DNA of 64,000 nt from positions 124,001-188,000 of the forward strand of contig JANHCV010000018.1 in the NCBI GenBank assembly GCA_025594325.1. The letters are read 5' to 3'. The notes under the pieces are model-generated. The model ran no database searches, was not told the origin of the DNA, and saw nothing but the letters and a program-made list of their open reading frames with translations. Positions 1-64,000 of this stretch are shown piece by piece (position 1 is the first letter of the stretch; every line of letters begins with the position of its first letter). The stretch is from Blastocladiella emersonii ATCC 22665. Lineage: Eukaryota > Fungi > Blastocladiomycota. The position numbers were made by a program, and so were the translations under genes.

Positions 1-1062
1 GGCCCGCAGACTGCGCGCTACGTGGTCGGCCGCGGACCGGCCACCCGCGCTGCTCACGCTCCTCTCGCTGTTCGAACCGCGCCCGACGTTTTCGCCGGGC
101 CCCCTCTCATCTCATCCGCGCGCTCCGGCAACCGCCCCACGCAGTCTGGCCAGCCCGGTGCTGCTTTTCGGTCTTGGCGAGCGGCGGGTCGGCCCTCTCG
201 CTGTCGACTCGCTTCATCTCGCTACATGCGCTTTCGCCAACGGCTTACCTACGTGCGGGTCGCTCGCTCACAACCGCTTCCCCGCGAAACTCGCTCCCCC
301 AAGTCGGCGACCTTCTATCTTGCCCCTTTCCCGCTCGCTGTCCGAACCCTACTCTTGCCCGCGCCGCCGAGTCCTTGCGCCCTTTCGCCCTCTCCAACCC
401 TTTGGAATCTTGCCACGGTGGCAGGCGTCACGTCCCATGCTACTTTATATATCGTCCCGAAAACCTCCTCCCCTCGACGAGCTGTCGCTTTCGCATCAAG
501 CCACGCGAACACGTCCACTTTGCCGAGCAGCTCGCTCCTTCGCGGTCACTGATGCCTCTTGTACCGCACGAACGGACCAGCAGCGGGTCACGGCTCTGCG
601 CTGAGGGCCGCTCGAGCAGCCCTGCCTTGCTTGCACTGCTCGAGTGCCCGGCCCCGGACGCTATCCAGGTTCGCCAGCGCTCGCGCACTTTCGCCCGCGA
701 CCACGGCATCGGCCACTCCGTGGAGTGCGTTGAAAATTGTGCTTCCTTGACCTTCGGCACGGCCACGGCAATGTTCTCGATGCTGCTCATGCCGTCCCAA
801 CCTCCTCGTCTACGGAATGCTTCCCCTCCACAGCTTTGCGACGATCGCCCAAACATACCGCGACCCATCGAAACATGCACCGCCAGATCTGCCGAGCTGA
901 CGGCCGCGGCGCGCGTCGGCATCTCCGCATCGTGGTACTTGCCGCTCATCACGGACGAGTGTGCCTGCTGCGTTACGTTTCCACGCTGCCCATCAATTTC
1001 TCCGGCCTATCGCGTGTGATCTCGCAGCTCTCGCAACCACCCCTGAACACCTCTCGCTGTAG

Positions 1063-1281
1063 CCTGCGGATAAAACTCGCCCGCGCATGTCAACTGATGT
1101 TGTCGTGTTGGACTCGCTCGTCGCGACGGCGGGCGCGGCGGTCGCCTCGATCAAGACATTTTTGAAGAATGAGGACCTTCCCGACGACCGCATCAAGATG
1201 TACTCATCATTTATAGAAACACGAGTAGAAGGACAAAAGAGCAGCGCGCGGTACGGATGGGGAGCAAACAAACACTCTTAG
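1063..1281 (+). CDS. Probable last exon of a phosphoribosyltransferase-fold (UPRT-like) gene; upstream exons unresolved
   Basis: After an acceptor-like CTGTAG (ends 1062) the frame reads PADKTRPRMSTDVVVLDSLVATAGAAVASIKTFLKNEDLPDDRIK. This resembles the UPRT PRPP-binding loop (VLLLDPMLATGGSA...GVPEDRI). No confident upstream exons. Confidence 0.3.
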   Translation, partial: PADKTRPRMSTDVVVLDSLVATAGAAVASIKTFLKNEDLPDDRIKMYSSFIETRVEGQKSSARYGWGANKHS

Positions 1282-3557
1282 ACGTGGAAGATCCAGGTCC
1301 GCATCTGGTAGTGGACGACCATCATGGCCGTGGACATGACCATGACGGCCGAGGCGAGGATGAGCTGGAGGGGCGAGTTTTTGCGGAGCTCCTGGGCCAG
1401 GTTGGTGAGCAGACTGATGGACATGATCTGGGCAATGAACGGGCCAAAGAAGAGGAACCGCATGCCGGCGGGCATGCGCTGCGCCGACAGAACCTCGGTG
1501 AGCCCGCCCGCCTTCCACACGCTGAGGGCCACGAGCCCGACAAACACGAGGTGCGTCAGGGACGTCGCCGCCGCCAGGTTCTCGAGCCGGCTGGTCGCCG
1601 ACGGCACCGGCTTGTCGGCGTCAATGACCGTCGGCGCGCGCATCGCGCCGATCAGGCCCTTGACCAGCCACAGCAGCGTGTACGCGGCGAACACGGCATG
1701 GGCCGCCGTGGTGACGGGGACCACAAACTCGGCCGACTCGGTGTACGACACGGGCTCGAAAGCGACGGGGCCCTCGCGGCCGACCGCGTTCGTGACGAGG
1801 TACCAGCTGGGCGCATTGGACTCGGTGCCGCCGGGGAAGATTGCGGCCGTGAAGGCGGGCGCGTCGCGCTGGCCGCTCGCGGCCGCGGAGAACACGATTA
1901 GGTCGCCCGCGCGGCGCACCGAACCGTCGGCGGGCAGCGTCGAGGACTGGGTCGGGGTGAGCTCGATGGCGGTGGGTGCGGACGCGCCGGCAATGGACGC
2001 CGAGTCGAGGTTGCTGGTCGGCACCTCGGTCCGGATGCGCGAGACCAGCAGCGAGTTGCCCGAGGGCGACAGCTCGACCTTGATCTGCGAGAGGAGGTGG
2101 GCCGAGGCCTCAATGGTCGTGTACGCGTTCTGCACGGTGCGGTATGTGCCGACGTAGGGCTTGAGGTCGACGGTGACACTGCCCGAGCTCTGCTGGCGCT
2201 TCTTGCCCGACTTGGCGCCGTCGTCCTCCTTCTCGGCCGAGGCAAACTTGGTCACAAACTCGTCGAGGAACTGGGCGCGGACCGACGGCGCCCCCGCGTT
2301 GATGGCGAGGAAGACGCCGACACGGTCGGCCGGGAACAGGGCGGCGAGGGACGAGAAGCCGGGCATGTCGCCCGTCTGGACGAGGATACGGGTCGCGCCC
2401 GAGCTGCCGCGGACCACGCGCTCGAGCCAGCCGCCCAGCGTCGCGCCCGAGTCCGAGCCGGGGAAGCTCCCAATGGTCATCTCGGTCATGTCGCGGGCCG
2501 CGTCCTTGGACACGATCTGGTGCCCGTTGGCCTTGCCGCCGTTGAGCGCCATCTTGAGCAGCTGCGCCGCGTCCGAGGCCGTGGTGACGAGGCTGCCCGC
2601 CACGTTGTTGGCGTACAGGTCGAGCGGCGTAAAGGTCGCGGCGCCGACCTTTTTGATGTGGCCGGACGCGGCGCCGTCCACAGTCGACTCGTCACCGCCC
2701 TTGCCCTTGCCCGAGCGGCCGGAACTGGCGGCCGAGACGACGGGGTCCTGCGCGTCGTGGCCGCGCATGGTCGAGGCGGTCATGCCGAGCGGCTTGAGGA
2801 TCATGTCGGACGCGTACTCGTCGAACGGCGTCTCGGTGAGGGCGGACACGAGGTGCGCGAGCGCAGCGTATCCGTGGGCCGAGCGGGCGAGCGGCGGGGC
2901 GCCGGGGTTCCGAACGCGGCGCGGGAACTCGCGCAGGACCTCGGACGAGTTGGCGAGCACGCGGGCGCGCGACGCCCACTGGCCGAGGAGCTTGCCTTCC
3001 CAGCCGCCGGCGTGGGCGAGCGCGTGGCGGATCGTGATGGGCACGTCAATGCCCTGGTGGCGCACAGCCGACGTCGTGGACACGCCGGGGACGAGCTGCT
3101 CGAGCGAGTCGTCGAGCGACTCGAGGCGGCCCGCGTCGCGCAGCTGCATCACGGCTGTCGCCGTCACGAGCTCCGACAGCCCGCCGACGCGCACCAGGGT
3201 GTTGGCCGTCATGTCGCCGCCGCTGCCGCCCGCCGTGCGCGAGCCGAAGCCGCCGGCGTACACGGTCTTGCCGTCCTTGACCACGGCGACGGCGAGCCCC
3301 GGCGTCGAGGAGCCGACGTAGCGGCCGGCAAAGTCCTCGACGAAAGCGCCGATCGACTTGGACGACACGGACAGCTTGTCGGTGGATCCGCCGGCGCGGA
3401 CGGCGTAGGGGGCGACGAGCAGCGCCACAGCGGCCGCGACGAGGAGATGCAGCACGACCGACGATGCATGGCCCTGCTGCTGGTGGTGGTAGTGTGGCGC
3501 GCGGCGGCGAGACGAGCGCGCGCTGGGCGCCTCCTCGCGTCGCACAGTGGACCGCAT
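1278..3557 (-). CDS. Beta-lactamase/AmpC-family (serine hydrolase fold) protein, 759 aa, with N-terminal signal/anchor and about 3 C-terminal TM helices; catalytic motifs degenerate
   Basis: Intronless ORF with strong GC3 bias. Family blocks: PGLAVAVVKDG, TLVRVGGLSELVTATAVMQL (cf. FRIGSVSKLFTATAVMQL), ITIRHALAHAGG, YASDMILKPLGM, QTGDMPGFSS, YVGTYR. Hydrophobic segments near the N-terminus and at the C-terminus. Confidence 0.85.
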   Translation of the reverse strand: MRSTVRREEAPSARSSRRRAPHYHHQQQGHASSVVLHLLVAAAVALLVAPYAVRAGGSTDKLSVSSKSIGAFVEDFAGRYVGSSTPGLAVAVVKDGKTVYAGGFGSRTAGGSGGDMTANTLVRVGGLSELVTATAVMQLRDAGRLESLDDSLEQLVPGVSTTSAVRHQGIDVPITIRHALAHAGGWEGKLLGQWASRARVLANSSEVLREFPRRVRNPGAPPLARSAHGYAALAHLVSALTETPFDEYASDMILKPLGMTASTMRGHDAQDPVVSAASSGRSGKGKGGDESTVDGAASGHIKKVGAATFTPLDLYANNVAGSLVTTASDAAQLLKMALNGGKANGHQIVSKDAARDMTEMTIGSFPGSDSGATLGGWLERVVRGSSGATRILVQTGDMPGFSSLAALFPADRVGVFLAINAGAPSVRAQFLDEFVTKFASAEKEDDGAKSGKKRQQSSGSVTVDLKPYVGTYRTVQNAYTTIEASAHLLSQIKVELSPSGNSLLVSRIRTEVPTSNLDSASIAGASAPTAIELTPTQSSTLPADGSVRRAGDLIVFSAAASGQRDAPAFTAAIFPGGTESNAPSWYLVTNAVGREGPVAFEPVSYTESAEFVVPVTTAAHAVFAAYTLLWLVKGLIGAMRAPTVIDADKPVPSATSRLENLAAATSLTHLVFVGLVALSVWKAGGLTEVLSAQRMPAGMRFLFFGPFIAQIMSISLLTNLAQELRKNSPLQLILASAVMVMSTAMMVVHYQMRTWIFHV

Positions 3558-4222
3558 AGTAGGGATCGGAGGGGTCGGTCGAGGTAGCTGGATGAGAGGA
3601 GAAGCCGCACCGGCGAGTTAGTCACGTCAATCCAGCAGTGTGGGGGTAGTGCGGGGACGGGCGGCGCAGCGGGCGAGTGCACGTACTGCAAGGGGGTGCG
3701 TCCGGACGTCAGCGGCGGATCCGGGAAGACGAGCGAGGTGAGCGATCGAGGGAGGGCGCAGGCTTGCAGCAAGCGCATAACAGCGTGGCGGCGGGAGCGG
3801 CGGGGCGGGCGGCAGGCGGGCGGCCGTGCGCGGCGACGCGTCCCGCGGTGTGAACGCGGTGCGAGACGCGCGCCTCTCAAGCACGTGCCGCGACGCGTCT
3901 CCGAACGCGTCTCGCACCGCGCGCGCCCGCCGTGAAAACTCGCCCGGGCGGGGCGGGCCAAGAGGCGGGCCAAGAGGCCGACGTGAGTTGCCCCTAATCG
4001 GCGCTTGAGGCCGTCCACTACGATGGCCGCCGCCCGGGAGACGCGGCGCTGCGAGACGCGGTACAAGGGGGCGTGTGGGTTCCCCATGACGCGCGCCGAG
4101 GTCATGCAGTGCGCGCGCATCATGTACCAGGGGGGTGTGGTGCATATATCCTAAGAAGTTTATTATATGCAGGCAAAACATGGGTAGGCGGGCAGCCGGG
4201 GGACACCGAGTACGGCTCCCCG

Positions 4223-7200
4223 CTACTCGTCGTCGTCAATGTTGACCTCGCGGTCGCCCATCTGCTGCCCACCGTTGGCGATGCCGTTGGTCCCGCCCTG
4301 CGAAGCGGCAGGGGTCCACTTGGCCGCGACGGCGTGCGGCTTGGGTGCCGGGGGCTCGGGCTGCTTTGGCGGGGCGGGAGTCGCCGTCCCGTCCATGAAT
4401 ATCCGGCGGCGGTCCACGGGTGCCGCGGGCGCCGGCGCGACGGGCGATTCCACGACCACGTCCATGGGGGTCTCGGAGGTGGTCGGCGTCGTGGGCGAGG
4501 TGGGCAGAGCCGAGGCCACCACGGGAGGCGCGACCGAGAGGGGCGACGGCGCTGCGGGGCCGGCGCGCCCGCGCCCTCGGGCGTCTTCGCTGGGCGCTTC
4601 GGTCACGTTGTCCATGCCGAACCCGAACGCCGAGGGACTCGGCGACGGGAGCCCGGGGCTCATGGGGCCGATGGTGGCGCCGTCGGCCTTAATGATGATC
4701 CCCGTGGACCGCAGCTCCTCGAAGAGCTCGGCGCGCGACTTGCGGCGGGTGCGGCGGCGGCGGCGCTTGATCGAGCCCGAGCCGTCGCCCAGCGTCACGG
4801 GGGACAGCGGCGCGTTGGGGTCGTCGAGGTACGGCCACGGCGAGCCGGGCTCCGAGTCGGGCGTGGTCGCGGCAGCGGCCTGCGTCGCCGTCACGGGCTC
4901 CTTGATGGTGACGATGGGGACGGCGGGCGGGACGAGGGACGGGTGGAAGCCGAGGCACACGGCGTACCGGGACCCGAGCTCGATGCCCAGCTCCTGGTCC
5001 GAGGTGAGCGGGACGGTGCCGGGCTGCGCAAACATGGACTTTTCGACAAACTCGACGCGGACCTGGTCGGGCATGACCTGCGGCGCCGGCCAGCGCGCCA
5101 TGCGGTGCGACGTCGGGAAGTCGCGTAGGGTCTGCGTCACCTGGACGCGCGTCTGCTGGTGCAGCGTGGCGAGGAACGACTGGTAGCGCGGCATGGCCAT
5201 GAGCAGACGGCCCAGGTAGTGCTCGGGGCCAACGGCGTCGGCGGTGAGGCGGATGAGGTTGAGGACCAGAATGGCAAAAGCGTGAAGATCGGTGGCGGCG
5301 GCGCGGACTGGGATGAACTCACCATTTGCGAGGCCATCAGTGGCACCGTTGGCCCCAGCACCAAAGAAACCGTTTGCGTTTGCGTTTGCGGCATTGGCGA
5401 ATGCCTCGGCCGGGGTTGGCGCGGACACGATGGCGGGAGCAGCCGCCGATGGCGCGGCCTCGGGGACTGGAGCCGGGATCTGCAACAGCTTGGCGAGCTG
5501 CATGGAGCGCTTCCGCGACATGCCCGGGATGGAGACGGGGTCGACGGGGGCCGACGCGTCGCCCGACTCGTAGTAGCCAATGAGGCGCTGGATCAGCTTG
5601 GGTTTTGCAATGGCCCAGCGCAGAAGCGTGTCGGATCCGACGACCAACACGGTGCGCAGCAAGCGGAAGTAGACGGCGAGGAAGGGCGAGGTCGGGTGGT
5701 GCAGCAACACGAGGTCGGTCAGATTCCGCCAGAAGAGCGCGGTGAGAGCAGACTCAATGGTCTGGACGGCGGCGTCGCTGGCCTTGAAGACGAGGTGCTG
5801 GACCAGCTCGAGGGCCTTGAGCTGGACCGAGGCGACGGTCAGATCAGACACGGCGGCGGCGAGCACGGGTAGGTGGGGCGTGAGGGCGAGGCTCATCACA
5901 TGGGCAATGGAGGTTGCGAGGGCAGCTTCGGACATGGGAGCGGGCGCAGTCGACGTGAGGGGCTTCGGAACGCTATTTTAAGTGAGTCGGGAGGGGCGTG
6001 TGTCAGTCGCTGAAAGGCTCGGAAAGAAGGGCAGGGTCCGTGGTCCGTTAGGCCTTTCGGTGAGGGCAGCGAATGGAGAGGAGGGGAAACGTGCGCGAGC
6101 GCGTGTGTGGTTGCGGGTCGAGCAGCGACGTACGTACGAGCGGACGACGAGGGCGTGGAGAATGGCAAAGACGGCGTTGCGCTGGTAGTCCTTGCCGCAC
6201 TTGACGAGGGAGACGAAGCGGCGCAGCAGGGCGTGGTCGGTGGCGAGCGACATGAAGAGGACGCTGCAGCCGTCCATGCGGAGGACCTCGTCGACGAGCG
6301 GACCAAAGAGGTCGACGGTGGCGGCGACGAGGTCGGGCAGCTCCGCCTCGATGTTGGTGACGAGGAACTCGATGAACTGGGCCTCCTGGAGGCGGGCAAA
6401 GCGCTCGGCGCGGTTCGGGTGGCCGACCTTGGTAACGGTGAGGATGGAGAGGGCGAGGGGCGGGATGGCGGGGTGGTGCAGGTGGCGGAGGAGGCGGAAG
6501 TAGAGTGGGAACAAGGGTCGGGCCGCGTCGCCATCGGTGTCGGAATCCGAGGCAGCGGCCGCATCGGCGGGAGAGGCGGATCGTGGTGGCGAGGGGGAGA
6601 GCAGCAGGTCAATGACGGGGAGGGTCGGGTTGCGGCGCAGGAACGAGTCGAGGACCTGGGCAAAGTGGTAGAGGTTGCCGTGCGAGTTGGTGGCGAGCAC
6701 GTCAAAGAGGCCGTCGACGATGGGGCCGAGGTGACGGTCGACAAAGGACGCATTGACGGGGTTGGTGGCGCACAGAATGTCCATGGCGCGGTAGGACAGG
6801 ATAGTGGGCTCGAGGCGGCGGTCGCGCGCATCGAGGGCGGCGAGGGCCCGGTCGATGGTCCAGTCGGCGGCCGAGTGGTGCGGCAGTTCGCCGGTCGGGA
6901 TGCGGGCAATGTAGGAGAGGAAGATGGGAAGAACGCCAGGAGTGGCAAAGAACTCGGCCATCTTGGCCTCGAGGCGGATGGTGTTGAGGTCGAGGATTTT
7001 CTCAACGAGGGCGCGGGCAGAAGCCTCGAAATCGGCGGCGGATTGGGGTGCCGAGTCAGAGGGCGAGGCGGGCGAGCCCATGGCGGGGGAAACCGGTGCC
7101 GAGGCGGCGGCAGAAGGCGGGCCGCTGGCCATGGTCGCGGTCGAGCTCGCGGTGGAGGTGGAGGTGGCCGTGGTCGCGGGCGCGGCCGACGACGAGGGCG

Positions 7201-7444
7201 ACGAGGAGGACGCGGAGGCCGACGAGGCGGCGGCGGCGGCGATGGATGCGGTCAGGAGTGCGTTGGCGGACCAGAACTCGTCGCGCTTGATCTGCGAGGA
7301 GCGGCGGTGAAGCGACTTGCCGCGGCTGTCGACGGCGGGGGGAGCGCCCGCAGCGGAGGCGGAAGCGGAGACAGAGGGGGCCGAGGGCGTGGACGGGCCC
7401 GCAGGAGCCGGAGCCGGAGCCGGAGCCGTCCGAGGGCCAGACAT
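4223..7444 (-). CDS. SAPS/SIT4-associated (PPP6R-like) helical-repeat protein; 2 exons (7444-6138, 5972-4223)
   Basis: ORFs 5978-7939 and 4223-5935 join in frame through intron 6137-5973 (GTACGT donor, ACTGAC branch, TAG acceptor), giving VVRS|VPKPLTSTAPAPMSE. Helical segments (LFDVLATNSHGNLYHFAQVL, HPAIPPLALSIL, LFWRNLTDLVLLH, KLIQRLIGYYE, AILVLNLI) resemble SAPS domains. Start taken at the first ATG (MSGPRT). Confidence 0.55.
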
Positions 7445-7842
7445 GCGGGGTGCGGGGTCGGTGGTGGGTGGGGCGGTTCCGCGGCTCGGCGGGTTCGCGG
7501 CGCGCAGGGCGGGCGGGTTCAGATCCGTTGCAGGCAGTGGTGCAGAGGTGCGGAGGTGCAGTGGTGCGCCGGGGTCGGATGCGATGGCAGGGGCGGGCGG
7601 GCAGGGCGGGCCGCTGGGCGGGCCGCTGGGCGGGCCGGGCGTCGCCGCACCGGTCGCCAAACTCTCTCGCGGCGACCACGGCACGTGCGGCGGCTGATGG
7701 CCGTGGCAGGATCTGCGCCGCACCGCCGCCACGCCGCGGAGCAGGTGTTCTCGCCTTCCCTCCTCCCCTCTCGAACCACAATCAATCAATCGCAGCCTTG
7801 CCTCGCCTCGCACACCGGCCGGGTTAGCGCACCCGAGTCCTC

Positions 7843-7876
<34 letters not shown>

Positions 7877-8214
7877 GCCGCCCCCTCTATTGCGCGCGCA
7901 GCGAGCCGACGACGCCCTCCATCGCTCGCGCCGACCCACTCGTCGCAGTCGATTCCACGACTTTGCGCACTGGCTCAGCCTCGACCTTGACTCGCGCTTC
8001 CGCCGCCACCGAGCCGGCCATCGACCTCATCGGGCACCGACCACGACCGCGACCGCGACCGCGCCATCGTACGCGGGATGCGTTGCTCGAGCACCGCCAC
8101 GGCCCGACCCGGCGACCTGCCCGTTCGGGCACCTCGCGGCCGCTTCCCGCGCCCCCAACTGACGCGGGTCCCTCTCCTCCCCTCGCCGCCGCCGTGTAGT
8201 CGGATCCCGCCACC
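7445..8214. promoter_or_regulatory. Divergent intergenic region (putative bidirectional promoter)
   Basis: Lies between the inferred ATG of the minus-strand SAPS-like gene and the ATG of the plus-strand RhoGEF. Contains AATCAATCAATC and hexamer repeats. Confidence 0.4.
7844..7873. repeat. (CCCGAG)5 microsatellite
   Basis: Five perfect copies read directly. Confidence 0.9.
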
Positions 8215-11200
8215 ATGTCGGCCCCCGGCGCCCTCGACCCTGCGCCCGCCGCCGCCGCCGCCGCCGCCACCATGCTCGCCGACGCCACCGCCACCGCGAC
8301 CGCGACCGCCGGCTTCCTCGCCCAGTGGGCCGAGCTCTGGCTGCGCACCCTGGCTGCGCTTGCCGTGGCCATCGCGGTCCCGCTCGCCGTCCTGCACGCC
8401 GTGCGTCTCGACATGGTCACCGCTCGCCTCGCGGACCCGCCCGCGGCGCCACTGCCCTCGCCCGCCCCCGCGCAATCGGCGCCCGAGGCCGATCCCGCGC
8501 CGCGCCCGCGCCCCCGCCGAAAGTCGCTCCTGCAGCGCATCGGCTCCGGCGTGTGGAGCGCCGCCTCCCTCCCTTCGCTGTCCCCACCATGGCGCTCGTC
8601 CGCCGTCCCGCCTTCGCCCACCACCCCGGCGGCCGCGGATCCTACTCCGGTCACTCCGGCCTTTGCCGCCGGGCGCGAGCATGTCCTCGACCGGGACCTC
8701 GCCCTCGCTCCCGAAGCTCGCGGCCCCGTCCCTGGCGAGTGGCCGGCCTCGGCCGCGCACCAACCGCCCCCGCCCCCGTCGCCCGTGTCCTCCTCGCGCC
8801 GCTCGCGCGTCCGCTCCTCGCCCGCACCGTCGCTCGTCATCCTCGCCTCCCCACCAGGTTCGCCCTCCTCTCCCGGATCGCCCGCCCGGTCCGCTACCTC
8901 GTCTTCCTCCGCCTCCTCTCCGACACCCTCGACCGCGCCGCGCCGCCGGAGCAGCACCATCACCATGGCCCCTGCCTCGGCCACGAGCTCCTCGGCTTCA
9001 CCCTCAGCGACCGTCCCGCCCGTCCCCGCCCTCCCTGCGTCCAAGGGCTGCGCTGGCCTCCCGGGATCCGACGGTCTGCCCCCTTCCCCCACCATCCCGC
9101 GCCGCGAGAGCATCATAGTGGTGAAGCCCCGCCTCCCGACGCCGAGTTCTGGCTCGGGGCATACCCCGGCTCCCGCGCCCGCGCCCGCGCCTGCGACTAT
9201 CCCCGCCGCGCCCTCGCACACGGGCGGCATCGTCGCATCGCTCGCTGCCCGTGCATCGGCCGCCGCCTCGGACGCCATCGGCCACTATCCCGCCGCCGCC
9301 GCCATGACCCACCGCGTCGCGGAGGCCACGGCCGCCCACCATCACCCCATGGGCCAAAAGATCGCCGGCATCGTGCGCATGTTCGACCCTCTCCGCGCCG
9401 CCGCTGTCGCCGCTCCCTTGCCGTCGGCACCCGAGTCGGCACTCCCTGACTCGGCTTCGAGTGGGCCGATTTCCCCCTCGTCCTCTGCGCCGGTGCGCCC
9501 GCCTGGCTCGCCGGAGCGTCTCCTCCCCGTCCGCGTGCCCTCGCCCGCCCCGCTCGCCGCCCTCGCTGCCGCCACCAGCGTCCCGAGCGGCATGCAGGCT
9601 CACCGCGGATCGCAGCTCCGGCGCTCCTCGTCCTCGTCCTCGTCCTCCTCGTCGTCCATTTCGACGTCGGCCGTCTCGGACCAGTCCGGCGAGAGGCACG
9701 ACCGCGGCGAGCGCAACGGCGACTCGGCTGCATCGAGTGGCGCCGAAACGGCCGCTCCGGTGGCTTGCCGCCCGCCCGCGGCACCAATGGCGCAGCCCGC
9801 TCCTGCTGCCCCGCCCGCCCGCGACACCGCCACCATCGCCGCCGCTGCCTCCTCCACCACAACGGCAAACTCTCCATCGCCGCCTGCACCCAAACCCAGC
9901 GCTGCGGCAGCGGCTCCCGGCCGGCGCCCCCTCCCGCCGCTGCCTTCTCCGCCCTCCTCGCGACCCGCCAGCGTCCCCGATCTGCCCTCCCCCCCCTCCC
10001 CCACGGCTACCTCCTCGATCGCCGCGTCGTCCGAGATCACCACCATGGCAGCAGCTCACTCCGATGCCGCTCCATCTGCTGTCGCGCCGATCACATCTGC
10101 GGCCACGCCCGCCGAGGCAGATTGCGAGGCTGGTGAACCGTCGTCGCCCAGCGTGACCGCGTCCGCTTCGAGTCGCGACGCTTCCGCTTCCGTGGCTCCT
10201 GATCCTATTCCTGCCGCCGCTTCTATTCCGGGGAAACCGCACGCGACCGCACCCCTCTCCCCGGCGCTGTCACCATCACTCTCGCCTTCGCCACCAACAA
10301 CGCCCCCGGCGCCCTTGGCTGTCGACGACGCCGAGTGCGATCCCTCTGCGCCGCCTCCGTCGGCCGACGCGAATGGTTCTCTCTCCTCTCCTCCTCTACC
10401 CTCCGCTGTGCCTGCTCCCGCCGAGACCATGCAGCCGCTTCCCGTCGGACTTGCTGCGGCTGCGGCGGCGGCAACTCTCTCGGTCGCGCCACCGCCGATC
10501 CTGCGCACTCCGTCGCCAGTCGCGCACCGGCCCGCCCGTGGCGCGTCCCTACCGCCCAACAAGCGTAAGTCGCTCGACCCGGACTCGGCGGTTGCCGTTT
10601 CCGCGCCGCCCGTCCCTCCACCACGCCTGCCGTCGCCGGCACCTGGCTCGGCTGCTGCGCCACCACCAACACCACCCGAGCCCTGTGCCAACTCGCCCGC
10701 GCTGCCCGCCGACTCCGCCTCCTCGGAGAGTTTCGCGGCAGCCTCTACCCTCCCCGCCTGGGATGACGCGCCTGCCTTCTCCGCATCGGTTCCTCCTGCC
10801 ACTCGGGCCCAGTTTCTCCCGCCGCGCAGCGCATCGGTCCCTCCTGAAACGGGTCGTCCGTCGCCTGCTTTGGGGTCGCCGGACATGGCCTCGCCACTCG
10901 ACGTCCCGAGTCTCGCCCCGCGTCCGCGCACCTCCCTCACCCTGTCGCTGCCTGCGTCTCCTTCCAGGCATTCTGGCGGGGAGCTCGTCAACGCGCCCGT
11001 TGGCGCCGCGCGTGCTGCCGAGCCCGCCACGGCCCCCGTGTCGCCCGTCACGAGCCCGGACCTGCTCTACTCGGGCGTCACTCGCCTCATTGGCTCCCCG
11101 ACCATGTCGCGCATGACCGCCTACCGCCGCCCCTCGGCCGATGTGTCATCCATCACGGCCGACAACCCATGGGTTTCGCGCCTGCGCGGCGCAGAACACG

Positions 11201-14200
11201 ACCCGCTGCTCCTTAGTCCTTCCCTGTACATTGATCCCGCGGCCGCCGCCGCCATGATGGACGAGGAGCACGAGCGCAATTACCCGGGCGCCCTCGTCAG
11301 CTCGCCGCTTCCTCCGCCTCCAGACTTCCCGTCGTCCAGTCCGCCGCCGCCGGCCGCGCGCTCCGGTGCCGTGGCTACGGCGACGCCCGCATCCGCATCC
11401 GCGACCCGCGACCAGGGGTCGTCGAACCAGGACCCCGAGGCCGAATTCAACGCCGCCCTCAACCGGCTCTCGCAGACCTCGACCACGCTCGTCGAGGCCC
11501 TGGCTGATCTACAGCAGGCTGCCGCTGCCGCCGCCACCACCGGGCCCAGCAAGGCTGCCGCCGCTGCCGCTTCGGCCCCAGCAGAAGCCCTCAGCGCCCA
11601 CCGGCTATCGCTCGGGTCGACGCTGTCCATGGATCTCGAGGCGTCGGGCCTCCTCCTGTCGCTCAACGACACGGACTCGATTGCATCATCCCTCGAGTCG
11701 TCGCCCGTCGTCGGCCTCCACGGCACCGGCCTTCACCGCGAGGTGTCGCTGTCCCACTCGGTGCGCTCGACCATGAGCATCTCCACTACGACCACGGCGA
11801 CTAGCGCCACCGAGGACGCTGCCGGCCTCGGCCCCAACGGCGCTCCCCTTCAGCCCATCACCCCCGAGGAGGAGGAGGCCGCGCGCCGCGAGCGCAAGCT
11901 GCGTAAGAAGCGTAAGAAGCGCATGCTCCAGGCGCAGGTCGAGGAGGCCCGCCGCCGCAAGCGTAACACGCGCTGGCAGCACGAGTTCGAGGACGGCGCG
12001 ACGGGCGCGCATGACCTCGAGCTGATCCAGGCGGCTGCCGTGGCCGCCCAGGCCGTCATGGCCGCCGATGAGGCCGTTGCGACCGCGGATCGCGCCCACG
12101 CTCAGCTCGTTCGCCGGGCCCGTGCTCGGACCGGTGTCGGCCGGCGGCCACGCTCCGACGACTCGGATACCGACCTCATTGCTGCTGCAGTCGCAGAGGG
12201 CTCCATTTCCACGGCCGACGGCACCGCTTCTCCTCGGCGTCTGGCTCCACCACCGCTTCGCGTCTCCATCAGCTCCGTCGAGTCGGGCGAGTCGGGCGAC
12301 ACGGGCCGCACGTCGACGCCGTCGCTCGGCAGCCCGCCGCTCACTCGCCGCCACCGTGGTACGCCGCTGTACCCGCATCCCGAGGGGAGCATCGATGACG
12401 GGGACCTTTACGATGCCAACGACGACCCGCGCCGCCGCTCCACTGGTTCCGCTTCGACCGGCTCCGGGGGCATGTACCAGTACTCTCGGGACCGGTACTC
12501 GGACACATCCATGTCCTTTCTCGAAGCAAACTACGGCGCCGACATCCGCTCGCATCAACTCTTTCTCGATGGCGCGCAAATTTCGCAGCTTCCCGACGGC
12601 GTGTTCCGCGACTGGAGCCACCTTACCGTGCTTGATCTCTCGTCCAACAAGCTCTCATCGCTTCCAGCGTCGCTCGCACGGCTGGTCAACCTGCAGGAGC
12701 TCGTGGTTCGCGAGAACCGCCTGCAGGAGCTCCCTGTCGAGCTGTGCGCGCTCGACAAGCTGGTAGTCCTTGACGTGAGCATCAACGAGCTGCAGCGACT
12801 GGGTACGTCGACCTCGAGTTCTGCGGACTTCATCTTGGTCGTGCTGATAACTCACGAAATGTACTCTTCCCTGACTCGTAGACCATTGGATTCACGAGCT
12901 CAAGCTCCTCGAAATCCTCGATGCTCGGACCAACCAACTCATTGCGCTTCCGCCCGAGCTCGGCCTGCTCTCGCACCTGCACACGCTGCTCCTCGACAAC
13001 AACCCGCTCGAGGCGCCGTACCGCGACCTCGCCTTCCCGCTGCAGGTCAAGACGTCGCCTTCGGCAGCGTGTCCGAACCCGGCCAACTGCCCCGAGCAGT
13101 CCCCCGCGCTCGCCGCCATCGTTGACGTCAAGCGTAACACCAGCCACTCGTCCTCGGTTGCCACGCGCAGCACTATCGGCGGCATCGCCATGGCCTCCAC
13201 GCTGTCGCTGGGTGACGCCGCACTTGCTGATCGCATGTCCCTGAGCTCGACCGACTCGCGCCGCTCCTCGCGCATCTCAGTCAACTCGACCGCCTCGGCC
13301 CCCGAACCGGGCATGGGCAAGACGGCGTCGCCCATGCTCCTGTCCGGTGACGCGCAGCTCCAGCACCATGAGCAGCAGCAGCTGATGCGCTCGTCGCTCA
13401 CGTCCAACGACTCGGGCATCGCGCACAGCAGCAGCGTCACGAGCGTTGGTCCCGAGAGTAAGCTGTCGGCCGCCCTCTCGCTCTCGACGCTCGAGCTCCC
13501 GCCGTCCTCGTCCTCGTCGGGGATGCTGCGGTCGGCCCCTGCGCCACTCGACAAGTCGGACACGGCCAGCCTTTACCAAAAGGACCTCCCGTCGCTCCCC
13601 GCGCTTCCGCAGCTCGGTGGGACTCTGGGCGAGGGGCGCCAGCGTGCAGAGCTGGCCGAGCTCGCACTCGACTCGGACAACGAGCCCATCGGCGCGTCGG
13701 TGGCACTGCTCAACCGGAAGGCCAGCCTCGACCTCCCCTCGGCCGACACGTCCCGTGGGCGTAGCGCGACAGCTTCGGCGGCCCGCTCCGCCGCCGGACC
13801 CTTGGCTAGCCCGCCGCTGCGCGCGATCCAGGTCCCGGGCTCAGCGAGCGGCCGAGGCCGCGCGTCGGGCCGGTCCATTTCCGTCGGGCCCAAGCCTCGT
13901 AGTGCATCGCTGGCTCCGGGCATGCTCTCGACCTCGACCCTCAGTACTCCAGGACTCGCGTCGACGCCCGTGTCGACAGCGCCGTCTCGCACCGGGTCCA
14001 TGGGGATCCCGAAGCTCGTCGGCATGTTTAAGAAGCGCAAGGAGGCGACCCGCGGGCTCGTCCGCCGCCATACCTCCCGCAGGTCGAGCAAGGATGGCTC
14101 GGGCCACGGCGCGCCGTCGGCGTCGCCCGCTGCCGTTGCCTCTGGCGCGATCTCGGCGCCGGTGGACGAGGCCGAGTCGCTGCTGCCGTTCGGTGGGAGC

Positions 14201-15571
14201 TACGACGACGATGATGATGCTCGCAGCGACGCCACGATCCCAACCCACCACCATCACCACCACGACCCGACGCTCACCCTCGCGTACGCGGCGGCGCTGC
14301 AGCGGCTGCTCGGGTACCTCCGCGACGTGTACGACCTGATGCCCGAGCACTCCGAGTCGGACCAGGTCCGCGCCAAGATCCGCGAGATGACGGTCAAGTC
14401 CGAGCAGCAGCAGAACTCGGGGCCCAGCAAGGCCGTCGCGGCAGCTGTCGCGGCTGCAACCGGCAAGAAGCCGGCAGATCCAGTCGTCCGCAAGCACATT
14501 GTCGCCGAGATTGTTTCGACTGAGGAAACCTACGTCCAGGAACTGGCGTACCTCGTCAAGGTCCGTCCGCTCATTCGTCCGTTACATTGACAAGGTGGGA
14601 CCATTGACTGACGCTTGGCATGCCGTACACTGTAGTGCTACGCCGAGCCCATGGTCAGCCAGGGTCTCCTGTCGCCAGAAGAGTCCAAGCTCGTGTTCAG
14701 CAACGTCGAGTCGATCCTGTCGTTCCACCAGGGCTACTTCCTGGGCGAGCTCAAGGCGGCGGGCGACATGGTCGGGCGCGTGTTCGCCAAGCACTCGGCG
14801 TACCTTAAGATGTACTCGGTGTTCATCAACGCGTTCGACAAGGGGATGCAGGAGTTTGAGAAGTGGGCGGGCAAGCGCAAGAAGCTGCGTGCGTTCCTCG
14901 CGCGGTGCCCGCAGGATCCGGCGCACCACCAGCTCAACTTTCAGGCGTACCTGATCCTGCCCATCCAGCGCATCCCGCGGTACCGGCTGCTGCTGCTCGA
15001 CCTGCTCAAGCACACGCCGCCGGGCCACGAGGACCACCGCGACCTGCTCCACGCCCTGGGCGAGGTGGAACGGCGCGCGTCCGAGATCAACGAACGCAAG
15101 CGCGACCAGGAGAACATGGAGCAGCTGCTCGCGATCCACGCGAAGATGCGGGCCAGCCACAACCTGACGGCGCCCCTCGTCCAGCCGCACCGGCGGTTCA
15201 TCCGCGAGGGCGAGCTCATGATTGTCCGGTTCGTCAAGCTCACGTCGACGAGCGGGCACGGCGGCAGCGGCGGTGCCCTGGCGCGGCGCTCCGGCGGCTC
15301 GTCCCGGTCGCAGCTCGCGCTCCGCGAGATGGAAGTCCGCAAGACGTTCACCTTCTTCCTGTTCAACGACATCATGATCCAGTGCAAGCGCGAGGGCGAC
15401 AAGTTCGACCCGTGGCGCGCGCTCAAGCTCACGTCGCGCGTCGCGCCGGCGTCGCTCACGCCGGACGGGTACCTGCGCGTCGCCGACGAGTCGGTGGTGC
15501 TGTACCTGTCGTCCACGGACTTGGTCCTGCGCAACTGGATGTCGGACATCAACAGCCGATACCTGCGCTGA
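8215..15571 (+). CDS. Large (~2400 aa) protein: N-terminal TM, long Pro/Ser/Ala-rich region, LRRs and C-terminal RhoGEF DH-PH; exons 8215-12802, 12882-14560, 14636-15571
   Basis: Two GT-AG introns (12803-12881, 14561-14635) join three ORFs in frame. LRRs: LTVLDLSSNKLSSLP, LQELVVRENRLQELP, LEILDARTNQLIALP, LHTLLLDNNPL. DH: RKHIVAEIVSTEETYVQEL, VFSNVESIL, YLILPIQRIPRYRLLLLDLLKHTP. PH: RRFIREGEL, FFLFNDIMIQCK. Confidence 0.85.
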
Positions 15572-15883
15572 GCCTCTCCCTGTAATTTTCCTACGTGTAC
15601 TTATAGAATCCTGCTGTGTTTTTTGTGGACTCCCAGCTTGTCGCGTGCAGATGTCGCGTGAGAGTGGCCCATGTGGCGCCGCAGCTGCGGCGGCGGCGAG
15701 AGTCGATGCACCCCCGCTGCGGCTCCTGCTGCCGCCGCCGCCGCCGCCGCCGGCTCTCCTCTCTCTCCTCCAACGTTCAAGGAGGACAGAACGTACACTC
15801 CATCCGAGCAACGTAATCGACGAAACGGCAGCGCTGCTACGACCCCGTTGAAACGCCGAGGCGCGCGCCCCGCCACCACGAGA

Positions 15884-18028
15884 ATGACCTCCATCGTCGG
15901 CAGCGCAAAGCTGCCACCCAAATACGCCGTCCGGGCGCGCCTCGACTTCAAGTCCACGTCGCCCGTGATCCTCTCGTTCCGCGTCGGCGACTTCTTCCTC
16001 GTGACCGACGCGGATCCGCCCGCCGCCGCGGGGCTCGGCCGCCCGCCCAACCCGCCCGACGCGCAGCCGAGCGAGATCGACTCGCCGTGGCTCGAAGTCT
16101 CGGACCCCGTGCGCCAGGTCAAGGGACTGGTCCCCTCGGCCTTCTTCAACGTCATCCACCGCTCGGGACACGCCCACCAGCAGGCTGCGCCGAGCGCCCC
16201 GAACCGCGCGCTTCATGGTCCGGACGCCGCGAGCCCGGTTGCTGGCGGCCTTGCTGCGTCCTCGGGCACCTCGTCTGCTGCTCCCGTCGTGTATCCCGCG
16301 GTGGTCCAGTTCGACTTTGCGCCCGAGCAGGCCGACGAGCTGCCCGCCAAGCAGGGCGACCACGTCCTCGTTCTCGCCCACAGCGGCATGGAGTGGGTCG
16401 TTGCCAAGTTTATTGGCAAGCTCGGGGACCCGGGCCTTATTCCCATTAGCTACCTCGAGGTCCGCGACCCCGTGTCCAACCGCCCAATCCGGGACTTTAC
16501 CGCGGTCTTGCGCCAGGGCCGGCTCCTGCCGCTCAAGCAGTGGAAGGCGCGCCAGCAGGCGCTCGCCGACCAGGCTGTCGTCCTCGGCGCTTCGCCTCCG
16601 CAGATTGCGCCACGCACCGTGTCTGCTGCCTCGGCCGGGAGCAATGGACCACCTGGCGTGGGTAGCCCACTTTCTCCACCGGCCGTACCCTCAAATACTG
16701 CTTCTGGACTCTCACCTCGCCTTCGGACTCTCGATCTCAACGGCGGCGCCCAGTATGCCGCCCGCCGTTCGTACGAGCCCGACCGCAGTCAATCCAACGG
16801 GAGCCAAGGCCACCCCCATGCGCGGCGCCCGTCGAATGCCTCCGCTTACAGTACTGCGAGCGCTCCAGACGCTCCCACTCGGTCCGCTTCCTTCAACGTA
16901 CCGACAGACGCACCACCCGTGCCTCGATCGCCAGGCCGCGAAGACTTTTCACCGTCGGGATCCCAGCCGTCGTGGGGGCCACCGCCTCGGAGTCCGAGCC
17001 AGTCACACGCGTTCCTTGACCCGCGTGCGCCGATTGTGAGCGTGTCGATCCCGAGCTTCGAGGAACGCGCCCGCGGGCCCTCGAACCCGACACCCGGCGA
17101 TCCCTACTATTACTTTGTGCACGTCGCACGCGCCGACGGGACGCGATGTGTTCTCGCGCGCCACCATTCTCATTTCTACGACATGCAAATGGCGCTCCTC
17201 GAGGCGTTCCCCCGGGAGGCCGGGCGCGTCCCCTCACCAAGGGCGAAGGTGGACGACTACATACTCGAAGCACCGCACGCCAAGGCTGCCGAACGCTTGC
17301 TTCCGTACCTGCCCGCGCGTGTCCCCGACGCGCAAATCACACCGACTATTGGAAGCGTGCGCCGCGCTGAACTTGAAAGCTATCTTCGCGCTCTCACTCA
17401 ACTTCCGGCATACATTCTCGGACACGGGAGCGTGGCAAACTTCTTCCGTCCACGCGCTGGTGACCGGCTTCGTCGGCCCTCGGTCGGTCCGCCATCACCT
17501 CAACCACCTTCTGCCCACTCGCCGACTTGGTCTGGTCCAGGAGCGCGTGGCGCGGCGACTCGCACCGGAGCCAACAACGGCAGAGCGCTGAGCTCCGCCA
17601 GTTCGGACCACCACGCTTCCTCGGCGTACCCTACTCCACCACCGATGGCAAGTCCATCGGGAAGTCGTGGAAGCGCGGATGACCAACACCGGCCGTCCCC
17701 ACCCGAGCAGCAGCGCCACTTGTCGTCGTCTGGTTACCAACCGGTTGTTGGGTTGCCTCCGGCCAGCAGCAACCTAAGCCTCAAAATCAAGGTCGTTTAT
17801 GGTCCTGACGTCTTCGCCGTCCGCGCCAACCCAGGCACCATCAATCACTCGTCGCTCCTGACCAAGGTCGCCGACAAGCTTTTTAACGGCGACCTGGGCG
17901 CCATCAACCGTGTCCTGTGGCGCCGTCCAGGGGGCGATGCGACTGATTTCGTCGACCTCGACACCGAGGAGGCGCTCGAGGAGGCCGTGAGGGTGAGCGG
18001 CGAGAAGATGCTCGTATACATTCAATAA
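15884..18028 (+). CDS. BEM1: Bem1/Scd2-like polarity scaffold (SH3-SH3-PX-PB1)
   Basis: SH3a: YAVRARLDF...WLEVSDP...KGLVPSAFF. SH3b: AVVQFDFAPEQADEL...EWVVAKFIGKLGDPGLIPISYLE. PX: YYYFVHV...RHHSHFYDMQMALLEAFPREAG...LPYLP...LESYLRAL. PB1: LKIKVVYGPDVFAVR. Intronless; first ATG at 15884. Confidence 0.85.
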   Translation: MTSIVGSAKLPPKYAVRARLDFKSTSPVILSFRVGDFFLVTDADPPAAAGLGRPPNPPDAQPSEIDSPWLEVSDPVRQVKGLVPSAFFNVIHRSGHAHQQAAPSAPNRALHGPDAASPVAGGLAASSGTSSAAPVVYPAVVQFDFAPEQADELPAKQGDHVLVLAHSGMEWVVAKFIGKLGDPGLIPISYLEVRDPVSNRPIRDFTAVLRQGRLLPLKQWKARQQALADQAVVLGASPPQIAPRTVSAASAGSNGPPGVGSPLSPPAVPSNTASGLSPRLRTLDLNGGAQYAARRSYEPDRSQSNGSQGHPHARRPSNASAYSTASAPDAPTRSASFNVPTDAPPVPRSPGREDFSPSGSQPSWGPPPRSPSQSHAFLDPRAPIVSVSIPSFEERARGPSNPTPGDPYYYFVHVARADGTRCVLARHHSHFYDMQMALLEAFPREAGRVPSPRAKVDDYILEAPHAKAAERLLPYLPARVPDAQITPTIGSVRRAELESYLRALTQLPAYILGHGSVANFFRPRAGDRLRRPSVGPPSPQPPSAHSPTWSGPGARGAATRTGANNGRALSSASSDHHASSAYPTPPPMASPSGSRGSADDQHRPSPPEQQRHLSSSGYQPVVGLPPASSNLSLKIKVVYGPDVFAVRANPGTINHSSLLTKVADKLFNGDLGAINRVLWRRPGGDATDFVDLDTEEALEEAVRVSGEKMLVYIQ

Positions 18029-18294
18029 ATGGGAAGGTTATGTTCGTAAAGTGTGTGGTACGACTAGGTAGGGGCCGGTTGCTCATCAGACCTCTTGGCA
18101 TGTGGTTCCGCTGTCTCCTTGCCTGATTGCTCAGCTGCTCGCTTAGCGAGCCGGAAGGCGGGCGGGGTGGAGGTCGCAGCGCGATCGGCGGCGACCAGTC
18201 AAAACCGCCGACCCACTCGGCAACCCGTTCGCTCTCTCCCCTCGTCCCCTCACACATGAAGCAAGCTTCAGTCAAGTAGCGCAACGTGTTGCCA

Positions 18295-19209
18295 ATGCTC
18301 TCAAAGATCTTCCTCCGCCCCGGCTTCGCGTCCGCACTGGCGCTGTCAACGGGCATCCAGCTCGGAGCGTACACCTACTCGACCGTCGGCCGCGACGAGC
18401 CTACAGAGCACTATTATGATCTCTCCGGCAGCGTTACGCACCTTGCGCTGGTTGCCCAGGCCGTAAGCGTGAGCGCCCTCGCGAGCAAGCGCGGGGTTCC
18501 ACATCCCCGTGTTCTGCTCCTGGGCGCCCTCTCGAGCGTGTGGGCAGTTCGACTCGGTACCTACCTGTACGGCCGAGTCAAACGCACGGGCAAGGACTCG
18601 CGGTTTGATGAGCTCAAGAAGAACCCCGCGGCGTGGGTGTTCCCGTGGGCCGCACAGGCGGTGTGGTGCTTCTCGCTCCAGCTGCCTCTTACCCTCGCTG
18701 CCCTTTCGGCGGCACGGGGTACTGCTCCCCGACTGCGAGCGCTGGACCTCGTCGGCGTAGCCGTCTTTGCGGGCGGCCTTGCGCTCGAATGGGTGGCAGA
18801 CCGTCAAAAGGACGCGTTCAAGTCCGCAAACCCCACGGCCCCGATGACCTCAGGCGTCTTCCGCTACTCGGTCTACGCAAACTACGCAGGCGAGATGTCG
18901 CTCTGGTGGGGCGCCTTCCTGCTCGCAGCCCCGGCCATGACTTCGCCGTGGATGTACGCGGGCGCCGCCGCAGGCCCGCTCTTTGATGCTCTCTTGCTGC
19001 TCAAGGTCTCCGGCATCCCCTTGCTCGAGAAGTCGGCCTGGTCAAAGTACGGCAACGACCCCAAGTACGTCGAGTACCGTGCCAAGACGGCGACGCTCCT
19101 GCCGTGGTGGCCCAAGGCGCACCTAACGGAGGTTGATCTCGCTGCCGTTCGCACGCTCGCTCAGGAGGCCGGCGTCAACACGATTGCCTCTGTCGAGAAG
19201 AAGGAGTAA
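18295..19209 (+). CDS. DUF1295 / steroid 5-alpha-reductase-like multi-pass membrane protein
   Basis: HYYDLSGS, WAVRLGTYLYGR, GKDSRFDELK, ADRQKDAFK, GVFRYSVYANYAGE, LLKVSGIPLLE match the DUF1295 pattern. Confidence 0.85.
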   Translation: MLSKIFLRPGFASALALSTGIQLGAYTYSTVGRDEPTEHYYDLSGSVTHLALVAQAVSVSALASKRGVPHPRVLLLGALSSVWAVRLGTYLYGRVKRTGKDSRFDELKKNPAAWVFPWAAQAVWCFSLQLPLTLAALSAARGTAPRLRALDLVGVAVFAGGLALEWVADRQKDAFKSANPTAPMTSGVFRYSVYANYAGEMSLWWGAFLLAAPAMTSPWMYAGAAAGPLFDALLLLKVSGIPLLEKSAWSKYGNDPKYVEYRAKTATLLPWWPKAHLTEVDLAAVRTLAQEAGVNTIASVEKKE

Positions 19210-19579
19210 TCGTGCTAGACCCCGCAGGTTGTGGTGGTGCTGCCGAAAGAAATGTGGAACGACGCGAAATACAATCAAACCCCGTGTACCTGTTGAACGA
19301 CCGCGGGACCCTTGCTGACTGCTGCGGAGAAGCATACACACTCAACAATGGTAATATCCGAGTGGAGTCACGAGACCGGCGACAGACAAAAATGAGCGAC
19401 GCGTCGTGACGTGAGGCGCGTGCCCGTCACGTGGGCTGCAAAAGTCCTCGTCAGCACGCGCCGTCGCGTCGGCGGCCGGCCGTGGCCTGCCCGCTCGCTC
19501 AGCCCTCCGTCGCCATGAATCCAGCATCCGTGACAGCTGCACCACCGCACAACTCGACGCAACAACCCACGTAAACACC

Positions 19580-20254
19580 ATGGAATCGCTCTTCGGCGTC
19601 GTCGGCAAGGACTTTGTCGTGGTGGCCTCGGACATGTCGTCGATCCGCTCGATCGTGGTGCTCAAGTCACACGAGGACCGCACGCGCGACCTCAACTCGC
19701 ACAACGTCCTGCTGTACACGGGCGAGCCCGGCGACTGCGTCCAGTTTTCCGAGTACATCCAGCGCAACGTCCAGCTCTACAGCATCAAGAACGACGTGCC
19801 CCTCAACACGGCGGGGTGCGCCAGTTTCACGCGCCGTGCCCTTGCCGACAGCCTCCGCAGTCGTGTACGTTGTGCTGTGTGCTCCCCCGCGCTTCGCAGA
19901 CTCATGATTGACTCGGTCGGTTGCGGTTCGCGTGGCGTGTAGGGCGCGTACCAGACCAACCTCCTGATCGCGGGCTGGGACCCCAAGGACGGCCCGCGGC
20001 TCTACTGGATCGACTACCTCTCGTCGGGACTCTCGGTGCCCTTCGCGTGCCAGGGCTACGGCGGCTACTTCTGCTACTCGACCATGGACCGCTACTACCA
20101 CAGCGACATGACCAAGGACGAGGCCGTGGCGCTCATCAAGAAGTGCATCGCCGAGCTCAAGACCCGCTTCGTCGCCAACCTGCCCAACTGGCAGATCAAG
20201 ATCATCGACAAGGACGGCATCACGGTCAATGTCGTTGAGGGCTCGGCGGTCTGA
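19580..20254 (+). CDS. PRE1: 20S proteasome subunit beta4 (PRE1/PSMB2); exons 19580-19864, 19943-20254
   Basis: MESLFGVVGKDFVVVASD, GEPGDCVQFSEYIQRNVQLY; after the intron GAYQTNLLIAGWD...LYWIDYL...QGYGGYFCYSTMDRYY. Confidence 0.93.
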
Positions 20255-20511
20255 GCCGATTGTAATTAACATTCAAAAGATTCCCGTTCGCCTGCTCTGC
20301 TGACACGTCAATCCTCTATCCTACATGAAAACCTCGAAACGGGGGACCATTCATACTGCTGAGTTTCCGTCACGTGCCTGATTGAGAGCTGCGCTGGCAT
20401 TTCGGTTACTGGCGGACGACGCGCTGCGGACGCGTCCGATCGCCTCGCCTCCTCTCCTCGCCCCCCTTTCGCTGAGGCGCAGGAAAGCACCCCCCCCCCC
20501 ACGGACATCTC

Positions 20512-22455
20512 ATGCATTCTGTACTTGCTGCATTGCAACAGGGCGTGTACCCTCTGACCGCCATTGCGTCAACCGGCGTCGTCGAGGCCAACTACCGCGT
20601 CTCGGTCTTCGGCGACGAGAACGTAGCACCGTCAAGCCCGATTCTACTGTGCGTCGTCAACCTTGTCTCATGCTCGTCGCTCCTCGGCGGGACAGACCTA
20701 GGACAGCATCTCACGCACCCTCGTCTGTAGGGCGAGCACCCACGCCGGCATGGTCATGGACCCTGCCATCCTTATTGCGACGGCCGTGCATAAGCGGCAG
20801 GCCCACTTCTGGGCCAAGGCGACGGTCTGGAATCACCCCGTCATGGCCTTTATCTTCGACGGGCTTGGTGCCGTGCCTGTGCGTTCACACAAGCGACTTG
20901 GCGCTCGCCACGTATTCCAGTACTGACTTTTGGTGACGATGGCAGGTCTTCCGCAACACCAAGTCGCGATCGACGAGCCCCGATATGGGCAGCTCACTAT
21001 CTGCTGGTCCTCCACTCAAGGCGCCGAATGTTGGGGCCGACGAGCACAATGTTCAATCGCTGAGTCCTGGGCCGACGGATGACGCCACGTCGCGTCCGGC
21101 CACACCGAATTCGAGCGCCAATGCCCGGCTGTGGCAGGCCACACGGAGCATGCTCAAGTCAGGCGAATTGATTGCGGTCTTCCCCGAGGGCACGTCCTAC
21201 ACTTTGCCACATCTCATCGAGTTCAAGGATGGCCTCGCCAAGGTACTCCGCCACGCTCTCCCATCCCTCCCATCCCGTGCCAACCTTGTTCGTCCACTCA
21301 TTCCGCTTGGCTTCGCACGTTTATAGGCCGCACTTGACTACGCAGCTTATGCAAAGAACGAGGGCATTGCACCTGCCGACATCATACCCGTGGGCATCAC
21401 CTACGTTGACAAAGAGACGTGGCGCTCACAGGCCATTGTCATGTACGGCAAACCCATTGCGGTTGGGCCGTTTGCCGATCGTCCCGTCTCTTCCTTGACC
21501 AAGCACGTTGAGAACGCTGTGCGGTCCCTCACAGCCAACGCACCGGACTGGTACGCGATTTTCATGCTTATCATCCGCGCCCAATGCTTACGACGCGCTG
21601 TGTAGGGATACGATGAACGCCGCCCGGACGGCGTATTCCCTGCTGCATTCGAGCGGCATGGATGGCGATGTCGACCCAGCGCGATTCGTGCCCATTTTAC
21701 AGGCCTTGATCTCACTGTTTTCCGATCTTGGTGCTCACCCCGAGGTTGCGAACTTGAAGTCTGGCATCGTGGCGTACAACCAGCTCCTTGACCGCCACGG
21801 TCTTGTGGACTTGACTATTCGTCGCTTTGGCGCTGGTGGCGGCTATCAACGCGTTACCCGCTCCTTGAAATCGCTTGCCCTCCGCTTACCGCTTATTGCC
21901 CCTGGGCTCTTGCTCTACTCGCCCGTTTTTGCCGCCTGCATCTTTCTCAACAGCCGTCAGCCGTACAGGGAGTGTCACGGGCAGACCAAGGGCCTCGCGA
22001 CGCTGGTCCTCGTCCCTACCATTCACCTGATCGTCACGATCACGACGCTTTGCTTGTGCGGAGTCATGTCCGCTTTTGTCATGGAGATGTTCTTGGTCTG
22101 GCTCTCGGCTCTCTTCCTGTTCGTCATCGACGACTCGATTGATTCGGTTCGTTGCCTGTACCAGTCGCTCAAATTCGCCGCAACCTCTGCCCGCGGCGAT
22201 CTCATTGCCACCCGGGCCGCCCTCAGCCAGGAGCTCATGTCTATCCTCACGGACCCAGAATCGCCAATCAACACGATCACCAGAGACGAGTATGCGCGCG
22301 CGCCTTTTGGGCCGTTCAAGATCGAGCAATCTTCGCCAAGCCTGCCGCGAGGAACTCCGTCGTATCCTGAACCGACTCACATAAGTTTTGAGCAGGCGCC
22401 GTGGGACTCGGTGGTTGAGCACATCGGCGAACTGCGACGCTGGCTGGACTGTTGA
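20512..22455 (+). CDS. Fungal-type glycerol-3-phosphate/DHAP acyltransferase (Sct1/Gpt2 family); introns 20649-20730, 20879-20945, 21243-21326, 21551-21605
   Basis: The spliced product has HX5D (THAGMVMD), FWAK, GAVPVFR, VFPEGTS, IIPVGITY...YGKPI and C-terminal TM helices. All four introns keep frame. The start codon is less certain. Confidence 0.85.
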
Positions 22456-22561
22456 GGAGTGCATGTGCACAATGAATATATATTTACAAAGTCCTGCCAA
22501 CCTTCAGGCAGCACAATTTGACGTTGCAACCGCATCACCGCGCTCGAACAGAGCGAGGGAA

Positions 22562-24795
22562 TCAGAAGTGGACGACCACGTCCGACCAGTCGTCGCGCGA
22601 GAAACTGCCCTCAGCCGGACTGACGTATTTGAGCGCCTCGCCGCCCATGGTGGTATCAAGAGGAGTGGGTTGGCCAAAGCATGCAGCCTGCTGCGAGTGG
22701 ATATCGTTGGCCCAACCCGCGGTTGCAAGGAGCTCAGACTCGCCTTCGGGGTTCATGTCCCACCGCGTGAGTCCGCGAGTCGGGTCTGCAGTGGTTGTAA
22801 TCTTGGCAATCTTGGCCCACGGCTCCAGAGTACCCGTGTGAGCACGCTTGAGGCCGGCAGCAACGGCGGCAGACATCGCTTGGCGCTCGCGCAGAGTAGG
22901 CGCCTCGGACCGCAGCCACGTTGCCACGTTCGTAAATGCCGCGTGGCGCTGGACAGAGAACCCGGCGGCGAAGGCGTGGAACGCATGGAAGCCCCCTTGA
23001 TATACCTCAACCCGGGCGTGGCCCCCAACGCTGGCAATGCACTTGGCAAGCTCAATGCCCTCATCCCGGAGCGTCTCGCCGCCACCGAGCTGGATGAGAA
23101 TGGGCGGAAGGCCGCGGAGCATGTCCCCTGTAGCATACTACAATTCCGTCGATCCATGTCAGTAAACCATCGAGTCGGACAAGACACGGGCGCCGTGCGC
23201 GTCGGGGAGCAGAGCAGACGCACCAAGGGCGACACGAAAGGATGTGTGCACGAAAAGGGCGCGCAAAACTCGACGAAACCCTCAAAAACACCAGGAAGTT
23301 CGGCAGGAAGGTAGCAAGTTTCGGCGTTCTCCTTCCAAGACATGGAAGTGCTGGGCGGGTCGAGCTATGTACGTTGGATGGGGGACGTGTCAGTTGCAGA
23401 TGCCCAGTAGCGCAGGAGGTGTCCTCTGAGGGGCCGGCGTACCCAAGGCGAGAGAAGGACAGCGGCCCCAGGAAGCGGGAAGCCACATTCCTTGAGAATA
23501 AGAAGCGCGCTAGTCGCCGTGTTCCCGCCGCTGCTGTCTCCAGCAAAGACAATTTGCGACGGATGCCAAACGCGGTCCACAAGAGGGTTCGGTGCCGCAT
23601 TGCGAATGGTAGTGCGAAGATCGGGCGGGCCTGCCGCGGCATTGAGATTGGCAAGCGGATGCTCAGTGAAAGAGTATCGGGCAGCAGGCCGGCGGCCAAT
23701 CAATGAGAGGTACACAAGGACGACATCCTCTACGGCGCAGCGGTGTTTGTGCTCGGGAGCGAGGCGTTGATGCAAAGCTGATTGCCCGCATGCAAGGGCG
23801 AAAGGAGTTAGGATGACCTGATCGACAAAGCGCCACAACAATAGCATGACGTACCGAGCACTGCCGTGTTGGGAGTGTACTGGACAATCTTGCTGCTGAT
23901 GCAGCGATGGGTACGCGCCGAGAGAAAGTGAAAGGCACTGAAGGCAGGCAGGTGATGTGTCAACCGGGTCAGTGAACAGTGTGCAGCAGAGTATTATTTC
24001 GGGTCGGCTTTCGAATGCGTACCCGCCATGAACGTAAAGAACGAGTGTGTCGATTGCGGCAGCCGAAGCGGTGGGCGAGTTGCCCGCCGGCTGGACAAGG
24101 CGGGCATATTCGGCGCTGACAGCGTAGCCGGGAGCCTGCCCAATTTCCGATGTCATCCCCGACGCCAGCCAGTGCTCCTCGGGCGATCCGTCCGCGGCCA
24201 AAGTCGCGTTGTCGAAAACAAACCAGGTGGGCGAGTAGACATACTTGTGCGGCGAGGTTGGATAGGTAAACTGGGTGATGCGGCGGGCAAGCGGAGTTGA
24301 GAGCTGGTGCGCGGGTGGGTTGAGGAGCATGGCGGAGCGCAAGACGGCGCGCGTCGCGGTGGCCTGCCACGACCACGACTCGTGTGGCGGGCCGACGAGA
24401 GCGTGGGTGACAAGCGCGCGCGTCGTAGACAGAACCGTCGTGGTCGCGGTTCGCACGAGATGCGGTAAGGCCCGGCAGGCCATCAGTGGCGAGATGGGAA
24501 TGGCGCCGCCGTGCGCGAGCTGGTACGGAGCGGCCGTGGCGGGCGGCGCGGGCGCAGCAGCCGCCGACGGCGCGGACGCGATCGCAGCAGCCAGGGCCAT
24601 CTGCTCGCGCACGGCAGACTGGGCAGCGCGTGTGTCATCGTCATCGCTCGACTCGGCGCCGTCGACGGCGTCGTCGTTGGCCTCGCGGTCGTCAGGAAGG
24701 CGGCCAAGAAGCTCGCCAGGGCGGGCGCACGTCGGCGCGGTGTCGCGCGCGATGCCCGCGGGAAGCGCGACCGGGTCGCCTGCTGTGTGGTCCAT
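22562..24795 (-). CDS. HSL-family alpha/beta hydrolase (Abhydrolase_3), multi-exon
   Basis: LVLYVHGG (followed by a GTACGC donor), RLAPEH, nucleophile elbow FAGDSSGGN, AVLLSPW, LPPILIQLGGGETLRDEG, EVYQGGFHAF. Internal exon borders only partly resolved. Confidence 0.8.
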
Positions 24796-25267
24796 GGTTG
24801 CAGCAAGCCGGGGGAGTAGTGAGCAGCAGGAGCGGGGGGCGCGAGGTCGCCGGATGCAGGGCGGATGGCGGCAGGGCAGTCAGTCGATGCAAGGTCGGCG
24901 GGCCGGGAGCAGGGCGGGAAGGCCGGCGGGACGGGAGGGCAGGGCGCAGGAGCAGGCGCAGGAGCGCCGACCGTCGCGTCGATCGGACCGCCCTGGACCC
25001 GCGTGATTTCCCCGGACGACGCGTCGCCTGACCCGGTTCCCACGCTGCCACCTCCCTCCTTCCCATCCAGAACCAAGCGGCGGTACCCCAGAGTCATCCT
25101 CGGGACGGGGCTACCCTCTCAGGTGATCGGCAAGGAATTCTACGCAGGAGCAGATTAAGCCAGGCAGCATATCCTGGCCATGTATGAACGAGAATGGAAG
25201 TTAACCCCGCTGCTGCACATAATATACTTTGCGCCGAGCGCTAGACCATTCTTGCGTGCCGGCACCG

Positions 25268-26779
25268 TCACTGCTCGTCGTCGTCGTGCTCCTGGAGCCC
25301 GCCAACACGCCAGTCGAGCCTGCGCGGCGCCAGAGCAGCCTCGAGCGCCATCATGGCGTCGATCTCGTCGCAGCAAGGGTTGCTCCCCACCTCCCACACG
25401 CGCACGGAGGTCAGATGATCCGTGAGCCCGCGGAGTGTGCCCATGGACAGATCGGTCGCGGTCTAGACGACGGGCGTGATGCGGGGCGGCGGTCAGTACA
25501 TCCTGCTTCGCTCGCACAGCGGAAAGTGGACATGCTCTCGTACCAAGTCGATCGCGGTGAGCAGGCGCGTCTCACTTGCCGGGACCAGTGCTGGGACCAG
25601 TTCAGCGAGCGAAATACCGCGCAGTGACGCTGTCTGAAGCTTGCTCAGGCCCAGAAGCCCGGCCACGTCGCACGCGGGTAGAGTACGGCACTCGGAGACG
25701 TCCAACACGCGAATGTGCGGGTAAGTTCGCACGAACGAGCTCGAGACGAGGGCAAGCCCGGGGTTTTTGGCAAGGGAGAGTTCTGCGAGGTACGGGTGCG
25801 GGTGTGGTTGCGCGCACGCGTCGTCGAGCAGCGGACCCTCAATCCCGCACTGCGCGAGGTCCAGTCGTTCGAGGAGCGGAAAGCGACCGCGCGGATCCAG
25901 GATTGCGCGGGCTCCTTCTAGACCAACCCCGCTACCAATTAAAACGAGTGAGCGCAACGAGGTTTGCGCCTGGAGACTGGGCATGAGTTTGGTCCACGCC
26001 AGGTCTAGACCAAGGGCTGGGTTGCCAGCAACTTCCAGAGTGGAGAGGGCCGGGCAGACCGACAGCCAGTGGCGAAGGTCGACTGGGTCCAGCGCGCAGT
26101 CGGAAAGATCAAGCGACTCGAGCGTGTGGAGGAGGACGGAGGTGCCACTGGTCGCGAGGGAAGGACGGTCGTTGCCCGCAAGATTAAGTCGGGTCAAGGA
26201 GCTTGCGACGGCGCCAAGTATGGTTGCGACAAAGGAAAGCTCGCCCTTGAGGGCCTTCCCCGAGAGATCGAGTGACTTGAGATGTGATTGGGCGCCGAGA
26301 TGTTCAAATCCGCGAGCCCAAGGAGCAGCGTCTTCGTCTTGGGCCGTCTGCGGCAGCGCGGCTACGGACTCGAGCGAGAACGATGACGCGAGGTATGCCT
26401 CGAGCGCCGCGTGGGCAGACGCGGGAATCGTGTGCCCCGAGAGCTGCAGGGAATGGACACCGTGTTCCGCGGCCTCAGCATCCGCGAGAGCGGCAAAGAG
26501 GCGGGCCCAATCCTCCTCGCGAATGCGCTGCGATGAAAAGAGCACAAGCTCGCGAATCCGTCCCGACCGGATCTGTGCCAGAAGCGGGTCAAGGGGGGCA
26601 GGTTGGGGACCCCATGCGGAGCCAGCGTTGCCCCACACCATGGAGGAAATCAAGCGTTGAAGATCTTGGTACCGTTGCTGCGGGTCGAGCGGGAGCTGAG
26701 GGAAGGCTTGAGTTTGCAGTGCTAGCTCGACGGCCGACGGATCGGCGTTGTATTTTAGCATCACGTGAGTCGTCTCCAT
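25268..26779 (-). CDS. RNI-like leucine-rich repeat protein; exons 26779-25544, 25462-25268 (alternative start 26641)
   Basis: LKSLDLSGKAL, LTRLNLAGN, LESLDLSDCAL, LSTLEVAGNP, LERLDLAQCGI, LAELSLAKNP, IRVLDVSEC. A phase-0 intron (25543-25463) adds an exon with VRVWEVGSNP. Confidence 0.75.
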
Positions 26780-27087
26780 GCGCTTGCTCTATTGAGCCGC
26801 ACACTCTGCAAAACGCTAAACGGTGCAACCTGAACCTCTGGTGCACGACTTGTAGTTCCATCGCCAAGTCCGGGGGAACCAAAGCTCAAATTTGCCCTGA
26901 TCAATAAACGTAGTCGGTTTAGTAACAAGCCGTCGCCGTCATGTGTTGTGGAACGACAAGAGCTGCTCGCGACGTGCTTGCCAGGTGCTCGAGCTGGGCC
27001 TCGGTTGAGTTGTTCAGCTCAGGTCATGTACAGCGGAATGGGTGGGTGAACGATTAATTACAGATTTAGCGAGCATGGCACAGGCCC

Positions 27088-27429
27088 TTAGCGGGCGTCA
27101 AACTGGACCACTGCGGGCGGGGATGGCAAAGTACGTGAGTGGTGCAACATTATCGGTGAGGTGGGCCAGCGAACCGGTCCGTGAGCGAGGCGACGTACTC
27201 TTGCTTGTCCGCTTCTTGTAGAGCACACGGTGGCCACAGTTGTAGCAACGGATGGGGGCCTTGGGGCTGATTTTCACGTCGCCATGGCAAGCTTAGCGCG
27301 ATGAGAGGGGCGTTAGCGGCGAGATGGCTCAAAGCGTGCGGAAGGCAGTCCATCGCGCATACCAGCGCAGGTGTAGGTCATATCCGCCGCCGGTTGCGGG
27401 GGCGCCGAGTACAGCGTCGAAGAATCCAT
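27088..27429 (-). CDS. RPB12: RNA polymerase I/II/III common subunit RPB12 (RPABC4/POLR2K), 60 aa; exons 27429-27363, 27291-27199, 27110-27088
   Basis: Manual splice gives MDSSTLYSAPPQPAADMTYTCAACHGDVKISPKAPIRCYNCGHRVLYKKRTSKMVQFDAR*, a C4 zinc ribbon with the diagnostic YKKRT...VQFDAR end. Both introns are GT-AG. Not in the ORF track. Confidence 0.95.
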
Positions 27430-27654
27430 GGTTGCTCACGTAATGCAATAGGTCAGGGCGTGGTCAACGGTCTCGAGTCGGCGACAGCGCGCGTGGCGGC
27501 GGGACCAGGCGCCAGCCCCGGATGTGGGGCCGATGGCGTCAAGGTCAGCTGACATCAACTGACCTGTCGTCGTGCGTCGTCGCCCAGCGCCGAATCTTTG
27601 CCTCGTCGCAATACTGCTTGCCACTGTCCAACGACGGATCACACTCACATTGAA
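27430..27654. promoter_or_regulatory. 225-bp divergent promoter region between RPB12 and the CDK gene
   Basis: Head-to-head ATGs at 27429 (-) and 27655 (+). Confidence 0.5.
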
Positions 27655-29211
27655 ATGGAGACGAATGACTCGCAGACTCAGCGCAAACGGTCGCGATGGG
27701 CTGGCAGCGACAGTGAGAGCGAGGAAAACTCGAGGGCAGCGACCTCCCAGTCTCACCGCCGTGAGCGCAAGCGCAAACCCGAGCGTGTGACCCATGCCGC
27801 ATCCTGCGCATCAGACACCCTCGCTTCAACCCTTGCTGTACCAAACGAGGTGTCCGCAGCACTCCGCCGCCGACACGGCGACCCTGCAGCCCAGCGCACG
27901 CTCCGTGTTGACGACGCGCCTCTGATTCCGGCAGCCCCAACATCTTTTGATCCGGCTCTGGCATTAGCGTCATCAAGCCACCACGAAAGGCCTTTCGATG
28001 TTTCTCCTGCTCTCGTCACACGGGCAAGGCTCCCGCCGATCCGCCCTTGCCGGGGCGTGGACTCGTATGAGAAACTCAACCGTATCGACGAGGGTGCATA
28101 CGGAATTGTTTATCGTGCCCGTTGCCGCGCAACCCACGAAATCGTTGCTCTAAAGAAGCTGAAACTGGATCGCGAACGCCATGGGTTTCCCGTGACAGCC
28201 CTGCGCGAGATTGAGACTTTACTTCGCATGCGCGATCATCCCCACATTGTGCACGTCCGAGAAATCGTGATGGGGAACAGCCTTACTTCTATCTTCATCG
28301 TCATGGACTATGTTGAGCATGATCTCAAGGCACTGTTAGCAACCATGCCAAGCCCCGGGTTCCACCCGTCCGAAATCAAGACCCTCCTCGCTCAACTTCT
28401 CGGTGCCGTGGCGCATTTGCACAAACACTGGCTTGTACACCGCGACCTTAAAACTTCCAACCTCTTGCTCAACAACTGCGGTGAACTTAAGGTTGCCGAC
28501 TTTGGACTGATTCGCAAGTTTTCAACGCAATCTGGAGCAGACGGTGGCGGCGCAAGCGACCCCCATGGCCGTCCACTTACTCAACTTGTCGTTACCCTGT
28601 GGTATCGCGCGCCTGAGCTCCTGCTAGGCGCCGTTCAGTACGCGTCTGCGATCGATATGTGGAGTGTCGGCTGCATTTTCGCAGAACTCTACCTCCGCGA
28701 GCCCCTCTTTTCGGGCAGAGGAGAGGTCGACCAGCTTGACAAGATTGGAAAATTGCTTGGAAACTTTCCCACGTCCCTCCACGAACTCCCCTTGGCAAAG
28801 AACTTGAAACTTGGTCATTATGGCGCGGGTCCGGGCCTTCGTTCGCGGATTCCTAGCATGTCGAATTCCGGCTTAGACCTCCTGTCGAGACTACTAGACC
28901 TTGATCCTTCGCATCGTATCACGGCGGAGGAAGCTCTCGCCCATCCTTACTTTACGAGGTGCGTGTCGACGGGGGACCGCGCGTTATAGCATGTACTGAC
29001 ATCTCGCCATTCCCTAAACCTAAAACCTAAAGTGAGAAGCCTGCGCCTCGAGACCCCTCATTATTTCCAAGTTTCCCCGCCAAAGGCGAACTTAGAGGGT
29101 ACGTTTAACTCGCTAATTTACCCGGCTACTTAAAATTGACCCGGACCACTGTCATTCCCATCCATTAGAGCCTGTGAAAACTCGACAGACTCACCTGCTG
29201 TTGCAACTTGA
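27655..29211 (+). CDS. CDK11: CDK11/CDK10 (PITSLRE-class) cyclin-dependent kinase; exons 27655-28958, 29033-29098, probably 29169-29211
   Basis: CRGVDSYEKLNRIDEGAYGIVYRA, GFPVTALRE, HRDLKTSNLL, VADFGL, VVTLWYRAPELLLG. Exon 2 gives EKPAPRDPSLFPSFPAKGE, the CDK11-type tail. The last exon is tentative. Confidence 0.88.
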
Positions 29212-29372
29212 TTATTGTGCACAGTTCCGTTGGGTTTCAAGTGTACCCGCAGTCGCACCTGCTACAGAACAACTGGTTGTTGATGAGGCGAACCCAAGGC
29301 GGCGAACTTTCCATACAACCACAGGTTTGTGATCATGCAAAAGTGACATTGTGAAGTCAAAGCGCGATTTGA

Positions 29373-32300
29373 GGCGCCATTGACCATGCCCGCGACACAG
29401 AGAAGGCGATGTACGTGTACTTTGAGGACAAGAGCAAGGCGTTCGACAAGGTCCCGCACTCGATCCTGCGGCTGGCCCTGCGCCGCATCCGCCTGCCTGA
29501 GCCGTTCATTCAGTTGTACTGCACGCAGGTCCTTGAGGGTCGCACATCGCGTGTGATCACTGCGTATGGGCTCACCGAACCGATCCCGTGTCTCCGCGGC
29601 GTGCCCCAGGGCGCAGTTGAGTCCCCGCTAATGTTGTCCTGTCTCTACGATTCCCTCCTTTGTAACGATATTTCGAAAGGCGCAGATGACGCATTTCCCC
29701 TCCTCCCGTATGCAGGTCGCGGTTCCTTCAAGTCCGCGCACACTCGGCCTGGTTGCAACCCGCCGAGACGACTTTTCCCTGGCACCAAGCACCGCCCACC
29801 CGTCAAGCTCAAGAACCTGTCGTTCGTGGACGACGCGGCCTTCTTCGCGTGCACGCCAGGCGGCCTCCACCGCACCGTGGCACGCGTCGACTCGTTCAAC
29901 GCGGCCTGCGGCATTCGATCCAATGCCGCCAAGGGCGCCGTGCTGTCAATCAACTCTAAACGAGAGCCGCTGATCAAGTCCAACGACGTCGAGGTGCCAA
30001 GGATTTCGAGCGATGGAGCGTTTCGCTACCTGGGCGTCTTCCTCAACGCGACGGGCACGGGTGGCCCGGCCGTAGAGGCCATGGAGGAGACGTTCGGGCG
30101 CGCGATGCTCTCGCTGCGGAACAAGAAGATCACGGCCAAGATGGCCGTGTACGTCATCAACGCGGTCGTCTGGCCTGCCATGGTGTACCGCTCTCGCAAC
30201 TTTGTGCCCAAGCTCCGCCGCTTGCAGAAGTGGGACGCGTCCGCGCGTGCTCTCATTCGCAAGAAGCTGCATGTCGCGAGCACCTTCCACGCGTCAGCGC
30301 TCCACCATCCCGCGATCCTCGCGCTTGCGTCCATCGAGGAGCAGGTCACCCGGTACCACATGAAGGCGGTCATCTCTTCTCTCAACCACTGCGATACCAT
30401 GATCCGCACGGCAGTCCGCTGCTCGCTCTCAGCTTTGCAGACCTATCTCACGGTCCCTTACTCGCCGCTTGCCGTCCCAACCAGCGAGCCGACTGCGGAG
30501 AGTCCATGTTACTTTGGCGGCTTGCTCGAACTCATGCGCGTCCGGCGCCTCTCGATTGCCGATCTTAGCGGCGAGTATACGATCGGCAACCCCGCCACGG
30601 ACTTGCCAATTCGCCAGCTGGTGCCCTGGGGCAGATCTCTCCCACTGTCCGCCGCGCCATGCGGGGCTACTTCATCTCGAACATCTCGCAGTTTACTCAG
30701 CATGGCAAGATTGCAGATGGCATCAACCCACAGTGCGCTGAGGAGTTGCTCTCGGGCCGCTTCAACCCAGCGACCAGGTGTTTTGTGCAAGTCCCTGAGC
30801 GAACCCAGTTCATCAATCTCGCGACCTGCTTGCTCCAGGCCTATCTCGCCGACCCTCATGCCCATCCACAGTGGGGCCCGTGTGCAGCCTTTTGCACCCG
30901 CGAGCCTTACCCACTCAGTGTTGACGACGAAGTTGCTCCACCCATCAACATCCGCGAGGCCTTCACCGCAGGCCTTCGCGTGACACAAGTCCCGGCTCAG
31001 GCGGGCCCGCTCGACCTCGATCCTGCACTGGTGCCTGTCTACACGGACGGCTCCATGGTGCCAGCTGCGGACGGGGTCGGGTCGTCCCGCCTTGGAGCGG
31101 GCGTGTGGTTCCCGACGCTTGGTGTCCGTCTGTCAGCGCGCGTCTCGCCTGGCGTAGCTTCTTCTACGCGAGCCGAGGCGTGGGCGATCGCGCTTGCGGT
31201 CGCCGCGGCACCACAGCGCTCGCGGATCCACATCTACTCTGACTCCCAGGCTGCCATTGCATCGGCCATCCGCGTCCTATCGTTCCTTTCCTCCTCCTCG
31301 TCTGATTCTGGCTTTCCTTCTTCCCTCACTTCTACTGACGCATGGTCGTTTGCAGTGGCAGCCGCGCGTGCCCGCCGCGTGACCTTCACAATCTCCTGGG
31401 TCCGCGGGCACGCCGGCGTTGAGGGGAACGAGATCGCTGACGGGCTCGCCGCTGACGGGATCAATCTGGCCCAAGAGCTCGTCCTCGCTCCCCCCTTCGC
31501 CAAACAGATCCGGTTAGATGTTCAGCATGCGCTGTATTTTGATGACGTCCCCGTTCCCACATCCTCCACTGCACTCCTCAAGATCCTGTCCACTGCACGC
31601 TGCGATGCGACTATCCGCTCCAAGTCCGCCCTCCTCTCCTTCCTCCACACCTCCCCTGACCCCGATGAGCACCCTGACATGCTTGCGACCTCACTGGCCA
31701 TTGGCTCCGGCTCCCGCCCGCTCGATAAGCGCACCTCCAGCGCTGCGAACCGCGACATCGTCTATCGCGTTCGCCACCTCCTTGGGATCACACCCACTCG
31801 CTCACTACTGCACGCCCGCCATCCTACTCTAGTCACTTCACCGGTGTGTCCTAGGTGCCAAGTAGCCATTGACGACGGAAGCCACTGGATGATCTGCACC
31901 CGTAACGCCGCGGCCGTGTCCGCCGCGCTGGGCTCTGCCCAAAAGTCCATTGAGCGGTATTCTTGCCGCGCCGCTGCCTCTGTTGCCGCCGCCGCCGCCG
32001 CTACTGCTGCGGCCGCATCCACTGCACGAGCACCGAATGCGCCCACTCCACCTCCACCTCCACCTGCACCACCACCGCCTCTCTCTCCTGTCCAAGGCGA
32101 GGACCTCAGCACGCCCGGCTACGCCATGGTCGGCGAGTCCATTGCTGGTGCAACTGACGCCCTCCACAACTTTGGCACTCGACTCGCAGCGTCCATCTGG
32201 CGCGACCCCGACGCCCTCTCCCGCCTCGCCGGCTGCGTTCTACGCGTCCGCGACGTGTCGTTCGGCTCGCGGGCCCTCCAACTCGACCGCGCCCTCACCC

Positions 32301-32659
32301 GGCCCGTCCTCGCGGCCATCACGTCCGTCGCCTCCCGATCCCTCTGGCGCGGCGCCTGGCTCTCTCACTCTGCTGGCTGCACCGAGGCCGACCCACTCGA
32401 TTTTTCTGAAGCTCCGCCGCACGAGCCGCGTGAGCGGGCCCACCGCCCATTTGGCCAGCCCATTGCCACACTCAAGTTCATCAACCGCCACCACTACTGC
32501 TCTCGCTGTCTGAGCTCGCTCCATTCCCACGTCCCCCACCCGTCTGGGCGTGAAGAAAACCCGCCCGTGTGCCCGCCGTCCACCGCGGCCCAGGCGGCTC
32601 TTGTTGCAGATCCCTCCGTCCGACTTTGGTTGCTCGGTTCCCCAAGGCACATTCGGTGA
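29373..32659 (+). pseudogene. RT-RNase H-zinc knuckle polyprotein, truncated and split by one frameshift near 30630
   Basis: RT: GVPQGAVESP, SFVDD, FRYLGV. RNase H: VYTDGS, STRAE, IYSDSQ, WVRGHAGVEGNEIAD. Knuckle: CPRC-X7-H-X3-C. The two ORFs (29409-30983, 30659-32659) fuse if one G is added to GGGG at 30628-30631. Confidence 0.85.
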
Positions 32660-33211
32660 TGTGACTAGACCAAGGATCGGCGCAGTCGACGCAAGTCCAG
32701 TGGCACCAGGTGTTTGCGCGCGGTACTGACCCATCCACTTTCTCTCGTTCTGACCACGATGAAACGCATGATCCGCCACTGAATGGCGCTGACGCACAAA
32801 AGAAAAAGAAAAAGAAGGAGAAAAACAAAATAAAGAGAAACGCAACAAGAAGAACGTCCGCACAAAAAGATGGAAAAACATCTGACGAACCTCACAGGCC
32901 ATGCCCAATACCACAGCACTGCCACTGGTCCATTGGCATGTCCTCGCGCTCTAGCTGGTCACGCCAGCGTGTCTCTCTGCTCGGTCTCTCTTTACTGCTC
33001 TTCGTTCGCTCTCTTAGCTCGCTGCTCGAGCTCGCTCTCTCTTCGCCTCGTTCGCCCATCTCTCTCGTACTCCCCTCTCCTCCCACAATTCTTCCCCCTA
33101 TGCTCCTCGACGTGCACGGTCCGGGCTTGTCGTACTGCGGCTTGCCCACAAAAAGGCTGCTGCCCGTTGCACAGTGGATATTCTGGTTGCAGTCCACAAC
33201 CGCAGTTAAGG

Positions 33212-33237
33212 AATAAATGCATTGGTTCCAAAATAAA
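33212..33237 (+). terminator. Retroelement polyadenylation signal and short A-tail (repeated in every array unit)
   Basis: AATAAA-TGCATTGGTTCC-AAAA(T/A)AAA immediately before the 16-bp target duplication. Confidence 0.7.
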
Positions 33238-33831
33238 GAGGGTTCCGAGCAGCTCCTCTGTCTATCCGCGTGAAACCACTCACCCGCTGACGGACGTACA
33301 CCGCGCACCGTGCAGCGCGCACAGCACACAGCGCCCGACGCACCCCGCGGTGCGCACACGGCGCAAACGGCCACCCTGGTGTCACACACACTCGCATGAA
33401 CGGCAGGCATGCAAGGCGTCCTCAACTCAACAATGATTTATCATCCAGGCTTGCTACTCGCTCCAACGGGTGCGCCTGCCTGCCCTCCCGGTGCCGTTGA
33501 TTGATTGATGGGTGCGCCAGCCCCTGTTGCCAGCCAAGTGGCAAGCAACACCACAGCACCTGCGTCGCCCTGGCCACCGTACCTTGGAAACAGCGTAGCA
33601 GCCGTACTGCTTCACAGGGCTGCAGAGGGCTGGCTGCGGAGGGCTGAGGCGGCAGGGCTCCTGCTGCAGGAAGGAGACAGTGCTGGGGCCAAGGAGTGCT
33701 AGGGACGACAAACTGAATGGTGAATGACCCACACACCACATGCTCCTGGCAGGAGAGCGTGTGGGCGTGCGGGCCTGTGTCCGTGCGTGCCTGTGTCCGT
33801 GCGTGCCTGGATTAGACCTCCATCACAAGCG

Positions 33832-33909
33832 CCAAGTGACCAAGTGACCAAGGTGACCAAGTGACCAAGGTGACCAAGGTGACCACGGTGACCAAGGTGA
33901 CCAAGTGAC
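33832..33909. repeat. Mixed 8/9-mer microsatellite (CCAAGTGA / CCAAGGTGA), one block per unit
   Basis: Read directly. Preceded by a duplicated 16-mer CCTGTGTCCGTGCGTG at about 33774-33805. Confidence 0.9.
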
Positions 33910-34322
33910 ACACAAGCACCAAGCTAGGGTGGCCGGGCGGCCATGGAACGTACTGCATGGGTACCAATACCGTGGACTGGCCGCGGCCATTAATCGCAGC
34001 ACAGCCCTGCCTGGCTCAGGACGCGGCGGGCGTGGGAGGCGGGCAGGGTAGATAGGTAGCAGCAGCAGGACCTGGCTAGCTGGCTGTCAAACAGCACGAG
34101 TGAAGGGGTGCGTGAGGGAGGGTGTGTTGAATGAATGGATGGGTGGATGCAGGCAGACCTTCATACGTGTCGTGCGTGATGAGGATTGGCTGGCCACTAT
34201 CCACCCACCAACGCCATGGCATGGCTGCGGGTGTCGCTGCGTGCGCCTTGGCGGGTGGTAGTGGAGCTAAAGTGGTGTCGTGGGGCTCTTGGGGTCCCCT
34301 TTCCTTCCTGTCTGGCCTAGGT

Positions 34323-34337
34323 GGGTGGGTGGGTGGG
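34323..34337 (+). other. Canonical G-quadruplex motif GGGTGGGTGGGTGGG, one per unit
   Basis: Four G3 runs with 1-nt loops, read directly. Confidence 0.75.
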
Positions 34338-34506
34338 CGGACGTAGCGCGCATGCGGGCGGGCAAGCTAGGAACGTTGCTCACGCAATGGATCATGTATT
34401 TCATGGAACGTAGTCTGGACAGCAGAGAGGGGGATGTCCGGCCCAATCGGACCCTCCACGAATCACAATATGCACGCAATGAATTGACCGATGATAGGGC
34501 CGTACC

Positions 34507-35425
34507 AAACCAGCCACGTAGACAATTGTCATGGTAGTCGAACAAAACCATATTCAAATCTTTGACTACACGCTTGTCCAGCTAGCCAGGGACCCATAAA
34601 TCACAGTATCGACCCAACTAAATATTTGACAACGGAAAGATAGTAAACCAGCCTCGTACATAATTGTCATGGTACTCAAACAAAACCATATTCAAAACCT
34701 TGACTTCCCGCATGTCCAGCTGGCCAGGGACCCATAAATCACAGTATCAAACCGACAAAGTATCTGACAACAGAAATATGGTAAAACAGCCACGCGGATA
34801 ATTGTCATGGTACTCAATCAAAACCATATTCAAATCTTTGCTTTCCTGCATGTCCAGCTGGTTGAGGACCCATAAATCGTAACGTCAAAGCAACAGTATA
34901 TCTGACCATAGAAGTATAGTAAACCAGCCACTCTGGCAACTGTCATGGTACTCAAACAAAACCATACTCAAATCTTCGACTTCCCACATGTCCAGCAGGT
35001 TGGACACCCATAAATCACAGTATCAAACCAACGAAATATCTGACCACATGAGTATATATAACCGACCGCGTAGGTAATTGTCTTGATACTCAAACAAAAC
35101 CATATTCAAATCTTTCACTTCCCGCTTGTCCAGCTAGCCAGGGACCCATAAATCACAGTATCACAGCAACGCAATATCTGACCAAAGAAATATCGTAAAC
35201 CAGGCACGTAGATAATTGTCATGGTACTCAAACAAAACCATAGTCAAATCTTCGAGTGCCCCATGTCCAGGTGGGCAAGGGCCTATAAATCACAGTATTG
35301 AACCAAGAAAACACCTGACTGACGATCGGGATGTATCAAACCCGCCACGCTGATAATTGTCATGGTACTCAAACATAACCATACTCAGCCAAATCTTCGC
35401 ATACCCTCACGTCCAGGTGGGCGAG
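34507..35425. repeat. Nested AT-rich sub-satellite: 7 diverged ~138-bp monomers per unit
   Basis: Anchor AA(T/C)TGTC at 34524, 34662, 34800, 34938, 35076, 35214, 35355 (spacing 138 x5, then 141). The same spacing is seen in unit 2 (37878-38709). Confidence 0.95.
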
Positions 35426-35544
35426 GAACCAAAGCGCCAGATATTCAAATCTACCGCTTTGTGCACACTCCACTAGCCAACTCTTCGATCCCCTAATAAT
35501 GGAGCCCGTCGTCAAAGTGCACGGTCCAATCAACTAAGTAAACA

Positions 35545-35612
35545 GCCAACCTGCCAGCCTGCCAACCTGCCAGCCTGCCAGCCTGCCAACCTGCCAACCT
35601 GTCAACCTGCCA
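35545..35612. repeat. Octamer microsatellite (CCTGCCAR)n; one extra copy in 3362-bp units
   Basis: Read directly. The 8-bp difference shifts the frame of the spurious ORF (35534 vs 38884). Confidence 0.9.
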
Positions 35613-35903
35613 CCTTGCCTACCTGCTATCCGAACACCCACACCGCCTCGCAAGTCATTGGGGGCCCGCGCTCTCTGGTTGCCGTCCCAGCCAACAAACG
35701 AATGAATGATGAGCCCTGGCAGCCTGGCAGCCTGCCACACTGACAGCCTGACTGACAGCGCCCACCCAGTAGATATTATCTATCTCGTAGGTAGTCTGGG
35801 ACGACTTTGTTAGTCAATACACGACCAGTCTCCTCCTGGCTGCCGGCTCTGCTGTCCACTCCAAGTCCTGCATGATGATGGGCCAAGGAGGGTTCCGAGC
35901 AGC

Positions 35904-36557
35904 CGCGGCCCAAGCGGCTCTTGTTGCAGATCCCTCCGTCCGACTTTGGTTGCTCGGTTCCCCAAGGCACATTCGGTGATGTGACTAGACCAAGGATCGG
36001 CGCAGTCGACGCAAGTCCAGTGGCACCAGGTGTTTGCGCGCGGTACTGACCCATCCACTTTCTCTCGTTCTGACCACGATGAAACGCATGATCCGCCACT
36101 GAATGGCGCTGACGCACAAAAGAAAAAGAAAAAGAAGGAGAAAAACAAAATAAAGAGAAACGCAACAAGAAGAACGTCCGCACAAAAAGATGGAAAAACA
36201 TCTGACGAACCTCACAGGCCATGCCCAATACCACAGCACTGCCACTGGTCCATTGGCATGTCCTCGCGCTCTAGCTGGTCACGCCAGCGTGTCTCTCTGC
36301 TCGGTCTCTCTTTACTGCTCTTCGTTCGCTCTCTTAGCTCGCTGCTCGAGCTCGCTCTCTCTTCGCCTCGTTCGCCCATCTCTCTCGTACTCCCCTCTCC
36401 TCCCACAATTCTTCCCCCTATGCTCCTCGACGTGCACGGTCCGGGCTTGTCGTACTGCGGCTTGCCCACAAAAAGGCTGCTGCCCGTTGCACAGTGGATA
36501 TTCTGGTTGCAGTCCACAACCGCAGTTAAGGAATAAATGCATTGGTTCCAAAATAAA
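35904..36557 (+). mobile_element. 654-bp 3' fragment of the retroelement flanked by 16-bp TSD GAGGGTTCCGAGCAGC; further copies start at 39266, 42628, 45990, 49352, 52714, 56076, 59438, 62758
   Basis: Matches 32584-33237 (one difference seen, G32593 vs A). The 16-mer lies at 35888-35903 and 36558-36573, directly bordering the 5' truncation point and the A-tail. Confidence 0.92.
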
Positions 36558-39500
36558 GAGGGTTCCGAGCAGCTCCTCTGTCTATCCGCGTGAAACCACT
36601 CACCCGCTGACGGACGTACACCGCGCACCGTGCAGCGCGCACAGCACACAGCGCCCGACGCACCCCGCGGTGCGCACACGGCGCAAACGGCCACCCTGGT
36701 GTCACACACACTCGCATGAACGGCAGGCATGCAAGGCGTCCTCAACTCAACAATGATTTATCATCCAGGCTTGCTACTCGCTCCAACGGGTGCGCCTGCC
36801 TGCCCTCCCGGTGCCGTTGATTGATTGATGGGTGCGCCAGCCCCTGTTGCCAGCCAAGTGGCAAGCAACACCACAGCACCTGCGTCGCCCTGGCCACCGT
36901 ACCTTGGAAACAGCGTAGCAGCCGTACTGCTTCACAGGGCTGCAGAGGGCTGGCTGCGGAGGGCTGAGGCGGCAGGGCTCCTGCTGCAGGAAGGAGACAG
37001 TGCTGGGGCCAAGGAGTGCTAGGGACGACAAACTGAATGGTGAATGACCCACACACCACATGCTCCTGGCAGGAGAGCGTGTGGGCGTGCGGGCCTGTGT
37101 CCGTGCGTGCCTGTGTCCGTGCGTGCCTGGATTAGACCTCCATCACAAGCGCCAAGTGACCAAGTGACCAAGGTGACCAAGTGACCAAGGTGACCAAGGT
37201 GACCACGGTGACCAAGGTGACCAAGTGACACACAAGCACCAAGCTAGGGTGGCCGGGCGGCCATGGAACGTACTGCATGGGTACCAATACCGTGGACTGG
37301 CCGCGGCCATTAATCGCAGCACAGCCCTGCCTGGCTCAGGACGCGGCGGGCGTGGGAGGCGGGCAGGGTAGATAGGTAGCAGCAGCAGGACCTGGCTAGC
37401 TGGCTGTCAAACAGCACGAGTGAAGGGGTGCGTGAGGGAGGGTGTGTTGAATGAATGGATGGGTGGATGCAGGCAGACCTTCATACGTGTCGTGCGTGAT
37501 GAGGATTGGCTGGCCACCATCCACCCACCAACGCCATGGCATGGCTGCGGGTGTCGCTGCGTGCGCCTTGGCGGGTGGTGTTGGTGGGTGGTGTTGGTGG
37601 GTGCTGTGGTGGTAGTGGAGCTAAAGTGGTGTCGTGGGGCTCTTGGGGTCCCCTTTCCTTCCTGTCTGGCCTAGGTGGGTGGGTGGGTGGGCGGACGTAG
37701 CGCGCATGCGGGCGGGCAAGCTAGGAACGTTGCTCACGCAATGGATCATGTATTTCATGGAACGTAGTCTGGACAGCAGAGAGGGGGATGTCCGGCCCAA
37801 TCGGACCCTCCACGAATCACAATATGCACGCAATGAATTGACCGATGATAGGGCCGTACCAAACCAGCCACGTAGACAATTGTCATGGTAGTCGAACAAA
37901 ACCATATTCAAATCTTTGACTACACGCTTGTCCAGCTAGCCAGGGACCCATAAATCACAGTATCGACCCAACTAAATATTTGACAACGGAAAGATAATAA
38001 ACCAGCCTCGTACATAATTGTCATGGTACTCAAACAAAACCATAGTCAAATCTTTGACCTCCCGCATGCCCATGTGGGCAAGGACCTATAGATCAGAGTA
38101 TCGTACCAAGAAAATATCTGACCATGGAAATATAGTATACCAGCCACGTAGGTAATTGTCATGGCACTCAAACAAAACCATAGTCAAGTCTTTGACTATT
38201 CACAGGTCCAGCTGGTTAAGGACCCATAAATCGTAACGTCAAAGCAACAGTATATCTGACCATAGAAGTATAGTAAACCAGCCACTCTGGCAACTGTCAT
38301 GGTACTCAAACAAAACCATACTCAAATCTTCGACTTCCCACATGTCCAGCAGGTTGGACACCCATAAATCACAGTATCAAACCAACGAAATATCTGACCA
38401 CATGAGTATATATAACCGACCGCGTAGGTAATTGTCTTGATACTCAAACAAAACCATATTCAAATCTTTCACTTCCCGCTTGTCCAGCTAGCCAGGGACC
38501 CATAAATCACAGTATCACAGCAACGCAATATCTGACCAAAGAAATATCGTAAACCAGGCACGTAGATAATTGTCATGGTACTCAAACAAAACCATAGTCA
38601 AATCTTCGAGTGCCCCATGTCCAGGTGGGCAAGGGCCTATAAATCACAGTATTGAACCAAGAAAACACCTGACTGACGATCGGGATGTATCAAACCCGCC
38701 ACGCTGATAATTGTCATGGTACTCAAACATAACCATACTCAGCCAAATCTTCGCATACCCTCACGTCCAGGTGGGCGAGGAACCAAAGCGCCAGATATTC
38801 AAATCTACCGCTTTGTGCACACTCCACTAGCCAACTCTTCGATCCCCTAATAATGGAGCCCGTCGTCAAAGTGCACGGTCCAATCAACTAAGTAAACAGC
38901 CAACCTGCCAGCCTGCCAACCTGCCAGCCTGCCAGCCTGCCAGCCTGCCAACCTGCCAACCTGTCAACCTGCCACCTTGCCTACCTGCTATCCGAACACC
39001 CACACCGCCTCGCAAGTCATTGGGGGCCCGCGCTCTCTGGTTGCCGTCCCAGCCAACAAACGAATGAATGATGAGCCCTGGCAGCCTGGCAGCCTGCCAC
39101 ACTGACAGCCTGACTGACAGCGCCCACCCAGTAGATATTATCTATCTCGTAGGTAGTCTGGGACGACTTTGTTAGTCAATACACGACCAGTCTCCTCCTG
39201 GCTGCCGGCTCTGCTGTCCACTCCAAGTCCTGCATGATGATGGGCCAAGGAGGGTTCCGAGCAGCCGCGGCCCAAGCGGCTCTTGTTGCAGATCCCTCCG
39301 TCCGACTTTGGTTGCTCGGTTCCCCAAGGCACATTCGGTGATGTGACTAGACCAAGGATCGGCGCAGTCGACGCAAGTCCAGTGGCACCAGGTGTTTGCG
39401 CGCGGTACTGACCCATCCACTTTCTCTCGTTCTGACCACGATGAAACGCATGATCCGCCACTGAATGGCGCTGACGCACAAAAGAAAAAGAAAAAGAAGG

Positions 39501-42500
39501 AGAAAAACAAAATAAAGAGAAACGCAACAAGAAGAACGTCCGCACAAAAAGATGGAAAAACATCTGACGAACCTCACAGGCCATGCCCAATACCACAGCA
39601 CTGCCACTGGTCCATTGGCATGTCCTCGCGCTCTAGCTGGTCACGCCAGCGTGTCTCTCTGCTCGGTCTCTCTTTACTGCTCTTCGTTCGCTCTCTTAGC
39701 TCGCTGCTCGAGCTCGCTCTCTCTTCGCCTCGTTCGCCCATCTCTCTCGTACTCCCCTCTCCTCCCACAATTCTTCCCCCTATGCTCCTCGACGTGCACG
39801 GTCCGGGCTTGTCGTACTGCGGCTTGCCCACAAAAAGGCTGCTGCCCGTTGCACAGTGGATATTCTGGTTGCAGTCCACAACCGCAGTTAAGGAATAAAT
39901 GCATTGGTTCCAAAAAAAAGAGGGTTCCGAGCAGCTCCTCTGTCTATCCGCGTGAAACCACTCACCCGCTGACGGACGTACACCGCGCACCGTGCAGCGC
40001 GCACAGCACACAGCGCCCGACGCACCCCGCGGTGCGCACACGGCGCAAACGGCCACCCTGGTGTCACACACACTCGCATGAACGGCAGGCATGCAAGGCG
40101 TCCTCAACTCAACAATGATTTATCATCCAGGCTTGCTACTCGCTCCAACGGGTGCGCCTGCCTGCCCTCCCGGTGCCGTTGATTGATTGATGGGTGCGCC
40201 AGCCCCTGTTGCCAGCCAAGTGGCAAGCAACACCACAGCACCTGCGTCGCCCTGGCCACCGTACCTTGGAAACAGCGTAGCAGCCGTACTGCTTCACAGG
40301 GCTGCAGAGGGCTGGCTGCGGAGGGCTGAGGCGGCAGGGCTCCTGCTGCAGGAAGGAGACAGTGCTGGGGCCAAGGAGTGCTAGGGACGACAAACTGAAT
40401 GGTGAATGACCCACACACCACATGCTCCTGGCAGGAGAGCGTGTGGGCGTGCGGGCCTGTGTCCGTGCGTGCCTGTGTCCGTGCGTGCCTGGATTAGACC
40501 TCCATCACAAGCGCCAAGTGACCAAGTGACCAAGGTGACCAAGTGACCAAGGTGACCAAGGTGACCACGGTGACCAAGGTGACCAAGTGACACACAAGCA
40601 CCAAGCTAGGGTGGCCGGGCGGCCATGGAACGTACTGCATGGGTACCAATACCGTGGACTGGCCGCGGCCATTAATCGCAGCACAGCCCTGCCTGGCTCA
40701 GGACGCGGCGGGCGTGGGAGGCGGGCAGGGTAGATAGGTAGCAGCAGCAGGACCTGGCTAGCTGGCTGTCAAACAGCACGAGTGAAGGGGTGCGTGAGGG
40801 AGGGTGTGTTGAATGAATGGATGGGTGGATGCAGGCAGACCTTCATACGTGTCGTGCGTGATGAGGATTGGCTGGCCACCATCCACCCACCAACGCCATG
40901 GCATGGCTGCGGGTGTCGCTGCGTGCGCCTTGGCGGGTGGTGTTGGTGGGTGGTGTTGGTGGGTGCTGTGGTGGTAGTGGAGCTAAAGTGGTGTCGTGGG
41001 GCTCTTGGGGTCCCCTTTCCTTCCTGTCTGGCCTAGGTGGGTGGGTGGGTGGGCGGACGTAGCGCGCATGCGGGCGGGCAAGCTAGGAACGTTGCTCACG
41101 CAATGGATCATGTATTTCATGGAACGTAGTCTGGACAGCAGAGAGGGGGATGTCCGGCCCAATCGGACCCTCCACGAATCACAATATGCACGCAATGAAT
41201 TGACCGATGATAGGGCCGTACCAAACCAGCCACGTAGACAATTGTCATGGTAGTCGAACAAAACCATATTCAAATCTTTGACTACACGCTTGTCCAGCTA
41301 GCCAGGGACCCATAAATCACAGTATCGACCCAACTAAATATTTGACAACGGAAAGATAATAAACCAGCCTCGTACATAATTGTCATGGTACTCAAACAAA
41401 ACCATAGTCAAATCTTTGACCTCCCGCATGCCCATGTGGGCAAGGACCTATAGATCAGAGTATCGTACCAAGAAAATATCTGACCATGGAAATATAGTAT
41501 ACCAGCCACGTAGGTAATTGTCATGGCACTCAAACAAAACCATAGTCAAGTCTTTGACTATTCACAGGTCCAGCTGGTTAAGGACCCATAAATCGTAACG
41601 TCAAAGCAACAGTATATCTGACCATAGAAGTATAGTAAACCAGCCACTCTGGCAACTGTCATGGTACTCAAACAAAACCATACTCAAATCTTCGACTTCC
41701 CACATGTCCAGCAGGTTGGACACCCATAAATCACAGTATCAAACCAACGAAATATCTGACCACATGAGTATATATAACCGACCGCGTAGGTAATTGTCTT
41801 GATACTCAAACAAAACCATATTCAAATCTTTCACTTCCCGCTTGTCCAGCTAGCCAGGGACCCATAAATCACAGTATCACAGCAACGCAATATCTGACCA
41901 AAGAAATATCGTAAACCAGGCACGTAGATAATTGTCATGGTACTCAAACAAAACCATAGTCAAATCTTCGAGTGCCCCATGTCCAGGTGGGCAAGGGCCT
42001 ATAAATCACAGTATTGAACCAAGAAAACACCTGACTGACGATCGGGATGTATCAAACCCGCCACGCTGATAATTGTCATGGTACTCAAACATAACCATAC
42101 TCAGCCAAATCTTCGCATACCCTCACGTCCAGGTGGGCGAGGAACCAAAGCGCCAGATATTCAAATCTACCGCTTTGTGCACACTCCACTAGCCAACTCT
42201 TCGATCCCCTAATAATGGAGCCCGTCGTCAAAGTGCACGGTCCAATCAACTAAGTAAACAGCCAACCTGCCAGCCTGCCAACCTGCCAGCCTGCCAGCCT
42301 GCCAGCCTGCCAACCTGCCAACCTGTCAACCTGCCACCTTGCCTACCTGCTATCCGAACACCCACACCGCCTCGCAAGTCATTGGGGGCCCGCGCTCTCT
42401 GGTTGCCGTCCCAGCCAACAAACGAATGAATGATGAGCCCTGGCAGCCTGGCAGCCTGCCACACTGACAGCCTGACTGACAGCGCCCACCCAGTAGATAT

Positions 42501-45500
42501 TATCTATCTCGTAGGTAGTCTGGGACGACTTTGTTAGTCAATACACGACCAGTCTCCTCCTGGCTGCCGGCTCTGCTGTCCACTCCAAGTCCTGCATGAT
42601 GATGGGCCAAGGAGGGTTCCGAGCAGCCGCGGCCCAAGCGGCTCTTGTTGCAGATCCCTCCGTCCGACTTTGGTTGCTCGGTTCCCCAAGGCACATTCGG
42701 TGATGTGACTAGACCAAGGATCGGCGCAGTCGACGCAAGTCCAGTGGCACCAGGTGTTTGCGCGCGGTACTGACCCATCCACTTTCTCTCGTTCTGACCA
42801 CGATGAAACGCATGATCCGCCACTGAATGGCGCTGACGCACAAAAGAAAAAGAAAAAGAAGGAGAAAAACAAAATAAAGAGAAACGCAACAAGAAGAACG
42901 TCCGCACAAAAAGATGGAAAAACATCTGACGAACCTCACAGGCCATGCCCAATACCACAGCACTGCCACTGGTCCATTGGCATGTCCTCGCGCTCTAGCT
43001 GGTCACGCCAGCGTGTCTCTCTGCTCGGTCTCTCTTTACTGCTCTTCGTTCGCTCTCTTAGCTCGCTGCTCGAGCTCGCTCTCTCTTCGCCTCGTTCGCC
43101 CATCTCTCTCGTACTCCCCTCTCCTCCCACAATTCTTCCCCCTATGCTCCTCGACGTGCACGGTCCGGGCTTGTCGTACTGCGGCTTGCCCACAAAAAGG
43201 CTGCTGCCCGTTGCACAGTGGATATTCTGGTTGCAGTCCACAACCGCAGTTAAGGAATAAATGCATTGGTTCCAAAATAAAGAGGGTTCCGAGCAGCTCC
43301 TCTGTCTATCCGCGTGAAACCACTCACCCGCTGACGGACGTACACCGCGCACCGTGCAGCGCGCACAGCACACAGCGCCCGACGCACCCCGCGGTGCGCA
43401 CACGGCGCAAACGGCCACCCTGGTGTCACACACACTCGCATGAACGGCAGGCATGCAAGGCGTCCTCAACTCAACAATGATTTATCATCCAGGCTTGCTA
43501 CTCGCTCCAACGGGTGCGCCTGCCTGCCCTCCCGGTGCCGTTGATTGATTGATGGGTGCGCCAGCCCCTGTTGCCAGCCAAGTGGCAAGCAACACCACAG
43601 CACCTGCGTCGCCCTGGCCACCGTACCTTGGAAACAGCGTAGCAGCCGTACTGCTTCACAGGGCTGCAGAGGGCTGGCTGCGGAGGGCTGAGGCGGCAGG
43701 GCTCCTGCTGCAGGAAGGAGACAGTGCTGGGGCCAAGGAGTGCTAGGGACGACAAACTGAATGGTGAATGACCCACACACCACATGCTCCTGGCAGGAGA
43801 GCGTGTGGGCGTGCGGGCCTGTGTCCGTGCGTGCCTGTGTCCGTGCGTGCCTGGATTAGACCTCCATCACAAGCGCCAAGTGACCAAGTGACCAAGGTGA
43901 CCAAGTGACCAAGGTGACCAAGGTGACCACGGTGACCAAGGTGACCAAGTGACACACAAGCACCAAGCTAGGGTGGCCGGGCGGCCATGGAACGTACTGC
44001 ATGGGTACCAATACCGTGGACTGGCCGCGGCCATTAATCGCAGCACAGCCCTGCCTGGCTCAGGACGCGGCGGGCGTGGGAGGCGGGCAGGGTAGATAGG
44101 TAGCAGCAGCAGGACCTGGCTAGCTGGCTGTCAAACAGCACGAGTGAAGGGGTGCGTGAGGGAGGGTGTGTTGAATGAATGGATGGGTGGATGCAGGCAG
44201 ACCTTCATACGTGTCGTGCGTGATGAGGATTGGCTGGCCACCATCCACCCACCAACGCCATGGCATGGCTGCGGGTGTCGCTGCGTGCGCCTTGGCGGGT
44301 GGTGTTGGTGGGTGGTGTTGGTGGGTGCTGTGGTGGTAGTGGAGCTAAAGTGGTGTCGTGGGGCTCTTGGGGTCCCCTTTCCTTCCTGTCTGGCCTAGGT
44401 GGGTGGGTGGGTGGGCGGACGTAGCGCGCATGCGGGCGGGCAAGCTAGGAACGTTGCTCACGCAATGGATCATGTATTTCATGGAACGTAGTCTGGACAG
44501 CAGAGAGGGGGATGTCCGGCCCAATCGGACCCTCCACGAATCACAATATGCACGCAATGAATTGACCGATGATAGGGCCGTACCAAACCAGCCACGTAGA
44601 CAATTGTCATGGTAGTCGAACAAAACCATATTCAAATCTTTGACTACACGCTTGTCCAGCTAGCCAGGGACCCATAAATCACAGTATCGACCCAACTAAA
44701 TATTTGACAACGGAAAGATAATAAACCAGCCTCGTACATAATTGTCATGGTACTCAAACAAAACCATAGTCAAATCTTTGACCTCCCGCATGCCCATGTG
44801 GGCAAGGACCTATAGATCAGAGTATCGTACCAAGAAAATATCTGACCATGGAAATATAGTATACCAGCCACGTAGGTAATTGTCATGGCACTCAAACAAA
44901 ACCATAGTCAAGTCTTTGACTATTCACAGGTCCAGCTGGTTAAGGACCCATAAATCGTAACGTCAAAGCAACAGTATATCTGACCATAGAAGTATAGTAA
45001 ACCAGCCACTCTGGCAACTGTCATGGTACTCAAACAAAACCATACTCAAATCTTCGACTTCCCACATGTCCAGCAGGTTGGACACCCATAAATCACAGTA
45101 TCAAACCAACGAAATATCTGACCACATGAGTATATATAACCGACCGCGTAGGTAATTGTCTTGATACTCAAACAAAACCATATTCAAATCTTTCACTTCC
45201 CGCTTGTCCAGCTAGCCAGGGACCCATAAATCACAGTATCACAGCAACGCAATATCTGACCAAAGAAATATCGTAAACCAGGCACGTAGATAATTGTCAT
45301 GGTACTCAAACAAAACCATAGTCAAATCTTCGAGTGCCCCATGTCCAGGTGGGCAAGGGCCTATAAATCACAGTATTGAACCAAGAAAACACCTGACTGA
45401 CGATCGGGATGTATCAAACCCGCCACGCTGATAATTGTCATGGTACTCAAACATAACCATACTCAGCCAAATCTTCGCATACCCTCACGTCCAGGTGGGC

Positions 45501-48500
45501 GAGGAACCAAAGCGCCAGATATTCAAATCTACCGCTTTGTGCACACTCCACTAGCCAACTCTTCGATCCCCTAATAATGGAGCCCGTCGTCAAAGTGCAC
45601 GGTCCAATCAACTAAGTAAACAGCCAACCTGCCAGCCTGCCAACCTGCCAGCCTGCCAGCCTGCCAGCCTGCCAACCTGCCAACCTGTCAACCTGCCACC
45701 TTGCCTACCTGCTATCCGAACACCCACACCGCCTCGCAAGTCATTGGGGGCCCGCGCTCTCTGGTTGCCGTCCCAGCCAACAAACGAATGAATGATGAGC
45801 CCTGGCAGCCTGGCAGCCTGCCACACTGACAGCCTGACTGACAGCGCCCACCCAGTAGATATTATCTATCTCGTAGGTAGTCTGGGACGACTTTGTTAGT
45901 CAATACACGACCAGTCTCCTCCTGGCTGCCGGCTCTGCTGTCCACTCCAAGTCCTGCATGATGATGGGCCAAGGAGGGTTCCGAGCAGCCGCGGCCCAAG
46001 CGGCTCTTGTTGCAGATCCCTCCGTCCGACTTTGGTTGCTCGGTTCCCCAAGGCACATTCGGTGATGTGACTAGACCAAGGATCGGCGCAGTCGACGCAA
46101 GTCCAGTGGCACCAGGTGTTTGCGCGCGGTACTGACCCATCCACTTTCTCTCGTTCTGACCACGATGAAACGCATGATCCGCCACTGAATGGCGCTGACG
46201 CACAAAAGAAAAAGAAAAAGAAGGAGAAAAACAAAATAAAGAGAAACGCAACAAGAAGAACGTCCGCACAAAAAGATGGAAAAACATCTGACGAACCTCA
46301 CAGGCCATGCCCAATACCACAGCACTGCCACTGGTCCATTGGCATGTCCTCGCGCTCTAGCTGGTCACGCCAGCGTGTCTCTCTGCTCGGTCTCTCTTTA
46401 CTGCTCTTCGTTCGCTCTCTTAGCTCGCTGCTCGAGCTCGCTCTCTCTTCGCCTCGTTCGCCCATCTCTCTCGTACTCCCCTCTCCTCCCACAATTCTTC
46501 CCCCTATGCTCCTCGACGTGCACGGTCCGGGCTTGTCGTACTGCGGCTTGCCCACAAAAAGGCTGCTGCCCGTTGCACAGTGGATATTCTGGTTGCAGTC
46601 CACAACCGCAGTTAAGGAATAAATGCATTGGTTCCAAAAAAAAGAGGGTTCCGAGCAGCTCCTCTGTCTATCCGCGTGAAACCACTCACCCGCTGACGGA
46701 CGTACACCGCGCACCGTGCAGCGCGCACAGCACACAGCGCCCGACGCACCCCGCGGTGCGCACACGGCGCAAACGGCCACCCTGGTGTCACACACACTCG
46801 CATGAACGGCAGGCATGCAAGGCGTCCTCAACTCAACAATGATTTATCATCCAGGCTTGCTACTCGCTCCAACGGGTGCGCCTGCCTGCCCTCCCGGTGC
46901 CGTTGATTGATTGATGGGTGCGCCAGCCCCTGTTGCCAGCCAAGTGGCAAGCAACACCACAGCACCTGCGTCGCCCTGGCCACCGTACCTTGGAAACAGC
47001 GTAGCAGCCGTACTGCTTCACAGGGCTGCAGAGGGCTGGCTGCGGAGGGCTGAGGCGGCAGGGCTCCTGCTGCAGGAAGGAGACAGTGCTGGGGCCAAGG
47101 AGTGCTAGGGACGACAAACTGAATGGTGAATGACCCACACACCACATGCTCCTGGCAGGAGAGCGTGTGGGCGTGCGGGCCTGTGTCCGTGCGTGCCTGT
47201 GTCCGTGCGTGCCTGGATTAGACCTCCATCACAAGCGCCAAGTGACCAAGTGACCAAGGTGACCAAGTGACCAAGGTGACCAAGGTGACCACGGTGACCA
47301 AGGTGACCAAGTGACACACAAGCACCAAGCTAGGGTGGCCGGGCGGCCATGGAACGTACTGCATGGGTACCAATACCGTGGACTGGCCGCGGCCATTAAT
47401 CGCAGCACAGCCCTGCCTGGCTCAGGACGCGGCGGGCGTGGGAGGCGGGCAGGGTAGATAGGTAGCAGCAGCAGGACCTGGCTAGCTGGCTGTCAAACAG
47501 CACGAGTGAAGGGGTGCGTGAGGGAGGGTGTGTTGAATGAATGGATGGGTGGATGCAGGCAGACCTTCATACGTGTCGTGCGTGATGAGGATTGGCTGGC
47601 CACCATCCACCCACCAACGCCATGGCATGGCTGCGGGTGTCGCTGCGTGCGCCTTGGCGGGTGGTGTTGGTGGGTGGTGTTGGTGGGTGCTGTGGTGGTA
47701 GTGGAGCTAAAGTGGTGTCGTGGGGCTCTTGGGGTCCCCTTTCCTTCCTGTCTGGCCTAGGTGGGTGGGTGGGTGGGCGGACGTAGCGCGCATGCGGGCG
47801 GGCAAGCTAGGAACGTTGCTCACGCAATGGATCATGTATTTCATGGAACGTAGTCTGGACAGCAGAGAGGGGGATGTCCGGCCCAATCGGACCCTCCACG
47901 AATCACAATATGCACGCAATGAATTGACCGATGATAGGGCCGTACCAAACCAGCCACGTAGACAATTGTCATGGTAGTCGAACAAAACCATATTCAAATC
48001 TTTGACTACACGCTTGTCCAGCTAGCCAGGGACCCATAAATCACAGTATCGACCCAACTAAATATTTGACAACGGAAAGATAATAAACCAGCCTCGTACA
48101 TAATTGTCATGGTACTCAAACAAAACCATAGTCAAATCTTTGACCTCCCGCATGCCCATGTGGGCAAGGACCTATAGATCAGAGTATCGTACCAAGAAAA
48201 TATCTGACCATGGAAATATAGTATACCAGCCACGTAGGTAATTGTCATGGCACTCAAACAAAACCATAGTCAAGTCTTTGACTATTCACAGGTCCAGCTG
48301 GTTAAGGACCCATAAATCGTAACGTCAAAGCAACAGTATATCTGACCATAGAAGTATAGTAAACCAGCCACTCTGGCAACTGTCATGGTACTCAAACAAA
48401 ACCATACTCAAATCTTCGACTTCCCACATGTCCAGCAGGTTGGACACCCATAAATCACAGTATCAAACCAACGAAATATCTGACCACATGAGTATATATA

Positions 48501-51500
48501 ACCGACCGCGTAGGTAATTGTCTTGATACTCAAACAAAACCATATTCAAATCTTTCACTTCCCGCTTGTCCAGCTAGCCAGGGACCCATAAATCACAGTA
48601 TCACAGCAACGCAATATCTGACCAAAGAAATATCGTAAACCAGGCACGTAGATAATTGTCATGGTACTCAAACAAAACCATAGTCAAATCTTCGAGTGCC
48701 CCATGTCCAGGTGGGCAAGGGCCTATAAATCACAGTATTGAACCAAGAAAACACCTGACTGACGATCGGGATGTATCAAACCCGCCACGCTGATAATTGT
48801 CATGGTACTCAAACATAACCATACTCAGCCAAATCTTCGCATACCCTCACGTCCAGGTGGGCGAGGAACCAAAGCGCCAGATATTCAAATCTACCGCTTT
48901 GTGCACACTCCACTAGCCAACTCTTCGATCCCCTAATAATGGAGCCCGTCGTCAAAGTGCACGGTCCAATCAACTAAGTAAACAGCCAACCTGCCAGCCT
49001 GCCAACCTGCCAGCCTGCCAGCCTGCCAGCCTGCCAACCTGCCAACCTGTCAACCTGCCACCTTGCCTACCTGCTATCCGAACACCCACACCGCCTCGCA
49101 AGTCATTGGGGGCCCGCGCTCTCTGGTTGCCGTCCCAGCCAACAAACGAATGAATGATGAGCCCTGGCAGCCTGGCAGCCTGCCACACTGACAGCCTGAC
49201 TGACAGCGCCCACCCAGTAGATATTATCTATCTCGTAGGTAGTCTGGGACGACTTTGTTAGTCAATACACGACCAGTCTCCTCCTGGCTGCCGGCTCTGC
49301 TGTCCACTCCAAGTCCTGCATGATGATGGGCCAAGGAGGGTTCCGAGCAGCCGCGGCCCAAGCGGCTCTTGTTGCAGATCCCTCCGTCCGACTTTGGTTG
49401 CTCGGTTCCCCAAGGCACATTCGGTGATGTGACTAGACCAAGGATCGGCGCAGTCGACGCAAGTCCAGTGGCACCAGGTGTTTGCGCGCGGTACTGACCC
49501 ATCCACTTTCTCTCGTTCTGACCACGATGAAACGCATGATCCGCCACTGAATGGCGCTGACGCACAAAAGAAAAAGAAAAAGAAGGAGAAAAACAAAATA
49601 AAGAGAAACGCAACAAGAAGAACGTCCGCACAAAAAGATGGAAAAACATCTGACGAACCTCACAGGCCATGCCCAATACCACAGCACTGCCACTGGTCCA
49701 TTGGCATGTCCTCGCGCTCTAGCTGGTCACGCCAGCGTGTCTCTCTGCTCGGTCTCTCTTTACTGCTCTTCGTTCGCTCTCTTAGCTCGCTGCTCGAGCT
49801 CGCTCTCTCTTCGCCTCGTTCGCCCATCTCTCTCGTACTCCCCTCTCCTCCCACAATTCTTCCCCCTATGCTCCTCGACGTGCACGGTCCGGGCTTGTCG
49901 TACTGCGGCTTGCCCACAAAAAGGCTGCTGCCCGTTGCACAGTGGATATTCTGGTTGCAGTCCACAACCGCAGTTAAGGAATAAATGCATTGGTTCCAAA
50001 AAAAAGAGGGTTCCGAGCAGCTCCTCTGTCTATCCGCGTGAAACCACTCACCCGCTGACGGACGTACACCGCGCACCGTGCAGCGCGCACAGCACACAGC
50101 GCCCGACGCACCCCGCGGTGCGCACACGGCGCAAACGGCCACCCTGGTGTCACACACACTCGCATGAACGGCAGGCATGCAAGGCGTCCTCAACTCAACA
50201 ATGATTTATCATCCAGGCTTGCTACTCGCTCCAACGGGTGCGCCTGCCTGCCCTCCCGGTGCCGTTGATTGATTGATGGGTGCGCCAGCCCCTGTTGCCA
50301 GCCAAGTGGCAAGCAACACCACAGCACCTGCGTCGCCCTGGCCACCGTACCTTGGAAACAGCGTAGCAGCCGTACTGCTTCACAGGGCTGCAGAGGGCTG
50401 GCTGCGGAGGGCTGAGGCGGCAGGGCTCCTGCTGCAGGAAGGAGACAGTGCTGGGGCCAAGGAGTGCTAGGGACGACAAACTGAATGGTGAATGACCCAC
50501 ACACCACATGCTCCTGGCAGGAGAGCGTGTGGGCGTGCGGGCCTGTGTCCGTGCGTGCCTGTGTCCGTGCGTGCCTGGATTAGACCTCCATCACAAGCGC
50601 CAAGTGACCAAGTGACCAAGGTGACCAAGTGACCAAGGTGACCAAGGTGACCACGGTGACCAAGGTGACCAAGTGACACACAAGCACCAAGCTAGGGTGG
50701 CCGGGCGGCCATGGAACGTACTGCATGGGTACCAATACCGTGGACTGGCCGCGGCCATTAATCGCAGCACAGCCCTGCCTGGCTCAGGACGCGGCGGGCG
50801 TGGGAGGCGGGCAGGGTAGATAGGTAGCAGCAGCAGGACCTGGCTAGCTGGCTGTCAAACAGCACGAGTGAAGGGGTGCGTGAGGGAGGGTGTGTTGAAT
50901 GAATGGATGGGTGGATGCAGGCAGACCTTCATACGTGTCGTGCGTGATGAGGATTGGCTGGCCACCATCCACCCACCAACGCCATGGCATGGCTGCGGGT
51001 GTCGCTGCGTGCGCCTTGGCGGGTGGTGTTGGTGGGTGGTGTTGGTGGGTGCTGTGGTGGTAGTGGAGCTAAAGTGGTGTCGTGGGGCTCTTGGGGTCCC
51101 CTTTCCTTCCTGTCTGGCCTAGGTGGGTGGGTGGGTGGGCGGACGTAGCGCGCATGCGGGCGGGCAAGCTAGGAACGTTGCTCACGCAATGGATCATGTA
51201 TTTCATGGAACGTAGTCTGGACAGCAGAGAGGGGGATGTCCGGCCCAATCGGACCCTCCACGAATCACAATATGCACGCAATGAATTGACCGATGATAGG
51301 GCCGTACCAAACCAGCCACGTAGACAATTGTCATGGTAGTCGAACAAAACCATATTCAAATCTTTGACTACACGCTTGTCCAGCTAGCCAGGGACCCATA
51401 AATCACAGTATCGACCCAACTAAATATTTGACAACGGAAAGATAATAAACCAGCCTCGTACATAATTGTCATGGTACTCAAACAAAACCATAGTCAAATC

Positions 51501-54500
51501 TTTGACCTCCCGCATGCCCATGTGGGCAAGGACCTATAGATCAGAGTATCGTACCAAGAAAATATCTGACCATGGAAATATAGTATACCAGCCACGTAGG
51601 TAATTGTCATGGCACTCAAACAAAACCATAGTCAAGTCTTTGACTATTCACAGGTCCAGCTGGTTAAGGACCCATAAATCGTAACGTCAAAGCAACAGTA
51701 TATCTGACCATAGAAGTATAGTAAACCAGCCACTCTGGCAACTGTCATGGTACTCAAACAAAACCATACTCAAATCTTCGACTTCCCACATGTCCAGCAG
51801 GTTGGACACCCATAAATCACAGTATCAAACCAACGAAATATCTGACCACATGAGTATATATAACCGACCGCGTAGGTAATTGTCTTGATACTCAAACAAA
51901 ACCATATTCAAATCTTTCACTTCCCGCTTGTCCAGCTAGCCAGGGACCCATAAATCACAGTATCACAGCAACGCAATATCTGACCAAAGAAATATCGTAA
52001 ACCAGGCACGTAGATAATTGTCATGGTACTCAAACAAAACCATAGTCAAATCTTCGAGTGCCCCATGTCCAGGTGGGCAAGGGCCTATAAATCACAGTAT
52101 TGAACCAAGAAAACACCTGACTGACGATCGGGATGTATCAAACCCGCCACGCTGATAATTGTCATGGTACTCAAACATAACCATACTCAGCCAAATCTTC
52201 GCATACCCTCACGTCCAGGTGGGCGAGGAACCAAAGCGCCAGATATTCAAATCTACCGCTTTGTGCACACTCCACTAGCCAACTCTTCGATCCCCTAATA
52301 ATGGAGCCCGTCGTCAAAGTGCACGGTCCAATCAACTAAGTAAACAGCCAACCTGCCAGCCTGCCAACCTGCCAGCCTGCCAGCCTGCCAGCCTGCCAAC
52401 CTGCCAACCTGTCAACCTGCCACCTTGCCTACCTGCTATCCGAACACCCACACCGCCTCGCAAGTCATTGGGGGCCCGCGCTCTCTGGTTGCCGTCCCAG
52501 CCAACAAACGAATGAATGATGAGCCCTGGCAGCCTGGCAGCCTGCCACACTGACAGCCTGACTGACAGCGCCCACCCAGTAGATATTATCTATCTCGTAG
52601 GTAGTCTGGGACGACTTTGTTAGTCAATACACGACCAGTCTCCTCCTGGCTGCCGGCTCTGCTGTCCACTCCAAGTCCTGCATGATGATGGGCCAAGGAG
52701 GGTTCCGAGCAGCCGCGGCCCAAGCGGCTCTTGTTGCAGATCCCTCCGTCCGACTTTGGTTGCTCGGTTCCCCAAGGCACATTCGGTGATGTGACTAGAC
52801 CAAGGATCGGCGCAGTCGACGCAAGTCCAGTGGCACCAGGTGTTTGCGCGCGGTACTGACCCATCCACTTTCTCTCGTTCTGACCACGATGAAACGCATG
52901 ATCCGCCACTGAATGGCGCTGACGCACAAAAGAAAAAGAAAAAGAAGGAGAAAAACAAAATAAAGAGAAACGCAACAAGAAGAACGTCCGCACAAAAAGA
53001 TGGAAAAACATCTGACGAACCTCACAGGCCATGCCCAATACCACAGCACTGCCACTGGTCCATTGGCATGTCCTCGCGCTCTAGCTGGTCACGCCAGCGT
53101 GTCTCTCTGCTCGGTCTCTCTTTACTGCTCTTCGTTCGCTCTCTTAGCTCGCTGCTCGAGCTCGCTCTCTCTTCGCCTCGTTCGCCCATCTCTCTCGTAC
53201 TCCCCTCTCCTCCCACAATTCTTCCCCCTATGCTCCTCGACGTGCACGGTCCGGGCTTGTCGTACTGCGGCTTGCCCACAAAAAGGCTGCTGCCCGTTGC
53301 ACAGTGGATATTCTGGTTGCAGTCCACAACCGCAGTTAAGGAATAAATGCATTGGTTCCAAAATAAAGAGGGTTCCGAGCAGCTCCTCTGTCTATCCGCG
53401 TGAAACCACTCACCCGCTGACGGACGTACACCGCGCACCGTGCAGCGCGCACAGCACACAGCGCCCGACGCACCCCGCGGTGCGCACACGGCGCAAACGG
53501 CCACCCTGGTGTCACACACACTCGCATGAACGGCAGGCATGCAAGGCGTCCTCAACTCAACAATGATTTATCATCCAGGCTTGCTACTCGCTCCAACGGG
53601 TGCGCCTGCCTGCCCTCCCGGTGCCGTTGATTGATTGATGGGTGCGCCAGCCCCTGTTGCCAGCCAAGTGGCAAGCAACACCACAGCACCTGCGTCGCCC
53701 TGGCCACCGTACCTTGGAAACAGCGTAGCAGCCGTACTGCTTCACAGGGCTGCAGAGGGCTGGCTGCGGAGGGCTGAGGCGGCAGGGCTCCTGCTGCAGG
53801 AAGGAGACAGTGCTGGGGCCAAGGAGTGCTAGGGACGACAAACTGAATGGTGAATGACCCACACACCACATGCTCCTGGCAGGAGAGCGTGTGGGCGTGC
53901 GGGCCTGTGTCCGTGCGTGCCTGTGTCCGTGCGTGCCTGGATTAGACCTCCATCACAAGCGCCAAGTGACCAAGTGACCAAGGTGACCAAGTGACCAAGG
54001 TGACCAAGGTGACCACGGTGACCAAGGTGACCAAGTGACACACAAGCACCAAGCTAGGGTGGCCGGGCGGCCATGGAACGTACTGCATGGGTACCAATAC
54101 CGTGGACTGGCCGCGGCCATTAATCGCAGCACAGCCCTGCCTGGCTCAGGACGCGGCGGGCGTGGGAGGCGGGCAGGGTAGATAGGTAGCAGCAGCAGGA
54201 CCTGGCTAGCTGGCTGTCAAACAGCACGAGTGAAGGGGTGCGTGAGGGAGGGTGTGTTGAATGAATGGATGGGTGGATGCAGGCAGACCTTCATACGTGT
54301 CGTGCGTGATGAGGATTGGCTGGCCACCATCCACCCACCAACGCCATGGCATGGCTGCGGGTGTCGCTGCGTGCGCCTTGGCGGGTGGTGTTGGTGGGTG
54401 GTGTTGGTGGGTGCTGTGGTGGTAGTGGAGCTAAAGTGGTGTCGTGGGGCTCTTGGGGTCCCCTTTCCTTCCTGTCTGGCCTAGGTGGGTGGGTGGGTGG

Positions 54501-57500
54501 GCGGACGTAGCGCGCATGCGGGCGGGCAAGCTAGGAACGTTGCTCACGCAATGGATCATGTATTTCATGGAACGTAGTCTGGACAGCAGAGAGGGGGATG
54601 TCCGGCCCAATCGGACCCTCCACGAATCACAATATGCACGCAATGAATTGACCGATGATAGGGCCGTACCAAACCAGCCACGTAGACAATTGTCATGGTA
54701 GTCGAACAAAACCATATTCAAATCTTTGACTACACGCTTGTCCAGCTAGCCAGGGACCCATAAATCACAGTATCGACCCAACTAAATATTTGACAACGGA
54801 AAGATAATAAACCAGCCTCGTACATAATTGTCATGGTACTCAAACAAAACCATAGTCAAATCTTTGACCTCCCGCATGCCCATGTGGGCAAGGACCTATA
54901 GATCAGAGTATCGTACCAAGAAAATATCTGACCATGGAAATATAGTATACCAGCCACGTAGGTAATTGTCATGGCACTCAAACAAAACCATAGTCAAGTC
55001 TTTGACTATTCACAGGTCCAGCTGGTTAAGGACCCATAAATCGTAACGTCAAAGCAACAGTATATCTGACCATAGAAGTATAGTAAACCAGCCACTCTGG
55101 CAACTGTCATGGTACTCAAACAAAACCATACTCAAATCTTCGACTTCCCACATGTCCAGCAGGTTGGACACCCATAAATCACAGTATCAAACCAACGAAA
55201 TATCTGACCACATGAGTATATATAACCGACCGCGTAGGTAATTGTCTTGATACTCAAACAAAACCATATTCAAATCTTTCACTTCCCGCTTGTCCAGCTA
55301 GCCAGGGACCCATAAATCACAGTATCACAGCAACGCAATATCTGACCAAAGAAATATCGTAAACCAGGCACGTAGATAATTGTCATGGTACTCAAACAAA
55401 ACCATAGTCAAATCTTCGAGTGCCCCATGTCCAGGTGGGCAAGGGCCTATAAATCACAGTATTGAACCAAGAAAACACCTGACTGACGATCGGGATGTAT
55501 CAAACCCGCCACGCTGATAATTGTCATGGTACTCAAACATAACCATACTCAGCCAAATCTTCGCATACCCTCACGTCCAGGTGGGCGAGGAACCAAAGCG
55601 CCAGATATTCAAATCTACCGCTTTGTGCACACTCCACTAGCCAACTCTTCGATCCCCTAATAATGGAGCCCGTCGTCAAAGTGCACGGTCCAATCAACTA
55701 AGTAAACAGCCAACCTGCCAGCCTGCCAACCTGCCAGCCTGCCAGCCTGCCAGCCTGCCAACCTGCCAACCTGTCAACCTGCCACCTTGCCTACCTGCTA
55801 TCCGAACACCCACACCGCCTCGCAAGTCATTGGGGGCCCGCGCTCTCTGGTTGCCGTCCCAGCCAACAAACGAATGAATGATGAGCCCTGGCAGCCTGGC
55901 AGCCTGCCACACTGACAGCCTGACTGACAGCGCCCACCCAGTAGATATTATCTATCTCGTAGGTAGTCTGGGACGACTTTGTTAGTCAATACACGACCAG
56001 TCTCCTCCTGGCTGCCGGCTCTGCTGTCCACTCCAAGTCCTGCATGATGATGGGCCAAGGAGGGTTCCGAGCAGCCGCGGCCCAAGCGGCTCTTGTTGCA
56101 GATCCCTCCGTCCGACTTTGGTTGCTCGGTTCCCCAAGGCACATTCGGTGATGTGACTAGACCAAGGATCGGCGCAGTCGACGCAAGTCCAGTGGCACCA
56201 GGTGTTTGCGCGCGGTACTGACCCATCCACTTTCTCTCGTTCTGACCACGATGAAACGCATGATCCGCCACTGAATGGCGCTGACGCACAAAAGAAAAAG
56301 AAAAAGAAGGAGAAAAACAAAATAAAGAGAAACGCAACAAGAAGAACGTCCGCACAAAAAGATGGAAAAACATCTGACGAACCTCACAGGCCATGCCCAA
56401 TACCACAGCACTGCCACTGGTCCATTGGCATGTCCTCGCGCTCTAGCTGGTCACGCCAGCGTGTCTCTCTGCTCGGTCTCTCTTTACTGCTCTTCGTTCG
56501 CTCTCTTAGCTCGCTGCTCGAGCTCGCTCTCTCTTCGCCTCGTTCGCCCATCTCTCTCGTACTCCCCTCTCCTCCCACAATTCTTCCCCCTATGCTCCTC
56601 GACGTGCACGGTCCGGGCTTGTCGTACTGCGGCTTGCCCACAAAAAGGCTGCTGCCCGTTGCACAGTGGATATTCTGGTTGCAGTCCACAACCGCAGTTA
56701 AGGAATAAATGCATTGGTTCCAAAAAAAAGAGGGTTCCGAGCAGCTCCTCTGTCTATCCGCGTGAAACCACTCACCCGCTGACGGACGTACACCGCGCAC
56801 CGTGCAGCGCGCACAGCACACAGCGCCCGACGCACCCCGCGGTGCGCACACGGCGCAAACGGCCACCCTGGTGTCACACACACTCGCATGAACGGCAGGC
56901 ATGCAAGGCGTCCTCAACTCAACAATGATTTATCATCCAGGCTTGCTACTCGCTCCAACGGGTGCGCCTGCCTGCCCTCCCGGTGCCGTTGATTGATTGA
57001 TGGGTGCGCCAGCCCCTGTTGCCAGCCAAGTGGCAAGCAACACCACAGCACCTGCGTCGCCCTGGCCACCGTACCTTGGAAACAGCGTAGCAGCCGTACT
57101 GCTTCACAGGGCTGCAGAGGGCTGGCTGCGGAGGGCTGAGGCGGCAGGGCTCCTGCTGCAGGAAGGAGACAGTGCTGGGGCCAAGGAGTGCTAGGGACGA
57201 CAAACTGAATGGTGAATGACCCACACACCACATGCTCCTGGCAGGAGAGCGTGTGGGCGTGCGGGCCTGTGTCCGTGCGTGCCTGTGTCCGTGCGTGCCT
57301 GGATTAGACCTCCATCACAAGCGCCAAGTGACCAAGTGACCAAGGTGACCAAGTGACCAAGGTGACCAAGGTGACCACGGTGACCAAGGTGACCAAGTGA
57401 CACACAAGCACCAAGCTAGGGTGGCCGGGCGGCCATGGAACGTACTGCATGGGTACCAATACCGTGGACTGGCCGCGGCCATTAATCGCAGCACAGCCCT

Positions 57501-60500
57501 GCCTGGCTCAGGACGCGGCGGGCGTGGGAGGCGGGCAGGGTAGATAGGTAGCAGCAGCAGGACCTGGCTAGCTGGCTGTCAAACAGCACGAGTGAAGGGG
57601 TGCGTGAGGGAGGGTGTGTTGAATGAATGGATGGGTGGATGCAGGCAGACCTTCATACGTGTCGTGCGTGATGAGGATTGGCTGGCCACCATCCACCCAC
57701 CAACGCCATGGCATGGCTGCGGGTGTCGCTGCGTGCGCCTTGGCGGGTGGTGTTGGTGGGTGGTGTTGGTGGGTGCTGTGGTGGTAGTGGAGCTAAAGTG
57801 GTGTCGTGGGGCTCTTGGGGTCCCCTTTCCTTCCTGTCTGGCCTAGGTGGGTGGGTGGGTGGGCGGACGTAGCGCGCATGCGGGCGGGCAAGCTAGGAAC
57901 GTTGCTCACGCAATGGATCATGTATTTCATGGAACGTAGTCTGGACAGCAGAGAGGGGGATGTCCGGCCCAATCGGACCCTCCACGAATCACAATATGCA
58001 CGCAATGAATTGACCGATGATAGGGCCGTACCAAACCAGCCACGTAGACAATTGTCATGGTAGTCGAACAAAACCATATTCAAATCTTTGACTACACGCT
58101 TGTCCAGCTAGCCAGGGACCCATAAATCACAGTATCGACCCAACTAAATATTTGACAACGGAAAGATAATAAACCAGCCTCGTACATAATTGTCATGGTA
58201 CTCAAACAAAACCATAGTCAAATCTTTGACCTCCCGCATGCCCATGTGGGCAAGGACCTATAGATCAGAGTATCGTACCAAGAAAATATCTGACCATGGA
58301 AATATAGTATACCAGCCACGTAGGTAATTGTCATGGCACTCAAACAAAACCATAGTCAAGTCTTTGACTATTCACAGGTCCAGCTGGTTAAGGACCCATA
58401 AATCGTAACGTCAAAGCAACAGTATATCTGACCATAGAAGTATAGTAAACCAGCCACTCTGGCAACTGTCATGGTACTCAAACAAAACCATACTCAAATC
58501 TTCGACTTCCCACATGTCCAGCAGGTTGGACACCCATAAATCACAGTATCAAACCAACGAAATATCTGACCACATGAGTATATATAACCGACCGCGTAGG
58601 TAATTGTCTTGATACTCAAACAAAACCATATTCAAATCTTTCACTTCCCGCTTGTCCAGCTAGCCAGGGACCCATAAATCACAGTATCACAGCAACGCAA
58701 TATCTGACCAAAGAAATATCGTAAACCAGGCACGTAGATAATTGTCATGGTACTCAAACAAAACCATAGTCAAATCTTCGAGTGCCCCATGTCCAGGTGG
58801 GCAAGGGCCTATAAATCACAGTATTGAACCAAGAAAACACCTGACTGACGATCGGGATGTATCAAACCCGCCACGCTGATAATTGTCATGGTACTCAAAC
58901 ATAACCATACTCAGCCAAATCTTCGCATACCCTCACGTCCAGGTGGGCGAGGAACCAAAGCGCCAGATATTCAAATCTACCGCTTTGTGCACACTCCACT
59001 AGCCAACTCTTCGATCCCCTAATAATGGAGCCCGTCGTCAAAGTGCACGGTCCAATCAACTAAGTAAACAGCCAACCTGCCAGCCTGCCAACCTGCCAGC
59101 CTGCCAGCCTGCCAGCCTGCCAACCTGCCAACCTGTCAACCTGCCACCTTGCCTACCTGCTATCCGAACACCCACACCGCCTCGCAAGTCATTGGGGGCC
59201 CGCGCTCTCTGGTTGCCGTCCCAGCCAACAAACGAATGAATGATGAGCCCTGGCAGCCTGGCAGCCTGCCACACTGACAGCCTGACTGACAGCGCCCACC
59301 CAGTAGATATTATCTATCTCGTAGGTAGTCTGGGACGACTTTGTTAGTCAATACACGACCAGTCTCCTCCTGGCTGCCGGCTCTGCTGTCCACTCCAAGT
59401 CCTGCATGATGATGGGCCAAGGAGGGTTCCGAGCAGCCGCGGCCCAAGCGGCTCTTGTTGCAGATCCCTCCGTCCGACTTTGGTTGCTCGGTTCCCCAAG
59501 GCACATTCGGTGATGTGACTAGACCAAGGATCGGCGCAGTCGACGCAAGTCCAGTGGCACCAGGTGTTTGCGCGCGGTACTGACCCATCCACTTTCTCTC
59601 GTTCTGACCACGATGAAACGCATGATCCGCCACTGAATGGCGCTGACGCACAAAAGAAAAAGAAAAAGAAGGAGAAAAACAAAATATAGGGAAACGCAAA
59701 AAGAAGAACGTCCGCACAAAAAGATGGAAAAACATCTGACGAACCTCACAGGCCATGCCCAATACCACAGCACTGCCACTGGTCCATTGGCATGTCCTCG
59801 CGCTCTAGCTGGTCACGCCAGCGTGTCTCTCTGCTCGGTCTCTCTTTACTGCTCTTCGTTCGCTCTCTTAGCTCGCTGCTCGAGCTCGCTCTCTCTTCGC
59901 CTCGTTCGCCCATCTCTCTCGTACTCCCCTCTCCTCCCACAATTCTTCCCCCTATGCTCCTCGACGTGCACGGTCCGGGCTTGTCGTACTGCGGCTTGCC
60001 CACAAAAAGGCTGCTGCCCGTTGCACAGTGGATATTCTGGTTGCAGTCCACAACCGCAGTTAAGGAATAAATGCATTGGTTCCAAAAAAAAGAGGGTTCC
60101 GAGCAGCTCCTCTGTCTATCCGCGTGAAACCACTCACCCGCTGACGGACGTACACCGCGCACCGTGCAGCGCGCACAGCACACAGCGCCCGACGCACCCC
60201 GCGGTGCGCACACGGCGCAAACGGCCACCCTGGTGTCACACACACTCGCATGAACGGCAGGCATGCAAGGCGTCCTCAACTCAACAATGATTTATCATCC
60301 AGGCTTGCTACTCGCTCCAACGGGTGCGCCTGCCTGCCCTCCCGGTGCCGTTGATTGATTGATGGGTGCGCCAGCCCCTGTTGCCAGCCAAGTGGCAAGC
60401 AACACCACAGCACCTGCGTCGCCCTGGCCACCGTACCTTGGAAACAGCGTAGCAGCCGTACTGCTTCACAGGGCTGCAGAGGGCTGGCTGCGGAGGGCTG

Positions 60501-63500
60501 AGGCGGCAGGGCTCCTGCTGCAGGAAGGAGACAGTGCTGGGGCCAAGGAGTGCTAGGGACGACAAACTGAATGGTGAATGACCCACACACCACATGCTCC
60601 TGGCAGGAGAGCGTGTGGGCGTGCGGGCCTGTGTCCGTGCGTGCCTGTGTCCGTGCGTGCCTGGATTAGACCTCCATCACAAGCGCCAAGTGACCAAGTG
60701 ACCAAGGTGACCAAGTGACCAAGGTGACCAAGGTGACCACGGTGACCAAGGTGACCAAGTGACACACAAGCACCAAGCTAGGGTGGCCGGGCGGCCATGG
60801 AACGTACTGCATGGGTACCAATACCGTGGACTGGCCGCGGCCATTAATCGCAGCACAGCCCTGCCTGGCTCAGGACGCGGCGGGCGTGGGAGGCGGGCAG
60901 GGTAGATAGGTAGCAGCAGCAGGACCTGGCTAGCTGGCTGTCAAACAGCACGAGTGAAGGGGTGCGTGAGGGAGGGTGTGTTGAATGAATGGATGGGTGG
61001 ATGCAGGCAGACCTTCATACGTGTCGTGCGTGATGAGGATTGGCTGGCCACCATCCACCCACCAACGCCATGGCATGGCTGCGGGTGTCGCTGCGTGCGC
61101 CTTGGCGGGTGGTAGTGGAGCTAAAGTGGTGTCGTGGGGCTCTTGGGGTCCCCTTTCCTTCCTGTCTGGCCTAGGTGGGTGGGTGGGTGGGCGGACGTAG
61201 CGCGCATGCGGGCGGGCAAGCTAGGAACGTTGCTCACGCAATGGATCATGTATTTCATGGAACGTAGTCTGGACAGCAGAGAGGGGGATGTCCGGCCCAA
61301 TCGGACCCTCCACGAATCACAATATGCACGCAATGAATTGACCGATGATAGGGCCGTACCAAACCAGCCACGTAGACAATTGTCATGGTAGTCGAACAAA
61401 ACCATATTCAAATCTTTGACTACACGCTTGTCCAGCTAGCCAGGGACCCATAAATCACAGTATCGACCCAACTAAATATTTGACAACGGAAAGATAGTAA
61501 ACCAGCCTCGTACATAATTGTCATGGTACTCAAACAAAACCATATTCAAAACCTTGACTTCCCGCATGTCCAGCTGGCCAGGGACCCATAAATCACAGTA
61601 TCAAACCGACAAAGTATCTGACAACAGAAATATGGTAAAACAGCCACGCGGATAATTGTCATGGTACTCAATCAAAACCATATTCAAATCTTTGCTTTCC
61701 TGCATGTCCAGCTGGTTGAGGACCCATAAATCGTAACGTCAAAGCAACAGTATATCTGACCATAGAAGTATAGTAAACCAGCCACTCTGGCAACTGTCAT
61801 GGTACTCAAACAAAACCATACTCAAATCTTCGACTTCCCACATGTCCAGCAGGTTGGACACCCATAAATCACAGTATCAAACCAACGAAATATCTGACCA
61901 CATGAGTATATATAACCGACCGCGTAGGTAATTGTCTTGATACTCAAACAAAACCATATTCAAATCTTTCACTTCCCGCTTGTCCAGCTAGCCAGGGACC
62001 CATAAATCACAGTATCACAGCAACGCAATATCTGACCAAAGAAATATCGTAAACCAGGCACGTAGATAATTGTCATGGTACTCAAACAAAACCATAGTCA
62101 AATCTTCGAGTGCCCCATGTCCAGGTGGGCAAGGGCCTATAAATCACAGTATTGAACCAAGAAAACACCTGACTGACGATCGGGATGTATCAAACCCGCC
62201 ACGCTGATAATTGTCATGGTACTCAAACATAACCATACTCAGCCAAATCTTCGCATACCCTCACGTCCAGGTGGGCGAGGAACCAAAGCGCCAGATATTC
62301 AAATCTACCGCTTTGTGCACACTCCACTAGCCAACTCTTCGATCCCCTAATAATGGAGCCCGTCGTCAAAGTGCACGGTCCAATCAACTAAGTAAACAGC
62401 CAACCTGCCAGCCTGCCAACCTGCCAGCCTGCCAGCCTGCCAACCTGCCAACCTGTCAACCTGCCACCTTGCCTACCTGCTATCCGAACACCCACACCGC
62501 CTCGCAAGTCATTGGGGGCCCGCGCTCTCTGGTTGCCGTCCCAGCCAACAAACGAATGAATGATGAGCCCTGGCAGCCTGGCAGCCTGCCACACTGACAG
62601 CCTGACTGACAGCGCCCACCCAGTAGATATTATCTATCTCGTAGGTAGTCTGGGACGACTTTGTTAGTCAATACACGACCAGTCTCCTCCTGGCTGCCGG
62701 CTCTGCTGTCCACTCCAAGTCCTGCATGATGATGGGCCAAGGAGGGTTCCGAGCAGCCGCGGCCCAAGCGGCTCTTGTTGCAGATCCCTCCGTCCGACTT
62801 TGGTTGCTCGGTTCCCCAAGGCACATTCGGTGATGTGACTAGACCAAGGATCGGCGCAGTCGACGCAAGTCCAGTGGCACCAGGTGTTTGCGCGCGGTAC
62901 TGACCCATCCACTTTCTCTCGTTCTGACCACGATGAAACGCATGATCCGCCACTGAATGGCGCTGACGCACAAAAGAAAAAGAAAAAGAAGGAGAAAAAC
63001 AAAATATAGGGAAACGCAAAAAGAAGAACGTCCGCACAAAAAGATGGAAAAACATCTGACGAACCTCACAGGCCATGCCCAATACCACAGCACTGCCACT
63101 GGTCCATTGGCATGTCCTCGCGCTCTAGCTGGTCACGCCAGCGTGTCTCTCTGCTCGGTCTCTCTTTACTGCTCTTCGTTCGCTCTCTTAGCTCGCTGCT
63201 CGAGCTCGCTCTCTCTTCGCCTCGTTCGCCCATCTCTCTCGTACTCCCCTCTCCTCCCACAATTCTTCCCCCTATGCTCCTCGACGTGCACGGTCCGGGC
63301 TTGTCGTACTGCGGCTTGCCCACAAAAAGGCTGCTGCCCGTTGCACAGTGGATATTCTGGTTGCAGTCCACAACCGCAGTTAAGGAATAAATGCATTGGT
63401 TCCAAAAAAAAGAGGGTTCCGAGCAGCTCCTCTGTCTATCCGCGTGAAACCACTCACCCGCTGACGGACGTACACCGCGCACCGTGCAGCGCGCACAGCA

Positions 63501-64000
63501 CACAGCGCCCGACGCACCCCGCGGTGCGCACACGGCGCAAACGGCCACCCTGGTGTCACACACACTCGCATGAACGGCAGGCATGCAAGGCGTCCTCAAC
63601 TCAACAATGATTTATCATCCAGGCTTGCTACTCGCTCCAACGGGTGCGCCTGCCTGCCCTCCCGGTGCCGTTGATTGATTGATGGGTGCGCCAGCCCCTG
63701 TTGCCAGCCAAGTGGCAAGCAACACCACAGCACCTGCGTCGCCCTGGCCACCGTACCTTGGAAACAGCGTAGCAGCCGTACTGCTTCACAGGGCTGCAGA
63801 GGGCTGGCTGCGGAGGGCTGAGGCGGCAGGGCTCCTGCTGCAGGAAGGAGACAGTGCTGGGGCCAAGGAGTGCTAGGGACGACAAACTGAATGGTGAATG
63901 ACCCACACACCACATGCTCCTGGCAGGAGAGCGTGTGGGCGTGCGGGCCTGTGTCCGTGCGTGCCTGTGTCCGTGCGTGCCTGGATTAGACCTCCATCAC

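Follow-up and report, generated by a model that had tools for sequence, protein, structure and literature searches.

HeT-A and TART form head-to-tail terminal arrays with variable 5' truncation at the chromosome end, and R1 and R2 are site-specific LINEs whose insertions have one target sequence in common. Inside centromeric satellite arrays, post-integration copying of retrotransposons has been reported for ATHILA in Arabidopsis CEN180 (10.1101/2021.05.30.446350). A centromere atlas preprint of 2026 tests for such copying by common target-site duplications, and saw satellite centromeres in 0 of 49 fungi (10.64898/2026.09.17.752431). Composite satellites and satellites derived from transposable elements (TEs) have also been described (PMC3648361; 10.1101/158386 (PMC5932611); PMC7004042). 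In Mucor, the domains listed for Grem-LINE1 are Zf, AP endonuclease, RVT and zf-RVT, the element has two ORFs, and its copies point away from the centromere core (10.1101/706580). A preliminary description of the DNA studied here had named Grem-LINE1 as a parallel with reverse transcriptase (RT) and RNase H; the pericentromeric position of the LINE in Mucor holds, but RNase H is not among the listed domains. A literature search for satellites in Blastocladiella gave no paper. Here we describe a satellite of this fungus whose unit contains a fragment of a LINE.

Results

A LINE fragment between direct repeats in each satellite unit

We analysed a 64-kb stretch of Blastocladiella emersonii DNA, hereafter the window, whose right part is occupied by a tandem array (Table 1). 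The first position of the array, 32584, falls within a longer LINE copy, and the array continues to the window end. Its units measure 3320 or 3362 bp, corresponding to a satellite unit of 2650 or 2692 bp plus 670 bp, and both periods were observed, the seven units with the period of 3362 bp having 0–3 differences among them. The 16-mer GAGGGTTCCGAGCAGC has 19 exact copies in the window, where chance alone would give 0.07. These copies constitute nine pairs, each spaced exactly 670 bp, and one unpaired copy. The 654 bp enclosed by a pair consists of 76 nt of ORF end with the stop codon, a 570-nt 3' UTR and an 8-nt A tail. As the preliminary description had claimed, truncation point, tail and perfect 16-bp direct repeats were the same in all nine full units of the window. 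The tail, which is short and has a polymorphic T, reads AAAATAAA in the unit at 35888 and AAAAAAAA in other units. The 5' junction shows a microhomology of 1 nt (C) to the LINE, which sets the length of the duplicated target at 15–16 bp.

The LINE from which the fragment derives is a non-LTR retrotransposon with AP endonuclease, RT and RNase H. The ORF end in the fragment aligns to the end of the ORF at 30659..32659, which bears the RNase H. Pfam domains RVT_1 and RNase_H were found in the LINE copy of the window, and Exo_endo_phos and RVT_1 in a 2347-aa ORF of another copy (L018). In a PDB search, the RT had matches at about 1e-12 to both L1 ORF2p and R2, which do not separate the two affinities. 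Longer copies of the LINE reach at least 2.4 kb further 5' than the unit fragment. The 3' end of the unit fragment is the genuine terminus of the family: dispersed, unrelated copies stop at ...GGTTCC followed by 7–11 A, with unrelated flanks beyond. The family has two 3' UTR variants, both with an AATAAA conserved at the same distance from the tail (12 nt), and for the variant other than that in the units, no periodic in-unit copies were found. The 16-mer was absent at both positions from the ~20 LINE copies checked and is not within the LINE. An Rfam search at E values up to 0.1 across two units (32000–40000) gave no RNA family match, so that the unit is not accounted for by any known RNA gene.

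Table 1. Coordinates of the array, the LINE sequences and their target sites in the window.
Feature	Position	Strand	Remarks
Dead LINE copy (3,863 bp) forming the left edge of the array	29375..33237	+	5'-truncated in the RT domain
Tandem array of composite units	33238..64000	+	Runs to the end of contig C10; on C11 in inverted contig orientation
Lone 16-mer after the edge LINE	33238..33253	+	Without 5' partner upstream in the window
5' target-site duplication copy GAGGGTTCCGAGCAGC	35888..35903	+	Recurs at 39250, 42612, 45974, 49336, 52698, 56060, 59422, 62742
Last 76 nt of the long LINE ORF including stop	35904..35979	+	5'-truncation point; aligns to 32584-32659
LINE 3' UTR (variant A)	35980..36549	+	AATAAA 12 nt upstream of the tail (36532-36537)
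8-nt A tail	36550..36557	+	Other copies of the LINE family have 7-11 A at the same point
3' target-site duplication copy	36558..36573	+	Recurs 670 bp past every 5' copy (pairs 35888/36558, 39250/39920 ... last 62742/63412)
Empty target site ACCCTCCACGAATCACA of the C17 insertion	37805..37821	+	Once per unit
Further ACCCTCCACGAATCACA copies	34451, 41167, 44529, 47891, 51253, 54615, 57977, 61305	+	One per unit

Empty sites and the probable spread of the tagged unit

The empty allele, GGGCCAAG-16-mer-TCCTCTG, has ~180 occurrences in the genome at ≤3 mismatches, 36 of them exact. They are located in sister arrays on C17, C2, C5, C4 and C7, with periods of 2766/2790, 3124/3148 and about 4110–4180 bp. 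The exact matches are all on C17, and none is on C10 or C11. In a MAFFT alignment, filled and empty units differed by exactly 670 columns (654 + 16), and outside inserts the C17 unit was 96.3% identical to the window unit. The 16-bp repeat flanks the fragment in filled units and is single in the empty ones, as a target-site duplication should be. The preliminary description had called for a search for the empty allele and had presumed an ancestral unit of ~2.65–2.69 kb that predated the insertion. The sister arrays contain the empty allele, and in them the satellite unit exists independently of the insert. It had also envisaged that the empty site might never occur and that the 16-mer might be internal to full-length elements; empty sites proved abundant and the 16-mer lies outside the LINE.

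On C10 and C11, all of the 24 assembled units are filled, and they differ at 0–4 of 654 positions. They have one truncation point, and together with a LINE copy at the array edge (see below) they have one tail length and one 3' junction, indicating that the satellite was amplified after the transposon insertion. Judged from the sequence, the fragment has the features of a 5'-truncated LINE insertion made by target-primed reverse transcription: homology to the 3' part of an autonomous non-LTR element with endonuclease and RT, the 3' terminus of that element with an A tail, and a target-site duplication. The array has those of a satellite amplified after a transposon insertion: the same junctions in all units, and a unit that also occurs without the insert. 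The filled units have length variants of 3311, 3320, 3328 and 3362 bp and at least five point haplotypes on the two contigs. Some C11 units retain the ancestral bases of the family at fragment positions 263 and 611. Every array breaks the assembly at contig ends, so that repeat order inside arrays may be mis-assembled, and our counts are of assembled units only. In the middle of the C10/C11 arrays, unit coordinates are those of search matches. C10 and C11 are probably one array within a chromosome, as their orientation and common unit suggest. C11 has an (AAACCT)n telomere at the opposite end, 2.8 Mb from the array, and C2 is likewise telomeric at its far end. AAACCT is the telomere motif published for this genome and agrees with the motif found here; TTAGGG had no match anywhere in the genome.

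We put the probability at roughly 90% that one target-primed LINE insertion occurred in one ~2.7-kb unit and that array turnover then spread the tagged unit. The preliminary description had likewise argued for a single insertion spread by amplification or homogenisation, which the single truncation point in 24 units and the ~180 empty sites support. It had also argued against additions in the style of HeT-A/TART and had asked where the array lies relative to telomeres; we found one truncation point and a chromosome-internal array, and rejected a terminal array on these grounds.

According to the single-insertion reading, a LINE with a poly(A) tail and an AP-type endonuclease would have integrated once in a pre-existing array of ~2.7-kb units. 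The anatomy of the insertion suggests that the endonuclease nicked just left of GAGGGTT, that reverse transcription halted after 654 nt, having copied the 3' UTR and the final 25 codons, and that a staggered second cut produced the 15–16-bp duplication. Unequal exchange, gene conversion, or contraction followed by re-expansion may then have led to an array in which all units of the chromosome descend from the tagged unit, with no later exchange with arrays of other chromosomes. The four length variants and the few point variants would have arisen after the spread.

A second insertion in the C17 array

We found that in the C17 array a second, independent LINE insertion has become fixed, which measures 1,250 bp and is flanked by a 17-bp duplication of its own. 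The window units are the empty allele for this insertion and carry its target site (Table 1). Because each of the two arrays is the empty allele for the insertion of the other, there has been no exchange of units between arrays on different chromosomes since then. Both in-unit fragments have 3' UTR variant A and lie in the + orientation of the array. The C17 insertion, which is new here, is an independent precedent for the fixation of a truncated LINE in an array. Two LINE-bearing variants have swept arrays despite only about 25 dispersed copies of the LINE, which could hint at non-neutral spread.

LINE copies at the array borders

The left border of the array in the window is a dead LINE copy, also new here, whose RT and RNase H are encoded by two different ORFs that overlap. 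On the 5' side the copy is flanked by unique DNA, and a protein-kinase ORF lies 385 bp upstream. The terminal 654 bp of the copy align in register with the fragment of the units, have the same tail and 3' junction, and represent the derived array haplotype of the adjoining unit (C263, C611). Position 11 is G in the edge copy and A in every array copy examined. When a target-site duplication of this 3.9-kb copy was sought at the 5' flank, only a 4-nt GAGG match was seen, which we do not regard as meaningful. Such a copy with the same 3' junction is not predicted by a simple one-insertion model, and a second event is needed. We lean towards recombination between a unit fragment and a sibling LINE copy that lay outside the array, the DNA in between having been deleted. 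A LINE 3' end abuts the array, and faces it, at 10 of the 11 array edges examined, a count that excludes about three edges (the partners of C17, C16 and C21).

Function of the fragment and alternative explanations

The fragment is in all likelihood a neutral passenger. A poly(A)-signal role is putative and is suggested by the AATAAA conserved 12 nt before the tail. The arrays are possibly centromeres, a candidate role with which their layout, chromosome-specific internal arrays at contig ends, is consistent. It seems unlikely that the LINE prefers priming on the satellite or its chromatin and shapes these candidate centromeres, units with the 3' UTR and poly(A) signal being favoured and sweeping arrays twice. 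Resolution of the integrations would then often entail a loss of DNA at the 5' side, giving sharp array borders; borders defined by LINE integrations would fit the edges that end in a LINE 3' junction.

Less likely still, the tagged unit spread through usefulness or selfishness, its AATAAA and 3' UTR shaping unit-length transcripts that were favoured in centromere function or drive. Two independent variant-A fragments in + orientation did sweep two of about seven arrays, the AATAAA was kept in place, and the dispersed LINE family is small. However, about five other arrays are without any LINE fragment, and 0–3 differences per 3362 bp imply a turnover quick enough for neutral fixation.

We also considered that the 3.9-kb edge LINE might be primary and the array a tandem duplication of its 3' end and downstream DNA, the upstream 16-mer being a duplication junction rather than a target-site duplication. 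The junction and tail that the edge copy has in common with the unit fragments, and the capping of nearly all arrays by LINE 3' ends, agree with such an origin. Nevertheless, it is very improbable: in the sister arrays the satellite unit is older and runs uninterrupted through the site, where the 16-mer is present once; the chance that a random duplication breakpoint would land exactly 16 bp beyond the nick is ~1 in 170; and the edge copy has the array-derived bases C263 and C611, which are missing from some units.

That a site-specific LINE hit each unit separately, as R1/R2 do in rDNA, is close to refuted. The 17 independent LINE 3' junctions, consisting of ...GGTTCC and an A-rich tail (mostly 7–11 A), lie at 17 different sequences, and although G directly follows the tail in 11 of the 17, this is a weak preference. 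LINE 3' junctions are concentrated in array DNA (10/11 edges and the two in-unit sites); against repeated targeting, however, truncation point, tail length and duplication are identical in 24/24 units, and ~180 identical target sites in other arrays were left unhit. Finally, each array lies at a contig end and duplicates had been purged from the published assembly, but multiplication of one insertion-bearing unit by mis-assembly of a collapsed repeat has next to no probability, given that the filled units of the two contigs comprise at least four length variants and five point haplotypes, that a 3.4-kb unit fits ~three times in the mean read of 10.5 kb, and that the assembly has no empty unit of the sequence type of this array. 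Repeated site-specific insertion, terminal addition, duplication from the edge and assembly artefact were all four rejected.

Discussion

The insertion serves as a natural barcode for array turnover, in that a whole multi-unit array (at least 24 assembled units) descends from one tagged unit. The insertion postdates the separation of the C10/C11 array lineage from that of C17 and predates the 3311/3320/3328/3362-bp length variants. As chromosome-specific markers, the filled and empty junctions can be used directly in PCR, FISH and assays based on reads. If the arrays are centromeres, their turnover and transposon targeting would be directly testable in a culturable early-diverging fungus by means of the LINE tags and LINE-capped borders.

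The LINE resembles HeT-A/TART and R1/R2 in that its 3' ends are attached to a particular chromosomal compartment. Unlike HeT-A/TART, the truncations here are uniform and the arrays are not at the chromosome end, and unlike R1/R2, no single target sequence is used. As with Grem-LINE1, we are dealing with a low-copy LINE of an early-diverging fungus that is concentrated beside centromere cores, be they candidate or proven, with a strong orientation bias. However, the cores in Mucor are short unique sequences rather than satellites, and Grem-LINE1 points away from the core, whereas the LINE 3' ends here face the array. Composite and TE-derived satellites likewise have transposon sequence within a tandemly amplified unit, but their repeat is usually made from the element itself (LTR, internal tandem repeats or double insertions); here an older, non-TE unit gained a TE fragment, and both junctions and the empty allele are preserved. 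The case of ATHILA in CEN180 is alike in that a retrotransposon enters a satellite and is then duplicated with flanking repeats by array homogenisation, the single integration being marked by identical duplications. In Arabidopsis, the megabases of 178-bp repeats contain five insertion-bearing gaps that have each undergone one duplication, whereas here a LINE fragment joined the unit and took over the whole array, twice, in a fungus.

A LINE fragment within the satellite units

In the genome, 32.65 Mb in 21 contigs, the window (G000:C10:124001-188000) contains a tandem satellite array with seven successive 3362-bp units, differing from one another at 0-3 bases, and 3320-bp variant units on both sides of this block, distinguished by ~42 substitutions and two small deletions. 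A 16-mer, GAGGGTTCCGAGCAGC, had 19 exact matches in the window, against 0.07 expected: nine pairs at exactly 670-bp spacing and one unpaired copy. The 654 bp enclosed are the same in all nine pairs and consist of the three parts listed in the table. The truncation point, A tail and 16-bp target-site duplication that a preliminary description had reported for nine units are correct as written.

A longer copy of the same non-LTR retrotransposon (LINE), with reverse transcriptase (RT) and RNase H domains, was found upstream of the array, and other genomic copies reach at least 2.4 kb further 5'. In one copy (L018), an ORF of 2347 aa encodes an AP-type endonuclease (residues 725-927) and an RT (residues 1308-1596); the RT is similar both to human L1 ORF2p and to R2 proteins (~1e-12), matches that do not separate the clades. 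All 17 independent 3' junctions of the family read ...GGTTCC followed by an A-rich tail (mostly 7-11 A) and then unrelated sequence. As these junctions end alike, the 3' end of the unit fragment is the real 3' terminus of the element and its 5' end is internal, and the fragment is therefore built like a LINE insertion truncated at its 5' end. The 16-mer is not part of the LINE: in longer copies the truncation point is preceded by ...GCCGTCCAC, so that target and element share 1 nt of microhomology where the fragment begins.

The satellite itself is internally repeated, with 6.4 copies of a 138-bp subrepeat (~77% identical) in every unit, along with runs of a 9-mer, CCAAGGTGA, and an 8-mer, GCCAACCT. 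The seven 3362-bp units vary at four positions, every one of them in the LINE fragment (fragment positions 250, 253, 263 and 651) and none in the 2.7-kb satellite proper, small numbers that could have arisen by chance.

Extent of the insertion and empty sites in sister arrays

We counted 16 filled units on C10, the contig of the window, which stops within the array at 213,278, and 8 further copies on the opposite strand at the end of contig C11, a layout expected of a single array that the assembler had divided. C2 and C11 both start with repeats of (AAACCT)n, the telomere motif published for Blastocladiella emersonii in its genome paper, and carry their satellite arrays at the other end; TTAGGG repeats do not occur in the genome. 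The C11 telomere is 2.8 Mb away from the array end; the location of the array relative to telomeres, which the preliminary description had proposed to check, is therefore chromosome-internal. For fifteen filled units every base was read; they show 0-4 differences over 654 positions and have a single truncation point, tail length and duplication. The other nine are represented by search matches of full length with 99-100% identity. At positions 263 and 611 some C11 units carry the bases of all other family members and C10 units carry derived bases, and filled units are 3311, 3320, 3328 or 3362 bp long. As filled units carry both, the insertion is older than these point and length variants. Mid-array stretches and about three array edges were judged by search-match coordinates, and the order of units inside the arrays may be mis-assembled.

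If a single insertion had later been amplified, as had been proposed, an allele without the fragment was predicted, and looking for it provided the decisive test. The empty allele, GGGCCAAG-16mer-TCCTCTG, had ~180 matches in the genome at ≤3 mismatches, including the arrays on C17, C2, C5, C4 and C7; an exact empty site was not found on C10 or C11. In an alignment of one unit per array, the window unit had a single additional block, exactly 670 columns long (654 + 16), relative to the other units, and the flanks in the sister arrays were continuous across the insertion site with one 16-mer per empty unit. The additional length of C2 and C5 units lies directly upstream of the 138-bp subrepeat tract. 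The shared truncation point, tail length and duplication, together with the empty sites, support a single insertion later amplified, and we read one integration whose descendants then replaced the whole array. The integration is established; its spread would have proceeded by unequal exchange, by conversion, or by contraction and re-expansion.

Positions of features (window positions unless prefixed; C, contigs of the same genome; L, stretches read from them)
Feature	Position	Detail
Tandem array	32584 to window end	
Protein-kinase ORF	27598-29375 (entry)	Pkinase, E = 3e-60
Left-edge LINE copy	29375-33237	3,863 bp
Unpaired 16-mer	33238	
Fragment, part 1		final 76 nt of long ORF, stop codon included
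Fragment, part 2		570-nt 3' UTR; AATAAA 12 nt before its end
Fragment, part 3		8-nt A tail with polymorphic T
Units with the four variable positions	36558-60091	
138-bp subrepeat tract	34507-35387	
9-mer run; 8-mer run	33832-33909; 35545-35626	
Telomere repeats	C2:16-868; C11:24-95	
Empty sites, C17		36, exact; unit period ~4.11-4.18 kb, one 4272
Empty sites, C2 and C5		19 and at least 45; unit period 3124/3148 bp
Empty sites, C4 and C7		14 and 29; unit period 2766/2790 bp
C17 insertion	L008:291-1574 and 4401-5684 (C17:2200290-2201573 and so on)	
Empty sites for C17 insertion	34451, 37805, 41167 and onward	one ACCCTCCACGAATCACA per window unit
3' UTR variants compared	32692-33237; L015:3684-4134	LINE positions ~3318-3863 of window copy
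Edge junctions, LINE 3' end	33237/33238; L005:9788; L007:5801; L011:3727; L012:6732; L016:7957; L015:3684; L021:434; L020:7702; L023:5048	
C2 edge	L009:7192-7214	5'-truncated LINE end
Deletion in C11 and C5 caps	L005:7079-9343; L012:7181-9443	LINE positions 396 to 1446
Deletion in C7 and C9	L016:4072-6857; L019:4039-6035	LINE positions 2467 to 3561
C20 edge	L020:2928-10000 (C20:1785927-1792999)	

A second insertion in the C17 array

All four C17 units examined contain a 1,250-bp insertion, and the remaining units give periodic matches. It comprises the 3'-terminal 1,237 nt of the LINE and an A10GAA tail, has a 17-bp duplication of its own, ACCCTCCACGAATCACA, on either side, and is independent of the window insertion. 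Outside the inserts, window and C17 units are 96.3% identical, and the C10/C11 array is empty at the site of the C17 insertion, as is the C17 array at the site of the window insertion, which rules out unit exchange between these two chromosomes since the insertions. Fixation of a LINE fragment in an array is thus shown to be a recurrent process. At least 61 of the ~85 assembled LINE 3' ends come from satellite amplification and not from retrotransposition. Two variants of the 3' UTR exist in the family, with an identity of ~71% across the final ~540 bp against 88-97% for the ORF parts; variant A is found in both in-unit insertions and variant B in most edge caps.

The coding capacity of the window fragment is 25 terminal codons and nothing beyond. 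Each unit gains from it a conserved AATAAA and a tail, a putative poly(A) signal. The fragment has probably been a neutral passenger, the main alternative being that LINE-tagged units were favoured.

LINE copies at the array edges

A copy of this LINE directly adjoins the array at all 11 edges read. At ten (C10, C11, C17, C4, C7, C5, C19, C16, C20 and C21) the 3' end and A tail face the array (one-sided binomial, 0.006), the sole exception being the C2 edge. The junctions occur at various points of the unit and on both strands of the array, and the caps converge on the array in all three pairs with both edges known (C10/C11, C7/C4 and C20/C19). Because target priming takes place at the 3' junction, the bias suggests a preference of the endonuclease, or of the priming step, for array DNA or its chromatin, with resolution of the LINE 5' end often falling outside the array. 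Identical internal deletions are shared by the C11 and C5 caps and, at other positions, by C7 and C9; occurring on different chromosomes, they stem from templates that already lacked the sequence or from duplication at the DNA level. At the C20 edge, two nested LINE copies separate a piece of array in inverted orientation, to their left, from the forward array to their right, which points to an inversion or to rearrangement of the 5' junction.

The copy at the left edge of the window array is 5'-truncated within the RT domain, with RT and RNase H in separate overlapping ORFs. Its 5' flank is unique DNA without the 16-mer, and the intact-looking protein-kinase ORF ends 385 bp before the LINE, so that gene-dense DNA adjoins this side of the array without a degenerate repeat zone. 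Its final 654 bp align with the unit fragment in the same register, carry the derived array bases C263 and C611 and the tail variant of the neighbouring unit, and are followed by the 16-mer and the array. Position 11 is G, against A in every array copy examined; both bases occur in the wider family. The older empty unit of the sister arrays, continuous across the site, contradicts the view that this copy is primary and that the array grew by duplication of its 3' end, a view that would also need a breakpoint exactly 16 bp beyond the nick site. The simplest reading, which we consider reasonably probable, is recombination or conversion between a unit fragment and a sibling LINE to the left, with the interval deleted.

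Comparison with known systems

The preliminary description had drawn a parallel with Grem-LINE1 of Mucor as an element with RT and RNase H. The parallel is looser than this: the domains listed for Grem-LINE1 are Zf, AP, RVT and zf-RVT, and RNase H is not among them (10.1101/706580). Moreover, Grem-LINE1 points away from a short non-satellite core, whereas here LINE 3' ends face satellite arrays. Taking into account that a centromere atlas preprint found no satellite centromeres among 49 fungi (10.64898/2026.09.17.752431) and that the Blastocladiella genome paper makes no mention of centromeres, satellites or transposons, the fungal setting of these arrays, which are candidate centromeres, is unusual.

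Satellites incorporating or derived from transposons were already known (PMC3648361; 10.1101/158386, PMC5932611; PMC7004042). In Arabidopsis, retrotransposons that had integrated into centromeric satellites were afterwards copied there, as five duplicated ATHILA gaps document (10.1101/2021.05.30.446350), and shared duplications serve as the test for such copying in the atlas preprint. The Blastocladiella case is a clean and extreme instance of post-integration copying in satellites, differing from those known in that a whole array was converted, twice independently, with both junctions and the empty alleles kept.
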